Shown one piece after another: positions 1 through 44,755 of a stretch of 44,755 nucleotides of DNA. Position numbers and translations under genes: made by a program. This DNA comes from Candidatus Thalassarchaeaceae archaeon (lineage in GTDB: Archaea > Thermoplasmatota > Poseidoniia > Poseidoniales > Thalassarchaeaceae). Under the pieces are notes generated by a model that made no database searches, was not told where the DNA came from, and saw nothing but the letters and a program-made list of their open reading frames with translations. Each line of letters begins with the position of its first letter. Position 1 is the stretch's first letter. The stretch lies in assembly GCA_029250665.1 (NCBI GenBank), contig JAQXEV010000006.1, forward strand, positions 1 through 44,755. Direction: 5' to 3'.

Positions 1-1
1 A

Positions 2-1255
2 TCAGTCAGATCCATTTTGAGAACCCGTAAGGGGAAATCGCTCAGTTCCAATCCGTTCGAAGCGGCGGAATGAGGGCACTACGACACCCACAATAGTCGC
101 AGCGACCATTATCGAGACTGCGATTAGGAAGGTCGCTTGCAAACCGATTGTATCGATCATATATCCACCAAATAGAGGAGCGAATGGAATGAATAGGAAC
201 GAGCCAATCATGTCGATTGAATTGACCCGACCACGCAAACGTTGGTCGACACTATCACCGATTGTAGTATTCCAAATGACTCCTAGGACTCCTCCCATCA
301 GGCCCTGGAATATTGCGATAATCATGATAGCACCGAACCACGGTACGAAGACATAGAGGATGTCCAACCAAGCAGCAATTCCCACAACGACATAGAAAAT
401 CATCCCACGCTTCTCCTTTGAAATCGGATTCGATCCAGCCCAGAGTGCACCTAACGACGCACCGATTGGCATCATCGCACCCCAAACTCCGTAGTGAATC
501 GCATTCCAATCATTCACCTGCACAATGAATGGAATTCCTATGTCGATAACGGCTCCACCTACGTGGAAAACCATGAAGGCGATGATGCCGATGAAAAGCC
601 ACGGTTGGCTGATGACGAAAGCCATCGCCTCCCCCATCTCAGTTCGAAAGTCACCTTCTTCCTCCTCACCTCTCTGAATCGGGACCTCCTTCATACCGAA
701 GAGAACCCAAGCGCTGATGAGGAAGGAGATTAGGTCGAGGAGGAGTGCGACATGCATCGTCGAATATCGAATTACAACTCCACCGATTAGTCCACCCACA
801 GACCAAGCAGCAGTTCGCAAGGCATTGTGTAATCCGGTGGCCGAGGAAAGCATCTCCTCCTCGACAAGATCAGGAACCAAGGCCTGGATTGCCGGCATCG
901 AGAAGGCCGAAGACGCACCCATCATGAATGCAGCAAAAATCATCACATTGACGAGGTCAAATCCTGCCATGAGTAGGAGGATGAATAGTGCAGCCAAGAC
1001 GGCTTGAACGATATCCATCGCTAGCGCTACGGTTCGGCGAGGTATCCTGTCGACTAGCATCCCGCCGATCATTATCAGCGGGAGATGGCCGAGGAAATAC
1101 GCTGTCATGATAGCCCCGAAGGCCTTCGGGCCGCCAAGCTCAGCAACCTTCCAACCGACCGAGGTCATGAAGGCAGCCCGCCCTATCTTCGACGCGGTAT
1201 CTCCCAATAGGAAAGCGCGAAGGTCGGGCACCCCCCAAGCCTCAGCTAAACCCAC
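2..1255 (-). CDS. MFS transporter (DHA3/macrolide-efflux-like, ~12 TM)
   Basis: 417 aa hydrophobic protein; motif A-like GMLVDRIPRR; PAIQALVPDLV and RGRVNS motifs; GTG start, TGA stop at 2-4. Confidence 0.9.
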   Translation of the reverse strand: MGLAEAWGVPDLRAFLLGDTASKIGRAAFMTSVGWKVAELGGPKAFGAIMTAYFLGHLPLIMIGGMLVDRIPRRTVALAMDIVQAVLAALFILLLMAGFDLVNVMIFAAFMMGASSAFSMPAIQALVPDLVEEEMLSSATGLHNALRTAAWSVGGLIGGVVIRYSTMHVALLLDLISFLISAWVLFGMKEVPIQRGEEEEGDFRTEMGEAMAFVISQPWLFIGIIAFMVFHVGGAVIDIGIPFIVQVNDWNAIHYGVWGAMMPIGASLGALWAGSNPISKEKRGMIFYVVVGIAAWLDILYVFVPWFGAIMIIAIFQGLMGGVLGVIWNTTIGDSVDQRLRGRVNSIDMIGSFLFIPFAPLFGGYMIDTIGLQATFLIAVSIMVAATIVGVVVPSFRRFERIGTERFPLTGSQNGSD

Positions 1256-1474
1256 ATCCTGCGGCCGTTAGAGGGGCTTTTCAATTTACTCGGATTGGAG
1301 TTCTTTCACAGGTGTGAGAAAGAAGTCTGAGCGATTGACGAATCAATCTGCAATTTCAATTAATTAAATAGTTCAAATGAACAATAATTTGAATAATAAC
1401 TGAACGTTTGACGATTAAACATTGAAATTATAGGGATTACACACACTTTTCACGCATTTCAGTGTGCGTTTGCA

Positions 1475-1493
1475 CCAATGATTATATCATTGG
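1475..1493. promoter_or_regulatory. Perfect inverted repeat overlapping the putative TATA box of the glutamate synthase operon (candidate operator)
   Basis: CCAATGAT-TAT-ATCATTGG; TTATAT (1482-1487) lies ~40 bp upstream of ATG 1527; GGAG SD near 1515. Confidence 0.6.
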
Positions 1494-1526
1494 CGTTACG
1501 GTACCGTCGATATTGGAGTAAGCAAC

Positions 1527-3035
1527 ATGCTTGAGTCGACTACAGAGGGCGCGGAATTAGCCGCATCAGGTGCTTTGACGCTGGACAGATTCGGAGCCGA
1601 ATCCGCACGAATTGGAAGAGAACTTGCAGACCAATATCATCGCTATCATATCGAGACAGAAGATGTCGACGATGTAGATCCGCTACCGCATAGATTCCTC
1701 GTCGAAGTCGGCAAATTCGGATTGGCCAAGTTCATCGTCTCAGAGGTATTACATTACGGACTAAATCCTGAGGTCATCCTTTCTCGACCTTGTACATATG
1801 GAGTATTCTCTGGTCCAGTCGGTGGCTTTGTTCCTCGACCAAAACTATGCGTCGGTTGCCTTCGCTGCACCGTTCAACATCCGGATTTCGTCAAGGTGCT
1901 ACCGAATCCCAAGAGGGTTGCTCTCGGAGATTCGTACACCACTCACGGACATATTGCAGCTATTGATGAAGAATCGAAGAAGGGCTTGGTGCCTGTCCGT
2001 GGACAAGGTTACCGCGGCCGATTCGGTGGACCTGGGTTCGATGGTATGCTGACGGATATGTCTGAGATTGTCCGCCCAAGCAGAGATGGAATTCACGGCC
2101 GCGAACTCATCGGCACATCCGTCGATATTGGTACCAAACCGATGCACCTCTCATTTGATGAGGACGGAAATTTGCAAGGTAAGGCTCCGAACATGTTCAC
2201 TATTCAGGTGCCATTCGTATTCGATGTTCCACCTGGAGATTTGGGGACAGCCAAGTTGGCAAAGGTACTCGATTCAACCAGCAAGAGAATCGATACTTTG
2301 GCTTGCATGAAAGCAGCAGACGTAATTGAGATGGGAATGGATTCTCCGAACATCGTCCCAGTGATTCCAAAGGAAACACCGGAGATGGTAGAGATGTTCC
2401 CAGCCGCACGACTCATCGAACTCGATGGCTGGGACAAGGATTCGCTGGACGCGGCGAGGTTGGCAACAGACGCTCTGATTGGAGTTCGAATCTGTTTCAC
2501 AGAAGGTTGGCAAGATCGTATGATGAAGGCAGTCAACAACCGCGTAGACGTCGTTCATCTCAACGCAGACCTACATGGCCGCGGTTTCGACGACGGCCGA
2601 TTCATCTCTGATTTACTCAAGGAAGCCCACATGCTCCTAATCGAGAAGGGCTGCCGAGATATGGTGACTCTAATCGGTGCGGGCGGACTCGTCAGCGCCG
2701 ACCACTTACCAAAGGCAATAATCAGTGGACTCGACGCAGTCGCACTCGACCTTCCAGTCCTATTCGCACTGCAAGGTCGCTCGCATGGGTCTCTAGTCGA
2801 TCGCGAGCAAGTACGAGGAACCCTCCCGAAGAAGATGACGCAGGAATGGGCCGAACAGCGGCTCACCAATCTGTGCGCTTCATGGCGTGACCAGCTGCTC
2901 GAAATCCTCGGAGCGATGGGAATCCGTGAGGCGCGCCGACTCCGCGGAGAATTCGGCCGCTCAATGATAGTGAGCCATCTCGAGGACGAAGCCTTCGAAG
3001 GGATTGAGGGATATGTTAGTGGAGGTGCTATCTGA
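1527..3035 (+). CDS. Glutamate synthase-related FMN-barrel paralog with N-terminal ferredoxin-like segment (degenerate)
   Basis: CTYGV...CVGCLRCTVQHP; GQGYRGRFGGPGFDGMLTDMSEIVRP; VTLIGAGG...KAIISGLDAV; LLEILGAMGIREARRLRGE. Lacks the QGAKPG, TGEGG and 3Fe-4S motifs. Confidence 0.8.
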   Translation: MLESTTEGAELAASGALTLDRFGAESARIGRELADQYHRYHIETEDVDDVDPLPHRFLVEVGKFGLAKFIVSEVLHYGLNPEVILSRPCTYGVFSGPVGGFVPRPKLCVGCLRCTVQHPDFVKVLPNPKRVALGDSYTTHGHIAAIDEESKKGLVPVRGQGYRGRFGGPGFDGMLTDMSEIVRPSRDGIHGRELIGTSVDIGTKPMHLSFDEDGNLQGKAPNMFTIQVPFVFDVPPGDLGTAKLAKVLDSTSKRIDTLACMKAADVIEMGMDSPNIVPVIPKETPEMVEMFPAARLIELDGWDKDSLDAARLATDALIGVRICFTEGWQDRMMKAVNNRVDVVHLNADLHGRGFDDGRFISDLLKEAHMLLIEKGCRDMVTLIGAGGLVSADHLPKAIISGLDAVALDLPVLFALQGRSHGSLVDREQVRGTLPKKMTQEWAEQRLTNLCASWRDQLLEILGAMGIREARRLRGEFGRSMIVSHLEDEAFEGIEGYVSGGAI

Positions 3036-4435
3036 TGTCAATTATACAGGAATTCAAGGATGCATACAAGGGCAAGGTGCAATTGCCGAGCGAAGAATTA
3101 CTTACCAAAACGACCGGTCTGATGCAGGACGGAATGCGCGCTCGAGCGATGGGCGATTACATCTCACCAGAGGCTCTTGGTGACGCACGCTGGACTGACG
3201 AGTTGATTCTCTCAACTTGGTATATGGCTGAAACTGGTGAAATTCCTGAGGGGCTCAATTACAAAACCGGAAAATCTGACGGCGGCTTCGACAGATTGGA
3301 TTTCAAGTTCTTACCTGAAAGCGATTGGCTCGAGCACTCGGATTCGATTACAACCAAGCTAGATCTAAATCGTCGTGGCGATGCCAAGAACAAGCTGACA
3401 ACTGACATTCCATGGTATGGTGGCGGTATGTCGTATGGTTCGGTATCGGTCAATGTGATGATGTCGCGCGCCCGCAACGCGGCGCGCTGGAATTCATTCA
3501 TGTCAACCGGTGAAGGTGGTTATCCACCGCAATTGATGGAATGCAAGGAGAACGTCATCACTCAGGTTGCAACCGGTTATTTCGGCGTCGAGGAAGAGAC
3601 GATTCAGGCGGCGCCGATTGTCGAATTCAAGTACGCACAGGGCGCGAAACCTGGACTCGGGGGTCATTTGCTTGCAGCAAAGGCTGGCGAAGAGGTTGCG
3701 AAGTTGCGGGGAAGCGTTCCTTTCGTCAGTCTATTCAGCCCATTCCCATTCCATTCGACTTACTCGGTCGAGGACCATTCGAAGCATCTCGATTGGATCG
3801 AGACCGTCAATCCAACTGCTCTGCTTTCGGTCAAGGTGAGTACCCCTCACGATGTCGACATGGTCGCAGTCGGTTCTTTCTACGCCGGTGCGCACATCAT
3901 CCATCTCGATGGTTCCTATGGCGGCACCGGAGCAGCACCTGAAATCGCCAAGAAGAATATCGCTATGCCAATTGAATTGGCGATTCCGAAGGTGCACAAA
4001 TTCCTCCAAGCCGAGGGTGTGCGTGACCGTGTCACGCTCATCGCCAGTGGCGGAGTCCGCACGGCCGACGATATTGCCAAGGCAATCGCACTCGGCGCCG
4101 ATGGCTGTGTCCTCGGTACCACCGATCTTGTCGGTTTAGGCTGCACCCGCTGCTCAAATTGTGAGGGCGGACCATCCGGTCGTGGCTGTCCATGGGGCTT
4201 GACCACGACCGATATCGAGTTGCAGGAATGGGTGCAGCCGGATTGGGCTGCCGAGCGACTCAACAATCTCTACACTGCAATGCAGTACCGGCTGCGCGAC
4301 ATCCTTCGGCAACTCGGACTATCAGATGTCTCAGAATTACGCGGCCGCACTGATCTCCTTCGATACATGGGTAAGGACGAGGCTGCCAGGGCGGCAGGCA
4401 GAGCCGCGGGCATCGGATTGGAGGAGATCGAATGA
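3035..4435 (+). CDS. gltB2: Glutamate synthase FMN-binding subunit (GltB domain 2 / GltS type)
   Basis: GGMSYGS, STGEGG, TQVATGYFGV, EFKYAQGAKPGLGGHL, GGTGAAP, ASGGVRT..D.AKAIALGAD, and 3Fe-4S motif GCTRCSNC...GCPWG. Confidence 0.93.
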   Translation: MSIIQEFKDAYKGKVQLPSEELLTKTTGLMQDGMRARAMGDYISPEALGDARWTDELILSTWYMAETGEIPEGLNYKTGKSDGGFDRLDFKFLPESDWLEHSDSITTKLDLNRRGDAKNKLTTDIPWYGGGMSYGSVSVNVMMSRARNAARWNSFMSTGEGGYPPQLMECKENVITQVATGYFGVEEETIQAAPIVEFKYAQGAKPGLGGHLLAAKAGEEVAKLRGSVPFVSLFSPFPFHSTYSVEDHSKHLDWIETVNPTALLSVKVSTPHDVDMVAVGSFYAGAHIIHLDGSYGGTGAAPEIAKKNIAMPIELAIPKVHKFLQAEGVRDRVTLIASGGVRTADDIAKAIALGADGCVLGTTDLVGLGCTRCSNCEGGPSGRGCPWGLTTTDIELQEWVQPDWAAERLNNLYTAMQYRLRDILRQLGLSDVSELRGRTDLLRYMGKDEAARAAGRAAGIGLEEIE

Positions 4436-7002
4436 TCGACCCGAACACCTTCATCGATGCGCGACGCGCAATGACTGCATCCCATCCCAAGTTTGAGCGG
4501 CGCGATGAAGACGCAGCCGAAGGCGGCTGTGGAGTGGTCGGCCTCGCCTGCGAAATACCAGTTGCTGGACGCCACTTATTCGACTCACTCGAACAGATGC
4601 GTAACCGAGGTAACGGCAAGGGCGGCGGAGTCGCTATGGTCGGCCTCAATCCAGACCAATTCGGCACCGACCGCGAAACCCTTGCTTCGACCTACCTCTA
4701 CGCGGTCGCCTACCTCAACAACGAGGTGCGATCCGGAGTTGAAGCACTCATCACAGAAGCCTACAATCTCCATCACACGCACGAGATGCCTACCCTCCCA
4801 ACTTGGCAACAAGACCTGCCAGCACTCGAGGTCCAACCTCCATCTGTAGTCTGCTACTTTGTCACACCGAGGGCTGACAAAGTCGACGAATTCATCGAAA
4901 ACCAACTCTCGGCAGTTGTCGACGCGGCTGACCGAGCCGCGGTCGAAGAGGAATACACCTTCCACATCACTCATTCACTGAACGTCGAATTCTACGCCAA
5001 AGACGGGCGAACTGACGCATTTGTTTTGAGCCACGGCCGAGACATTTTGATTTTGAAAATCGTTGGATATGCAGAGGATGTCATCCGCTACTACCGTCTC
5101 GACGATATGACTGCACACGTCTGGATAGGCCACCACCGCTACCCTACGCGCGGCAGAGTCACGCACCCTGGTGGGGCACACCCCTTTGGTCAGGGAATCG
5201 ATTGCGCGCTTGTTCACAACGGAGATTTCTCGAATTATGTATCGGTGAAAGATTACCTCGGTCAGAGAGGGATGGAACCACTTTTCTTCACCGATACCGA
5301 GGTCGCTGCGTTGGCTTTCGATCTACATCGCCGGGTCTATGGATACACGCTTGAACATGTGATTGAGAGCTTGGCACCGACCAGCGAACTCGACTTTATC
5401 ATGCTGCCAAAGGAGAAGCAAGTGGTTTACGAGGCGATTCAGAAGACGCATATCCACGGTTCGCCCGATGGTCCATGGTTCTTCATCATCGCACAATCCG
5501 ATGGTCCCACTCATCGATTGCTTGGGATTACTGACACATCGATGCTGCGCCCGCAGGTTTTCGCTTACCAGCGCGGCGATGTTGGAATAGCATTCTGTGG
5601 TTCCGAGAAGCAGGTTATCGATGCAGTTCTCGACTCGCTCGCCTCCGAGGATACTCGATTTTGGCGGCGCGCAGATGAATATTGGAATGCGCGCGGTGGG
5701 TCATATACCGATGGCGGCGCATTCATGTTCGATGTTACGCCGAACGCTGACGGAAGCAAGACGTTGGAGATGCGTGACAAGTTCGGCGCAATTGTCAACA
5801 CTACTCCAGAGGGTGATTACAAACTCATGCCAGCTGGCGAGTATGCATTCACTCTCGATACTCCTAGGGCCACTTTCGATGGGCTGGTTGCAGGACTTCC
5901 ATCGATGGATTGGTCTGAGGCTCGAGCCTGTCTAGAAGCAATCGAGAACGCATCTGGAGACAAGGGTCGAACTTGGGTTTGGGATACTCTGACTCTACTA
6001 CTCGACCGCCGCTACAATTGTGGCAGCCTACGCGAATCGGTCTGGAAGGACCTCGTCGAGGCTGCCTTGATTCGCACGGTGGCATCTTCCGCAGCCTATC
6101 CGTGCGATGCATACAATGGACAGAAAACGCTCGGCCACAGGCCTGAGCCAGCGAGCGTATCACAAGCGATTGTTGTCGACGCTCGCCCATATCCAATCGA
6201 AGGAATCGAATCGCTAGCCCTAGAACTCGTGGCTCTTCACCGAATGGGCTGGAAGCGATTCGTCGTCATCAATTGCCAAGGTCACCGATTCATTGGAAAC
6301 GGTTTCGGCCCAGCTACAAGCGATGTGCGAATCGACGTTTTGGGCGCGGCAGGAGATTATCTCGGAAGCGGCAACGATGGTATGACAATCCACATGCATG
6401 GCAATGGACAGGACCAAATCGCTCAGATTCACAAGTCTGGCGAGTTGGTCATTCACGGTGATGTCGGTCAGTGCTACGGCTACGGGTCGAAGGGCGGAGA
6501 GATGTTTGTTCTCGGTAATGCTGCGGGTCGTCCAATGATCAATTCTGTGGGCGGACCACGTTTGGTAATCAACGGCACTGCGCTGGATTACTTGGCTGAA
6601 TCATTCATGGCTGGAGATCCGCTTGACGGCGGTGGCTTCGTCATCATCAACGGCCTGAAGTTTGGAGTCGATGGAAGCATGAGCGCTCTCGAGACTCCGT
6701 ATCCTGGCAGCAATTTGTTTTCGTTGTCTAGTGGCGGGGCGATTTATGTTCGTGACCCGCACGATAGGTTGTCTGCTTCGCAATTGAACGGTGGCGAATT
6801 CACCGAGCTGACCGAGGCTGATTGGGAGGTTATTGAGCCACTATTGCTGCGCAATGAGGAACACTTCGATATTCCACTAGAGCGGTTGTTGACGGTCGGT
6901 GGCAAGCGCCGCAGTCCATACAATGTCTATCGCAAGATTTCCCCTGTGAAGTCGAAGACCTTGCACGCTGAGGCGGCTTGGGTCGGGCATCATGACGATT
7001 GA
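4432..7002 (+). CDS. Glutamate synthase class II glutamine amidotransferase domain fused to GXGXG C-terminal domain (GltB1-GltB3)
   Basis: EGGCGVVG (Ntn nucleophile Cys33 after a propeptide), RNRGNGKGGG, GHHRYPT, AHPF, VHNGD, TDTEV, LRPQ; C-terminal GXGXG repeats GHRFIGNG, GDYLGSG, GDVGQCYGYG, SGGAIYVR. Confidence 0.88.
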   Translation: MIDPNTFIDARRAMTASHPKFERRDEDAAEGGCGVVGLACEIPVAGRHLFDSLEQMRNRGNGKGGGVAMVGLNPDQFGTDRETLASTYLYAVAYLNNEVRSGVEALITEAYNLHHTHEMPTLPTWQQDLPALEVQPPSVVCYFVTPRADKVDEFIENQLSAVVDAADRAAVEEEYTFHITHSLNVEFYAKDGRTDAFVLSHGRDILILKIVGYAEDVIRYYRLDDMTAHVWIGHHRYPTRGRVTHPGGAHPFGQGIDCALVHNGDFSNYVSVKDYLGQRGMEPLFFTDTEVAALAFDLHRRVYGYTLEHVIESLAPTSELDFIMLPKEKQVVYEAIQKTHIHGSPDGPWFFIIAQSDGPTHRLLGITDTSMLRPQVFAYQRGDVGIAFCGSEKQVIDAVLDSLASEDTRFWRRADEYWNARGGSYTDGGAFMFDVTPNADGSKTLEMRDKFGAIVNTTPEGDYKLMPAGEYAFTLDTPRATFDGLVAGLPSMDWSEARACLEAIENASGDKGRTWVWDTLTLLLDRRYNCGSLRESVWKDLVEAALIRTVASSAAYPCDAYNGQKTLGHRPEPASVSQAIVVDARPYPIEGIESLALELVALHRMGWKRFVVINCQGHRFIGNGFGPATSDVRIDVLGAAGDYLGSGNDGMTIHMHGNGQDQIAQIHKSGELVIHGDVGQCYGYGSKGGEMFVLGNAAGRPMINSVGGPRLVINGTALDYLAESFMAGDPLDGGGFVIINGLKFGVDGSMSALETPYPGSNLFSLSSGGAIYVRDPHDRLSASQLNGGEFTELTEADWEVIEPLLLRNEEHFDIPLERLLTVGGKRRSPYNVYRKISPVKSKTLHAEAAWVGHHDD

Positions 7003-7013
7003 TTGGTGCTGGC

Positions 7014-7976
7014 TCAAGCAAATTTCTTGGCGATGCTAACAACCTCGTCAGCACAACCCCAAGACAGAGTTACTCCCGCTCCACCATGTCCGTAATTGTG
7101 GATTACAGGGATTCCGTTGTCGAGTATTTCAGATTCTAGGCGCACCTCGCTGCGCGAGGGGCGAAGACCGACGGCTTCTGCGACGATTTTGCTTCGGTCG
7201 AGTTCTGGCCAGACCGCTTCGCACTTGGTGAGAATCTCTTCGCGGTCGGCCTCACGAATTTCCAAATTCCAATCATCGACTTGTGCGGTACCGCCGAGCA
7301 CCGTGCAGTCGCGACGCGCTATGGTGTAGGTCAGTGTCTCAGGCTGTTGGTCGAAGCGACCGTAACCAGGGTCTTGCTCGATGTAAATGACCTGTCCACG
7401 AACAGGGTGTAATTCGGAATCGTCGCACAATTCACGCGCACCGATTCCGCTGCAATTTACTACGAGGTCGGCCTTAATCTCACTAAGGTCGCCGACCTCA
7501 CCGCTCTCAACAATTCCACCAAGTTCGCGTGTACGTGTGATCAGCCATGGCATGTAATACGGCATTTCGATGATTGGCGATTCAAATTCCCAACCGAAGA
7601 CCCAAGGCTTCGGAATCTCATCGGAGTCAAGCACACGGAAATGCGTGATATCTTCTCTCCAACCAGGCAACTCGACCCGCTCGCGCAGATATTCACGCCC
7701 TTTTCTCATGGTAATCCCTGCAGATAATTCTCCCTTGCCCAAACGCAACAATTCTGCATAGGTCTCGGCTCCCCACCGATCTGTCTTTTCCACCGGATGA
7801 GCAAGGAAAGGATACCAAAGTGCGGCAGCACGGTCTGAGACCAAATTAGGAGAGAACTCGCGTGCGATTATGCGGACTGAATGACCGTCCTCAAGCAAGC
7901 GAATCGCGCAAGAAAGTCCCGACACACCCGCGCCAACAACAACACAATCCACTCGCGAGCGTAGTCGAACAACCAC
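7014..7976 (-). CDS. dao: D-amino acid oxidase / D-aspartate oxidase family FAD-dependent oxidoreductase
   Basis: VVVGAGVSGLSCA Rossmann motif, VVNCSGIGA, PVRGQV, VGLRPSR, signature HNYGHGGAGVTLSWGCA; GAGGTGA SD before the GTG start. Confidence 0.9.
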   Translation of the reverse strand: MVVRLRSRVDCVVVGAGVSGLSCAIRLLEDGHSVRIIAREFSPNLVSDRAAALWYPFLAHPVEKTDRWGAETYAELLRLGKGELSAGITMRKGREYLRERVELPGWREDITHFRVLDSDEIPKPWVFGWEFESPIIEMPYYMPWLITRTRELGGIVESGEVGDLSEIKADLVVNCSGIGARELCDDSELHPVRGQVIYIEQDPGYGRFDQQPETLTYTIARRDCTVLGGTAQVDDWNLEIREADREEILTKCEAVWPELDRSKIVAEAVGLRPSRSEVRLESEILDNGIPVIHNYGHGGAGVTLSWGCADEVVSIAKKFA

Positions 7977-8113
7977 TTCACCTCAACGGTGCTCTGGCTT
8001 CACTCCGCTACCCAGGAGTTTTCCCTTGAACAGTTCACTTCAGAGATGTGGTCTTTGTCTAAGCGTGCAGAAGTATCTTGAGGGAGCCCGCGATGTCGTA
8101 TCGGGTCACGCAC

Positions 8114-8311
8114 ATGCCGAAGGTGAGGAAGCCGAAGAGTGGTTGGTTTATTCCACGCAAGAAAAAGCGTCGGGCTGGCCCTCGAGTCAAACCTAGTGAG
8201 AAGGGCCTACCTCCCTGCCCGGCTTGCGGAGAATGGAGTATGCAGAAGGACAAAAATCGCGTCGAACTCTTCTGTGGAGCCTGTGGTGCTATCTTAGGAA
8301 ATACCAGTTAA
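8114..8311 (+). CDS. Small basic protein with TFIIB/TFB-type zinc ribbon
   Basis: K/R-rich N-terminus followed by CPACGEWSMQKDKNRVELFCGACGAIL. Start uncertain (8078, 8093 or 8114). Confidence 0.65.
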   Translation: MPKVRKPKSGWFIPRKKKRRAGPRVKPSEKGLPPCPACGEWSMQKDKNRVELFCGACGAILGNTS

Positions 8312-8432
8312 GACGTGCTGAACCCTATATGGGTCGGCGTTCACGGAGTATCGTCGCTGTGATGAGGAACCGCACCGGATGCCTTGGGCGTCGCGAGTGA
8401 TGGGCGATCTGAGCGGCACTACGGTGATTCTG

Positions 8433-9998
8433 ATGGCGCGGATTATCACAGACGCTTCTGGTCAACGATACCAACTCGATGAACCGGTCCCCTTGAGCCC
8501 TGCTCCTGAGAACATTCGATTGGCAACCGAGAGCAAGCCTTGGAATAATTATTGGAGAATGCTCGGAACGGTGATGTTGGCTTTCCTTATTGTTCAATTT
8601 GGCTTTGCTTCCTTGATTGAGGGGGCACTCTCCGGAATCTCCCTCATCTCAGTAATAGGTGCAATCTGCTCCCTTGCTCCAATCCCCCTCCTATTGCTGC
8701 TTCACAAACCAAAATTGGTTCATGTCAGGTTGGCGGTTCCCGATGTAAAGGGTAAGCGCCACCATCCATTGCCCGAGGGCGGTTCGCTGCGGACTGTAAC
8801 CCCTACTCGTTTCAAGAGATTCTTGACTGCGGATGATTCCGTGTTGGACTTGCCTCCTCCTTGGCAAGTTTGGTTGGTTTTCTCAATCACTGTTGCGACG
8901 AGCGCATTTGTGACTCTATTCGCTCTCAGCGAGTCGACTGAATGGCTGTACATCCTGTTGTTTATTTTGCTTGCAATCCCTCTATGGATAATGGGGTTCT
9001 CGATTCCAGTTTTCGCTTGGTGGGCAACCTCGTCGAAATGGATTGGATTACCTACGAGGCGTCGGGATGCCGAAGCTTGGTTAATCGCAGGTATGGCTTC
9101 GGCATTCCCAGCTATGGTGATTAATACCTGGATTTTCCCCGGTATTCTTCCTTCTTCTTTGCCTAGCGCAGCGGCTGAGTTCCTCTTGTTGGTATTAAGC
9201 GCCCCACTCGGAGAAGAATTGTGGAAATTGGTCGCAGTCCTCTTATTCCTGCCTTCGATTAAGAGCCCACGTCATGGTTTACAAATCGGTTTTACCGTAG
9301 GTTTGGGTTTCGCCCTCATCGAGAATATGACGTATATCCTGATGGGCGCCTTTGAAGGTTCTCTAAGTCTCGGTTTCACGACTTTAATCCGAGGAATTGG
9401 TTCGATTCCCGGACACGCACTGTGGACTGGGGTTAGTGGATTCGCAGTCGGTTGTTTGGTCGAGGACTACGATATGGACAAAAGAATCCGCTGGCTAATG
9501 CGGCGATTAACGAGTGATGCAGTTGATGCTGTGGAGAATCTCGGCATCGATGTTGATGGTGATGGGGATCATTCTGGATACGATCAACCTCGAGAGAGTT
9601 TGGCAGAATTATTGGCTGAAGTCGATTCATCTACCTCCTCGTGGCTGCTAATTGATTCGAAAACTGGTGAGACGCGTGACGCCGACGGCGTCGAGATGCC
9701 TCAAGATATTCTCACAGACCTTGTGACCTCGTCAGAGGCTGCTCGCTATCGATCCGAGGATGGGATTCAGATTCTTCCTCCTCGTAATATCTTGCAGGCT
9801 TACGGGCTCGCAGTGATTGGTCATGCGATATGGAATGGAACCTCATACCTGTCATTTTTGATTCCTGAATGGATTGGATTGGGTGAAATCGGTGTCCTCA
9901 TCTGTATGTTTGGCTGGACTGCGGTTCTTATCGCAGCTGTCCTTTGGTTAACGCGTCGAGTACTGAGTACAGTGCGCCGAATGCCCACTTTGGTTTGA
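8433..9998 (+). CDS. PrsW-family intramembrane metalloprotease
   Basis: APLGEELWK, GLGFALIEN, GHALWTG and GHAIWN motifs; multiple TMs; GGTGA SD upstream of ATG 8433 (ORF is open from 8379). Confidence 0.88.
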   Translation: MARIITDASGQRYQLDEPVPLSPAPENIRLATESKPWNNYWRMLGTVMLAFLIVQFGFASLIEGALSGISLISVIGAICSLAPIPLLLLLHKPKLVHVRLAVPDVKGKRHHPLPEGGSLRTVTPTRFKRFLTADDSVLDLPPPWQVWLVFSITVATSAFVTLFALSESTEWLYILLFILLAIPLWIMGFSIPVFAWWATSSKWIGLPTRRRDAEAWLIAGMASAFPAMVINTWIFPGILPSSLPSAAAEFLLLVLSAPLGEELWKLVAVLLFLPSIKSPRHGLQIGFTVGLGFALIENMTYILMGAFEGSLSLGFTTLIRGIGSIPGHALWTGVSGFAVGCLVEDYDMDKRIRWLMRRLTSDAVDAVENLGIDVDGDGDHSGYDQPRESLAELLAEVDSSTSSWLLIDSKTGETRDADGVEMPQDILTDLVTSSEAARYRSEDGIQILPPRNILQAYGLAVIGHAIWNGTSYLSFLIPEWIGLGEIGVLICMFGWTAVLIAAVLWLTRRVLSTVRRMPTLV

Positions 9999-10053
9999 TA
10001 GTCACAGGGAATCCTTCATCATCCGAAGGCGACGGAGAAGGTTGAGGGTTATC

Positions 10054-10791
10054 GTGGAACTCAGCTCCGACCAGATGGTTTCAATCGGTTTAGTCACCGG
10101 GATGATACTGATTTCCGGTCTTCGAGGGATGCTTAATCGGAGTGGTTTGGTCGCTGCGTCGACAGTCGGGTTTTCGGTCTCTTTACTCGGCCATTGGACC
10201 TGGCTGACTATTCTCATCCTCTTCCTCGTCATTGGTTCTTTGGCGACGTTGTGGCGCTACGATGAGAAGGCGGCCTTACGCTTAGCCGAGGACAACAAGG
10301 GGGTTAGAGGTTGGAGGAATGTGATGGCCAATGGTGGAGTTGCGTCGATTATCGCCATCGCTAATTATGCTCTTGACCAGCCCGATTGGGCTTACCTAGC
10401 TGCTGCCGCTTCAATATCCGTTGCTGCCGCAGATACGCTTGCTTCTGAGATCGGTAGCCTCGACCCTCGGACTCGCAGCATTATCAATCTCGAAGCCGTC
10501 CCGGCCGGCACCAACGGAGGAATGTCCGTGACGGGCTCTTTCGCAGCCCTTGCAGGAGGGCTACTCATGGCATTCATGGCAGTCTCACTGTCTTCTGTAG
10601 CAGGATCAACGATTCCACTGATGACTCTCTTCATAGTTGTGACAATAATTGGTTGGCTAGGCTGTCAAGTCGATTCGATTCTGGGTGCTGTATTCGAGAA
10701 TAAGGGAATCATCGGTAAGCACACTGTGAACTTCCTCGCCACGCTCTCTGGAGCCTTGATGGCAATTATCGTTCATTCACGCTTCCTCTAA
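10054..10791 (+). CDS. DUF92 / TMEM19 family integral membrane protein
   Basis: RGWRNVMANG, AADTLASEIG, PAGTNGGMSVTGS, DSILGA, VNFLAT. Start uncertain (10042, 10054 or 10075). Confidence 0.9.
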   Translation: MELSSDQMVSIGLVTGMILISGLRGMLNRSGLVAASTVGFSVSLLGHWTWLTILILFLVIGSLATLWRYDEKAALRLAEDNKGVRGWRNVMANGGVASIIAIANYALDQPDWAYLAAAASISVAAADTLASEIGSLDPRTRSIINLEAVPAGTNGGMSVTGSFAALAGGLLMAFMAVSLSSVAGSTIPLMTLFIVVTIIGWLGCQVDSILGAVFENKGIIGKHTVNFLATLSGALMAIIVHSRFL

Positions 10792-10895
10792 GGAGGAAGC
10801 GAATTCTAATCCCTCTTGGAATCGTTTTCATCGAACACGAGTAAGCGCGGGGTTTGAATGCCGGTCGGCAGGGCGTTGAGTTGAGAGAGATAGCC

Positions 10896-13220
10896 ATGCC
10901 GAGGCCGCGGATTCTGACAGTAGTGGTGATTCTGCTACTCCTAGGGACTTTGGCGTCGAGCAGTACTTCTGCTCAAAGTGGAGAGGAATACGGCCCCGGA
11001 CTTGACCTTGAACTGCCACAATCTCACAATATTTTCCTCCACGGGACCGAAGAGACTCCTGAGTTACGGCGCGATTGGCCAATACTCACTGGAATCCCTG
11101 GTGGTTCAGCGAGTTTCTCGAAAACGGTCGGCGCACCTCAGACGCTGCTCGACGTTGAAGGCGCGCCGATTGAGGAGGCGTTTTCCCTCAACGGAACAGT
11201 CACCGTCGATCTCTATGCTTCCCTCGAAGCGAAATCGCCGGTTTGTAGGCAGACCAATGTAATTCCAGGCTCTCCAGCAGGAGCGACGACGGTTTTCTTT
11301 GTTACCTTGCAGTGGGGGTCATACACCATTTTGAATGGGGTTACAACGAATGATTTGACGATGGAGGAATCATACACTCAGTCTCATCTTTTCCAAGTCG
11401 AGGTTCCTATCGAGGATATCAGCCTTGGTCCGGGGGATGTGCTCTCTCTCCAAGTTTCCGTTCAACACGACTGCGTTCAACCGGGGTCACTCTGGTGGGG
11501 GACGTATGATGCTCGGAGTGGAATCACTTTCACCGGTGACCTAATTGATCCACAAATGAATCAAGTCACCGACTCCAATAGGATCACAAGAATCGAATTC
11601 ACCCCAATTTCACCCTGGGGTTCCGACGACTTCTCAGATCAGGTCATCGAGGTCGTCGGACCGATGGATGATTACGAATCGATGGTACATGGATTCGGTC
11701 AGGAGGATGAGCGTCTCGAGCACTTCGAGGCGCCACATTCATTCAGAGTGGGCGAGGCTAATCGGACAGTTCTAACTTGGTCGACATCGAATCCATTGCA
11801 ACCGGGATTGTACATGATTGATGCTTGCTTTACTCTACAGGACCAGGACCCGGCTGAACCATGCGATGTTGTAGCGGTACTGAAATTCGAGGTCGAGAAA
11901 GATCCCGGGGCTCTGCTAAGTGGTACTTGGGTTGCTGTGATGATTCCACTCGGAGTCATCGCTTGGTTGGGTGCCTCGATGCGTGAGGCAATGCTGCCGA
12001 TGCCGGCCTATGCAGTAATCCTCGTTCTTGCACTTGCCAGTATCGGACCAGCGATTTATTTGCCTGATATCGATGCAAATGCCTCGCGGGACGACGGCGC
12101 TGCGCCTTCCTTCACTTTGCTCGAACACGGTGGCGACGGCTCGATTTCACTCTCGGATTTACTCTCAGATTCTGACGCTGTGGTCGTTGGGATGTATGTG
12201 CCTGGGTCGGCCAATGCAATTCGTCAAGCCAATGACTTCCAGATGGCCGAAGCCTTGATCGACAGCGACGTTACTTTCGTTCAAATTGCGACTGGAAAAG
12301 GGGTCAGAGCTGTCGATTTGGATTCTCACTCGGTCATTATCAATGGTTCTTGGCCGCTATTGATGGACAAGTCCGATTCAAGCATAGGACTGGCCTTCCC
12401 CAGCGGCGCCAGCGACGCTGTAATCATCATCGATGCCGCTGGCTTCGTTACTGATTGGAATCCGGGAACTTACTCCAGTTCCGAGATCGCCGATGCGGTC
12501 GAGGATGCTAGCAAGGGTTCTGGGCACAGTTTCCTCGATCCGCTGACTTTGCTTTGGGGAACCGCGCTACTACCAATATTCATCCTCGCGATGCCCCGCG
12601 AAAGTCGCTATGAGGAGCCGGACGAAGTTCTGTTACCCGGTTCTGGAGTTCTCCTAACTCTGCTGGGTGCTGGATTTGGATTCGCGATTTGGGCTGTGCC
12701 TATTTCTCTCATGGCGGTCGCTGGACTCGGTTCAATTTGGATTTGGATTGAAGTTGGCCTTGCATCGCTACTTACCTATCACGGTGTCAGAACGCTGACT
12801 AATGGAAGAATTCCAGAGGTCGATTGGATTGCTGGAAAGATGCATTCTATGCTGCCGCAGGCCTACCGTGAATGGAGAACAACGTCTTCATTTAGCGATG
12901 ATGTCCATCTCGGAATTTGGCTTGCTTGGTTGATTTGGTTACGCACACCTGACATGGTTGCTCAGGGGGTTGGCTCGGTCGCCCGTACAGGCGGCTTTGG
13001 GGTGATTTTGGCTTTGGCGATGTTGGGGGGACTAACTCTCACCGCGGGCCTTGCGGTCGTTCTCTCGCGTGGCATAATCGGCGTTACAGGCCCGATTCCT
13101 CGTACTCTGGGTAGTCTCAGCGTTGGTATCCGTCCGAGAGCTTGGGGTTTGGCCAGTGCCATGCTTGGGGCTTGGTTACTAGTGAGCCTAATCGTTGGAC
13201 CTTTGATTGGTTCACTATGA
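10896..13220 (+). CDS. Multidomain membrane protein: secreted beta-rich domain, 2 TM, AhpC/TSA-thioredoxin-like domain without CxxC, C-terminal multi-TM domain
   Basis: Signal peptide; APSFTLL...ISLSDLL...VVVGMYVPGSANA and VIIIDAAGFV resemble a redoxin fold; ~6 C-terminal TM helices. Confidence 0.7.
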   Translation: MPRPRILTVVVILLLLGTLASSSTSAQSGEEYGPGLDLELPQSHNIFLHGTEETPELRRDWPILTGIPGGSASFSKTVGAPQTLLDVEGAPIEEAFSLNGTVTVDLYASLEAKSPVCRQTNVIPGSPAGATTVFFVTLQWGSYTILNGVTTNDLTMEESYTQSHLFQVEVPIEDISLGPGDVLSLQVSVQHDCVQPGSLWWGTYDARSGITFTGDLIDPQMNQVTDSNRITRIEFTPISPWGSDDFSDQVIEVVGPMDDYESMVHGFGQEDERLEHFEAPHSFRVGEANRTVLTWSTSNPLQPGLYMIDACFTLQDQDPAEPCDVVAVLKFEVEKDPGALLSGTWVAVMIPLGVIAWLGASMREAMLPMPAYAVILVLALASIGPAIYLPDIDANASRDDGAAPSFTLLEHGGDGSISLSDLLSDSDAVVVGMYVPGSANAIRQANDFQMAEALIDSDVTFVQIATGKGVRAVDLDSHSVIINGSWPLLMDKSDSSIGLAFPSGASDAVIIIDAAGFVTDWNPGTYSSSEIADAVEDASKGSGHSFLDPLTLLWGTALLPIFILAMPRESRYEEPDEVLLPGSGVLLTLLGAGFGFAIWAVPISLMAVAGLGSIWIWIEVGLASLLTYHGVRTLTNGRIPEVDWIAGKMHSMLPQAYREWRTTSSFSDDVHLGIWLAWLIWLRTPDMVAQGVGSVARTGGFGVILALAMLGGLTLTAGLAVVLSRGIIGVTGPIPRTLGSLSVGIRPRAWGLASAMLGAWLLVSLIVGPLIGSL

Positions 13221-13342
13221 GTCCAATCATTGGTAAGTTGCTCAGTTCAATTTGATAGATACCCGACAAGGTCATGTAAGGTTTTGACACTATTCAACCG
13301 TGAGCATCATAAGAGTGGGGCCGCTCGTCGATTCACTCCCTT

Positions 13343-13531
13343 GGGGGTATAGTATAACCTGGTAGTACCGCGGGCTCCAGTTGCACGGGAATGACGACGA
13401 GTGGGTAATCTGATGGTTTTGATGACCAACTGGAGCACCGACCCATCGCAAACCGAGAGCGTGCATCTACTAGGTGCACGCTAGGCGGAAGATACCCGCT
13501 GATCTGGGTTCAAATCCCAGTGCCCCCACCA
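13343..13531 (+). tRNA. trnW: tRNA-Trp(CCA) with intron at 37/38 and encoded CCA end
   Basis: Acceptor stem GGGGGTA/TGCCCCC followed by ACCA; anticodon stem GCGGG/CCCGC with CCA at 13377-13379; T-arm CTGGG-TTCAAAT-CCCAG; intron 13381-13493. Confidence 0.96.
13381..13493 (+). ncRNA. tRNA-Trp intron-encoded box C/D guide sRNA (Cm34 and Cm39 guides)
   Basis: C box ATGACGA 13391-13397, D' CTGA 13410-13413, C' TGATGA 13420-13425, D CCGA 13438-13441; both guides are complementary to the host pre-tRNA and obey the D+5 rule. Confidence 0.9.
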
Positions 13532-13575
13532 AATCTAATTGAACGAGAGTAATCTTAGATTTTGTGATTTTGTTT
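13531..13575 (+). terminator. Candidate terminator after tRNA-Trp
   Basis: AAATCTAA/TTAGATTT inverted repeat followed by T-rich TTTTGTGATTTTGTTT. Confidence 0.4.
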
Positions 13576-13627
13576 CAATCTCGCGTATAGGTTGGATTGA
13601 AGGAGTACCGCTGTGCGGCGTTGACTG

Positions 13628-15751
13628 ATGAATAGCAGGTCGGTGGCAGTCGCGCTCGTGCTTCTGCTGATGTCGCCATTGGCTGGCAGTATCGCAGCAA
13701 CGAGCGCTGAAGAGAGTCTGGAGCCACTCGATGCTAAGGGCTTGCAGATGATTGAGGTAGGTCATACCATCGATGTTCCTAACCAAGCTCCAATCTGGTG
13801 GGATACCAGCCTCCAGTGGTGGGAATACACAACACTCGACTCCGACCGAAATGGCATCCACGATTCTCTTCAGAGCGCGGCTGGTCCGGTCAATGTTGGA
13901 ATCTCTTACGCGCGTGAGGTGACTCAAGCCGACCGCGATACCCTCGAGCAACTCGGATACGAAATCAATCTTGAACTAACTCTCGTCGACGCAGTTCTTC
14001 TGGGAGATGTTGACGCCTCACAAGTCTGGCAACTTGCCGAAATCGAAGGTGTTGTCATGGTTGAGCGATATGGATCATTGATCTTTTATGGCGATGTTCA
14101 GACTCCTGCAGTCAAGGCGAAAAACTCGACAGAATATCCTCTTGGTGCCTGGGACTTCGGAGTCACTGGTAAAGGTGTCAACATCGCCATGGTCGATACC
14201 GGTGTTGACAATGAACACCCTGGTCTAGACGGAAAATTCGTTGCCGGCTACGATGCTGTCTGCTACATGCACTCGGACCCACAATGCGTTCTCGCCGGCG
14301 GTCGTCAAGACGATGGTTCATTCGACCCAGACGATGGTAACCAACACGGCACTGCCTGCATGGGAATGGCTAGCGCTACTGGAATTGAAGCCGATGGTTC
14401 GCAGTCCGATTTCTATGGCTCCGCTCCCGATGCAGGCCTTGTAGATGTCCGAATCGGCACAGATGTCGGAGCCGGACCATTCGAGAATTACCTCCTCGAA
14501 CAGGAATTCTACGAATCAGCCATGAATGGCCTCCAGTGGATTATTGACCATCGCGACGATGCCTGGGTGGGTGTAGACGAAGCTAGCCACGGCATCGATA
14601 TCATCTCTCTTTCATGGGGCATAACCAGCCACGAGAACGGAGGTTCAGATGGCAACGATATGCACAGTAGAATCCTCGATGAGGCGATGGAATTGGGTGT
14701 GGTGGTTTCGAATGCTGCCGGCAATGACGGTGAAGATAACGATGGTCTTTCGGGAATGAGCGCATCTTCGCTTTCGATTACTGTTGCTGCCACAGATGAC
14801 CAGAACACAGTAAACCGCTCAGACGACACAATCGCTGGTTACTCCTCACGCGGGCCACGCAAGGACAACGGCGACGGTAATCCAGTCAACGAATTGGTTC
14901 CCGAGATCAGCGCACCCGGCTCGAATATCATTCAAGCCGAAGGATGCGTGAGTAGTGGTGGTTGCAATAATTTCCTCGGAGCCGATGCCTCTGACAATAC
15001 CTACACAGGGCGTGGTAGTGGCACTTCCTACGCCACACCCGCGGTGAGTGGAGTGATTGCATTGGTCATCGAAGCCAATGAGAATCTCACTCCGCTGCAA
15101 ATCAAAGAGATCCTCAAGCATACTTCCGAACTTCGTGGTGAGCCGAGTGCTCCCGAAGTCGATCCCTATTGGAATCGAGACTTCGGCTATGGCATGGTAG
15201 ATGCACGCGCAGCAGTTGACCTCGCGTTATTCCTACGCGATTCAGACCAGTCTCCACTCATCGACCCAAGCCTGCAGAGTCACAGCCTCAACCTGACCAT
15301 TGGTGATGTGATCAATATCACCGGCCACGCATGGGGTCAAGCAGGAAGCATTGATCGGGTCGAGTACAGAGTCGATGGAGGTGAGTGGATGGAAACGACC
15401 TACTCCGCTACACCCAGCGAGGTCGGCGCTCTCACTCCATTCCTTTGGCACGTTCTCCTGAACCCAGCAAAACTTGCATCAGGTGAACACACGGTAGAGG
15501 TTCATGCGGTAGCAGGAGCGATGCACTCACTCCCAGTCTTCTTCGAAGTAACGGGAAGTGGCTCGGCGGAATCAGCGATGGGCATCCCGCCTATAGCAAT
15601 CGGCGCGGTAGCTCTCGTCGGTCTCTTTTGGCTCGCTTCTCTTGTTCTTATCCGCTATCGCTCAGACGATGAGATTGAGGCGATAATCGATAATGTTCGT
15701 ACCACCCGCGACGAAATCGACGAAGTCGTCGAGGCAGAGCTGCTCGAATGA
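13628..15751 (+). CDS. Secreted, C-terminally membrane-anchored S8 (subtilisin-like) serine peptidase
   Basis: Signal peptide; catalytic motifs VDTG, HGT, GTSYATP; oxyanion motif AAGN; Ig-like domain (VEYRVDGGEW); C-terminal TM with acidic tail. Confidence 0.93.
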   Translation: MNSRSVAVALVLLLMSPLAGSIAATSAEESLEPLDAKGLQMIEVGHTIDVPNQAPIWWDTSLQWWEYTTLDSDRNGIHDSLQSAAGPVNVGISYAREVTQADRDTLEQLGYEINLELTLVDAVLLGDVDASQVWQLAEIEGVVMVERYGSLIFYGDVQTPAVKAKNSTEYPLGAWDFGVTGKGVNIAMVDTGVDNEHPGLDGKFVAGYDAVCYMHSDPQCVLAGGRQDDGSFDPDDGNQHGTACMGMASATGIEADGSQSDFYGSAPDAGLVDVRIGTDVGAGPFENYLLEQEFYESAMNGLQWIIDHRDDAWVGVDEASHGIDIISLSWGITSHENGGSDGNDMHSRILDEAMELGVVVSNAAGNDGEDNDGLSGMSASSLSITVAATDDQNTVNRSDDTIAGYSSRGPRKDNGDGNPVNELVPEISAPGSNIIQAEGCVSSGGCNNFLGADASDNTYTGRGSGTSYATPAVSGVIALVIEANENLTPLQIKEILKHTSELRGEPSAPEVDPYWNRDFGYGMVDARAAVDLALFLRDSDQSPLIDPSLQSHSLNLTIGDVINITGHAWGQAGSIDRVEYRVDGGEWMETTYSATPSEVGALTPFLWHVLLNPAKLASGEHTVEVHAVAGAMHSLPVFFEVTGSGSAESAMGIPPIAIGAVALVGLFWLASLVLIRYRSDDEIEAIIDNVRTTRDEIDEVVEAELLE

Positions 15752-15878
15752 GATAATCTCTCGAAGATTTCAGAACCTCGCAACTCTAGTGATTTTGGAC
15801 CAAGAAATGCCTCCTAGGCAGCGAATCCGAAGGATTAGAGGGTGTGCCTTCAAATGCTCATTGAGTCGTCCGTAGGTC

Positions 15879-17027
15879 GTGGTGCGGTTTTCGGAACGAG
15901 CGAACAGCATCCGTCCTACGGGAGTTAGGCGGATGTTCGACATGGCTGGCGATGACGCTGTCCAGTTTGGTTTGGGGGAACCTGATTTCCAACCTCCTGA
16001 CCTCGCTATCGAGGCTTTCACTCAAGCGATGAAGGAAGGTCGCAACAAGTACACTACCACAGCAGGCCTTCCTCCGCTGCGACAAAAGATCGCAGAGACA
16101 TGGCATCATAGAATCCCGACACTAGACGAAAACAATGTCTGCATGACCATGAGCGGTACGAATGCGTTACTCGATATTTTCCTCGCTCTCGTTGACCCTG
16201 GTGACGAGGTTCTTCTGCCAGAACCGTATTTCCCACTCTATCCAACTGACGTGGTAATCTGTGGAGGACAACCCGTTCTCTACCAGTGCCTCTTCGACAA
16301 TGGATTTGTTCCTACAATTGCTGACCTTGAATCGAGGCTGACTGAGAAAACGGTCGCGATTCTGTACAATTTCCCAAGTAATCCAACCGGAGGAAATGTG
16401 ACTCCAGAACAGCGCGATGAGTTGATTGAGTTCGCACGCGCGAATGATTTGTGGGTTATCACTGACGAAGTCTACGATCGCATCGTTTACGATTCCGAAC
16501 ATGTCTCCTTCTTGGGTGCGGGTTATGACAAAGTCATCATGATCAATTCATTTTCCAAGACCTTCGCCATGACCGGCTGGAGGATTGGCTACATTCTCTC
16601 GCCCGACCCCGAAGCGATGAGTCATATCACCAAGATGCAGTATTATGTTACTGCGTGTAGCAATGATGCGATGCAATACGCTGTTCTCGAGGCCTTGGAA
16701 AAGGCCTCGGACTACCCGGCGATGATGCGTGATGAATTCAAGGAGCGCCGGGATTTGATTTGTGCTCGCTTGAATGCTATGCCTGGAGTATCTTGTCACA
16801 TTCCAACAGGCGCGTTCTACGTCTTTCCGAAAATCGATGTGCCGGGGATGAATAGTGAAGAGATTGCAATGGCTTTGCTCGATGGAGGAGTTCTCTGTAG
16901 TCCAGGTTCCGCCTTCGGCGAGGCCGGTGAAGGGCACCTCAGATTCGCTTACACCATCGGTCGTGAGGGCATCTCGCGCGGCATGGACCGCGTCGAGAAG
17001 GTCCTCGCCGAATTGCGCGGCGATTGA
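15879..17027 (+). CDS. Class I/II PLP-dependent aminotransferase (aspartate/aromatic aminotransferase-like)
   Basis: GEPDF, NFPSNPTG, DEVY, SFSKTFAMTGWRIGY, GAFY, PGSAFG. Confidence 0.93.
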   Translation: MVRFSERANSIRPTGVRRMFDMAGDDAVQFGLGEPDFQPPDLAIEAFTQAMKEGRNKYTTTAGLPPLRQKIAETWHHRIPTLDENNVCMTMSGTNALLDIFLALVDPGDEVLLPEPYFPLYPTDVVICGGQPVLYQCLFDNGFVPTIADLESRLTEKTVAILYNFPSNPTGGNVTPEQRDELIEFARANDLWVITDEVYDRIVYDSEHVSFLGAGYDKVIMINSFSKTFAMTGWRIGYILSPDPEAMSHITKMQYYVTACSNDAMQYAVLEALEKASDYPAMMRDEFKERRDLICARLNAMPGVSCHIPTGAFYVFPKIDVPGMNSEEIAMALLDGGVLCSPGSAFGEAGEGHLRFAYTIGREGISRGMDRVEKVLAELRGD

Positions 17028-17039
17028 GGGGGCGACGGA

Positions 17040-17258
17040 GTGTCTGGTGCAGCCACATTGGGTGCCTTCGTGCTGGGATTAGCATTGTTCACCATCTGTG
17101 CTCGGAGAATTGAACCTAGAATCTCTGGAGTATTCCTCATTCTAGCCGCAGTCGGACTTTTCATGATCGGCCCAAACCCATTCCTCTTCGGAATGTTTCT
17201 TGCGACTGGTTGGGCCGTATTGAATCACGGCGTCGAGAATATATTTCCTGTAAGGTGA
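17040..17258 (+). CDS. Small hypothetical membrane protein (~3 TM)
   Basis: 72 aa hydrophobic ORF filling the gap after the aminotransferase; GAGGGGG upstream of the GTG start. Confidence 0.6.
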   Translation: MSGAATLGAFVLGLALFTICARRIEPRISGVFLILAAVGLFMIGPNPFLFGMFLATGWAVLNHGVENIFPVR

Positions 17259-17264
17259 TACTTC

Positions 17265-18419
17265 TCAGTCATCAAATAGGCCGAACGGCAGATCAATCAT
17301 TCGGTTGGATTCATCTTCCTCTGCCGAAGCAGAGTCACTCTCTTCCTCGGCTTCTGCACCAGTGGTGCGCTCCCAAGCGCCGAATTCGGCGAGAGGATCC
17401 GAGTCATCACCATCATCACCAACCTCTGGAGTAGCATCTTCTTCCAACAAATTCTGATTCAAATTCTCTATCTTTTCCTCAGGGTCGCGCATCCAATCGG
17501 GCATATCGTGCGCCCCTCCAAGGACGGAGATTGTGGTGAAGACAGCTACAGGAAGTACGGATATCGCGACGAGGAAATCGATTATCGCAACATCAGGAAT
17601 TTGGTCAGCGGGCATTATCGATTTCAACAGCACTGCCTCCAGTTGGACATTATGCCACACCGAGTAGTCCACATCGAGCCAATCGAGGGCGAGTTTGAGC
17701 ATTACACGGGCTACGAACCAGAAGATGATAATCGGTAGAATCCATGAGAATTTTGAGATTCGAGATAGAATTTTGCGAAACCAAGCTGCGATTCCTATCA
17801 GATGCCTAGAGTAAATTGGCTGGATTCTGAGGCAGAACCAAAGAGCGATGAAATATCCAACCATCCCCAATTCAAAGGCTTGTTCAGGCTCTACAAATCG
17901 CTCGGGAATACCTTCCATTATCGCCAGAGGGATAGCAATGAGAGCAACTTGGATTGGTACTGCTAGAATTTGTAGCCCTCCGTGAATTGAAAGAAGGTCA
18001 TATCGCTCCGTTTGACTACTGACTAATCGTGCCATTTGGCCGTAAGGGCTGCGTTGTAAATTGAGCCTTGCTCGGTCGATCAATTCTGGTTGGTTCACTC
18101 TCCTTCGCAGTCCAAGAACAGTCAGCCATCCACCTCGGTCTGCAACACTGGCTGGGGAGTAGGCTCCGGCGATGAGAGCGAGGACCAAGGACAGCATACC
18201 GTATGACAGTCCTGCGATAATAATCCAATCTAAGGCACCTAGATCTATATCGAAGGAGAGTTGGTCACCCCCACTATCAATCGATAGCAGATAGGTCAGA
18301 GAGAAGCCCACGATTGGGGCGACCGTGACCTGCCCGAGAACGATTGTAGCTAGTACGAAGCGCGGCAGGAGAGGCGTTCTATGCCGCGACATTGACTCGT
18401 GGCGAGTCCAAGCGAACAT
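17265..18419 (-). CDS. Hypothetical polytopic membrane protein with acidic C-terminal tail
   Basis: 384 aa, ~6 hydrophobic helices, D/E-rich tail; no family recognised. Confidence 0.75.
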   Translation of the reverse strand: MFAWTRHESMSRHRTPLLPRFVLATIVLGQVTVAPIVGFSLTYLLSIDSGGDQLSFDIDLGALDWIIIAGLSYGMLSLVLALIAGAYSPASVADRGGWLTVLGLRRRVNQPELIDRARLNLQRSPYGQMARLVSSQTERYDLLSIHGGLQILAVPIQVALIAIPLAIMEGIPERFVEPEQAFELGMVGYFIALWFCLRIQPIYSRHLIGIAAWFRKILSRISKFSWILPIIIFWFVARVMLKLALDWLDVDYSVWHNVQLEAVLLKSIMPADQIPDVAIIDFLVAISVLPVAVFTTISVLGGAHDMPDWMRDPEEKIENLNQNLLEEDATPEVGDDGDDSDPLAEFGAWERTTGAEAEEESDSASAEEDESNRMIDLPFGLFDD

Positions 18420-18551
18420 AAGCCCTTCATCGGAGGTGAACTACACAGTGTCAGTTCTCGGGCGGGTATTGTACCAGCCGGAGCCCTTCTTTGAGCCGCC
18501 CGTAGGGCGGCGCACGCATTGACCGAACCTTCATACCCGAATCGATATCGC

Positions 18552-21500
18552 ATGAACTCGTTGCCCATGCGTAGCCTGACACCTCTCACGTTATTCGCCA
18601 TTCTGATGGTGACGAGCCTCTCGCCCCTTGCGTTTGGCCCGGCACTGGACCACAACCCAGCGCGCGAGGTCTCACCTCGTGCCCTAATCGACTTCGAAGT
18701 GACAGCCATCGAGATTGGAAACGGTTCTCTCGACGCGAGGGAATGGACCAATCCAGATGACAGCATCGTTGAATATGTTCTCCGCGATGAATTGATTCAG
18801 ATCAATGTCACATTCACCCAAGCAGGAACCTCTGGCCAGCCGGCGAGTGCAAGTGGAATGTTGCAGATATGGCACCCTGTGGGATTCATGATTACACAGT
18901 GGGAAGTGAATATGACACTCTCCGGATTCCAATCCCACCGAGCAGAATTCTACTGGACTCCTAATTCTGCTCACAGCCAACTCGATGAGAATGGATATCT
19001 CGTTGGCGGTATAATCCTCCGCGGCATCATTGACGGCGGCCTCGCAGACGACAATGAAGAGAATAATCAGCTCGACCGCGAGATGCCAGTCGCTGTATGG
19101 GACGACCCGATGGAGAACGGCATTTGCGGAGATGTAGATCAAGACAATACTGCAGATTGCCCGAACCAACTAAGCTACGGCAACCCAACTTGGGTCGGAG
19201 CTGGCTACGATTCCGACGGTTCTCTCTCCGACAACCCTGATTACTACGGGCACTGGAGGATGGACAACACCTCGAGTGCCATTGGCGAGCGCCACTGGCG
19301 AATCTCCCGACAGGGCGCTGATTACGCAAGCAACCGAATTGATCGCATCTGGTGGGGTTGGTTGACACCTTTCGAATCCTGTGAGGATCCCGGACACGGT
19401 CTAGGTTACGGAACACTCGACCAGAGTGTGTCTGCTGTATACGCCAACAATTTCTGCCGCGCTCGTATCCGTGGGTTCGAATTCCTCTCTTTGCAGATGG
19501 TCTCACACGCCTGGGGTAGCATGGGCGCGGGCGATATGGTCCGAATGGAAGCGGATGCCGGTAACGAGGAATTCTACAATTACACTGCTCAAGAGTTATC
19601 CGAAACTTACGGAGATTGGACTCAACTGGTTTGGAATATGTCCGACGTCCACCCGACTGGTGACTATACACTGGCATTCAGATTCGATTCGGATTCTTCC
19701 CATGCGACGCAAGGAATTCACCTTGACGGATTCATCATGTTCGGTATAGAGCGTGTACCAGAATACACCCTTGGTCTCGAATGTGACGACCCTCTACCAA
19801 ATGCATACATCGTTGTTCCTGCCGATCCACGACCACCATCCCTCTGGTGCACAGTGAAAAATAATGGATACGTCGACATCACTCTCAGACTTTACACCGA
19901 GGTGTCGAACAAGTCATGGATGTGGGAGCACCCACTGCGAATCGATTCTAACCATCCTTCAGATCACGACAATAGCGTTGTAACCAAGACCATCAAAGCA
20001 CTGGAGACCATGGATCTCTGGATCAATCTGACTATTCCCGACGGTGTGACCGTTCAGGAAGTCAATTGGTATGTCCACATCGGCGATGGTTTGACAAATT
20101 TCTCAAAGTGGTCCGTCGACTTGCCCGTCGATGTCACAGCATCATATTCGTCCTATCTGACGCAGAAAACATTGCAGAATCCTGCTCTTACATTGTTACC
20201 TGGTGAAACGGGCGATGTTTTGATGTCTCTGAAGAATACTGGAAATCAGGTTGCTACATGGAACCTCGGTGGAACTTTCGCAGACAATCGTTGGAGCGCA
20301 ACGAACCTTGTTTGGGCAAATGAGACAGGAGTCGAAATGACGAGTGTCGAGATGCAGATAGGCGACGAATTCGAACTCAATGCTCGACTCACCGCCCCTG
20401 AGGAAATCACTCCTGGTTCTTACGCGATTACACTGCTGGCCAATGGGCGTGCTCCGGCTAATTTCCAGACCGAATGGACCGTTCAAGTCGAAGTGCCGAT
20501 TGATCACGATCTGAAGTTGGTACCTGAGGTTCGAGAGATGTTGGCACCAGCCGATGGTGCTCTGAGATGGATCGAAATTCAGATGGTCAACGATGGTAAC
20601 TCCGAGGAGGCCTTTGATCTGTCGATTTCTGCCGATTGGAGACTAGGTCTCGAATTGAACGCCGAACAGACTCTCGGTATCGATCCGTTCGGTGGAGATA
20701 CCAGTATTTTGCTGATGTTCCCGATGCCCTACGGAATAGAGAATGAGACCTACCAAATATGGGTCCGAGCGACCAGTCAAATCGATCCTCAATACCAGCG
20801 CAGTGTCCAATTGTTGCTAACGGTTCCCGAAACTTATCTCATCGAGGTTCCAAATATGGATCTCACCGAGGAGGTTTACCGCGCGGGTGATGATTCCCGG
20901 ACTTTGCGTTGGGAGATATGGAACCATGGGAATATGCCCGATCGGTTCCACATTTCCTTCGAGACTAGCCATTCTGACGTCTCGGTAAATGCGCAGGGAT
21001 TAACCAATGGTAAGACACCTTGGATTGGAGCTGGATCATCTCTCAATCTGACAGTTAGTTACGCCTTCGCACAGGGTGCGGATGGCGACCGCACAGTCAC
21101 CTTGATTGCTGCCAGTCAGGAGTCTGAGACAATCGGCCAGAGTGTATCTTCTCAAGGTGAGGCCGAATTCAAGGTTGGAAAGGTCGGATGGATGCTAGTT
21201 TTGCCTCCAGCCGGTGGACAAACCGTTGTTATTGATGAGAAGGGAGAATATATCCTCGAATTCACTGTTCAGAATTTGCATACTACATCTGAACAGTTGA
21301 TGAGAGCGGATATTGATCGCACTACAGAGCCTGAACTCTTCTTCAACGTCTTCGATGTCCGTGTTGACAGCGAGGACCGAGATTTCGTTCTGCCCGCCGG
21401 TTCGACAAAGGTCGTGACAGTTCGTGTTGATGTCAAGCAGGAGCATCTGGACAATCTTGGCGAGAATACGCTCGTGTTCAACGTGATTCTTGCGGTCGAT

Positions 21501-22115
21501 TCCGACATAGACAAGGTATCTGTCGGAACTCCAATTGAAATGGTGAAGACTGTTCAGGTCACCGAGGGACCCGATGTCGGATTTATCGCCAAGTTGGCAG
21601 CGAACATCGTCTTCGTCATCGCCGGATTGGTTGCGATGGCTGTCGTTGGCATAATCACATTCCGAATTTTCAAGGAAGCGCAAGCGCCACTTGAGGAATA
21701 CTCGAGCATCGAGGATTACTCGCCAAGTTTTGCCAATCTAGGGGGGGACGGAGAAGTCCCAGCCGCACCTGAGTTGCCAGCAGCCGACGAGGTTGCGAAT
21801 TCGATGTATGGTGGCTCAGCTGATATCTTTGAGAATCCTGCGGCTGAAATGCCACCGCCACCTCTACCAGAGGATGAGCAAGCAGCACCACCAGCACCAG
21901 AGATGCCTCCTCCACCAATGCCTGAACCTGAGCCTATGCCAGAGCCAGAGCCTGTTGAGGAGGAGATTCCTGAACCTGAGCCGGCTGTTGAGCCTGAGCC
22001 TGCTCTCCCACCTGGTGTCCCTCCGATTCCAGAAGATGGCCTCCCCGATGGTTGGACCATGGAGCAGTGGGCCTTTTACGGCCAGAAATGGATTGATCAA
22101 CAGAAGGGTGATTGA
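18552..22115 (+). CDS. Large cell-surface protein with tandem Ig-like (CARDB/NEW3-like) domains, C-terminal TM, Pro/Glu-rich linker and GLPDGWTMEQW tail motif
   Basis: Signal peptide; DDNEENN CARDB-like motif; repeated (V/L)xNxGN motifs; TM near the C-terminus; many N-x-S/T sequons. Start at 18552 or 18567. Confidence 0.8.
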   Translation: MNSLPMRSLTPLTLFAILMVTSLSPLAFGPALDHNPAREVSPRALIDFEVTAIEIGNGSLDAREWTNPDDSIVEYVLRDELIQINVTFTQAGTSGQPASASGMLQIWHPVGFMITQWEVNMTLSGFQSHRAEFYWTPNSAHSQLDENGYLVGGIILRGIIDGGLADDNEENNQLDREMPVAVWDDPMENGICGDVDQDNTADCPNQLSYGNPTWVGAGYDSDGSLSDNPDYYGHWRMDNTSSAIGERHWRISRQGADYASNRIDRIWWGWLTPFESCEDPGHGLGYGTLDQSVSAVYANNFCRARIRGFEFLSLQMVSHAWGSMGAGDMVRMEADAGNEEFYNYTAQELSETYGDWTQLVWNMSDVHPTGDYTLAFRFDSDSSHATQGIHLDGFIMFGIERVPEYTLGLECDDPLPNAYIVVPADPRPPSLWCTVKNNGYVDITLRLYTEVSNKSWMWEHPLRIDSNHPSDHDNSVVTKTIKALETMDLWINLTIPDGVTVQEVNWYVHIGDGLTNFSKWSVDLPVDVTASYSSYLTQKTLQNPALTLLPGETGDVLMSLKNTGNQVATWNLGGTFADNRWSATNLVWANETGVEMTSVEMQIGDEFELNARLTAPEEITPGSYAITLLANGRAPANFQTEWTVQVEVPIDHDLKLVPEVREMLAPADGALRWIEIQMVNDGNSEEAFDLSISADWRLGLELNAEQTLGIDPFGGDTSILLMFPMPYGIENETYQIWVRATSQIDPQYQRSVQLLLTVPETYLIEVPNMDLTEEVYRAGDDSRTLRWEIWNHGNMPDRFHISFETSHSDVSVNAQGLTNGKTPWIGAGSSLNLTVSYAFAQGADGDRTVTLIAASQESETIGQSVSSQGEAEFKVGKVGWMLVLPPAGGQTVVIDEKGEYILEFTVQNLHTTSEQLMRADIDRTTEPELFFNVFDVRVDSEDRDFVLPAGSTKVVTVRVDVKQEHLDNLGENTLVFNVILAVDSDIDKVSVGTPIEMVKTVQVTEGPDVGFIAKLAANIVFVIAGLVAMAVVGIITFRIFKEAQAPLEEYSSIEDYSPSFANLGGDGEVPAAPELPAADEVANSMYGGSADIFENPAAEMPPPPLPEDEQAAPPAPEMPPPPMPEPEPMPEPEPVEEEIPEPEPAVEPEPALPPGVPPIPEDGLPDGWTMEQWAFYGQKWIDQQKGD

Positions 22116-22215
22116 GTAGAATTCGCTGATTCGGTGGCACGAGCGCCCTCGCGCCTACGTGTGCGAGGCCTTATGACCCCCTCTCTTGTCGCCGGATTCC
22201 GGAGTGTGATTTCCG

Positions 22216-23826
22216 ATGTACAACGGTCAACAACCAATATTTATCCTCAAGGAAGGGACTACTCGAACCAGCGGTAAGACCGCTCAGAGCAATAATATCG
22301 CGGCAGCTAAGGCCGTTTCTGACGCGGTTCGTAGCACCCTCGGGCCAAAGGGAATGGACAAGATGCTTGTCGATGCAATGGGCGATGTAGTCATCACTAA
22401 CGATGGTGCTACAATACTCAAGGAAATGGACATCGAACACCCTGCTGCCAAGATGATTATCGAGATCGCTAAGACTCAGGAGCAGCATTGCTTCGACGGT
22501 ACCACAAGTGCCGTTGTCATTGCAGGAGAGTTGCTCAAGCGTAGCGAGGACCTCGTCGACCAGAACGTCCACCCAACTGTAATCTGCGAGGGCTTCAGGC
22601 TCGCCTCAGATAAGGCCGCAGAACTCATCGATTCTCATTCTCTCGAGGTCAATGAGGAGCGACTTCACGAGGTCGCTATGACCGCCCTTACTGGCAAGAG
22701 TGCCGGGGCTGTCAAGGAATTCCTCGCAGACATATCAGTCCGTGCTGTCCTTGCAGTTAGCCAAGAAACCGATGACGGCGTCGTCGTCGACCTCGACGAC
22801 ATCAAGATTGAGAAGAAGCAGGGTGGGTCAATCAAGGACAGTTCCCTCGTCGACGGAATTATCCTCGACAAGGAGCGAGTCCACTCAGGAATGCCTCGCT
22901 CGGTCGCTGGCGCAAAGATTGCACTCATCAACTCGGCAATCGAGGTCAAGAAGACAGAAGTCGACGCTAAGATTCAGATCACAGATCCAAATATGCTGGC
23001 GCAATTCCTCGACGAGGAGGAATCATTCCTCAAGGGCCTCGTCGACAGCATCATCGCCAGCGGAGCCAATGTCGTCATCTGCCAGAAGGGCATAGACGAT
23101 TTGGCTCAGCACTACATGGCCAAGGCCGGTATATTCGCTATTCGCCGCGCTAAGAAGAGCGACATGGAAGCGCTCTCAAAGGCGACCGGCGGCAGTATCG
23201 TCACCAATGTCGATGACCTTAGCGGAGACGACCTCGGTCAAGCCGCAAAGGTTGACGAGCGAAAGATCGGCGATGCAGACATGGTCTTCATCACCGGCTG
23301 CCCGGAAGCCAAGAGCGTCAGCGTATTGCTGCGCGGCGGAACCGAGCATGTGGTCGATGAGATTCGCCGCGCATTCGATGACGCCGTTGGCGTCGTTGCA
23401 GTTGCTCACGAAGATGGAGCAGTTCTCACCGGCGGCGGTTCAGTTCTAGCAGCCATCAGCCGCGACTTGCGATCATACGCCGAAGGAATCGGTGGAAGGG
23501 AACAGATGGCAATCGAGGCCTTCGCCGGAGCTCTCGAGGTCATTCCTCGAACCCTCGCCGAAAACGCTGGCCTCGACCCGGTGAACACGATTATCGATCT
23601 CAGAAAGGCACATTCCGAAGGTCTCTCGACCTACGGAGTGAACGTCTACGACGGCGGAGTCGTAGACATGGCAGAGAGCAGAGTGTACGAGCCCAGCCGT
23701 GTTGTGGAACAGGCCGTGCAGAGCGCTTCGGAGACCGCAGTGATGATCCTCAGGATTGACGATGTCATCTCTAGCAAGGGCGGCGGCGGCATGGATGGCG
23801 CCGACTTCGATGGCTTCGATATGTGA
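22216..23826 (+). CDS. ths: Thermosome subunit (group II chaperonin)
   Basis: [33 protein letters not shown], Gly/Met-rich tail. Confidence 0.98.
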
Positions 23827-23833
23827 GGTCGAT

Positions 23834-23850
23834 TACGACCGTAGGTCGTA
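23834..23850 (+). terminator. Hairpin after the thermosome gene (candidate terminator or 3' stabiliser)
   Basis: TACGACC-GTA-GGTCGTA perfect 7-bp stem just after the stop codon. Confidence 0.4.
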
Positions 23851-23921
23851 TCACTAGTTTACATCAAGTTCAAGAATCGATTTCGGGTGGGGCAACCACC
23901 CGTCGGGGCTGAGTTGGAAAA

Positions 23922-25895
23922 ATGGCCATCGTCAGTGTCTATATTGAGGAGGGTTGCATCACCTGTGATGCCTGTGAAGAGATACTTCCAGAAGTCTTCC
24001 ACGTGACCGATGATACTTGCTTCATCAATGCCGAAGTGAGGCTTGATGGTGGATACGATAGGAACGAAGGGAAGGCGGGATTGAAGCCTGAAACTCTAGC
24101 TTCATTCGAAGATGACCTTCTCGACGCTGCTGATGGTTGTCCAGTCGATGTGATCATCATCGTCGAAGGTGGAGTGGCGGCCGCTGCTGAGCCCGAGGAG
24201 GCTGCTGCACCAGCCGCTGAAGCTACTGTAGAACCTGTGGCGTCCGAGCCCATCGAAGTGTCTGGTGATGATATCGGTGAGTTGCTAAGTGTTGGTGACC
24301 GCAGCCTCGCGATTCTCTTTGGCTCACAATCTGGAAACTCTGAGGACCTCGCTGCGAAGTTTGCAAAGCAGGCTGCGGATTATGGCCTCGAAGGAACCGT
24401 CCATGATATGGATGGCTTCGATTTTGGTTCGCTGTCGGGTATGAAGAGAGTCCTCATCGTCTGTTCTACTTGGGGAGAGGGCGAAATGCCCGACAATGCT
24501 GAGGAGCTTTGGCAGACCTCAACGAAGGCTCCAGCCGGCACTCTGTCCGGAGTCCACTTCTCGGTCTGTGCTCTCGGTGATACGAGTTACGAATTCTTCT
24601 GTGAGTCTGGAAAGGAATGGGATGAGCAATTCGAGAAACTCGGTGCTACACGACTCGTGGAGCGCGTCGATTGTGATGTCGATTACGATGCACCAGCAGC
24701 CGCATGGGCTATCGATGCACTGGCTGCTCTAGCCGCCGTCGATGGCTCCGGCGTCTATCATGAAGATATGATTGAGGCGATCAAGGCTAACGCCGCTGGC
24801 GATGTTGGCGGCGCCGACGGTGAAGACGGATTCTCAGTACCTGATCTAACGGCCGCCACTGTACAGGCCGAAATCAGCATCTTCCGCTATGATCCAGAGC
24901 AGGCATCGACCGGTTCCGACACTTGGGTCTGTGCGATGCCGGGTCACCTGAGTCTGCTGGAAACTCTTCGAACCATCAAGAGCACACACGATGGTAGCCT
25001 GTCCTTCCGTGACGGGGCTGCCGACGACCCATCGACTGCAATCTGCGTCAATGGGAGATTGGTTCTCCCAGGCATGATTCGCCTCGACGCTGTCGCCCCG
25101 ACTCGCGATGGAGTTCTCAGTCTGCGAGTCGACCCACTACCTGGCTTCGAAGTCATTCGTGACCTCGTCGTCGATCATTGGCCGATGGAGCGCAGGCGCG
25201 AATCAACCGAACCATGGATGGTCGCCGCAACTCGAGAAGGGGCCGCTACCATGCAAGGCGCCATCGGAGTAATGGATCCGAATGTCGCTACAGCGTTACA
25301 CTCGATTACTGATTTCAGCAGTGCCGCCCTCCTTCAAGCATCATCCGACGCTGTTCCACATGCGAATGGCTACCTCGGCCCCTCTGTCCTCGCTTCTGCT
25401 TGGGCTCGCCGTAACGATCCACGTTCATCGCATTCATCGGTTGCCAGCCTTGATTCGATCCTTGGAAGTAAGAACGGAATCAAGGCTGAGACAGATTTAG
25501 CCAGTATTCGTCGGCAGAATGGATCCGGTGTAGTCATCTCAGAGGCTTTGCTTGACGCAAGGACGCACGTTCTCGAGCAGGACGCATTCACAGGGCGTCA
25601 CGGCAAGCATGTTTGGTGGTACGCTTGGACGCTGAAATCGAGTGGAAAGGTCAACGATACTGTCCTCTATCGACAAGTTCTCGGCCCGATTGGACTTATT
25701 GGAAATCTGACTTCAGGAGTCACTGCGCGAATGGTGACCGGATTCACGCGCACAGGTGGAGACATGTTCTACGATATGTTGGCGATGGTCGCTCCGCCCG
25801 CAGGATTAGGAAAGATGCCGCGGCAATTCAATTCATCAGTCGAGAACCATCATGAGGTCGTAGCAATTTTCAATGAGCTCGACGGGAGATTCTGA
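23922..25895 (+). CDS. Ferredoxin + flavodoxin + SdhB/FrdB-like (Cys-depleted) fusion protein
   Basis: CITCDAC...GCPVDVI; ILFGSQSGNSE, STWGEGEMPDNA, ALGDTSYEFFC; IFRYDPE, IKSTHDGSLSFR, VDPLPGFEVIRDLVVD, YLGPSVL..AW..RNDPR. Confidence 0.85.
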   Translation: MAIVSVYIEEGCITCDACEEILPEVFHVTDDTCFINAEVRLDGGYDRNEGKAGLKPETLASFEDDLLDAADGCPVDVIIIVEGGVAAAAEPEEAAAPAAEATVEPVASEPIEVSGDDIGELLSVGDRSLAILFGSQSGNSEDLAAKFAKQAADYGLEGTVHDMDGFDFGSLSGMKRVLIVCSTWGEGEMPDNAEELWQTSTKAPAGTLSGVHFSVCALGDTSYEFFCESGKEWDEQFEKLGATRLVERVDCDVDYDAPAAAWAIDALAALAAVDGSGVYHEDMIEAIKANAAGDVGGADGEDGFSVPDLTAATVQAEISIFRYDPEQASTGSDTWVCAMPGHLSLLETLRTIKSTHDGSLSFRDGAADDPSTAICVNGRLVLPGMIRLDAVAPTRDGVLSLRVDPLPGFEVIRDLVVDHWPMERRRESTEPWMVAATREGAATMQGAIGVMDPNVATALHSITDFSSAALLQASSDAVPHANGYLGPSVLASAWARRNDPRSSHSSVASLDSILGSKNGIKAETDLASIRRQNGSGVVISEALLDARTHVLEQDAFTGRHGKHVWWYAWTLKSSGKVNDTVLYRQVLGPIGLIGNLTSGVTARMVTGFTRTGGDMFYDMLAMVAPPAGLGKMPRQFNSSVENHHEVVAIFNELDGRF

Positions 25896-25904
25896 GGTGA
25901 GAAA

Positions 25905-26765
25905 ATGGCTGTCAAATACGCTTACCACCCTGGAAATGTCGCCCACAGCAGCGCTCCCGAGGTTGCTGATACGATGGGCCCCTTGGCTCGCGCCTTGGAT
26001 ATCACTCTGGTTCCTTTACCGGGAGCTACCAGTTGCGGCGCCGGAATTGTAAGACAGGCTAACCGTCGCCTGCAGTTGACTCTCAATGCACGTACCTTTG
26101 CTATGGCAGAGGCACAGGGTCTGGATATCATGACTCCGTGTGCTGCGACGGCGGGTAATTTACACGAGGACCTGATGACTTTGAGGTCAGACCAAATTTT
26201 GCTGCAAGAAGTCAATGAGACTCTGCAGCGCACTTGTGGTTTGACGATGACAGGGGATGTTGCAGTTCACCACTTACTACACGCGGTTGTCGATGAGATT
26301 GGACTAGACAAGTTAGCGGATAAGGTCCGCAACCCGATTGATTTCGCGGTTGCTGGATATTACGGACCAAACATGCAGCAAGAAGGCGCTTGTGGCGGAG
26401 ATGATGTGTATGATCCAGATTATCTTGAGCAGTTAATTTCAGCTCTTGGTGGAACTCCAGTTAGCTGGGAGGCTCGGACTCAGAGTGTCGGCGTCCCTGG
26501 GATATTCAGTGAGGAGCCGACTGTGATGAAGCAAGCTGCTGAGGCTCTGTCCGAGGCTAAGGCTGAAGGTGCTGAGTTGATTGTCAGCGCTTGCAATCTT
26601 TCTCATACCGTTCTTGATGTATATCAGGGCAAGGCCGGTCGTGATACCGGACTTGCGACTAACATCCCAGTGATTCATCTGTGCGAGATGCTTGCTTTCG
26701 CTCTTGGTACACACAATAGCCGATTGGCTCTACTCAGGACTCGTATCGCTGTTATCGGTGACTGA
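25905..26765 (+). CDS. SdhE/HdrB-like CCG-domain protein with degenerate cysteine motifs
   Basis: YAYHPG, SCGAG, LNARTFAMAE, TPCAAT, VAGYYG, SACNLSH..LDVYQ, IPVIHL..MLAFALG match the HdrB/SdhE scaffold; GAGGTGA SD, 9 nt after the upstream stop. Confidence 0.85.
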   Translation: MAVKYAYHPGNVAHSSAPEVADTMGPLARALDITLVPLPGATSCGAGIVRQANRRLQLTLNARTFAMAEAQGLDIMTPCAATAGNLHEDLMTLRSDQILLQEVNETLQRTCGLTMTGDVAVHHLLHAVVDEIGLDKLADKVRNPIDFAVAGYYGPNMQQEGACGGDDVYDPDYLEQLISALGGTPVSWEARTQSVGVPGIFSEEPTVMKQAAEALSEAKAEGAELIVSACNLSHTVLDVYQGKAGRDTGLATNIPVIHLCEMLAFALGTHNSRLALLRTRIAVIGD

Positions 26766-26770
26766 TTCTC

Positions 26771-29431
26771 TCAGCGATTACGAAGACGCTCACCGGAGCG
26801 AAATGTCCGCCAGATTTCGCGGACTTGGGTTTCTGTAATTCCTTCGACTTGACGTAGTTCATCTTCGTCTGCCCAGACTAGACCTGCGATGGTTCCGAAT
26901 CGGTTGAGTAGACGGGTTGCGAGGTCTTCGTCGACGCTGGGAATAGCGACGAGCAGGGTGATTGCGCCTGTGCGCTCGTCGTCTTCACTGCCGCGGAGTT
27001 GGCGGGCAGCGGCAGCGGCTTGGGTTACGGGATCAGTCCAGAATTCTGGTTTGACCGCCTCTAACCTATCTCGCGCGTGAGGAGTAAGTCCGTCAAGCAT
27101 CGATTCTTCGCGGCGCGATGCGACCGTGAGGAATCTGGCTGTTTCTGCCCCATCTTTCGTAGTGACCACAGGGATTCCGAAGTCGAGTGCGAGAGTAGTG
27201 AGTGCTCCCATCAGTGCGTGGGGGTGGACTCTGGGGGAGCGGAACAGTCCTTCTCCCTCGATTAGTAGCAGACTTCTGGGGGCTGCTCCGACTAGTCTGC
27301 TCGCTTGTTCGAGGAGCCTGCCGTCGACGAGTGAGTCGACGAAGTCTCTGACAGTTTTCCGCTCAACTAGGATTCGCTCGCCGATACGAAAGTCACCCGT
27401 CTCGAGACGGTCGATTCGGACCTCAGTCCCTAATGCCTTCAATCGTGCCACTACGGCGCTGTTGAGTTCTCTATCATCGGCTGTAACCGTTGCTCCGGGG
27501 ACATCGGGTAGGCTATCTTCAAGGTCGATTAAATCTTGTGCGGCTGAGACTGGGTGTTTTGTCTCTTCAGGAGGCTTTGGATAGCTCTTACTTGGTGGGT
27601 TGGAAGGGCTTGATTCTTTTTCGCGTATGTGGGGTGTTTGTCCTCCCGCTGTTTTCTGCTTCTTTAGGACAACATCCTCACGCTGTGCTGGGAAATTTTC
27701 GAGACCGGTTTGCCCCCTCGGTCTGAATGTGGATGGGGGGATTATTCGAGGCTCTGCTGCAGTCTCTGTGGTCTCAGGCTGCTGCTGCTCACTGAGTTCC
27801 GGGCGATGTGCCTCTCGTATGCTTCGGACAAACTCAGCAGCAGGAGTTATTTCGTCTTCGATTATTACTCGGAACTGAGCCAAATTTGAGAGATCAAGAT
27901 GGCCACTACGAGCCAATTTTCTTCGAACTCTGCCGACTGCTCGGTACATGTTTTCTTCACGTCGAAGGGCGGCTGCACGCGCTCCTTCATCACGAGTATC
28001 TTCGGCTATCAAGACGACAACATCTCCATCGCGATGACGGCCGGTTCGACCCCGGCGCTGGATATTACGAATTTCGCTAGGTACCGGCTCGTAGAATATC
28101 ACGAGATCGGCACTAGGAATGTCAAGTCCTTCCTCGCCGACGCTCGTAGCAATCAGTATGTTTCCTTCGCCCGAGCGGAACGATTCGATGCGACTGACCT
28201 GCTGCTTTGGTGTCAGGCCTTTCCCACTTCCTCGCTTGCTTTGGCCGATGAATTGGATTGGCTTGGCACCTTCGAGGTTCTCCAATGCTGTATCTAGGGC
28301 TGTCACTGAATCTCTGAAGGTCGCGAAGACGATGATTCGGGATTCGGGGTCGCGGCGCAGCCTTTCTCTTACTAGTCGCCGGACTGCGCCGACCTTACTG
28401 TGAATCTCGCCGATTTCAGCGAGGCTCGCTCGTAGGTCTCTGACTCGCGGGTCACGGAGAAGATTGCGCGTGTTCTTCTTCTCTGAGTCCGCACCGCTCT
28501 CCTTTCGGTCGAGGAATTCTCGAGCGGCAGCGGTACCTTGGCAGAGAAGGTGGTTGATCAAGTGGTGAAGGGACATCGCCAATCCGATTCTGCTCATCGA
28601 TCCGTAGGCGTCCGACTCCCCTCTGCGAATCGCGACATTCGCTCTCTCCATCGCATTGGCAAGTCCAGAATGAGAGGCAGGCCCTGGCAGGACATATCTG
28701 CCGAGCCGACGCTCTCGGTCGACGATACTCTCCTGCCAACGAACGAAAGGCTCCGCAAGTTCTCGAATTTCGTTCGGAACTTTGACTCGTAATTCCTCAA
28801 TATCGAGATTTGCGAGGTGTTCTGTGAGCATCTCATCGCTTGAACTACGCATGTGGATTCGCTCTACTGCAAGCCTCTGACAAATTTCTTCGACTTTCTC
28901 AGTCTTCGATCCCGGGCTCGCAGTCATCCCAAGAATCAGTGGATCAGCAGCGATCCCGAGATAGAGATCGGCAACTTGTGCTTCGCCACGTTGCCCTGTC
29001 GCGTGATGCGCCTCGTCAATTACCAATACACAACAGTCGTTCAGATCCAACACACCCCTAGTCACATCGTTACGAACCACTTGAGGTGTTGAGACGATGA
29101 GGCGACTCTTCTGCCACATTCCGTCTCGCTTCGATGCAGGTATCGCTCCGCTCATTGCGATAGGTTCGATTGTTTCGTCCTTGAACACAGCTTGCAAATC
29201 ATCGAGATGTTGCTTCACAAGAGCTACTGTCGGCGCGATCATCAGCGCCCAGCCATCAGAGCGCTGTAGCATTTCGGCCATAACCATCCAAGCAACGGCG
29301 GTCTTTCCTGCCGCTGTCGGGAGCACAAGAAGGGTCGAACCAGACAGCGCTACATCGACTGCCTCTAGTTGATACGCTCGGGCTTCAATGACCTCGTCAC
29401 GAAGCCCATCATGCTGTAGCCTCGCGCTCAT
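26771..29431 (-). CDS. hef: Hef helicase-nuclease (FANCM/XPF homolog)
   Basis: RAYQ, LPTAAGKT, IDEAHH, TASPG, EEGLDIP, QRRGRTGR; ERCC4 nuclease GDF...VERKT; C-terminal HhH motifs. Confidence 0.95.
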   Translation of the reverse strand: MSARLQHDGLRDEVIEARAYQLEAVDVALSGSTLLVLPTAAGKTAVAWMVMAEMLQRSDGWALMIAPTVALVKQHLDDLQAVFKDETIEPIAMSGAIPASKRDGMWQKSRLIVSTPQVVRNDVTRGVLDLNDCCVLVIDEAHHATGQRGEAQVADLYLGIAADPLILGMTASPGSKTEKVEEICQRLAVERIHMRSSSDEMLTEHLANLDIEELRVKVPNEIRELAEPFVRWQESIVDRERRLGRYVLPGPASHSGLANAMERANVAIRRGESDAYGSMSRIGLAMSLHHLINHLLCQGTAAAREFLDRKESGADSEKKNTRNLLRDPRVRDLRASLAEIGEIHSKVGAVRRLVRERLRRDPESRIIVFATFRDSVTALDTALENLEGAKPIQFIGQSKRGSGKGLTPKQQVSRIESFRSGEGNILIATSVGEEGLDIPSADLVIFYEPVPSEIRNIQRRGRTGRHRDGDVVVLIAEDTRDEGARAAALRREENMYRAVGRVRRKLARSGHLDLSNLAQFRVIIEDEITPAAEFVRSIREAHRPELSEQQQPETTETAAEPRIIPPSTFRPRGQTGLENFPAQREDVVLKKQKTAGGQTPHIREKESSPSNPPSKSYPKPPEETKHPVSAAQDLIDLEDSLPDVPGATVTADDRELNSAVVARLKALGTEVRIDRLETGDFRIGERILVERKTVRDFVDSLVDGRLLEQASRLVGAAPRSLLLIEGEGLFRSPRVHPHALMGALTTLALDFGIPVVTTKDGAETARFLTVASRREESMLDGLTPHARDRLEAVKPEFWTDPVTQAAAAARQLRGSEDDERTGAITLLVAIPSVDEDLATRLLNRFGTIAGLVWADEDELRQVEGITETQVREIWRTFRSGERLRNR

Positions 29432-29509
29432 GGGCCAATCGATTCGAAGTCAGGGTTCTAAATCGTTGCACTGACCCCATGGTTCACTTACACCCCTTGG
29501 GGGTGCAAA

Positions 29510-29724
29510 CGGGCCCTGCCCGATTCGTTCATATAGGGCACGGAAGTCGCAAGGCCGCTCACTACGTGAGGTACCAGACACCACAGGGCTCTGCTCAAGT
29601 ATCCCGGACTGCCGATCTCCAATCGGAAATCGGCTTTCGGTGTCACGGTTCCTCCCTAACGTGGTGGCCCGGTTCGAATCCGCTTCGGCGGCAAACTTTC
29701 CGGTAAATACTGGAGGACATACAA
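29510..29724 (+). ncRNA. Putative structured 5' leader RNA of the rpl3 (S10-spc) operon
   Basis: Several nested helices, a C(UUCG)G hairpin, a GCAA tetraloop and an SD-sequestering hairpin; see findings. Confidence 0.55.
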
Positions 29725-30801
29725 ATGGCTGACCGACATAACCCCAAGAGGGGTAGCATGGGCTTTAGCCCTCGAAAGAGGGCGATTCGACCTTATGGAA
29801 GGATTACTTCCTGGCCCGAGACGGAATCAAGTGAGATTCGTATTCAGGGATTCGCTGGTTGGAAGGCTGGCATGACTCACGTTCTAATGCGGGACACCAA
29901 CCCTACCTCCACCTCCGCCGGTCAAGAGGTACGCAAGGCAGTCACCGTCGTAGAGGTTCCTCCAATGAAGGTCTTAGCCGTCCGCGGCTACCACATGACT
30001 CCCTATGGAATGCAGACTGCTGGTGAGGTTTGGGCTGACTCTACTGCTAGCCCAGATGGTCTTCACCCGCGCTTCGCTAACCAGACTCGTGGCGAGCGAG
30101 ATGCAGAGGAAGGACGCAAGCCAGCGAAGCGCGCTGGACGTCTTCCAAACCGTGATGGCGAGACCAATGATGATTCCTTTGAAGCCCTCTCTAACTCGAA
30201 CCTTTGTGAGGTTCGCCTCATTGTCGCTACCCAACCTTCGATGGTAAAGAGCGTTCCATCCAAGACACCCGAAATCATGGAGGTCGGTCTTGTTGGCGGA
30301 GGTAACGATGCCAAGCTTGAGTGGGCAAAAGAGCGACTCGGTGGCGAGGTTACCGTTGCAGATGTATATGCCTCTGGTCAGGAGATTGACGTAGTCGGTA
30401 TCACCAAGGGTAAAGGATTCCAAGGTGTAATCAAGCGATTCGGCGTCAAGCTTCTGAGCCACAAGAACTCGAAGAGGCGCCGACAGATCGGTAACATGGG
30501 TGACTTCGGAACAGGTTACGTCCGCAAGACAATCCGCCAAGCCGGTCAGATGGGATACCATCAGCGAACCGAGCTCAACAAGCGTGTTCTTCGTATCTCC
30601 AACCCCGATGAGTCTGATGTGACTCCAGCCGGTGGCTTCCTCCATTACGGAGAGGTCACCAATCCATACATGATTATCCAAGGCAGTCTGCCAGGTCCTG
30701 CGAAGCGCCTCTTGCGCTTCCGTGACCCGGTTCGCCCGAAGTCGAAACTGCACGAGGTCGATTTGACCTATGTCAGTACCTCGAGCAAGCAGGGAGTGTG
30801 A
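29725..30801 (+). CDS. rpl3: 50S ribosomal protein L3 (uL3)
   Basis: PKRGSMGFSPRKRA, GWKAGMTH, TKGKGFQGVIKRFG, AGQMGYHQRTE. Confidence 0.98.
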   Translation: MADRHNPKRGSMGFSPRKRAIRPYGRITSWPETESSEIRIQGFAGWKAGMTHVLMRDTNPTSTSAGQEVRKAVTVVEVPPMKVLAVRGYHMTPYGMQTAGEVWADSTASPDGLHPRFANQTRGERDAEEGRKPAKRAGRLPNRDGETNDDSFEALSNSNLCEVRLIVATQPSMVKSVPSKTPEIMEVGLVGGGNDAKLEWAKERLGGEVTVADVYASGQEIDVVGITKGKGFQGVIKRFGVKLLSHKNSKRRRQIGNMGDFGTGYVRKTIRQAGQMGYHQRTELNKRVLRISNPDESDVTPAGGFLHYGEVTNPYMIIQGSLPGPAKRLLRFRDPVRPKSKLHEVDLTYVSTSSKQGV

Positions 30802-30805
30802 TTAG

Positions 30806-31684
30806 ATGAAGACAAAGTCGTACAATCTGGTTAACACCGTCGAGCAAGAAGAGATGGACGCAGGTCTGCTCGCCGAGATCTACGAGGTCGAGGCGAAGGA
30901 TGGCAAGTCTTTCACCCTTCCAGATGTTTTCGAATCCGAAATCCGAGAGGATCTGATTCGTCGAGCCGTGCTCGCGAGTCGAGCTAACCGTCGTCAGGCC
31001 TACGGCCACCGCGAGCACGATGGAAAGCGCAAGCCACAACCTGGAATGAAGCACTCCGTCGAATGGTGGGGCAAGGGTCGAGGTGTCTCGCGTATCATGC
31101 GTAAGGCTGGACAGCGCACAGGTGCTCAGAACCCACACACACGCGGCGGACGCCGCGCTCATGGACCGATGGTCGCTAAGGACTGGTCACAGAAGATCAA
31201 CAGCAAGGAAAACGGCGTCGCTCGTAATTCCGCTATCGCTGCAACCGCTGACGCCGATATGGTCGCGGCCCGCGGCCACCGATTCGGTGATGGCGTCCGC
31301 TTCCCAATCGTCATCGATGGATATGTCGAGAGCCGAGATGGTGGCGACGAGAAGTATGATGTCGAGAATCTACCTCTACAGTATTCGACCCGCAAGTTCG
31401 TCGCTATGATGGACGGGCTCGGACTCGGTGATGACCTCGAGCGCGCTCGTACTGGCCGTGGCATCCGTGCCGGCAAGGGTACTATGCGTGGCCGCAAGTA
31501 TCGCACTCCGAAGAGCATCCTTCTAGTGGTCGCTCAGACCGATGGTCTCGCGAAGGCTGCTCGTAACATACCTGGCGTCGACGTTGTCGCCGCCAAGGAC
31601 CTCTCTGCAGAAGATCTCGCACCCGGCGGAGACGCTGGAAGACTCACCGTCTGGACTAAGGCGGCGATAGGAGCGCTGGAGTGA
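30806..31684 (+). CDS. rpl4: 50S ribosomal protein L4 (uL4)
   Basis: LPDVF..IREDLI, WGKGRGVSR, GGRRAHGP, RAGKGTMRGR, LAPGGDAGRLTVWT. Confidence 0.97.
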   Translation: MKTKSYNLVNTVEQEEMDAGLLAEIYEVEAKDGKSFTLPDVFESEIREDLIRRAVLASRANRRQAYGHREHDGKRKPQPGMKHSVEWWGKGRGVSRIMRKAGQRTGAQNPHTRGGRRAHGPMVAKDWSQKINSKENGVARNSAIAATADADMVAARGHRFGDGVRFPIVIDGYVESRDGGDEKYDVENLPLQYSTRKFVAMMDGLGLGDDLERARTGRGIRAGKGTMRGRKYRTPKSILLVVAQTDGLAKAARNIPGVDVVAAKDLSAEDLAPGGDAGRLTVWTKAAIGALE

Positions 31685-31689
31685 TTCCC

Positions 31690-31980
31690 ATGACTGACCC
31701 ATACAGTATCATTCAGATGCCTTGGATCACTGAGAAGACTCTCGAGGCTCGCCGTGTCTCAAACGAAGACGGTAGTTACCGTGAGAACAACAACAGGATC
31801 GAGTTCATCGTTCGCCGCGAGGCAACAAAGGCTCAGATTAAGGCGGCTGTCGAGGAACTCCTCGACGTTCAGGTCGCCAAAGTCAACACGAAGATCACAA
31901 TCACCGGTAAGCACGCCTCAGTGCGGCTTGCCGACGGCTACGATGCGGAGGATGCAGCGCTCAAGCTCGGAGCGTTCTGA
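31690..31980 (+). CDS. rpl23: 50S ribosomal protein L23 (uL23)
   Basis: PWITEK, NRIEFIV..ATKAQIK.AVE..V.VAKVNT; operon position. Confidence 0.95.
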   Translation: MTDPYSIIQMPWITEKTLEARRVSNEDGSYRENNNRIEFIVRREATKAQIKAAVEELLDVQVAKVNTKITITGKHASVRLADGYDAEDAALKLGAF

Positions 31981-31992
31981 TGAGGTGATATC

Positions 31993-32709
31993 ATGGGTAA
32001 GCGAACACGTTCACAACGCCGCGGATCGAGTCCAAAGAACAGGGTCTCGAGCCACCGGTTCCCAGCAGCTAACCGCCTTCCGCGTGTTAGCGAGAAGATG
32101 GGCGAGGTCACCGACCTCGTGCATAGTGCGGCTCACACCGCTCCTCTCGCGCGCGTGAAATTTGAAGACGGCACAACCGCTCACATTGCCGCACCCGAGG
32201 GAATCTCCGTCGGTCAAGAATTGGCCTTTGGTGACAATGTCAGCCTACGGCCGGGCAATGTTACGAAGCTCTCGGAGATTCCTGAAGGAACTCCAATCTG
32301 TAATGTAGAGTCACGCCCAGGAGATGGCGGAAAGTTTGCTCGCTCCGGCGGCAACTCCGCGACTCTTGAGACCCGCATGGGTGAGAAGGTCCGCGTCCGT
32401 CTACCAAGTGGGTCACTGAAGGATCTACCAGCAACTTGCCGAGCCACCATCGGTGTGCTCGGCGGCCACGGCCGCACCGAGAAGCCTCTGATGAAGGCCG
32501 GTGCAGCACACTACCGCGCTAAGGCGCGAGGAAAGCTCTACCCAACCGTCAGCGGTGTCGCGATGAACCCTGTCGATCACCCCCACGGTGGTGGAAACCA
32601 CCAGGCGGTCCACGGACCGAACTCTGTGAGTCGCAATGCGCCTCCGGGCCAGAAGGTTGGACACATCGCTCCGCGCCGAACTGGGCGCGGAAGGACGAGG
32701 GAGCAGTGA
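31993..32709 (+). CDS. rpl2: 50S ribosomal protein L2 (uL2)
   Basis: PGDGGKFARSGG, GVAMNPVDHPHGGG, PPGQKVGHIA. Confidence 0.98.
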   Translation: MGKRTRSQRRGSSPKNRVSSHRFPAANRLPRVSEKMGEVTDLVHSAAHTAPLARVKFEDGTTAHIAAPEGISVGQELAFGDNVSLRPGNVTKLSEIPEGTPICNVESRPGDGGKFARSGGNSATLETRMGEKVRVRLPSGSLKDLPATCRATIGVLGGHGRTEKPLMKAGAAHYRAKARGKLYPTVSGVAMNPVDHPHGGGNHQAVHGPNSVSRNAPPGQKVGHIAPRRTGRGRTREQ

Positions 32710-32719
32710 GGTGTGAGTT

Positions 32720-33220
32720 ATGGCACGTAAATCAAAGAAAATGTTCCGCTCTCCAAAGCTCGCTCGCCGTCAGGCTCGCAAGCGTCGCTCAACAATCGCT
32801 GAGCGCCGCAAGAAGCAGTTCCTTTGGCGCGGTATGACGATGGAGGAGCTAATTGCTCTTCCACTCTATCCTCCAGAGGACGAACCCGATGCTCCATGCA
32901 TCGCTACTCTCATGCCTTCGCGCGCGAAGAGATCTCTGTCCCGCGGATTGTCTGAGGAATCTGAGAAGTTCCTTGAGAAGGTTCGCGAGCACGGCGGCTC
33001 AAAGATGGTCAAGACCCATTGCCGCAGTATGTACATTCTACCAGAAATGGTTGGCACTACAATTGGAGTCCACAACGGCCGTGACTTCGTCAAGGTCGAA
33101 GTGATTCCAGAGATGATTGGACACGCATTAGGAGAATTTGCTCCAACTCGCCGCTCAGTTACGCACACCGGACCTGGTGTGGGTGCTACCCGGTCGAGTA
33201 AGCACGTGGCATTGAAGTGA
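32720..33220 (+). CDS. rps19: 30S ribosomal protein S19 (uS19)
   Basis: [44 protein letters not shown]. Confidence 0.97.
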
Positions 33221-33229
33221 GGTGAGAAG

Positions 33230-33754
33230 ATGAGTAGAAATTCAGGAAAACCACAATCCGGATACACCCAGTTACTTGAGGGTTCGAACCTTGCTACAGC
33301 TCGCTCGGTAAATGTGGACATGCACCACAAGCACTGCTACCAAATCGCCAAGTTCATTCGTGGAATGAACGCAATGGACGCAATCGAGTACCTCGAGAAG
33401 GTCATGGAAAAGAAGGAAGCAATTCCTTACACTCGCCGCTCCCGAAAGGGCAGGGGTGGAAACACCATGGCTGGTCACCGAAAGGGCAAGATGGGCCCTG
33501 GTCGCTATCCATACAAGGCCTCTATCGAGTTCATCAAGCTGATCAACAGCGCGATGGAAAATGCTCGCCAGCGCTACGATACCATCGACGCTGAGGACAT
33601 GGTTATCACTCACTGCGCCGCACACCGTGGCCAAGTTCACAGCGGTTGGAGGCCACGTGCGCAGGGTCGCGCAACGCCGAAGAACCACTACCAAGTGAAC
33701 CTCGAGATTTTCCTTGAGCACTTTGGCGATGAAGAGGAAGAGGACGAATTCTGA
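33230..33754 (+). CDS. rpl22: 50S ribosomal protein L22 (uL22)
   Basis: GHRKG..GRYP.KA, PRAQGRATP. Confidence 0.96.
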   Translation: MSRNSGKPQSGYTQLLEGSNLATARSVNVDMHHKHCYQIAKFIRGMNAMDAIEYLEKVMEKKEAIPYTRRSRKGRGGNTMAGHRKGKMGPGRYPYKASIEFIKLINSAMENARQRYDTIDAEDMVITHCAAHRGQVHSGWRPRAQGRATPKNHYQVNLEIFLEHFGDEEEEDEF

Positions 33755-33761
33755 GGTGATT

Positions 33762-34619
33762 ATGATGAACAAGACAAACACCATTCATAATATCATCAAC
33801 CGCAATATCGAGCGCCAGCTCGTGCGCGAGTACCTATTGAAGGAGACTGAGCGCGCTGGATTCGGCGGCCTTGAGTTCAACCGAACTCCTGAGGGGACCA
33901 AGGTCACATTGTCGGCTGAGCAAGTCGGTCGTGTCATCGGTCGCCGTGGGAAAATCATCCACGAATTGCAGCGCCGTCTGCAGAATGACTTCAATCTCGA
34001 GAAGCCTCGTCTCGAAGTCAACGAAATCGAAGAGCCTCGCCTGAACGCTCAGGTCATGGCCAGCCGTCTGGCATCTTCCCTAGAGCGCGGCTGGTTCTTC
34101 CGCCGTGCTGGTCACAGCACCTCGCAGAACATCATGGATGCTGGTGCTCGCGGCTGTCTAATCATTCTCTCAGGGAAGATTTCTGGCGCTCGCCACCGAG
34201 TCCAGAAGTTCCAGAAGGGTCACATCAAGTTCTGTGGTGAGACTGCACTCGAATTCATGGACGGAGGCTTCGCGACCGCAGTCAAGAAGCTCGGTACAAT
34301 CGGTTGCACAGTCCGAATCATGCGACCTGGTGTGCGTCTCCCACACGAAATCGACATCGTTCCTCGTGAAGAGTCCGGACTCGGACCAATCGAGGAAGTC
34401 TCAATGCTAGAGATTCCAGATGATGTCGAAGAGACTCCTGTAGTCGACGAGACCGCAGCAGCTGACACCGAAGAGGTCGTCGACAGCGTGGTCGAGAAGA
34501 TTGCTGAGATAGAAGCAGAGGCTGCGGAGGAAGTATCCGAAGAAGCAGTTGAGGCACCATCGGATTCTGTAGACGAAGCCACCGACGAATCAAGCGAAGA
34601 ATCTGAGGGGGGTGAGTGA
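33762..34619 (+). CDS. rps3: 30S ribosomal protein S3 (uS3)
   Basis: RAGFGG, GRVIGRRGK KH motif, LERGWFFRRAG; acidic tail; GAGGTGA SD before ATG 33762. Confidence 0.97.
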   Translation: MMNKTNTIHNIINRNIERQLVREYLLKETERAGFGGLEFNRTPEGTKVTLSAEQVGRVIGRRGKIIHELQRRLQNDFNLEKPRLEVNEIEEPRLNAQVMASRLASSLERGWFFRRAGHSTSQNIMDAGARGCLIILSGKISGARHRVQKFQKGHIKFCGETALEFMDGGFATAVKKLGTIGCTVRIMRPGVRLPHEIDIVPREESGLGPIEEVSMLEIPDDVEETPVVDETAAADTEEVVDSVVEKIAEIEAEAAEEVSEEAVEAPSDSVDEATDESSEESEGGE

Positions 34620-34621
34620 TT

Positions 34622-34825
34622 ATGGCTCACATCAAGTCAAGAGATCTAGACCAGATGACTCCTGAGCAGCGCGAGCGTCGTCTCTTAGAACTCAAGGAAG
34701 AACTCCTCCAACTCCGCGCTCAACAAGCGCTCGGAGGTTCCTCTTCCAATGCAGGCGCCTACAAGCAAACGCGAAGGAGTATCGCCCGTCTTCTAACCAA
34801 GATGGCCGAGGAGAATAAGGAGTAG
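34622..34825 (+). CDS. rpl29: 50S ribosomal protein L29 (uL29)
   Basis: LLELKEELLQLR, RRSIARLLT; operon position. Confidence 0.95.
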   Translation: MAHIKSRDLDQMTPEQRERRLLELKEELLQLRAQQALGGSSSNAGAYKQTRRSIARLLTKMAEENKE

Positions 34826-34831
34826 ACTTGA

Positions 34832-35131
34832 ATGGCTGGCATCTGTAATCTGTGTGGTCTACCGGACGAATTGTGCATTTGCCAAGAAATAGCTAAAGAA
34901 CAACAGAAAGCAATCATTTCAACAGTTAGAAGGAGATATGGAAAAATGGTAACGATGGTAGAGGGAATCGACGATTCCGCAATCGACATCGGCAAGCTTG
35001 CGAAGCTGCTCAAGGGCGCTTGCGCCAGTGGCGGAACCGTCAAGGGACGCACCATTGAACTCCAAGGCGACCACAAGAAGCGTGTCGCCAAGGTCCTACA
35101 ACAGAACGGATACCAAGTGGAGGTGCGCTGA
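34832..35131 (+). CDS. sui1: Translation initiation factor aIF1/SUI1
   Basis: CNLCGLPDELCIC, RRYGKMVT, ACASGGTVK..IELQGDH. Confidence 0.96.
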   Translation: MAGICNLCGLPDELCICQEIAKEQQKAIISTVRRRYGKMVTMVEGIDDSAIDIGKLAKLLKGACASGGTVKGRTIELQGDHKKRVAKVLQQNGYQVEVR

Positions 35132-35389
35132 ATGAGTATCTACCACGCACCTTGGCTCGCTCGCGACATCAGTGTCGTAGAGAGCCACGATCCGACTTTG
35201 GTCGGAGTCACTGGAATGGTCGTCGAAGAAACTCGCAGGACGCTACGCGTCCGCACAATCTCGGGCGAGGTAACACTGCCCAAGAACGTCATCACATTCA
35301 CCATCGATTCGGGAGAGGTAGTTATCGACGGCTCAGCCGTCACCCAACGGCCCGAGGATCGCATCAACCGAAGATACAGGAGGAACTGA
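35132..35389 (+). CDS. rnp1: Ribonuclease P protein component 1 (Rpp29/Pop4)
   Basis: S.DPTLVG..G.VVEET, PK...F, IDG....RPEDRI; canonical position between sui1 and rps17. Confidence 0.92.
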   Translation: MSIYHAPWLARDISVVESHDPTLVGVTGMVVEETRRTLRVRTISGEVTLPKNVITFTIDSGEVVIDGSAVTQRPEDRINRRYRRN

Positions 35390-35390
35390 A

Positions 35391-35723
35391 ATGAAAGATA
35401 TCGGAGTAGACGTCCGCTCGCCAGAGGCGGAATGGGATGGAGACGAGAACTGCCCATTCTATGGTAGCCTGAGGCTAAGAGGACAGATTATCGAGGGCAC
35501 AGTATCCTCGGTTGGAATGAGCAATTCAATCATCGTACAGCGCGAGGTAACTCGCTACATGAAGAAGTACGAGCGCTATGAGAAGCGCACTCGCCGCTAT
35601 GCAGCACACCTGCCTTCGTGCATTGGTGAAGTTGCCAGCGGAGACAATGTCCGCATCATGGAATGCCGACCGCTCTCCAAGACGGTCAAGTTCTGCGTCA
35701 TTGAGAAGGGGGCTGACGAATGA
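35391..35723 (+). CDS. rps17: 30S ribosomal protein S17 (uS17)
   Basis: NCPFYGSLRLRG, KYERYEKR, ECRPLSKT. Confidence 0.97.
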   Translation: MKDIGVDVRSPEAEWDGDENCPFYGSLRLRGQIIEGTVSSVGMSNSIIVQREVTRYMKKYERYEKRTRRYAAHLPSCIGEVASGDNVRIMECRPLSKTVKFCVIEKGADE

Positions 35724-36118
35724 GGGGAGTCGCTGGTCGTTCGACTGCTGGCCTACCCAGCATGGCAAAGATGGACTGCGTCGACAATACTGGCGCTAAG
35801 GTTGTGCAGCTGATTACCGTCCTCAAGAAGGGCGGTGTAGCTCGCCGATACCCTGCTGGTGGCGTTGGCGACATGATTCGTGTCACAGTTCGCCGCGGGA
35901 CTCCAGAGACCCGCCGTCAGATCTTCAATGCGGTAATCGTGCGCCAGAGGCGCCCGTTCCGTCGTGTCGATGGAACCTGGGTTCAATTCGAGGACAACGC
36001 CTGCGTCATCACCAACGAGCGTGGTGACGTGAAGGGGTCCGACATCAAGGGGCCGGTTAGCCGCGAGGCGGCTGAGCGTTGGCCTCGTATCGCCGCAACG
36101 GCGAAGCAGATAGTGTGA
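35720..36118 (+). CDS. rpl14: 50S ribosomal protein L14 (uL14)
   Basis: CVDNTGAK, AVIVRQR, FEDNACV, KGPVSREAAERWP. Confidence 0.98.
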   Translation: MRGVAGRSTAGLPSMAKMDCVDNTGAKVVQLITVLKKGGVARRYPAGGVGDMIRVTVRRGTPETRRQIFNAVIVRQRRPFRRVDGTWVQFEDNACVITNERGDVKGSDIKGPVSREAAERWPRIAATAKQIV

Positions 36119-36128
36119 GGTGTGAAAG

Positions 36129-36566
36129 ATGGTCAGCAAGAAAGCAGGAAAGCAGCGTCAGGCTCAGACCGACGCACCGATTCATGTCCGTAGGAAGCGC
36201 ATTCGCGCACGCCTGATCACAGATGACCCTGACCTTGCATCGATTCGTTCGGTCACCGTCAGGGTCGGAGACGAGGTCGAAGTCCTTCGCGGTGACTTCG
36301 GATTCCCTAACAGCGTCAAGGCTGACTCACGCGGCAAGCGTTTGGGACAGTCACGCGGACGCTCCGGCATCAAGTCAAAAGTCGTTGGAGTCAACGCAAA
36401 GAGCGGATTTATCCTAGTCGAGGGCGTCACTACGGCGACCGCCGACGGAAAGGAGGAAGCACTTCCAATCCATCCATCTAATCTCATTGTCATCAAGCTA
36501 TACGATGGTGACCCACTGCGCATCAAGCGCATCATGGAACGTTCCAACGGAGGTGCTGAACAATGA
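36129..36566 (+). CDS. rpl24: 50S ribosomal protein L24 (uL24)
   Basis: KQR..AP.H.R, VRVGDEVEVLRGD, PIHPSN. Confidence 0.95.
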   Translation: MVSKKAGKQRQAQTDAPIHVRRKRIRARLITDDPDLASIRSVTVRVGDEVEVLRGDFGFPNSVKADSRGKRLGQSRGRSGIKSKVVGVNAKSGFILVEGVTTATADGKEEALPIHPSNLIVIKLYDGDPLRIKRIMERSNGGAEQ

Positions 36567-37261
36567 GTAGCAGCCACATGAAGAGACTGACAATGCCACG
36601 AAGCTGGCCACTAACTCGCAAGACCGATATTTGGGTCCAGAAGCCTAACCCCGGAGGCCATCCCGATGAGATGTGCATGCCGCTTGGCCTGATTCTACGC
36701 GATGTTCTCGACCTCGCGCACTCCCAGCGAGAAGCAAGGCGCATGACAGCAACTCGCCAGGTGCTCGTCGATGGGCGCATCGAGACTGATGTCGGCCGCG
36801 GCGTCGGCCTAATGGATGTCCTCACCATTGGCGAGGACAACTTCCGCTGTATCCTCGACCAGAACGGTAAACTCCGCTACCGCAAGATTTCCGCTAAGCA
36901 GGCTACAACCAAGTTGTGCCGCGTCATGGGTAAGACTACCCTGCGCGGCGGTAAGACTCAGATTCACCTGCACGATGGGCGCAATTTCACCATTGAAGAC
37001 GCCAATCTGTACAATTCTGGCGACTCTCTTGTAATCTCACTACCTGATCAAGAGGTCGCTGGCCACCACGCCTTCGGCGAGGGAGTACAGGCTTACCTCA
37101 CCGGAGGAAGCCACATCGGTACCACCGCGAAGGTTGTCTCAAGGGACGTAAAGCGTTCCTCGAAGGCTAACGAGGTCCAGTTCGCGGACTTCGGTACAGT
37201 CGCTGACTACGTCTTCGTCATTGGTTCCGACAAGGATCTGCCACTGGAGGTGAAGGCTTGA
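36563..37261 (+). CDS. rps4e: 30S ribosomal protein S4e (eS4)
   Basis: HMKRL..P.SW, PL..ILRD.L, VGLMDV, LHDGRN, GGSHIG. Confidence 0.97.
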   Translation: MSSSHMKRLTMPRSWPLTRKTDIWVQKPNPGGHPDEMCMPLGLILRDVLDLAHSQREARRMTATRQVLVDGRIETDVGRGVGLMDVLTIGEDNFRCILDQNGKLRYRKISAKQATTKLCRVMGKTTLRGGKTQIHLHDGRNFTIEDANLYNSGDSLVISLPDQEVAGHHAFGEGVQAYLTGGSHIGTTAKVVSRDVKRSSKANEVQFADFGTVADYVFVIGSDKDLPLEVKA

Positions 37262-37785
37262 GCGAATCAGTCAATCCTATGCTTGCTCCTCGCATCGCTA
37301 AGGTCACTGTCAACATCGGTGTCGGCGAGGCAGGTGCTCGTCTCCAGCTCGCCGAGCGTGTGCTCGAGTTACTCACCGGACTGAAGCCGGTTCGCACCAT
37401 TTCCAAGAGTACCAACCGTGATCTAGGCACCCGCGAGGGCGCTCCAATCGGTTGCAAGGTTACAATCCGTGATTCAACTACCATCGGTTCCTTCCTTAAG
37501 GACGCATTTTGGGTTCGTGAGAACACTCTGCCCGCTTGGCATTTCGATCAGTCGGGTAACCTCTCGTTCGGAATTGCGGACTACACAGACTTCCCCGAGC
37601 AGAAGTATGACCCGGACATCGGCATCTTCGGCATGGACATCAACATCGTACTCGAGCGCCCAGGACACAGGGTATCCCGCCGCCGCCGCCGCGCGGCCAA
37701 GGTAGGGGTGCCTCACCGAGTGGGCAGGGACGAGTCCAGAGAGTGGTTCAAGGAACACTTCGGACTGACCATTGTGGAGGAGTGA
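37258..37785 (+). CDS. rpl5: 50S ribosomal protein L5 (uL5)
   Basis: NPM..PRIAKVTVNIGVGE, PIGCKVT, GNLSFG, YDPDIGIFGMD; TTG start behind a GGAGGTGA SD. Confidence 0.97.
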   Translation: MSESVNPMLAPRIAKVTVNIGVGEAGARLQLAERVLELLTGLKPVRTISKSTNRDLGTREGAPIGCKVTIRDSTTIGSFLKDAFWVRENTLPAWHFDQSGNLSFGIADYTDFPEQKYDPDIGIFGMDINIVLERPGHRVSRRRRRAAKVGVPHRVGRDESREWFKEHFGLTIVEE

Positions 37786-37788
37786 AGC

Positions 37789-37941
37789 ATGGCACGAGAT
37801 CATGGAGAAACTATCGGCCGAACAAACGGATGCCGACGCTGCGGACGCAAGCGCGGCATGATTCGCCGACATGGCCTACGATTGTGCCGCCAGTGCTTCC
37901 GAGATGTGGCCCCACAAATCGGTTTCAAGAAATATTCGTGA
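37789..37941 (+). CDS. rps14: 30S ribosomal protein S14 (uS14, Zn-binding type); not in the supplied ORF track
   Basis: Translated manually: [50 protein letters not shown] (50 aa); GGAGG SD; canonical position between rpl5 and rps8. Confidence 0.96.
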
Positions 37942-37952
37942 GGTGATGAAGG

Positions 37953-38342
37953 ATGCAATTTGACCCATTGAGTGACGCTTTCGTCCGCATTTTCAACGCG
38001 GAGCAAGCCGGACATTACGAAGTGACATTGAGCCCTGCCAGCAAGTTGCTTGGCAGTATGCTCTCTATCATGCAGAAGTCCGGATATGTAGGAGAATTCC
38101 AACAAATCGAGGACGGTCGAGGAGGTGGATTCCGTATCGAGTTGATCGGAGCGATCAACCGCTGTGGAGTCATCAAGCCACGACACTCGGTCAAGAGGAC
38201 AGATTACGATAAGTGGGAGTCGCGCTACTTGCCGGCTCAGGACTTCGGTCTTCTGATCCTGACAACCAATCAAGGTGTGATGAACCACCACGATGCGAAG
38301 AAGGAGCGTGTCGGCGGGCGATTGCTCGCGTACATCTTCTGA
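37953..38342 (+). CDS. rps8: 30S ribosomal protein S8 (uS8)
   Basis: DPLSDA, INRCGVIKPR, YLPAQDFG, GGRLLAY. Confidence 0.97.
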   Translation: MQFDPLSDAFVRIFNAEQAGHYEVTLSPASKLLGSMLSIMQKSGYVGEFQQIEDGRGGGFRIELIGAINRCGVIKPRHSVKRTDYDKWESRYLPAQDFGLLILTTNQGVMNHHDAKKERVGGRLLAYIF

Positions 38343-38355
38343 GGAGTGATGAAGT

Positions 38356-38910
38356 ATGCCAAAATTGGATAAGATTTCACACACTATCGCTCTCCCTGAG
38401 GGAGTCTCCGCCACTCTCGCTGGTCACGACGTGACTCTGGCAAAGGATGGCAAGTCATTGACACGTGAGTTCCGCCACCCTCGTGTTGAGGTTCGTGATT
38501 CCTCAGAAGGAATCGAAGTATTCTGCAACCTACCACGTCGCAAGGAGAAGGCTCTCGCTGGAACTTGGGCGGCGCATCTAAACAACATGGCCCGAGGACT
38601 CGATTCGGGCTTCGTGTACAAGCTCAAGGCTGTGTATTCTCACTTCCCTATGACAATCAAGGTGCAAGGCAACCAGATGACCATCACCAACCTGTTTGGC
38701 GAGAAGGTCCCTCGAGTCGCTGCTCTACCATGGTCGCCTGCCGACGTCGAGGTCGAGGTCTCAAACAAGACCGACATCACCGTCAGAGGCGCTAACCGCG
38801 AACAGGTCGGCCAGACCGCGGCGAATATCGAGCGCTCCTGTCACATCAAGAAGCGAGACCGACGTGTTTTCCAGGATGGAATCTACATCGTCTCTAAGGG
38901 AGACCAATGA
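38356..38910 (+). CDS. rpl6: 50S ribosomal protein L6 (uL6)
   Basis: VYSHFPM, NLFGEK, VGQTAANIE, DRRVFQDGIY. Confidence 0.97.
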   Translation: MPKLDKISHTIALPEGVSATLAGHDVTLAKDGKSLTREFRHPRVEVRDSSEGIEVFCNLPRRKEKALAGTWAAHLNNMARGLDSGFVYKLKAVYSHFPMTIKVQGNQMTITNLFGEKVPRVAALPWSPADVEVEVSNKTDITVRGANREQVGQTAANIERSCHIKKRDRRVFQDGIYIVSKGDQ

Positions 38911-38920
38911 GGGGTGATTG

Positions 38921-39598
38921 ATGATGGATTACGAAGGTAAAACAGTCGCTGAACTGAAGGATCTGCTCCGTGCAGCCGAATTGCCGGTATCCGGTAAGAA
39001 GGCCGATCTCATTGCTCGCCTACAGGAGGCTGGAGATACTCCAGCCGCCGTCGAAGAAGTCGACAACGAAGAAGTCCCGGAAGATATCTCTGATGATGTC
39101 GAGATGGACGAGGTCGATGACGACTTCGAAGGTGAGGAATTTGAGGACGAGTGGGATGACTTCCACACAGCTCGCCAGAAACCGGTCCTCGACGATGCAA
39201 CCAAGGAAGCGCTCGCAACCCGTGCGGCTCAGAAGAAGAAGCAACCTGCTTTCCGCCGCCAAGAGTGGTTCCGCTACAAGCGTCTCTCGCGCACTGGCTG
39301 GAAGAAGCCACGCGGAGACGACTCGAGCCAGCGCAAGAACCGCAAGTATCGCTCTCCTATGGTCCGTATCGGCTTCGGCAAGATTGCTGACGCTCGCGGA
39401 CTCCACCCCTCTGGATTCGAAGAAGTTCTCGTCAGCACTGCTGGCGACCTCGACGGACTCGATCCGGAGCGCCAGGCCGTACGTATCTCAGCCTCGGTCG
39501 GCAATCGCAAGAGATCAAGCATCCACGACCGCGCCGACGATCTCGGTCTACGCGTTCTCAATCGCCGTCGCTTCGCGCGCAAGGGGGACTTGAGATGA
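38921..39598 (+). CDS. rpl32e: 50S ribosomal protein L32e with N-terminal SAP-like domain and acidic linker
   Basis: P.FRRQEW..YKRL, WKKPRG, RGLHPSG, LRVLN; N-terminal TVAELKDLLRAAELPVSGKKADLIARL. Confidence 0.95.
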   Translation: MMDYEGKTVAELKDLLRAAELPVSGKKADLIARLQEAGDTPAAVEEVDNEEVPEDISDDVEMDEVDDDFEGEEFEDEWDDFHTARQKPVLDDATKEALATRAAQKKKQPAFRRQEWFRYKRLSRTGWKKPRGDDSSQRKNRKYRSPMVRIGFGKIADARGLHPSGFEEVLVSTAGDLDGLDPERQAVRISASVGNRKRSSIHDRADDLGLRVLNRRRFARKGDLR

Positions 39599-40071
39599 TG
39601 ATCACGAATCAGAAGAGACTCGCGGCTGCAATCTTTAGCCAGCGAGAGGGACGCGTTGTCGGAATCCACAGAATTTGGGTCGACAAGGACTACCTCGACG
39701 ATGTTGCCAACGCTGTCCAGAAGAACGACGTTCGCCGCCTCATCGAGGAGGGCGTAATCAAGGCACGACCTTTGGTCGGAACCAGCCGTTCACGAGCTCG
39801 CAAGGCAGCTGCTCAGAAGTCGAAGGGACGACGCACAGGTCAAGGTTCGAGGAAAGGTACCTTGAATTCCCGTAACCCACGAAAGCACCGCTGGATGAGA
39901 ACAATCCGAGCACAACGCAGGACTTTGAAGGAAATGAGGGTCGACGAAACCCTCACTCCATCTGAATACCGCTACTACTACAGGAAGGCCAAGGGTGGAT
40001 CATACCGCTCTGTCTCCCACATGAAGTCGAACATGGAAATCGACGGAATCAAGCTCGGAGGTGAGCAGTGA
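39595..40071 (+). CDS. rpl19e: 50S ribosomal protein L19e
   Basis: QKRLAA, RIWVD, GRRTGQGSRKG, WMRTIRAQR, YYRKAKGG. Confidence 0.97.
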   Translation: MMITNQKRLAAAIFSQREGRVVGIHRIWVDKDYLDDVANAVQKNDVRRLIEEGVIKARPLVGTSRSRARKAAAQKSKGRRTGQGSRKGTLNSRNPRKHRWMRTIRAQRRTLKEMRVDETLTPSEYRYYYRKAKGGSYRSVSHMKSNMEIDGIKLGGEQ

Positions 40072-40586
40072 TGGCACACGGTAAGAACCAGAGACTCCGC
40101 TACAAGCGTCGCCGCAATGGCGAAACAGATTATCGCCGCAGAATGCGAATGCTTCGCGGTGGCAGTGCACGAGCAGTCGTCCGTGTGACGAACACTCAGA
40201 CAATCTGTCAATTGGTTGATTACGAGATCAGCGGTGACAATATCACAGTCTCAATTGATGGCAAGATGCTCGTCAACAAGTTCGCTTGGCCTCTCGATGC
40301 TTCTCGCAAATCAGTTCCAGCCAGCTACTTGTCTGGATACGCGATGGGTAAGGCTGCAATCGCTGCCGGACACGACGAGGCCATCCTCGACATCGGTCTA
40401 GCATCCTCTACCCCAGGAAATCGCGTCTTTGCTGCCCTCAAAGGAATGGTCGACGCAGGCCTTGATATTCCACACAGTGACAATGTGCTGCCAGAAGATG
40501 ACCGCATCAGCGGTGCACACATCGACGATTCGATCGCAGCAGCAGTCGAGACGACAAAGAAGGCAATAGAGGAGGCGAATGCATGA
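40071..40586 (+). CDS. rpl18: 50S ribosomal protein L18 (uL18)
   Basis: RRR.GETDY, AILDIGL, RVFAALKGMVDAGLDIPH. Confidence 0.97.
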   Translation: MAHGKNQRLRYKRRRNGETDYRRRMRMLRGGSARAVVRVTNTQTICQLVDYEISGDNITVSIDGKMLVNKFAWPLDASRKSVPASYLSGYAMGKAAIAAGHDEAILDIGLASSTPGNRVFAALKGMVDAGLDIPHSDNVLPEDDRISGAHIDDSIAAAVETTKKAIEEANA

Positions 40587-41353
40587 GCGAAGAGACACCC
40601 GATATCGTCGAAGAAGCTCCAGCAATCGCCCCCGGCCTCGCTTTGGCGATGGCCGAGGTAGAGGATACATCTCCTCGCCGTCGCCGAGGTCCAGACCCTC
40701 TTGCGGCTCTGCGAACTTGGCAACCACGCACCCGTCTTGGGCGCATGGTGTACAACGGTCAAATTCTCACCTACGAAGAAGCCCTCAAGACTGGTCTACC
40801 AATTCGCGAAGTCGAAATCGTTGACGCACTCCTTCCAGGTATGACTGACGACGTTCTCGCGGTCAACATGATTCAGCGCATGACTGACTCCGGTCGCCGT
40901 GTGCGATTCAACGTCCTCTGTGTCGTTGGCAATAGTGACGGATACGTTGGGCTGGCAATCTGCAAGGGTAAGGAGGTCGCTCAAACTATCCGTAAGGCGA
41001 TTGACAAGGCCAAGTTGAACTTGATTCCAGTCATGCGTGGTAATGGTTCATGGGAATCTGGAGGCGGCCCCGGCACCTCCGTTCCACTGAAGATTACCGG
41101 CCGTTCAGGTTCCACTCGAGTCACTTTGATGCCAGCACCTGCTGGAAAGGGACTCGTCATTGGTGACTACGGACGCCGCGTTCTGCTTTTGGCTGGCGTC
41201 TCCGATGTCTGGAGCCGCTCCGCGGGTCAGACTCGAACAACCATCAATTACGCACAGGCTACATTCAACGCCCTCGTCGAGTTGAACAAGACTCGAATCA
41301 GCGAAGGAGATCGAAATCGCCTGAACATCACCAGCGGGAGGGGAGAACAATGA
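40583..41353 (+). CDS. rps5: 30S ribosomal protein S5 (uS5)
   Basis: WQPRTRLG, QRMTDSGRR, RGNGSWE, PAPAGKGL, TRTTINYA.AT. Confidence 0.97.
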   Translation: MSEETPDIVEEAPAIAPGLALAMAEVEDTSPRRRRGPDPLAALRTWQPRTRLGRMVYNGQILTYEEALKTGLPIREVEIVDALLPGMTDDVLAVNMIQRMTDSGRRVRFNVLCVVGNSDGYVGLAICKGKEVAQTIRKAIDKAKLNLIPVMRGNGSWESGGGPGTSVPLKITGRSGSTRVTLMPAPAGKGLVIGDYGRRVLLLAGVSDVWSRSAGQTRTTINYAQATFNALVELNKTRISEGDRNRLNITSGRGEQ

Positions 41354-41820
41354 CCTTCCTCGTTGTACGCGTACGAAGTGACCGTGGAGTCGAGCGCAGC
41401 ATCCGTGACACCATGGGTATGCTCAACCTGACCCGCGTCAACCACGCGACAATCGTCCCAGAGAGTTCCACATACGCTGGAATGCTCCAGAAGTCCAAGG
41501 ACTTCGTCACATGGGGTGTCGTCGACGCTGGAACAATCGAGAACCTTCTGACTCAGCGTGGTCGAATGGTCGGCGACAAGCCGGTTGACGACGCTGCTGT
41601 GAAGGCTGGATCAGACTTCAAGACAGTCAAGGCCTTCGCCAAGGCTCTAGCCTCTGGAGAGGCATCGATGAAGTCGGTAGACGGACTCAAGCCAGTCCTG
41701 CGTCTTCACCCGCCACGCGGTGCGAAGGGATGGGGCGGCATCAAGCGAGCTTACTCGGTCGGCGGCGCTCTCGGATTCCGAGGCGACGAGATCAGTTCTC
41801 TCGCAGAGAGAATGATTTGA
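41350..41820 (+). CDS. rpl30: 50S ribosomal protein L30 (uL30)
   Basis: LNLTRVNH, GMLQK.KD.VTWG, LRLHPPRG, GGALG.RG. Confidence 0.96.
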   Translation: MTFLVVRVRSDRGVERSIRDTMGMLNLTRVNHATIVPESSTYAGMLQKSKDFVTWGVVDAGTIENLLTQRGRMVGDKPVDDAAVKAGSDFKTVKAFAKALASGEASMKSVDGLKPVLRLHPPRGAKGWGGIKRAYSVGGALGFRGDEISSLAERMI

Positions 41821-41830
41821 GGTGAGATGA

Positions 41831-42253
41831 ATGGTATCACGAACTAACAAATTCCGAGGTCGCTCCCGTTATCACGGTCGCGGTAAGAAAGCCGGCCGTG
41901 GTGCTGGTCTACGTGGTGGACGAGGTAATGCTGGAATCAACAAGCACCGCCTCATGACTCGCCTCAAGTACATGCCAGGTCACTGGGGAATGCACGGATT
42001 CAACCGTCATCCAAGTCTTCGCAAGGTCAACGTCAGCATCAATCTCATGCAAGTTTGCCAGATGACAGAGGGCGATTCGGTCGACCTCGGTCAGATGGGA
42101 TATGACAAACTACTCGGCAGCGGTCGAATTGACCGCGCGATTACAATCACCGTTGCTTCAGCCAGCGCGCGTGCCATCGAGAAGGTGGAAGCCGCAGGCG
42201 GGTCAGTCATCCTCGGCGACGGAGACGACTCAGACGAATGGGAAGAGGAATGA
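41831..42253 (+). CDS. rpl15: 50S ribosomal protein L15 (uL15)
   Basis: RGSR-like start, RGAGLRGGRGNAG, KLLGSG, A.EKVEAAGG. Confidence 0.96.
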   Translation: MVSRTNKFRGRSRYHGRGKKAGRGAGLRGGRGNAGINKHRLMTRLKYMPGHWGMHGFNRHPSLRKVNVSINLMQVCQMTEGDSVDLGQMGYDKLLGSGRIDRAITITVASASARAIEKVEAAGGSVILGDGDDSDEWEEE

Positions 42254-42314
42254 TTGGGACTCAAAAACTCGATTTGATGAAATAAAGGATAAGCAGCGGC
42301 GCGGGTGATCGATT

Positions 42315-44237
42315 ATGGAAGAACGACGTCCCTCCTACATTGGTATTGTCGCGCTTTCCATCATCTACTGGGGAGCATTAACCTGGTGGCAGAAGGATGC
42401 TCTTTTCGGAACCGATTCCGATCTACAGATGAAAGCGCTAACAATGTTGGGGACATCATTCCCATACATTGGTTTCGTAATTTGGGGTACTTCTTCCGAT
42501 CTTCCAGAGAACATCGCTGAAACTCCTTATCTTGGAAGGATGCTGAAACCGACCATTTGGCTCGCCTTCATCGCTTTCTTCTTCGCTTGGGGTTTGAAGG
42601 ATTCATCCACGGTCGGATATCTGCTAGTAGGAGTTGGACTTCTTGGACTTGCAACAGGTCTTTGTTTAGCCTGTCTAATGTATTCAGGCTCAGGATCAAG
42701 TCGACTCTACGGGCTTCAGCGTTTGGTGGATGTTTATCCATCTATCACCAAGCCCGAGGGTCACGTCCGCTTCAATCAGAAATTGTGGACTACGACCCTC
42801 GTTCTCATCATTTACTTCATGATGACAAATGTGATGATTTGGGGTCTGTCTGAGTCGACCCTCGACGTCTTCTCGTCATTCCGCGCAATCATGGCCGGCG
42901 CCTCGGGTTCGATCATGCACCTCGGTATCGGTCCGATTGTTACAGGTTCGATTATCATGCAATTATTTGCTGGTGCCAAGATTATCCAACTCGATTTGCA
43001 GGACACGGCTGACAAGCAACTGTACCAAGGCGTGCAGAAGATTCTCGTTCTACTGATGATTCCAATCGAGTCCATCCCTCAGGTCTACGGATTCCTCGAC
43101 CCACATGGAGATATCATCACCCAGTACGGTGTAGGATGGGCTAACGCGATTATCGTCGCTCAGTTATTCGTCGGTTCATACCTCGTGTTCCTGCTTGATG
43201 AGTTGGTCAGTAAGTGGGGTATTGGAAGCGGTATCTCGCTATTCATCGCAGCGGGTGTAGCTCAGTCCACCTTCGTTGGTACACTATCTCCACTGGCAAC
43301 AGTCCAGGGAACGCCGTATTCCTTGCAGAATCCTCCTTCAGGAACTCTGCCGATGATATTCTACACTCTGCGCACAGCAACGAATTCCGAATTGGTAAGT
43401 CAGAATGGTTTCGAATTGATATTACTCAATCACGCCAATCCTGTTGCTGCCTTGGTTTCGTCGATTATCGTGTTCCTCGTAGTGGCATATGCTGAATCGA
43501 GTAAACTCGAACTGCCACTGACACACGGTAAGGTGCGTGGCCACAGAGGCCAGTATCCAATCAGACTCGTCTATGCGAGTAACATTCCAGTGATTTTGAT
43601 GGCTGCTCTGCTTGCTAACGTGAATATGTTCACTCTCCTCTTCTGGTCCCATCCTACACTCTCTACGGTGCCGATATTGGGAAGTGAGGGGGCGTACAGT
43701 ATTTCTCCCTGGCTTGGTTCATACGAACCGGGTGCGACAACTCCCACAGGTGGATTCGCTTGGTATTCCTCGATGGTTAATGGAGTGGGTGATTGGCTCA
43801 TCCCGTTGCTGAATCAGTCTCCTGATGCCTATGGGCACGATCTTTGGCAGGTCATGGTTCACGTGATTGTCTATGTTACATTCATGACCGCCGGTTCGAC
43901 AGTCTTCGCGAAGTTCTGGATTGAGACTACCAATATGGGCTCGAAGGATGTTGCTAAGCAGATCGAGCGCACTGGAATGCAGATTCCTGGATTTAGGAAG
44001 AATCCGGTCGTCCTCGAACGAATTCTTGAGCGATATATTCCTCCTGTCACCGTCTTCTCTGGTGCATTCGTTGGTCTTCTCGCCGCCGGTGCAGACTTAC
44101 TCGGTACAGTTGGTAATGCGACCGGAACCGGATTGCTACTAGCGGTCGGAATTATCCTCCGAACATACGAGCAGATTCAGAAGGAACAGGCCATGGAAAT
44201 GCACCCTGTATTACGAGAATTCTTTGGTGCTGAATGA
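42315..44237 (+). CDS. secY: Preprotein translocase subunit SecY with ~125-aa N-terminal membrane extension
   Basis: LGIGPIVTGSIIMQL, DELVSKWGIGSGISLFIAAGV, YASNIPVIL, GMQIPGFR, GTGLLLAVGI; GGTGA SD before ATG 42315. Confidence 0.97.
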   Translation: MEERRPSYIGIVALSIIYWGALTWWQKDALFGTDSDLQMKALTMLGTSFPYIGFVIWGTSSDLPENIAETPYLGRMLKPTIWLAFIAFFFAWGLKDSSTVGYLLVGVGLLGLATGLCLACLMYSGSGSSRLYGLQRLVDVYPSITKPEGHVRFNQKLWTTTLVLIIYFMMTNVMIWGLSESTLDVFSSFRAIMAGASGSIMHLGIGPIVTGSIIMQLFAGAKIIQLDLQDTADKQLYQGVQKILVLLMIPIESIPQVYGFLDPHGDIITQYGVGWANAIIVAQLFVGSYLVFLLDELVSKWGIGSGISLFIAAGVAQSTFVGTLSPLATVQGTPYSLQNPPSGTLPMIFYTLRTATNSELVSQNGFELILLNHANPVAALVSSIIVFLVVAYAESSKLELPLTHGKVRGHRGQYPIRLVYASNIPVILMAALLANVNMFTLLFWSHPTLSTVPILGSEGAYSISPWLGSYEPGATTPTGGFAWYSSMVNGVGDWLIPLLNQSPDAYGHDLWQVMVHVIVYVTFMTAGSTVFAKFWIETTNMGSKDVAKQIERTGMQIPGFRKNPVVLERILERYIPPVTVFSGAFVGLLAAGADLLGTVGNATGTGLLLAVGIILRTYEQIQKEQAMEMHPVLREFFGAE

Positions 44238-44360
44238 GCCCAATAAAGCTCTCTAACCCAATGTAAACTATACTGTAAAACGGCGTTTGATTGCACCCCA
44301 CTCTAGACTACACAATCGCGGCGCAGTGCATCGATTATAGGTCGCAGCCCACTCGTCATC

Positions 44361-44368
44361 TTCATATA
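44361..44368 (+). promoter_or_regulatory. Putative TATA box of the 16S rRNA transcription unit
   Basis: TTCATATA ~25 nt upstream of the first large hairpin (44392) of the presumed pre-rRNA leader. Confidence 0.45.
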
Positions 44369-44391
44369 CCGAAGGACGGTCGGCGGGCTGC

Positions 44392-44459
44392 TGCGTCAGA
44401 CTGGCGTTGGAGACTGAGGACCTTCGGGTCCGGTGAAGTTCTCCATCATGTCAGACGCA
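44392..44459 (+). other. Kink-turn-containing hairpin in the pre-16S rRNA 5' leader
   Basis: C-stem GGACC/GGTCC with UUCG loop, 3-nt bulge GGU, tandem G.A/A.G pairs, extended outer stem. Confidence 0.6.
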
Positions 44460-44668
44460 CGCCGAGGAAATGCAGTCGCGAACTCGATTCGCGATAAAGA
44501 GGTGAACCACGTTCAACTTGACCCCCGACATAGGGGGTGCAAGAAGCAGATTATTTCGATTCAAAATCAAAAATAGAATCGGTGTTCTGCGTCAATTTTC
44601 AATAAGAATCAGCAAAAACTTGTGATCCACTCGATACTTCCGTTAGGATTGTGATTCCGCTCACGCGA

Positions 44669-44755
44669 AATCCGGTTGATCCTGCCGGAGGCTACCGCTA
44701 TTGGAGTTCGATTAAGCCATGCGAGTCGAGAGTCTTAGGGACTCGGCGTACCGCT
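44669..44755 (+). rRNA. rrs: 16S rRNA 5' end (archaeal; truncated by the window end)
   Basis: TCCGGTTGATCCTGCCGGAG...TAAGCCATGCGAGTCGA, the canonical archaeal SSU 5' sequence. Confidence 0.97.

Follow-up and report, generated by a model that had tools for sequence, protein, structure and literature searches.

A ferredoxin-flavodoxin fusion to a cluster-less SdhB-like module, conserved across the Poseidoniales, and its candidate partner proteins

What can a respiratory iron-sulfur subunit do once every ligand of its clusters has been replaced, and with which partners would it do so? The question is raised by an open reading frame (ORF) in a 44,755-nucleotide stretch of DNA (the window) from a Candidatus Thalassarchaeaceae archaeon. 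Few uncultured microbes of the surface ocean are as abundant as Marine Group II archaea, of which this proves to be a universal, lineage-defining gene. In databases it goes by no more than "flavodoxin domain-containing protein" or "hypothetical protein". The ORF (23922-25895, forward strand) encodes 657 amino acids comprising a 4Fe-4S ferredoxin, a CysJ-type flavodoxin and a long SdhB module. This fusion, put forward in an original prediction, is borne out by Pfam/NCBIfam, an AF2 model and Foldseek, and the translation contains all the strings quoted at the time (CITCDAC...GCP, the Ala/Glu linker, LSFRDGAADDPSTAIC, FSSAALLQASSDAVP, IFRYDP, PLPGFEVIRDLVVD, YLGP and DPR). Its parts are as follows.

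23922..24170, + strand: ferredoxin domain, residues 1-83, with a single [4Fe-4S]-type motif C12-x2-C15-x2-C18 ... C73-P (Pfam Fer4_13)
24171..24299, + strand: Ala/Glu/Pro-rich flexible linker, residues 84-126, of low pLDDT and variable alignment
24300..24746, + strand: CysJ/MioC/CPR-type FMN flavodoxin domain, residues 127-275 (Pfam, NCBIfam, Foldseek)
24747..24863, + strand: second linker, residues 276-314, with pLDDT <50 at residues 294-305
24864..25481, + strand: cluster-less SdhB core, residues 315-520, consisting of a plant-ferredoxin-like N-domain and a helical domain, with the 2Fe-2S/4Fe-4S ligands all replaced
25482..25895, + strand: Cys-free third-cluster segment (E523, I, N) and C-terminal extension, residues 521-657 plus stop (hhalign, dN/dS)

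The two N-terminal domains appear intact. By ligands and family score, the first is a single-cluster 4Fe-4S ferredoxin: Fer4_13 (PF13370) matches residues 9-78 with 32.2 bits (cut-off 24.5), the modelled pLDDT is ~73-85, and each of the four cysteines of CxxCxxC...CP occurs in 38 of 50 orthologs, that is, in all 38 of the ferredoxin-bearing loci. The first linker drops below pLDDT 50 at residues 83-115, differs in length and sequence between orthologs (alignment A1) and has the highest dN of all segments. Flavodoxin_1 (PF00258) matches residues 131-255 with 109.8 bits (cut-off 25; 1.7e-31), and in NCBIfam the domain reaches 3.1e-40 with TIGR01931 cysJ (FMN part, residues 127-272) and 1e-19 with MioC, both below cut-off. 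The FMN motifs GSQSGN and WGEG...PDNA are near-invariant across 33 sequences and FMN binding is predicted; the score and these phosphate and ring motifs place the domain in the CysJ/MioC type of PF00258. Foldseek lists CPR and NDOR1 FMN domains among its structural matches. Two intact domains on flexible linkers agree with the earlier idea of tethered carriers.

In the SdhB module, the fold is kept while the cluster ligands are gone. Foldseek against the PDB matches it to 1kf6_B (E 3.7e-13, TM 0.83) and 6lum_B (TM 0.85) over ~245 columns, which is the FrdB/SdhB-like fold that the original prediction asked for, and AF2 pLDDT is ~85-93 across residues 313-598. Profile-profile alignment of residues 309-576 with nine long SdhB proteins gives an hhalign probability of 99.9% (E 1.7e-36). 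Among SdhB family scores only the Pfam N-domain model Fer2_3 passes (residues 318-421, 37.9 bits against a cut-off of 27). The NCBIfam SdhB models match the ORF at 1e-14 to 1e-13, all under cut-off, and the curated cut-offs are missed by TIGR00384 (52.1 bits against 88) and PRK05950 (53.9 against 228). In register with the 11 SdhB ligands, the ORF has A, a gap, T and G; F, A, L and S; and E523, I and N. At each of the four 2Fe-2S columns no more than 1 of 50 orthologs has a Cys, and a conserved Cys is found in none of the 50 at the seven ligands of CxxCxxCxxxCP and the third cluster motif; cluster ligands are retained in 0 of 50. Residues 300-657 contain just two cysteines, C337 and C375, the number originally counted. 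The last cluster motif had been called absent; its cysteines are indeed gone, but the segment itself is present in register as GIKAETDLASIRRQNG. As far as these sequences tell, a normal Fe-S wire is impossible in this module, in agreement with the central claim of the original prediction.

Other features of SdhB have been retained, among them the old SdhA-interface motifs PW432, H460 and D499-x-R501. The most conserved part of the protein, with many invariant residues, is residues 521-657, of which 599-645 have pLDDT <50 in the AF2 monomer model. An amphipathic C-terminal extension resembling that of SdhE-associated SdhB had been described here. It is homologous to the extension of long SdhB proteins only as far as about residue 576 (hhalign) but is not clearly amphipathic, since a helix and hydropathy scan of the ORF gave a best helical moment of 0.56 and no 19-residue window above KD 1.41.

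The ligand loss is not a peculiarity of this genome. Among 151 sampled genomes of the order (Poseidoniales, as assigned by database names) an ortholog with intact frame occurs in 150, covering 22/22 genera, and in a sample of the phylum matches at E<=4.1e-52 are found in 36/36 genomes of the order versus 0/165 others. The family is rare (17 of 1.84 billion representative proteins at E<=1e-30), and its closest relatives outside the order are long SdhB proteins of the PRK12576/12577 kind (9 of 12 weak matches tested). For the whole gene dN/dS is 0.067 at dS 0.39; for the three parts of the SdhB module it is 0.037 and 0.052 (core) and 0.027 (C-terminal part). Because of this near-universal presence, the lack of ligand Cys in 50 orthologs and the low dN/dS, the SdhB module is not a gene in decay but a folded pseudo-subunit under selection; the notion of a structural pseudo-subunit has held up, and the loss is order-wide rather than neutral decay in this genome only. 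The gene stretch is also found in RNA libraries of several studies. Cover by RNA contigs is patchy in places, and the gaps are not interpreted.

The SdhB core stays constant while the carrier modules change. The N-terminal layout in 50 loci is Fd-Fld in 36, Fld-Fld in 10, Fld in 2, Fd in 1 and Fd-Fd in 1. Since one relative has two ferredoxins and no flavodoxin and another a single ferredoxin, FMN is not essential to the design.

Immediately downstream lies a second gene that is as stripped of ligands as the SdhB module, a point that the original prediction overlooked.

25905..26765, + strand: SdhE/HdrB-like partner, 286 aa, with 3 of 10 CCG cysteines left (C44, C79, C230)

The cysteines were counted in a residue-by-residue alignment with 8rvv_B. 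The protein matches Pfam CCG (8.5e-09) and MFR_anch_SdhE (1.7e-29). It is homologous over its full length to HdrB (8rvv_B, 5odc_B; E 3.8e-28 to 8rvv_B, residues 5-274) but differs from it in that both non-cubane cluster sites are incomplete; HdrB has two complete CCG motifs with 10 Cys, and the score with TIGR03288 (1e-36, 126.7 bits) lies under the cut-off of 345. C79 and C230, one from each former CCG site, are invariant in 50/50 orthologs, and the first CCG site is still complete in 9/50 relatives. The gene adjoins the SdhB fusion gene in 50/50 loci, with a gap of 2-13 nt in 49, and RNA-library contigs span the junction in 4/4 runs; its dN/dS is 0.09. In the remaining locus, L056, the junction is read through to give an apparent SdhB'-SdhE' fusion, a 997-aa frame from which we draw no conclusion: there is a ~24-residue deletion with a frame change at the junction in this one locus of 50, possibly an assembly error. 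The interval between the pair and Hef holds no further conserved ORF. Two extension motifs of the SdhB module, R584 and PPAG, co-vary with the state of the neighbour's CCG cysteines in 50/50 loci, which amounts to two well-supported independent events (four on the best tree), too few for a sign test to reach significance. Swapping of ferredoxin and flavodoxin and repeated loss of the last CCG cluster, as read from the sequences, would fit an iron-sparing role, which the fusion may have.

A third protein, the new element of this analysis, is a candidate for the SdhA place; this stripped SdhA paralogue, too, had escaped the original prediction.

G000 contig C32:13959-15389, - strand: SdhA-like flavoprotein, 476 aa, of SdhA fold

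It matches Pfam FAD_binding_2 and Succ_DH_flav_C, and its model (pLDDT 91) superimposes on complex II flavoproteins with TM 0.93-0.94. The FAD-binding glycine motifs are kept. The covalent-FAD histidine and the dicarboxylate-binding residues are not, and therefore its substrate is presumably neither succinate nor fumarate. In 32 orthologs the canonical residue is gone at the catalytic and covalent-FAD positions, the exception being the HPT histidine (21/32). The protein is found at E<=1e-49 in 147/151 genomes of the order, and in the phylum sample in 36/36 genomes of the order versus 0/165 others. Such a shared phyletic pattern comes free for two order-wide core genes. ESM Atlas places it only in generic "FAD binding domain-containing protein" clusters.

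When the SdhA-like protein and the SdhB module were modelled together, ipSAE was 0.94 in three runs (best of three controls 0.00), a mark passed by 58/80 solved complexes and 2/110 mismatched pairs, though the pass may be owed to solved SdhA-SdhB complexes, and close cousins of a true partner pass too. Contacts agreed between runs by at least 92%, with a partner pLDDT of 71-72, and the predicted interface takes in residues 306-309 of the second linker. Conservation gives the SdhA-like interface no support (0.533 versus 0.537 for the rest), nor is there an excess on the SdhB module (0.618 versus 0.623); for the SdhB core only, the values are 0.618 and 0.566, a difference reached in 654/10000 permutations. 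A mirror-tree comparison of distance matrices from 18 genomes, with L048, L053 and L056 excluded as truncated or aberrant, did not set the pair apart (partial r 0.36 for SdhA-like/SdhB' versus 0.30 for the unrelated Hef). The SdhA-like gene never adjoins the pair; its own conserved neighbours (HIT, an acyltransferase, DUF2299, an RFC-like protein and an unknown 487-aa protein) do not point to a function.

The closest known relatives of this set are type E SQR and methylmenaquinol:fumarate reductase (PRK12576/PRK12577, MFR_FeS_SdhB, MFR_anch_SdhE), examples of which are those of Sulfolobus/Acidianus and Campylobacter/Wolinella. They too combine a long, extended SdhB of two-domain fold with an HdrB-like subunit of two CCG domains, and here too an SdhA-fold flavoprotein is present in the genome. 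Unlike in those enzymes, 11/11 SdhB ligands and 7/10 CCG cysteines have been lost, Fd and Fld are fused to the N-terminus, the flavoprotein is unlinked and without a dicarboxylate site, and scores fall under all curated family cut-offs. Homology and gene order of the long SdhB and the two-CCG SdhE match those of a type E SDH, but the cofactor motifs of working subunits are missing. A catalytic SdhA, with covalent-FAD His and dicarboxylate His/Arg, is encoded in another operon and is not the candidate described here.

We propose that the gene product is the central subunit in a flavoprotein complex that is specific to the order, derives from a type-E-like SDH and has had its Fe-S wire replaced by tethered, swappable carriers; in our judgement this has about an even chance of being right. 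The fusion protein probably acts together with two partners that are just as stripped, and the models suggest an assembly of three subunits. The SdhB module would serve as a docking scaffold, offering its fold and ancestral subunit interfaces and holding no Fe-S cluster. In place of the lost wire there would be one or two flexibly tethered N-terminal carriers: a [4Fe-4S] ferredoxin plus an FMN flavodoxin in this protein, and a pair of flavodoxins, a pair of ferredoxins or just one carrier in its relatives. The SdhE/HdrB-like protein, which is co-transcribed and has itself been stripped of clusters in this lineage, would bind the scaffold, probably via the highly conserved C-terminal extension, and the SdhA-like flavoprotein would most likely occupy the ancestral SdhA-SdhB interface. 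As to cofactor content, electron path, direction and substrate, we infer that electrons would pass between the SdhA-like FAD and outside partners via the tethered FMN and 4Fe-4S, in the style of diflavin reductases. In the latter, a tethered FMN domain carries electrons from an FAD site to an acceptor, and their FMN domains (CysJ, cytochrome P450 reductase, NDOR1, MioC) are the best family and fold match of residues 127-275. They differ in that the FAD partner proposed here is an SdhA-fold protein on a separate chain and not a ferredoxin-NADP reductase-type domain, and in that relatives may have a ferredoxin where the FMN domain would be.

The SdhB'/SdhE' pair might instead form a two-subunit module that offers Fd and Fld to another enzyme, such as an oxoacid:ferredoxin oxidoreductase or a respiratory complex; the function of the SdhA-like protein would then be unrelated. 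This is a reading of appreciable but lesser probability. Strict adjacency and bridging RNA contigs hold for the pair alone, the SdhA-like gene is unlinked, and the interface-conservation and co-evolution tests lend the trio no support. However, the pair alone would have no fixed redox centre or substrate site in most lineages and would amount to an inert body with carriers, yet it is under very strong selection. The SdhB module also retains its old SdhA-interface motifs, and a suitable orphan SdhA-fold protein of the same distribution exists.

Another partner to be considered for the fusion is the canonical SdhA. Apart from an L-aspartate oxidase of NadB type, two SdhA-fold proteins of the complex II type are encoded in the genome, together with two of SdhB fold. 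As the original prediction anticipated, an intact sdhAB is found elsewhere: the canonical SDH (anchor, SdhA, SdhB) has its own operon on contig C52, and its SdhB (255 aa) has all Cys motifs. Pfam Sdh_cyt (PF01127) has no match in the genome, a result that misleads: the genome does encode an anchor, one of Sdh1 type that a PDB sequence search picked up (7d6v_C-like, E 8.9e-39). The A and B subunits of this Mycobacterium smegmatis Sdh1-like enzyme are paralogous to those of the module but, unlike them, belong to a separate, complete enzyme with its own membrane anchor and a liganded SdhB. The fusion protein could serve as an alternative B subunit on canonical SdhA, linking succinate/fumarate to ferredoxin or flavodoxin; the outcome would be either a low-iron SDH or a fumarate reductase that is soluble and ferredoxin-dependent. 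Because the interface motifs are ancestral and common to normal SdhB, the modelled complex is unable to tell SdhA' from SdhA, and iron saving would suit a surface-ocean organism. We nevertheless regard this as unlikely: the canonical sdhA operon already has an anchor and a fully liganded sdhB, and the order-wide SdhA-like protein would be left without a B subunit.

Slightly less probable still is a catalytic SdhE-like protein, a cluster-free heterodisulfide-reductase-like descendant in which C79 and C230 carry out thiol/disulfide chemistry fed by the tethered flavodoxin. These two Cys are invariant where other ligand positions are lost, and both CCG sites of HdrB, according to what is reported of the HdrABC structure, face one substrate pocket, a geometry that would suit such chemistry. 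Against this, a single conserved Cys may be structural, and no known thiol substrate or pathway is tied to the locus. That two neighbouring genes have both lost almost every cofactor ligand might suggest an SDH operon in decay, or what is left of one that no longer functions, but this is very improbable given intact frames in 150/151 genomes, dN/dS of 0.03-0.09, confident folds and presence of the stretch in RNA libraries of several studies.

The proposed flavoprotein complex can be pictured, somewhat more tentatively, as a "ghost complex II" present in all Marine Group II archaea: SdhA, SdhB and SdhE paralogues from which the succinate site and the Fe-S wire have been removed and to which swappable cassettes have been added, making an iron-minimised flavin enzyme for a new substrate. 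If true, such a complex would be central to the metabolism of an archaeal group that ranks among the most abundant in the ocean. The original prediction had assigned the fusion protein to a membrane-associated complex, which is unsupported because no transmembrane or clearly amphipathic segment was found in the ORF protein, the SdhE-like neighbour or the SdhA-like candidate, and the canonical SDH has its own anchor.

As a respiratory Fe-S subunit that has kept its fold and interfaces, lost its clusters and had carriers bolted on instead, the SdhB module clearly exemplifies a redox pseudo-subunit. It may be viewed as a natural experiment in the rewiring of an electron-transfer chain, possibly under iron scarcity. 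An annotation pipeline that scored it as sdhB, cysJ or hdrB would give a wrong picture of Marine Group II metabolism. With a candidate third subunit in hand, the question can be tested with three recombinant proteins.

The fusion was reportedly described in 2004, from an early MGII genome fragment, as a novel SDH-like oxidoreductase. A literature search found no description of it, supplementary files aside; the relevant passages of PMC11237513 (Poseidoniales, succinate dehydrogenase, flavodoxin) do not treat it, and a search of PMC9723583 for five terms gave no match. The window is syntenic with a ribosomal-protein operon, and the 2004 fosmid paper, as far as its title goes, fits this synteny.

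All eleven positions that hold Fe-S ligands in SdhB are replaced, in register, in the C-terminal half of the fusion protein. The gene is intact and is arranged as follows.

The fusion gene in the window: neighbours and domains
22216-23826: thermosome gene, upstream neighbour
23922-25895, + strand: fusion ORF, intact, 657 aa
Fusion residues 9-78: single-cluster ferredoxin
Fusion residues 131-255: flavodoxin
Fusion residues 318-421: SdhB N-terminal domain
25905-26765, + strand: SdhE/HdrB-like ORF, 286 aa, downstream neighbour
Next gene, opposite strand: Hef-type helicase/nuclease

The three domains were assigned by Pfam, above cut-off, and the sequence strings quoted in the original prediction are all found in the translation. 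Among NCBIfam models, the flavodoxin groups with the FMN part of CysJ (3.1e-40) and with MioC, while the C-terminal half matches SdhB/FrdB models at 1e-14 to 1e-13, far under the curated cut-offs. In the window, the gene pair adjoins a ribosomal-protein operon whose last gene is SecY.

Ligand positions were read from an alignment of the C-terminal 352 residues, as a profile of 33 orthologs, with nine long SdhB proteins (99.9% probability, E 1.7e-36, residues 309-576). The 2Fe-2S positions read A, gap, T, G; those of CxxCxxCxxxCP read F, A, L, S; and those of the third motif read E523, I, N. The domain is thus devoid of these Fe-S ligands, essentially all of which had been described as lost; the last cluster motif was thought to be absent altogether and is instead a Cys-free segment that is still in place. 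C337 and C375 are the only Cys left in residues 300-657, which agrees with the two cysteines counted earlier. In 50 fetched orthologs, each canonical ligand column holds Cys in at most one sequence, and C337, kept in 46 of them, is the sole conserved Cys of this region.

The SdhB fold is retained despite the ligand loss. An AlphaFold2 model built from 33 sequences has a pLDDT of about 85-93 across residues 313-598, and its best PDB matches are FrdB/SdhB chains (1kf6_B, E 3.7e-13, TM 0.83; 6lum_B, TM 0.85), so that structure prediction does retrieve the expected fold. The ferredoxin and flavodoxin domains are also modelled confidently; the linkers (83-115 and 294-305) and residues 599-645 are not.

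The fusion gene is a selected core gene of the order Poseidoniales and not a relic. With the C-terminal 358 residues as query, an ortholog was found in 150 of 151 sampled genomes of the order, in all 58 high-quality genomes and in all 22 genera; the sole genome with no match is 85% complete and in 300 contigs. In a phylum sample of 201 genomes, matches at E<=4.1e-52 occur in 36/36 members of the order and in none of the other 165, two of which are of the same class; these give just 1e-9 to 1e-13 matches, to ordinary SdhB. A search of 1.84 billion representative proteins gives only 17 matches at E<=1e-30. Source names assign the family to Poseidoniales/Thalassarchaeaceae. Against the closest unsaturated relative (dS 0.39), the whole gene has a dN/dS of 0.067; the two SdhB domains give 0.037 and 0.052, and the C-terminal extension gives 0.027. 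A scenario in which relatives keep the cysteines and neutral decay has happened only here is ruled out, since the ligand Cys are missing from 50 orthologs, dN/dS is low and the gene is present throughout the order. Ligand loss, a retained fold, order-wide conservation and selection together support the proposed structural pseudo-subunit with tethered carriers.

Outside the family, the nearest matches are to SdhB of about 310-380 aa; 9 of 12 weak matches tested are of the PRK12576/PRK12577 kind. It follows from the NCBIfam model names that this long form pairs with an HdrB-like SdhE, both in non-classical SDH and in methylmenaquinol:fumarate reductase. Homology of the fusion extension to long SdhB ends at about residue 576; the last 80 residues of the protein have no aligned counterpart, yet are its most conserved part.

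The downstream ORF (25905-26765) is homologous to HdrB/SdhE over its full length (8rvv_B, E 3.8e-28; TIGR03288, 1e-36; MFR_anch_SdhE, 1.7e-29); its dN/dS is 0.09, and only three of ten CCG cysteines are left in it (C44, C79, C230). It lies downstream of the fusion gene in 50/50 loci, with a gap of 2-13 nt in 49 and read-through in one (L056). All 50 orthologs have a degenerate second CCG site, and nine (L040-L043, L047, L048, L051-L053) have a complete first one, with five Cys. When the SdhB core tree is rooted with long SdhB, the nine loci lie at the base of both large families. The last CCG cluster was lost repeatedly: well-supported branches account for at least two losses, and the best tree for four. 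Each loss is accompanied by the same change in the SdhB extension, to Arg584 and a PPAG motif (41/41 versus 0/9 for Arg584), which suggests that the extension contacts the former cluster site, although two to four independent events are a hint rather than a test. In L056 (3095-5860), the SdhB-like and SdhE-like genes read as one 922-aa frame, because ~24 residues are deleted and the frame shifts at the junction; the fusion is natural or else a product of misassembly.

The N-terminal carriers are cassettes, the cluster-less SdhB module and its partner being the constant part. The 50 loci comprise 36 ferredoxin-flavodoxin, 10 flavodoxin-flavodoxin, 2 flavodoxin, 1 ferredoxin (L025) and 1 ferredoxin-ferredoxin (L053) arrangements. 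The set varies even inside a genus, as both flavodoxin-only loci (L014, L018) belong to that of the window. The four ferredoxin cysteines are retained in 38/38 orthologs that have this domain, and the FMN motifs of the flavodoxin are nearly invariant. Iron sparing is a hypothesis that would fit both the exchange of ferredoxin for flavodoxin in some lineages and the repeated last-cluster loss.

An SdhA-type domain search of the genome identified, besides SdhA and NadB, a third copy.

Related genes elsewhere in the genome
C32:13959-15389 (locus L059:1132-2559), - strand: SdhA-like protein, 476 aa
C52:30680-34170 (locus L057/L001): canonical SDH operon
C49:8972-10204, - strand: HdrD/GlpC-like protein, 410 aa, two intact CCG domains

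The SdhA-like protein consists of FAD_binding_2 and Succ_DH_flav_C domains and scores 206 bits against TIGR01812 (cut-off 567). Its model (pLDDT 91, pTM 0.91) is closer to complex II flavoproteins (TM 0.93-0.94) than to L-aspartate oxidase (0.83) or flavocytochrome c3 (0.64). The covalent-FAD histidine, the hinge Thr-Glu and the dicarboxylate His and Arg are replaced here and in 32/32 orthologs examined, with the exception of the HPT histidine, present here and in 21 of the 32; the FAD-binding glycine motifs do not vary. Within the order, 147 of 151 genomes give a match to the protein at E<=1e-49, and four have paralogue-level matches alone. In the phylum sample it occurs in 36/36 members of the order and in 0/165 others, which is the pattern of the fusion gene.

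The SdhA-like protein is a predicted binding partner of the cluster-less SdhB module. Co-folded with fusion residues 306-657, it gave an ipSAE of 0.94 in three runs (best of three controls, 0.00), with contacts agreeing in at least 92% and a partner pLDDT of 71-72; 58 of 80 solved complexes attain the mark used, as do 2 of 110 mismatched pairs. In the model, the SdhA-like protein occupies the classical SdhA-SdhB interface, including the former 2Fe-2S loop (residues 361-371). Solved SdhA-SdhB complexes may drive this score, and a close cousin, canonical SdhA, could do equally well. The predicted interface residues are no more conserved than the rest, and a distance-matrix test of the pair was uninformative. 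The gene is unlinked to the fusion pair, and its neighbours give no functional hint.

The intact sdhAB sought elsewhere in the genome is complete on contig C52, with its own anchor (290 aa), SdhA (615 aa) and an SdhB (255 aa) that retains every cysteine motif. The anchor escapes all Pfam and NCBIfam models; its match is the Mycobacterium smegmatis Sdh1 anchor (7d6v_C, E 8.9e-39), and the normal SDH is therefore of the Sdh1 type. The HdrD/GlpC-like protein, with an N-terminal hydrophobic stretch and two 4Fe-4S motifs, is the sole CCG protein found in this genome with all its ligands, and its intact motifs show that assembly of such clusters persists in the organism. The stripped module is thus not a stand-in made necessary by loss of the normal enzyme.

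Association with a membrane, also proposed originally, finds no support, because no 19-residue window of the three proteins exceeds KD 1.48 (the canonical anchor reaches 1.91) and the best helical moment in the fusion extension is 0.56. The most likely mechanism, to which we give an even chance, is a complex of three stripped paralogues that would descend from a type-E SDH, the tethered FMN and 4Fe-4S domains connecting the FAD of the SdhA-like subunit with outside partners. No printed description of the fusion was found in the literature searched; a 2004 fosmid paper, whose title fits the window, may have noted it.

At least half of the sampled words of 23800-26800 occur in each of eight RNA-library runs. 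The four runs examined come from four studies, and in all four, assembled contigs span the junction and cover both genes. Contigs are no proof of a single transcript, and DNA carry-over is possible.

Junction-bridging contigs in RNA-library runs
X1: 25390-26671
X2: 25498-26089
X3: 25716-25936
X7: 25401-26313

Elsewhere in the window, three consecutive ORFs at 1527-7002 resemble a split archaeal glutamate synthase: 502 aa (no Pfam match), 466 aa (Glu_synthase) and 856 aa (GXGXG and a glutamine amidotransferase domain). Ribosomal protein L32e (38918-39598) bears an N-terminal SAP (DNA-binding) domain (Pfam SAP, 7.5e-13). Two large ORFs, 10854-13220 (788 aa) and 18519-22115 (1198 aa), belong to no Pfam family; in the latter, a C-terminal hydrophobic segment precedes a Pro/Glu-rich tail, as in a surface protein.

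Follow-up and report, generated by a model that had tools for sequence, protein, structure and literature searches.

The gene pair described here has its closest counterparts in systems that combine an SdhB-like protein with a CCG-domain protein. In TfrB (thiol:fumarate reductase), which keeps its clusters, and in 3KWL, a 514-aa protein of H. pylori, the SdhB-like and CCG/HdrB-like parts apparently lie in one chain. 3KWL is without an assigned function in the part of PMC3397514 consulted. In type-E SQR (Sulfolobus and Acidianus) and in the 8-methylmenaquinol:fumarate reductase that contains SdhE, an SdhB-like gene is followed by a separate gene for a CCG-domain protein, the same order as at our locus. 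According to the sections of PMC2754724 consulted, type-E enzymes are defined by an extra Cys in SdhB, with which a second [4Fe-4S] cluster is formed, and some proteins have a degenerate N-terminal CCG domain. The bridging Cys residues named for Hdr are Cys81 and Cys234 (PMC13083937, excerpt), which would be the second Cys of each CxxC. The same excerpt covers FadF, DgcB and EtfD, in which the Cys of one CCG site can be lost without the protein ceasing to work with a flavoprotein donor; what these proteins keep is one cluster, a ferredoxin domain with two clusters and a haem domain in the membrane.

The DNA analysed (the window) is a stretch of 44,755 nucleotides of contig JAQXEV010000006.1, from the assembly GCA_029250665.1 of a Candidatus Thalassarchaeaceae archaeon of the order Poseidoniales. 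Poseidoniales (Marine Group II) have not been cultivated and rank with the most abundant archaea in surface ocean waters. The pair consists of two genes, here called A and B, which both lie on the plus strand, with B starting 9 nt 3' of A. Their features are as follows.

23922..25895, plus strand: gene A, a 657-aa ORF with a ferredoxin domain, a flavodoxin domain, a cluster-less SdhB-like body and a conserved tail (ORF and Pfam).
23946..24155, plus strand: single-cluster ferredoxin domain, A residues 9-78 (PF13370, 32.2 against 24.5 bits).
24312..24686, plus strand: FMN flavodoxin domain, CysJ/MioC-like, A residues 131-255 (PF00258, E 1.7e-31).
24858..25607, plus strand: predicted SdhB/FrdB-fold body without Fe-S ligands, A residues ~313-562 (AlphaFold2 model and column read-out).
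25638..25892, plus strand: conserved C-terminal tail, A residues 573-657 (invariant residues; history common with B).
25896..25901, plus strand: GGTGAG, Shine-Dalgarno-like, within the 9-nt gap between the A stop and the B ATG (reading of the sequence).
25905..26765, plus strand: gene B, a 286-aa ORF for an HdrB/SdhE-fold protein with both CCG motifs degenerate.
25935..26150, plus strand: remnant of CCG motif 1 of B, N11, S43-C44 and C79..T82, with 2/5 Cys (HdrB alignment).
26367..26603, plus strand: remnant of CCG motif 2 of B, P155, S194-V195 and C230..S233, with 1/5 Cys (HdrB alignment).

B aligned end to end with the HdrB model TIGR03288 (E 1e-36; B residues 4-282 against positions 1-282 of the 290-position model), yet its score of 126.7 bits was below the equivalog cut-off of 345.15. 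Against the SdhE model NF042965 (E 1.7e-29, residues 4-276) the score was likewise below the cut-off, at 103.3 against 500 bits. The Pfam CCG domain PF02754 was passed with 35.8 against 20.6 bits in two stretches, the better of which covers residues 5-80. HdrB (5odc, 8rvu and 7bkb) was the best match of B in both sequence and fold (TM 0.88), and the solved HdrB chain 8rvv_B was matched with an E-value of 3.8e-28. The AlphaFold2 model of B (mean pLDDT 90.1, pTM 0.89) superimposed on 5odc_B with a VIA Z of 33.8 and an rmsd of 2.2 Å over 278 residues. It also aligned with residues 231-495 of 3KWL (Z 24.3) and with the CCG part of EtfD (Z 18.2). The first-pass annotation had described the frame and the fold of B as intact, and both descriptions hold, since the frame is open and the HdrB fold is confidently predicted.

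The HdrB alignment and a column read-out place the ligand columns of B at N11, S43, C44, C79 and T82 for motif 1, and at P155, S194, V195, C230 and S233 for motif 2. Cys is thus found at 3/10 cluster-ligand positions and two complete CXnCCGXmCXXC motifs are absent. The first-pass count of three Cys was exact, and the strings from which it was made (PGN, SCG and CAAT for motif 1; YGP, QSVG and CNLS for motif 2) all reappear in the HdrB alignment. The bridging residues Cys81 and Cys234 of Hdr would correspond to T82 and S233. The allele of the window is predicted to be no longer able to bind either noncubane [4Fe-4S] cluster. In this it differs from HdrB of HdrABC, in which the two motifs are not degenerate as they are in B, and no HdrC or HdrA gene was found beside B at the window locus. 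It also differs from FadF, DgcB and EtfD, as no cluster would be left in the window's B. Ligand loss as in B was rare within the HdrB/SdhE family and not at chance level. Among the best 150 representatives, 113 had residues in all ten ligand columns; ten Cys were present in 104 of these, nine in 6 and fewer in 3, one of the last being the representative of B's own family.

A match of B to the Asp/Glu/hydantoin racemase family (PF01177, E 8e-6) scored 26.2 bits against a cut-off of 31. It suggested that C79 and C230 might be a racemase-like catalytic pair, but the family assignment was dropped because of the poor fold match (best racemase chain Z 7.2, rmsd 7.1 Å; TM ≤0.34).

Ligand loss in B proved to have two layers when 75 B loci from 73 genomes were read, two genomes having been fetched twice. 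Motif 2 was degenerate in 73/73 genomes, with the pattern x-S-V-C-S (S194 in 73, V195 in 70, C230 in 73 and S233 in 71). Motif 1 was intact (CCCCC) in 20/73 genomes and lost in 53/73, the window included; its degenerate forms were NSCCT (43 genomes), NSDCS (7), NSDCA (2) and NSCCS (1). The loss of both motifs, as first described, is therefore true of the window's B but does not extend to the order as a whole. Two of the three residual Cys, C79 and C230, were conserved in 73/73 genomes, but the third was not, position 44 being Cys in 64 genomes and Asp in 9. Since motif 2 is lost in all genomes read and motif 1 is intact in some, the ancestral B of the order was a one-cluster protein, of which the window carries a zero-cluster allele. 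A difference from proteins of the FadF/DgcB/EtfD type is that the intact allele of Poseidoniales retains its N-terminal site and has lost the C-terminal one.

The partner, A, scored above the Pfam cut-offs for Fer4_13, Flavodoxin_1 and Fer2_3. Source records name it 'flavodoxin domain-containing protein' or 'flavodoxin/succinate dehydrogenase/fumarate reductase-like Fe-S protein/ferredoxin'. The ferredoxin domain, of the [4Fe-4S] type, has the pattern CxxCxxC...CP, with CxxCxxC at residue 12, and an Ala/Pro/Glu-rich linker joins it to the flavodoxin domain. The latter reached 109.8 bits with PF00258 (cut-off 25), and A residues 127-272 matched the cysJ FMN domain TIGR01931 with an E-value of 3e-40. 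The pattern G[ST]x[ST]G[NT] at residue 134 is presumably the phosphate-binding loop of the flavodoxin. The Fer4_13 (PF13370) match and the Flavodoxin_1 match were each the only one in the genome. Elsewhere the genome encodes further small Fer4 and Fer2 ORFs as well as one 2-oxoacid:ferredoxin oxidoreductase. With these two apparently intact domains at the N-terminus of A, the pair cannot be called cofactor-free, as it first had been.

The remainder of A has the predicted fold of SdhB but none of its ligands. The body scored 37.9 bits with Fer2_3, above the cut-off of 27, and 52.1 bits with TIGR00384, below the cut-off of 88. An AlphaFold2 model of residues 300-657 superimposed on E. coli FrdB with a VIA Z of 20.1 and an rmsd of 3.3 Å over 234 residues. 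The A model aligned more weakly with 3KWL (residues 2-440, Z 10.3), and the match of A to TfrB (NF004898) was weak (E 1.6e-6); in those two proteins both parts apparently share a chain, whereas here they are encoded by two genes. SdhB binds [2Fe-2S], [4Fe-4S] and [3Fe-4S] or a second [4Fe-4S] through 11-12 Cys. At the 12 Cys columns common to canonical and type-E SdhB, the residues of A are A, D, T, G, F, A, L, S, E, L, I and N, with 0/12 Cys. Over 29 A orthologues and the same 12 columns, 2 stray Cys were found in total. The parallel ligand loss that had been claimed for the partner of B is thus borne out by the SdhB-like part of A. The ex-ligand positions S475 and E523 are invariant. The tail has a low pLDDT when folded alone, yet many of its residues are invariant. 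In a Kyte-Doolittle scan of A and B with 19-residue windows none reached 1.6, and scans for hydrophobicity and hydrophobic moment revealed no membrane-like or strongly amphipathic segment in either protein; no transmembrane helices are thus predicted for B, and SdhE is described as having none either (PMC2754724, sections consulted). The membrane-anchor role first suggested for the pair gains no support from these scans.

The N-terminal heads of 29 full-length A proteins were of three kinds: ferredoxin-flavodoxin (Fd-Fld) in 21, Fld-Fld in 7 and Fd-Fd in 1. A second flavodoxin thus stands in place of the ferredoxin in 7/29 orthologues. All 7 Fld-Fld heads occurred together with a cluster-less B (7/18 cluster-less against 0/11 intact, in genomes that are kin and so not independent counts), which means that those genomes encode a version of the module without any Fe-S site. 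Among the 120 matches listed for the C-terminal part of the window's A, at least 8 Fld-Fld forms were found at 84-87% identity. The existence of such forms indicates that the function of the module does not depend on the Fd cluster, and the N-terminal carriers of A appear to be interchangeable. The exchange of Fd for a second Fld resembles the iron-sparing replacement of ferredoxin by flavodoxin in marine microbes, as described in the literature consulted in part; unlike there, the carrier of A is covalently tethered to a body derived from complex II.

Outside the order, the C-terminal part of A had only weak SdhB-like matches within the same phylum (E 1e-13 or worse), and it had no match in 10 genomes of the class's sister family. 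The best outside matches came from operons of another family of the phylum that encode SdhA, SdhB (332-339 aa) and SdhE (~295 aa, with all motif Cys). The long SdhB of these operons aligns with A residues 309-601 and carries the additional Cys by which a second [4Fe-4S] takes the place of the [3Fe-4S] site. As the nearest intact relatives are SdhA-SdhB-SdhE operons with the type-E Cys, the most fitting view of the module is that of a type-E SdhB-SdhE pair which lost SdhA and gained ferredoxin and flavodoxin domains. It is set apart from type-E SQR by a locus without SdhA, by the ligands remaining (0/12 in A and 3/10 in B) and by the fused Fd and flavodoxin. The resident sdh operon lies on another contig and encodes a membrane subunit (290 aa), SdhA and SdhB (255 aa, 11 Cys). 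The pair had first been taken for a duplicated SdhB-SdhE module; a ligand-poor derivative of SdhB and SdhE it is, but not a copy of the resident membrane subunit-SdhA-SdhB operon.

The pair is flanked by a gene for a thermosome subunit and by a convergent gene for a Hef-type helicase/nuclease. The order large surface-type protein, thermosome subunit, A, B, convergent Hef was found in 25/25 diverse loci across all three families, so the linkage of A and B extends well beyond this genome. In most of the 70 loci in which both ORFs were called, A and B were spaced by 9 nt or overlapped by 1 nt. No SdhA gene stood beside the pair in the window or in the 25/25 related loci, and the absence of an adjacent SdhA or HdrA, noted at first, is confirmed. 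These neighbours give no hint of the function of the module.

Both genes are present in RNA libraries. Of the sampled words of the interval 23700-26900, 8 RNA runs contained half or more, and the interval was present, whole or in part, in 20 rows from 14 RNA-library studies. Both genes were covered by RNA-library contigs in four runs, each of a different study; individual bins stayed uncovered in some of these runs. One contig per run bridged the A-B junction (25390-26671, 25498-26089, 25716-26233 and 25401-26313). Such contigs reflect presence in RNA libraries; they do not prove that the two genes form one transcript, and carried-over DNA may be their source.

B was found in 289/301 Poseidoniales genomes, in 66/66 of the high-quality ones and in 26/26 genera, with a single match per genome in nearly all cases; the 12 genomes that lacked one were 73-86% complete. 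The C-terminal part of A was present in all genomes of the two large families f1 and f3 (36/36 and 58/58, together 94/94). As a module, A and B belong to the single-copy core of the order Poseidoniales. Within the window's genus the median dN/dS of B was 0.035 (62 of 210 pairs were usable, at 0.05 < dS < 1.5) and that of A was 0.055 (65 pairs). Four cluster-bearing B pairs with dS <1.5 gave values of 0.044-0.082. Purifying selection on the cluster-less B is strong, no weaker than that on cluster-bearing alleles; the selection on the pair that the first-pass annotation had supposed is thus seen in B, which is not decaying. Over 31 orthologues, down to 48% identity, 39 columns of B were invariant, and the frame was open in 75/75 loci.

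The two states of B do not follow the families. On a B tree rooted with outgroup SdhE, the cluster-less alleles formed one clade (SH-aLRT 100) with members from both large families. Forcing the window's family together on this tree was rejected (AU p = 0.0055, for a group named after the tree had been seen). On the tree of the C-terminal part of A, the window's family was one clade (support 100) and the B state needed 3 changes. Separate trees for two parts of A differed: that of the body (residues ~302-572) followed taxonomy, with 1 change for the family and 6 for the B state, and that of the tail (last 85 residues, few columns) needed 1 change for the B state, with a support of 94, and 3 for the family. 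Six columns of A separated the motif-1 states of B independently in both families, and all six fall within residues 583-628; for example, A/P gives way to Y/F at 583, any residue to R at 584, and at 628 S is replaced by G. Both B alleles occur within one genus. Either a cassette of ~1.1 kb, consisting of the A tail and B, would have been exchanged between the families, or the tail and B would have co-evolved convergently. By either route, the A tail and B would be one functional unit. A common history of the two is expected if the tail is the part of A that holds B.

With nearly all its iron-sulfur sites lost and a ferredoxin and a flavodoxin fused to it, the pair is probably a low-iron electron-carrier platform. 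Our preferred account of how it works, put forward tentatively, is that the SdhB-like body, the A tail and B form a structural core without redox function, to which the Fd and FMN carriers are tethered and by which they are docked. The type-E SdhB-SdhE ancestor lost the SdhA flavoprotein and the whole electron wire of SdhB, and the SdhB-like protein gained ferredoxin and/or flavodoxin domains, fused to its N-terminus. A and B would form a heterodimer in which body, tail and B have no redox role (a pseudo-enzyme pair). This core would serve as a scaffold: it would carry the Fd and FMN domains on flexible tethers and dock them onto a putative partner or surface. Electrons would then be moved by the carrier domains and not by B. 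The series from Fd with one CCG cluster, through Fd only, to Fld-Fld with no iron looks like stepwise iron saving, which may be the motive for the losses. A pure scaffold leaves the invariance of C79 and C230 (73/73) unexplained after the loss of their cluster partners, and the same is true of three ex-ligand positions that do not vary, S194 of B and the A positions S475 and E523.

The invariant C79 and C230 are one ground for the main alternative, somewhat unlikely in our view, in which B is still an active site. The old cluster pocket with C79 and C230 would be a thiol/disulfide or mononuclear-metal centre fed directly by the tethered FMN domain. It would lie between the two half-domains of B and include C/D44, S194, S233 and H234, and the module would use its flavodoxin to reduce some small acceptor such as a disulfide or a quinone. 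This would account for the retention of both Cys in every genome read and for position 44, where the two residues found (Cys in 64, Asp in 9) are both able to bind metal. It would also fit with selection on the cluster-less allele being as strong as on the one-cluster allele. There are precedents in described proteins. FadF and DgcB are CCG proteins with one of two clusters, and direct transfer from a flavin to a CCG cluster was proposed for EtfD (both PMC13083937, excerpt). An isolated Zn site with S3(O/N)1 coordination is described for SdhE (PMC2754724, sections consulted). However, a single Cys is left per half-site in B, which makes an S3 zinc site impossible, and a lone conserved Cys can be structural. 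Flavodoxins, moreover, are one-electron carriers and poor direct donors to disulfides, which argues against the donor that this active site would require.

A related reading, which we regard as unlikely, takes the module as a so far unrecognised iron-minimal electron-transfer enzyme, in which a complex II Fe-S/anchor module would have been remodelled around flavin, and adds a history to it. A swappable Fd or Fld head would feed the tethered FMN, and the FMN would pass electrons to the B pocket, either to C79/C230 or to a quinone acceptor. The cluster-free cassette of A tail and B (~1.1 kb) would have arisen once, replaced the cluster-bearing allele and spread over MGIIa and MGIIb by homologous recombination. 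It would have been favoured because it saves iron or tolerates oxygen better.

It is quite improbable that, along the lines of the assembly with catalytic paralogs proposed in the first-pass annotation, the cluster-less pair joins an SdhA-type flavoprotein encoded elsewhere to form an asymmetric complex II-like enzyme, possibly bound to the membrane, in which the fused FMN and Fd domains replace the lost clusters. Candidates for such a flavoprotein would be the canonical SdhA, an NadB-like protein or a third FAD_binding_2 protein, and three full-length FAD_binding_2 proteins (C52, C116 and C32) are indeed encoded in the genome, all away from the A-B locus. The A body retains the entire SdhB fold with both sub-domains, as judged from the model, and type-E SdhE is a monotopic anchor without transmembrane helices (PMC2754724, sections consulted). 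Against this, an SdhA-type gene was adjacent in 0/25 loci, the canonical SdhA adjoins its own SdhB and membrane subunit, and no hydrophobic or strongly amphipathic segment stands out in A or B.

That B is a relic, in decay or without function, which travels with its neighbour, as the loss of 7/10 ligands and scores far under the family cut-offs might suggest, is extremely improbable, since decay is excluded by its near-universal presence (289/301 genomes), its 39 invariant columns over 31 orthologues and its dN/dS of 0.035, and since the frame is intact in 75/75 loci and the fold is confidently predicted.

The domains of A and B are all known, but their architecture and the two/one/no-cluster series were not found in print. 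Neither the A-B pair nor the loss of both CCG clusters was described in the literature searched. The main text of PMC9723583, on MGII transcription, makes no mention of flavodoxin, ferredoxin, succinate dehydrogenase, heterodisulfide, thermosome or iron, and the part of PMC11237513 (archaeal fusions) that was consulted holds nothing on the A-B architecture. That a pair so widespread in the order, single-copy and under strong selection, lacks an assigned role leaves a real gap in the picture of Poseidoniales energy metabolism, and models of this metabolism would be led astray by automatic labels like 'heterodisulfide reductase subunit B' or 'succinate dehydrogenase Fe-S protein'. The same complex with two, one or no Fe-S centres is a rare natural series. 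With it, one can test directly what each part of a complex II-type module is required for, and whether the clusters were lost in adaptation to scarce iron or to oxygen.

A 987-aa ORF at one locus (L082) reads as a fusion of A and B. The conserved last ~30 residues of A are absent from it and the frame crosses the overlap of the two genes. Because the end of A is missing, this ORF looks like a deletion, a frameshift or an assembly artefact, and it is not evidence for binding. A search of B relatives of 502-2000 aa found no A-B fusion among the matches, which is weak evidence. It did find one long relative of B, an HdrC-HdrB-like fusion with 35% identity.

The phylogenetic signal was found to switch within gene A (window 25638–26765; loci L045–L095 of related genomes). 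At these loci the body of gene A tracked taxonomy, and two allele types, each consisting of the last 85 residues of A together with B, cut across both large families. B either retains an intact CCG motif 1 or is cluster-less, as in the window, and both alleles were present within a single genus, g9. Two readings fit this pattern: the cassette of A tail and B was recombined, or the two co-evolved convergently.

The N-terminal carrier domains of A also varied. In the close relatives P0249, P0251, P0258 and P0265, proteins of 720 aa with 84–87% identity over the C-terminal part, a second flavodoxin replaces the N-terminal ferredoxin (window 23946–24155). The A protein of one family f2 genome (L051) carries two ferredoxin domains and no flavodoxin.

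At one locus (L082, G019:C27), a single 987-aa ORF at 1071–4034 spans A and B. The single frame arises because the conserved C-terminal ~30 residues of A are missing and the frame runs through into B; it is probably due to a deletion or an assembly error in that genome rather than a natural fusion. In structural comparisons, residues 231–495 of PDB 3KWL, an uncharacterised 514-aa H. pylori protein, matched the B model strongly (Z 24.3). The match of 3KWL to the SdhB-like model of A(300–657) was weak (Z 10.3). This protein may correspond to the A–B pair in a single chain.

The upstream neighbourhood of the pair comprises:
Window 18519–23826: 1198-aa protein, then thermosome subunit, upstream of the pair.
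Window 23827–23921: 95-nt spacer separating A from the thermosome gene.

This gene order precedes the A–B pair in all 25 of 25 loci. The 1198-aa protein had no Pfam match; its C-terminus is Pro/Glu-rich and follows a hydrophobic stretch. Contigs from two RNA-library runs, 23700–24691 (X1) and 23700–24516 (X8), extend from the 3′ end of the thermosome gene into the beginning of A. Two short inverted repeats lie in the spacer, around GGTCGATTACGACC and GGGTGGGGCAACCACCC; they may act in termination or attenuation, or have no role at all.

Two further features were noted in the window and genome:
G000:C49:8972–10204, (−) strand: 410-aa CCG-domain protein (CCG match 62.8 bits, above cut-off).
Window 1527–7002: glutamate-synthase parts on three overlapping or abutting ORFs.

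The 410-aa protein is the genome's only CCG-domain protein besides B, and is HdrD/GlpC-like: its N-terminal part is hydrophobic, and it carries Fe-S motifs. The three ORFs are a split, archaeal-type glutamate synthase cluster, in which a weak Glu_synthase match is followed by an FMN/Glu_synthase domain and then by an 856-aa GATase + GXGXG protein.
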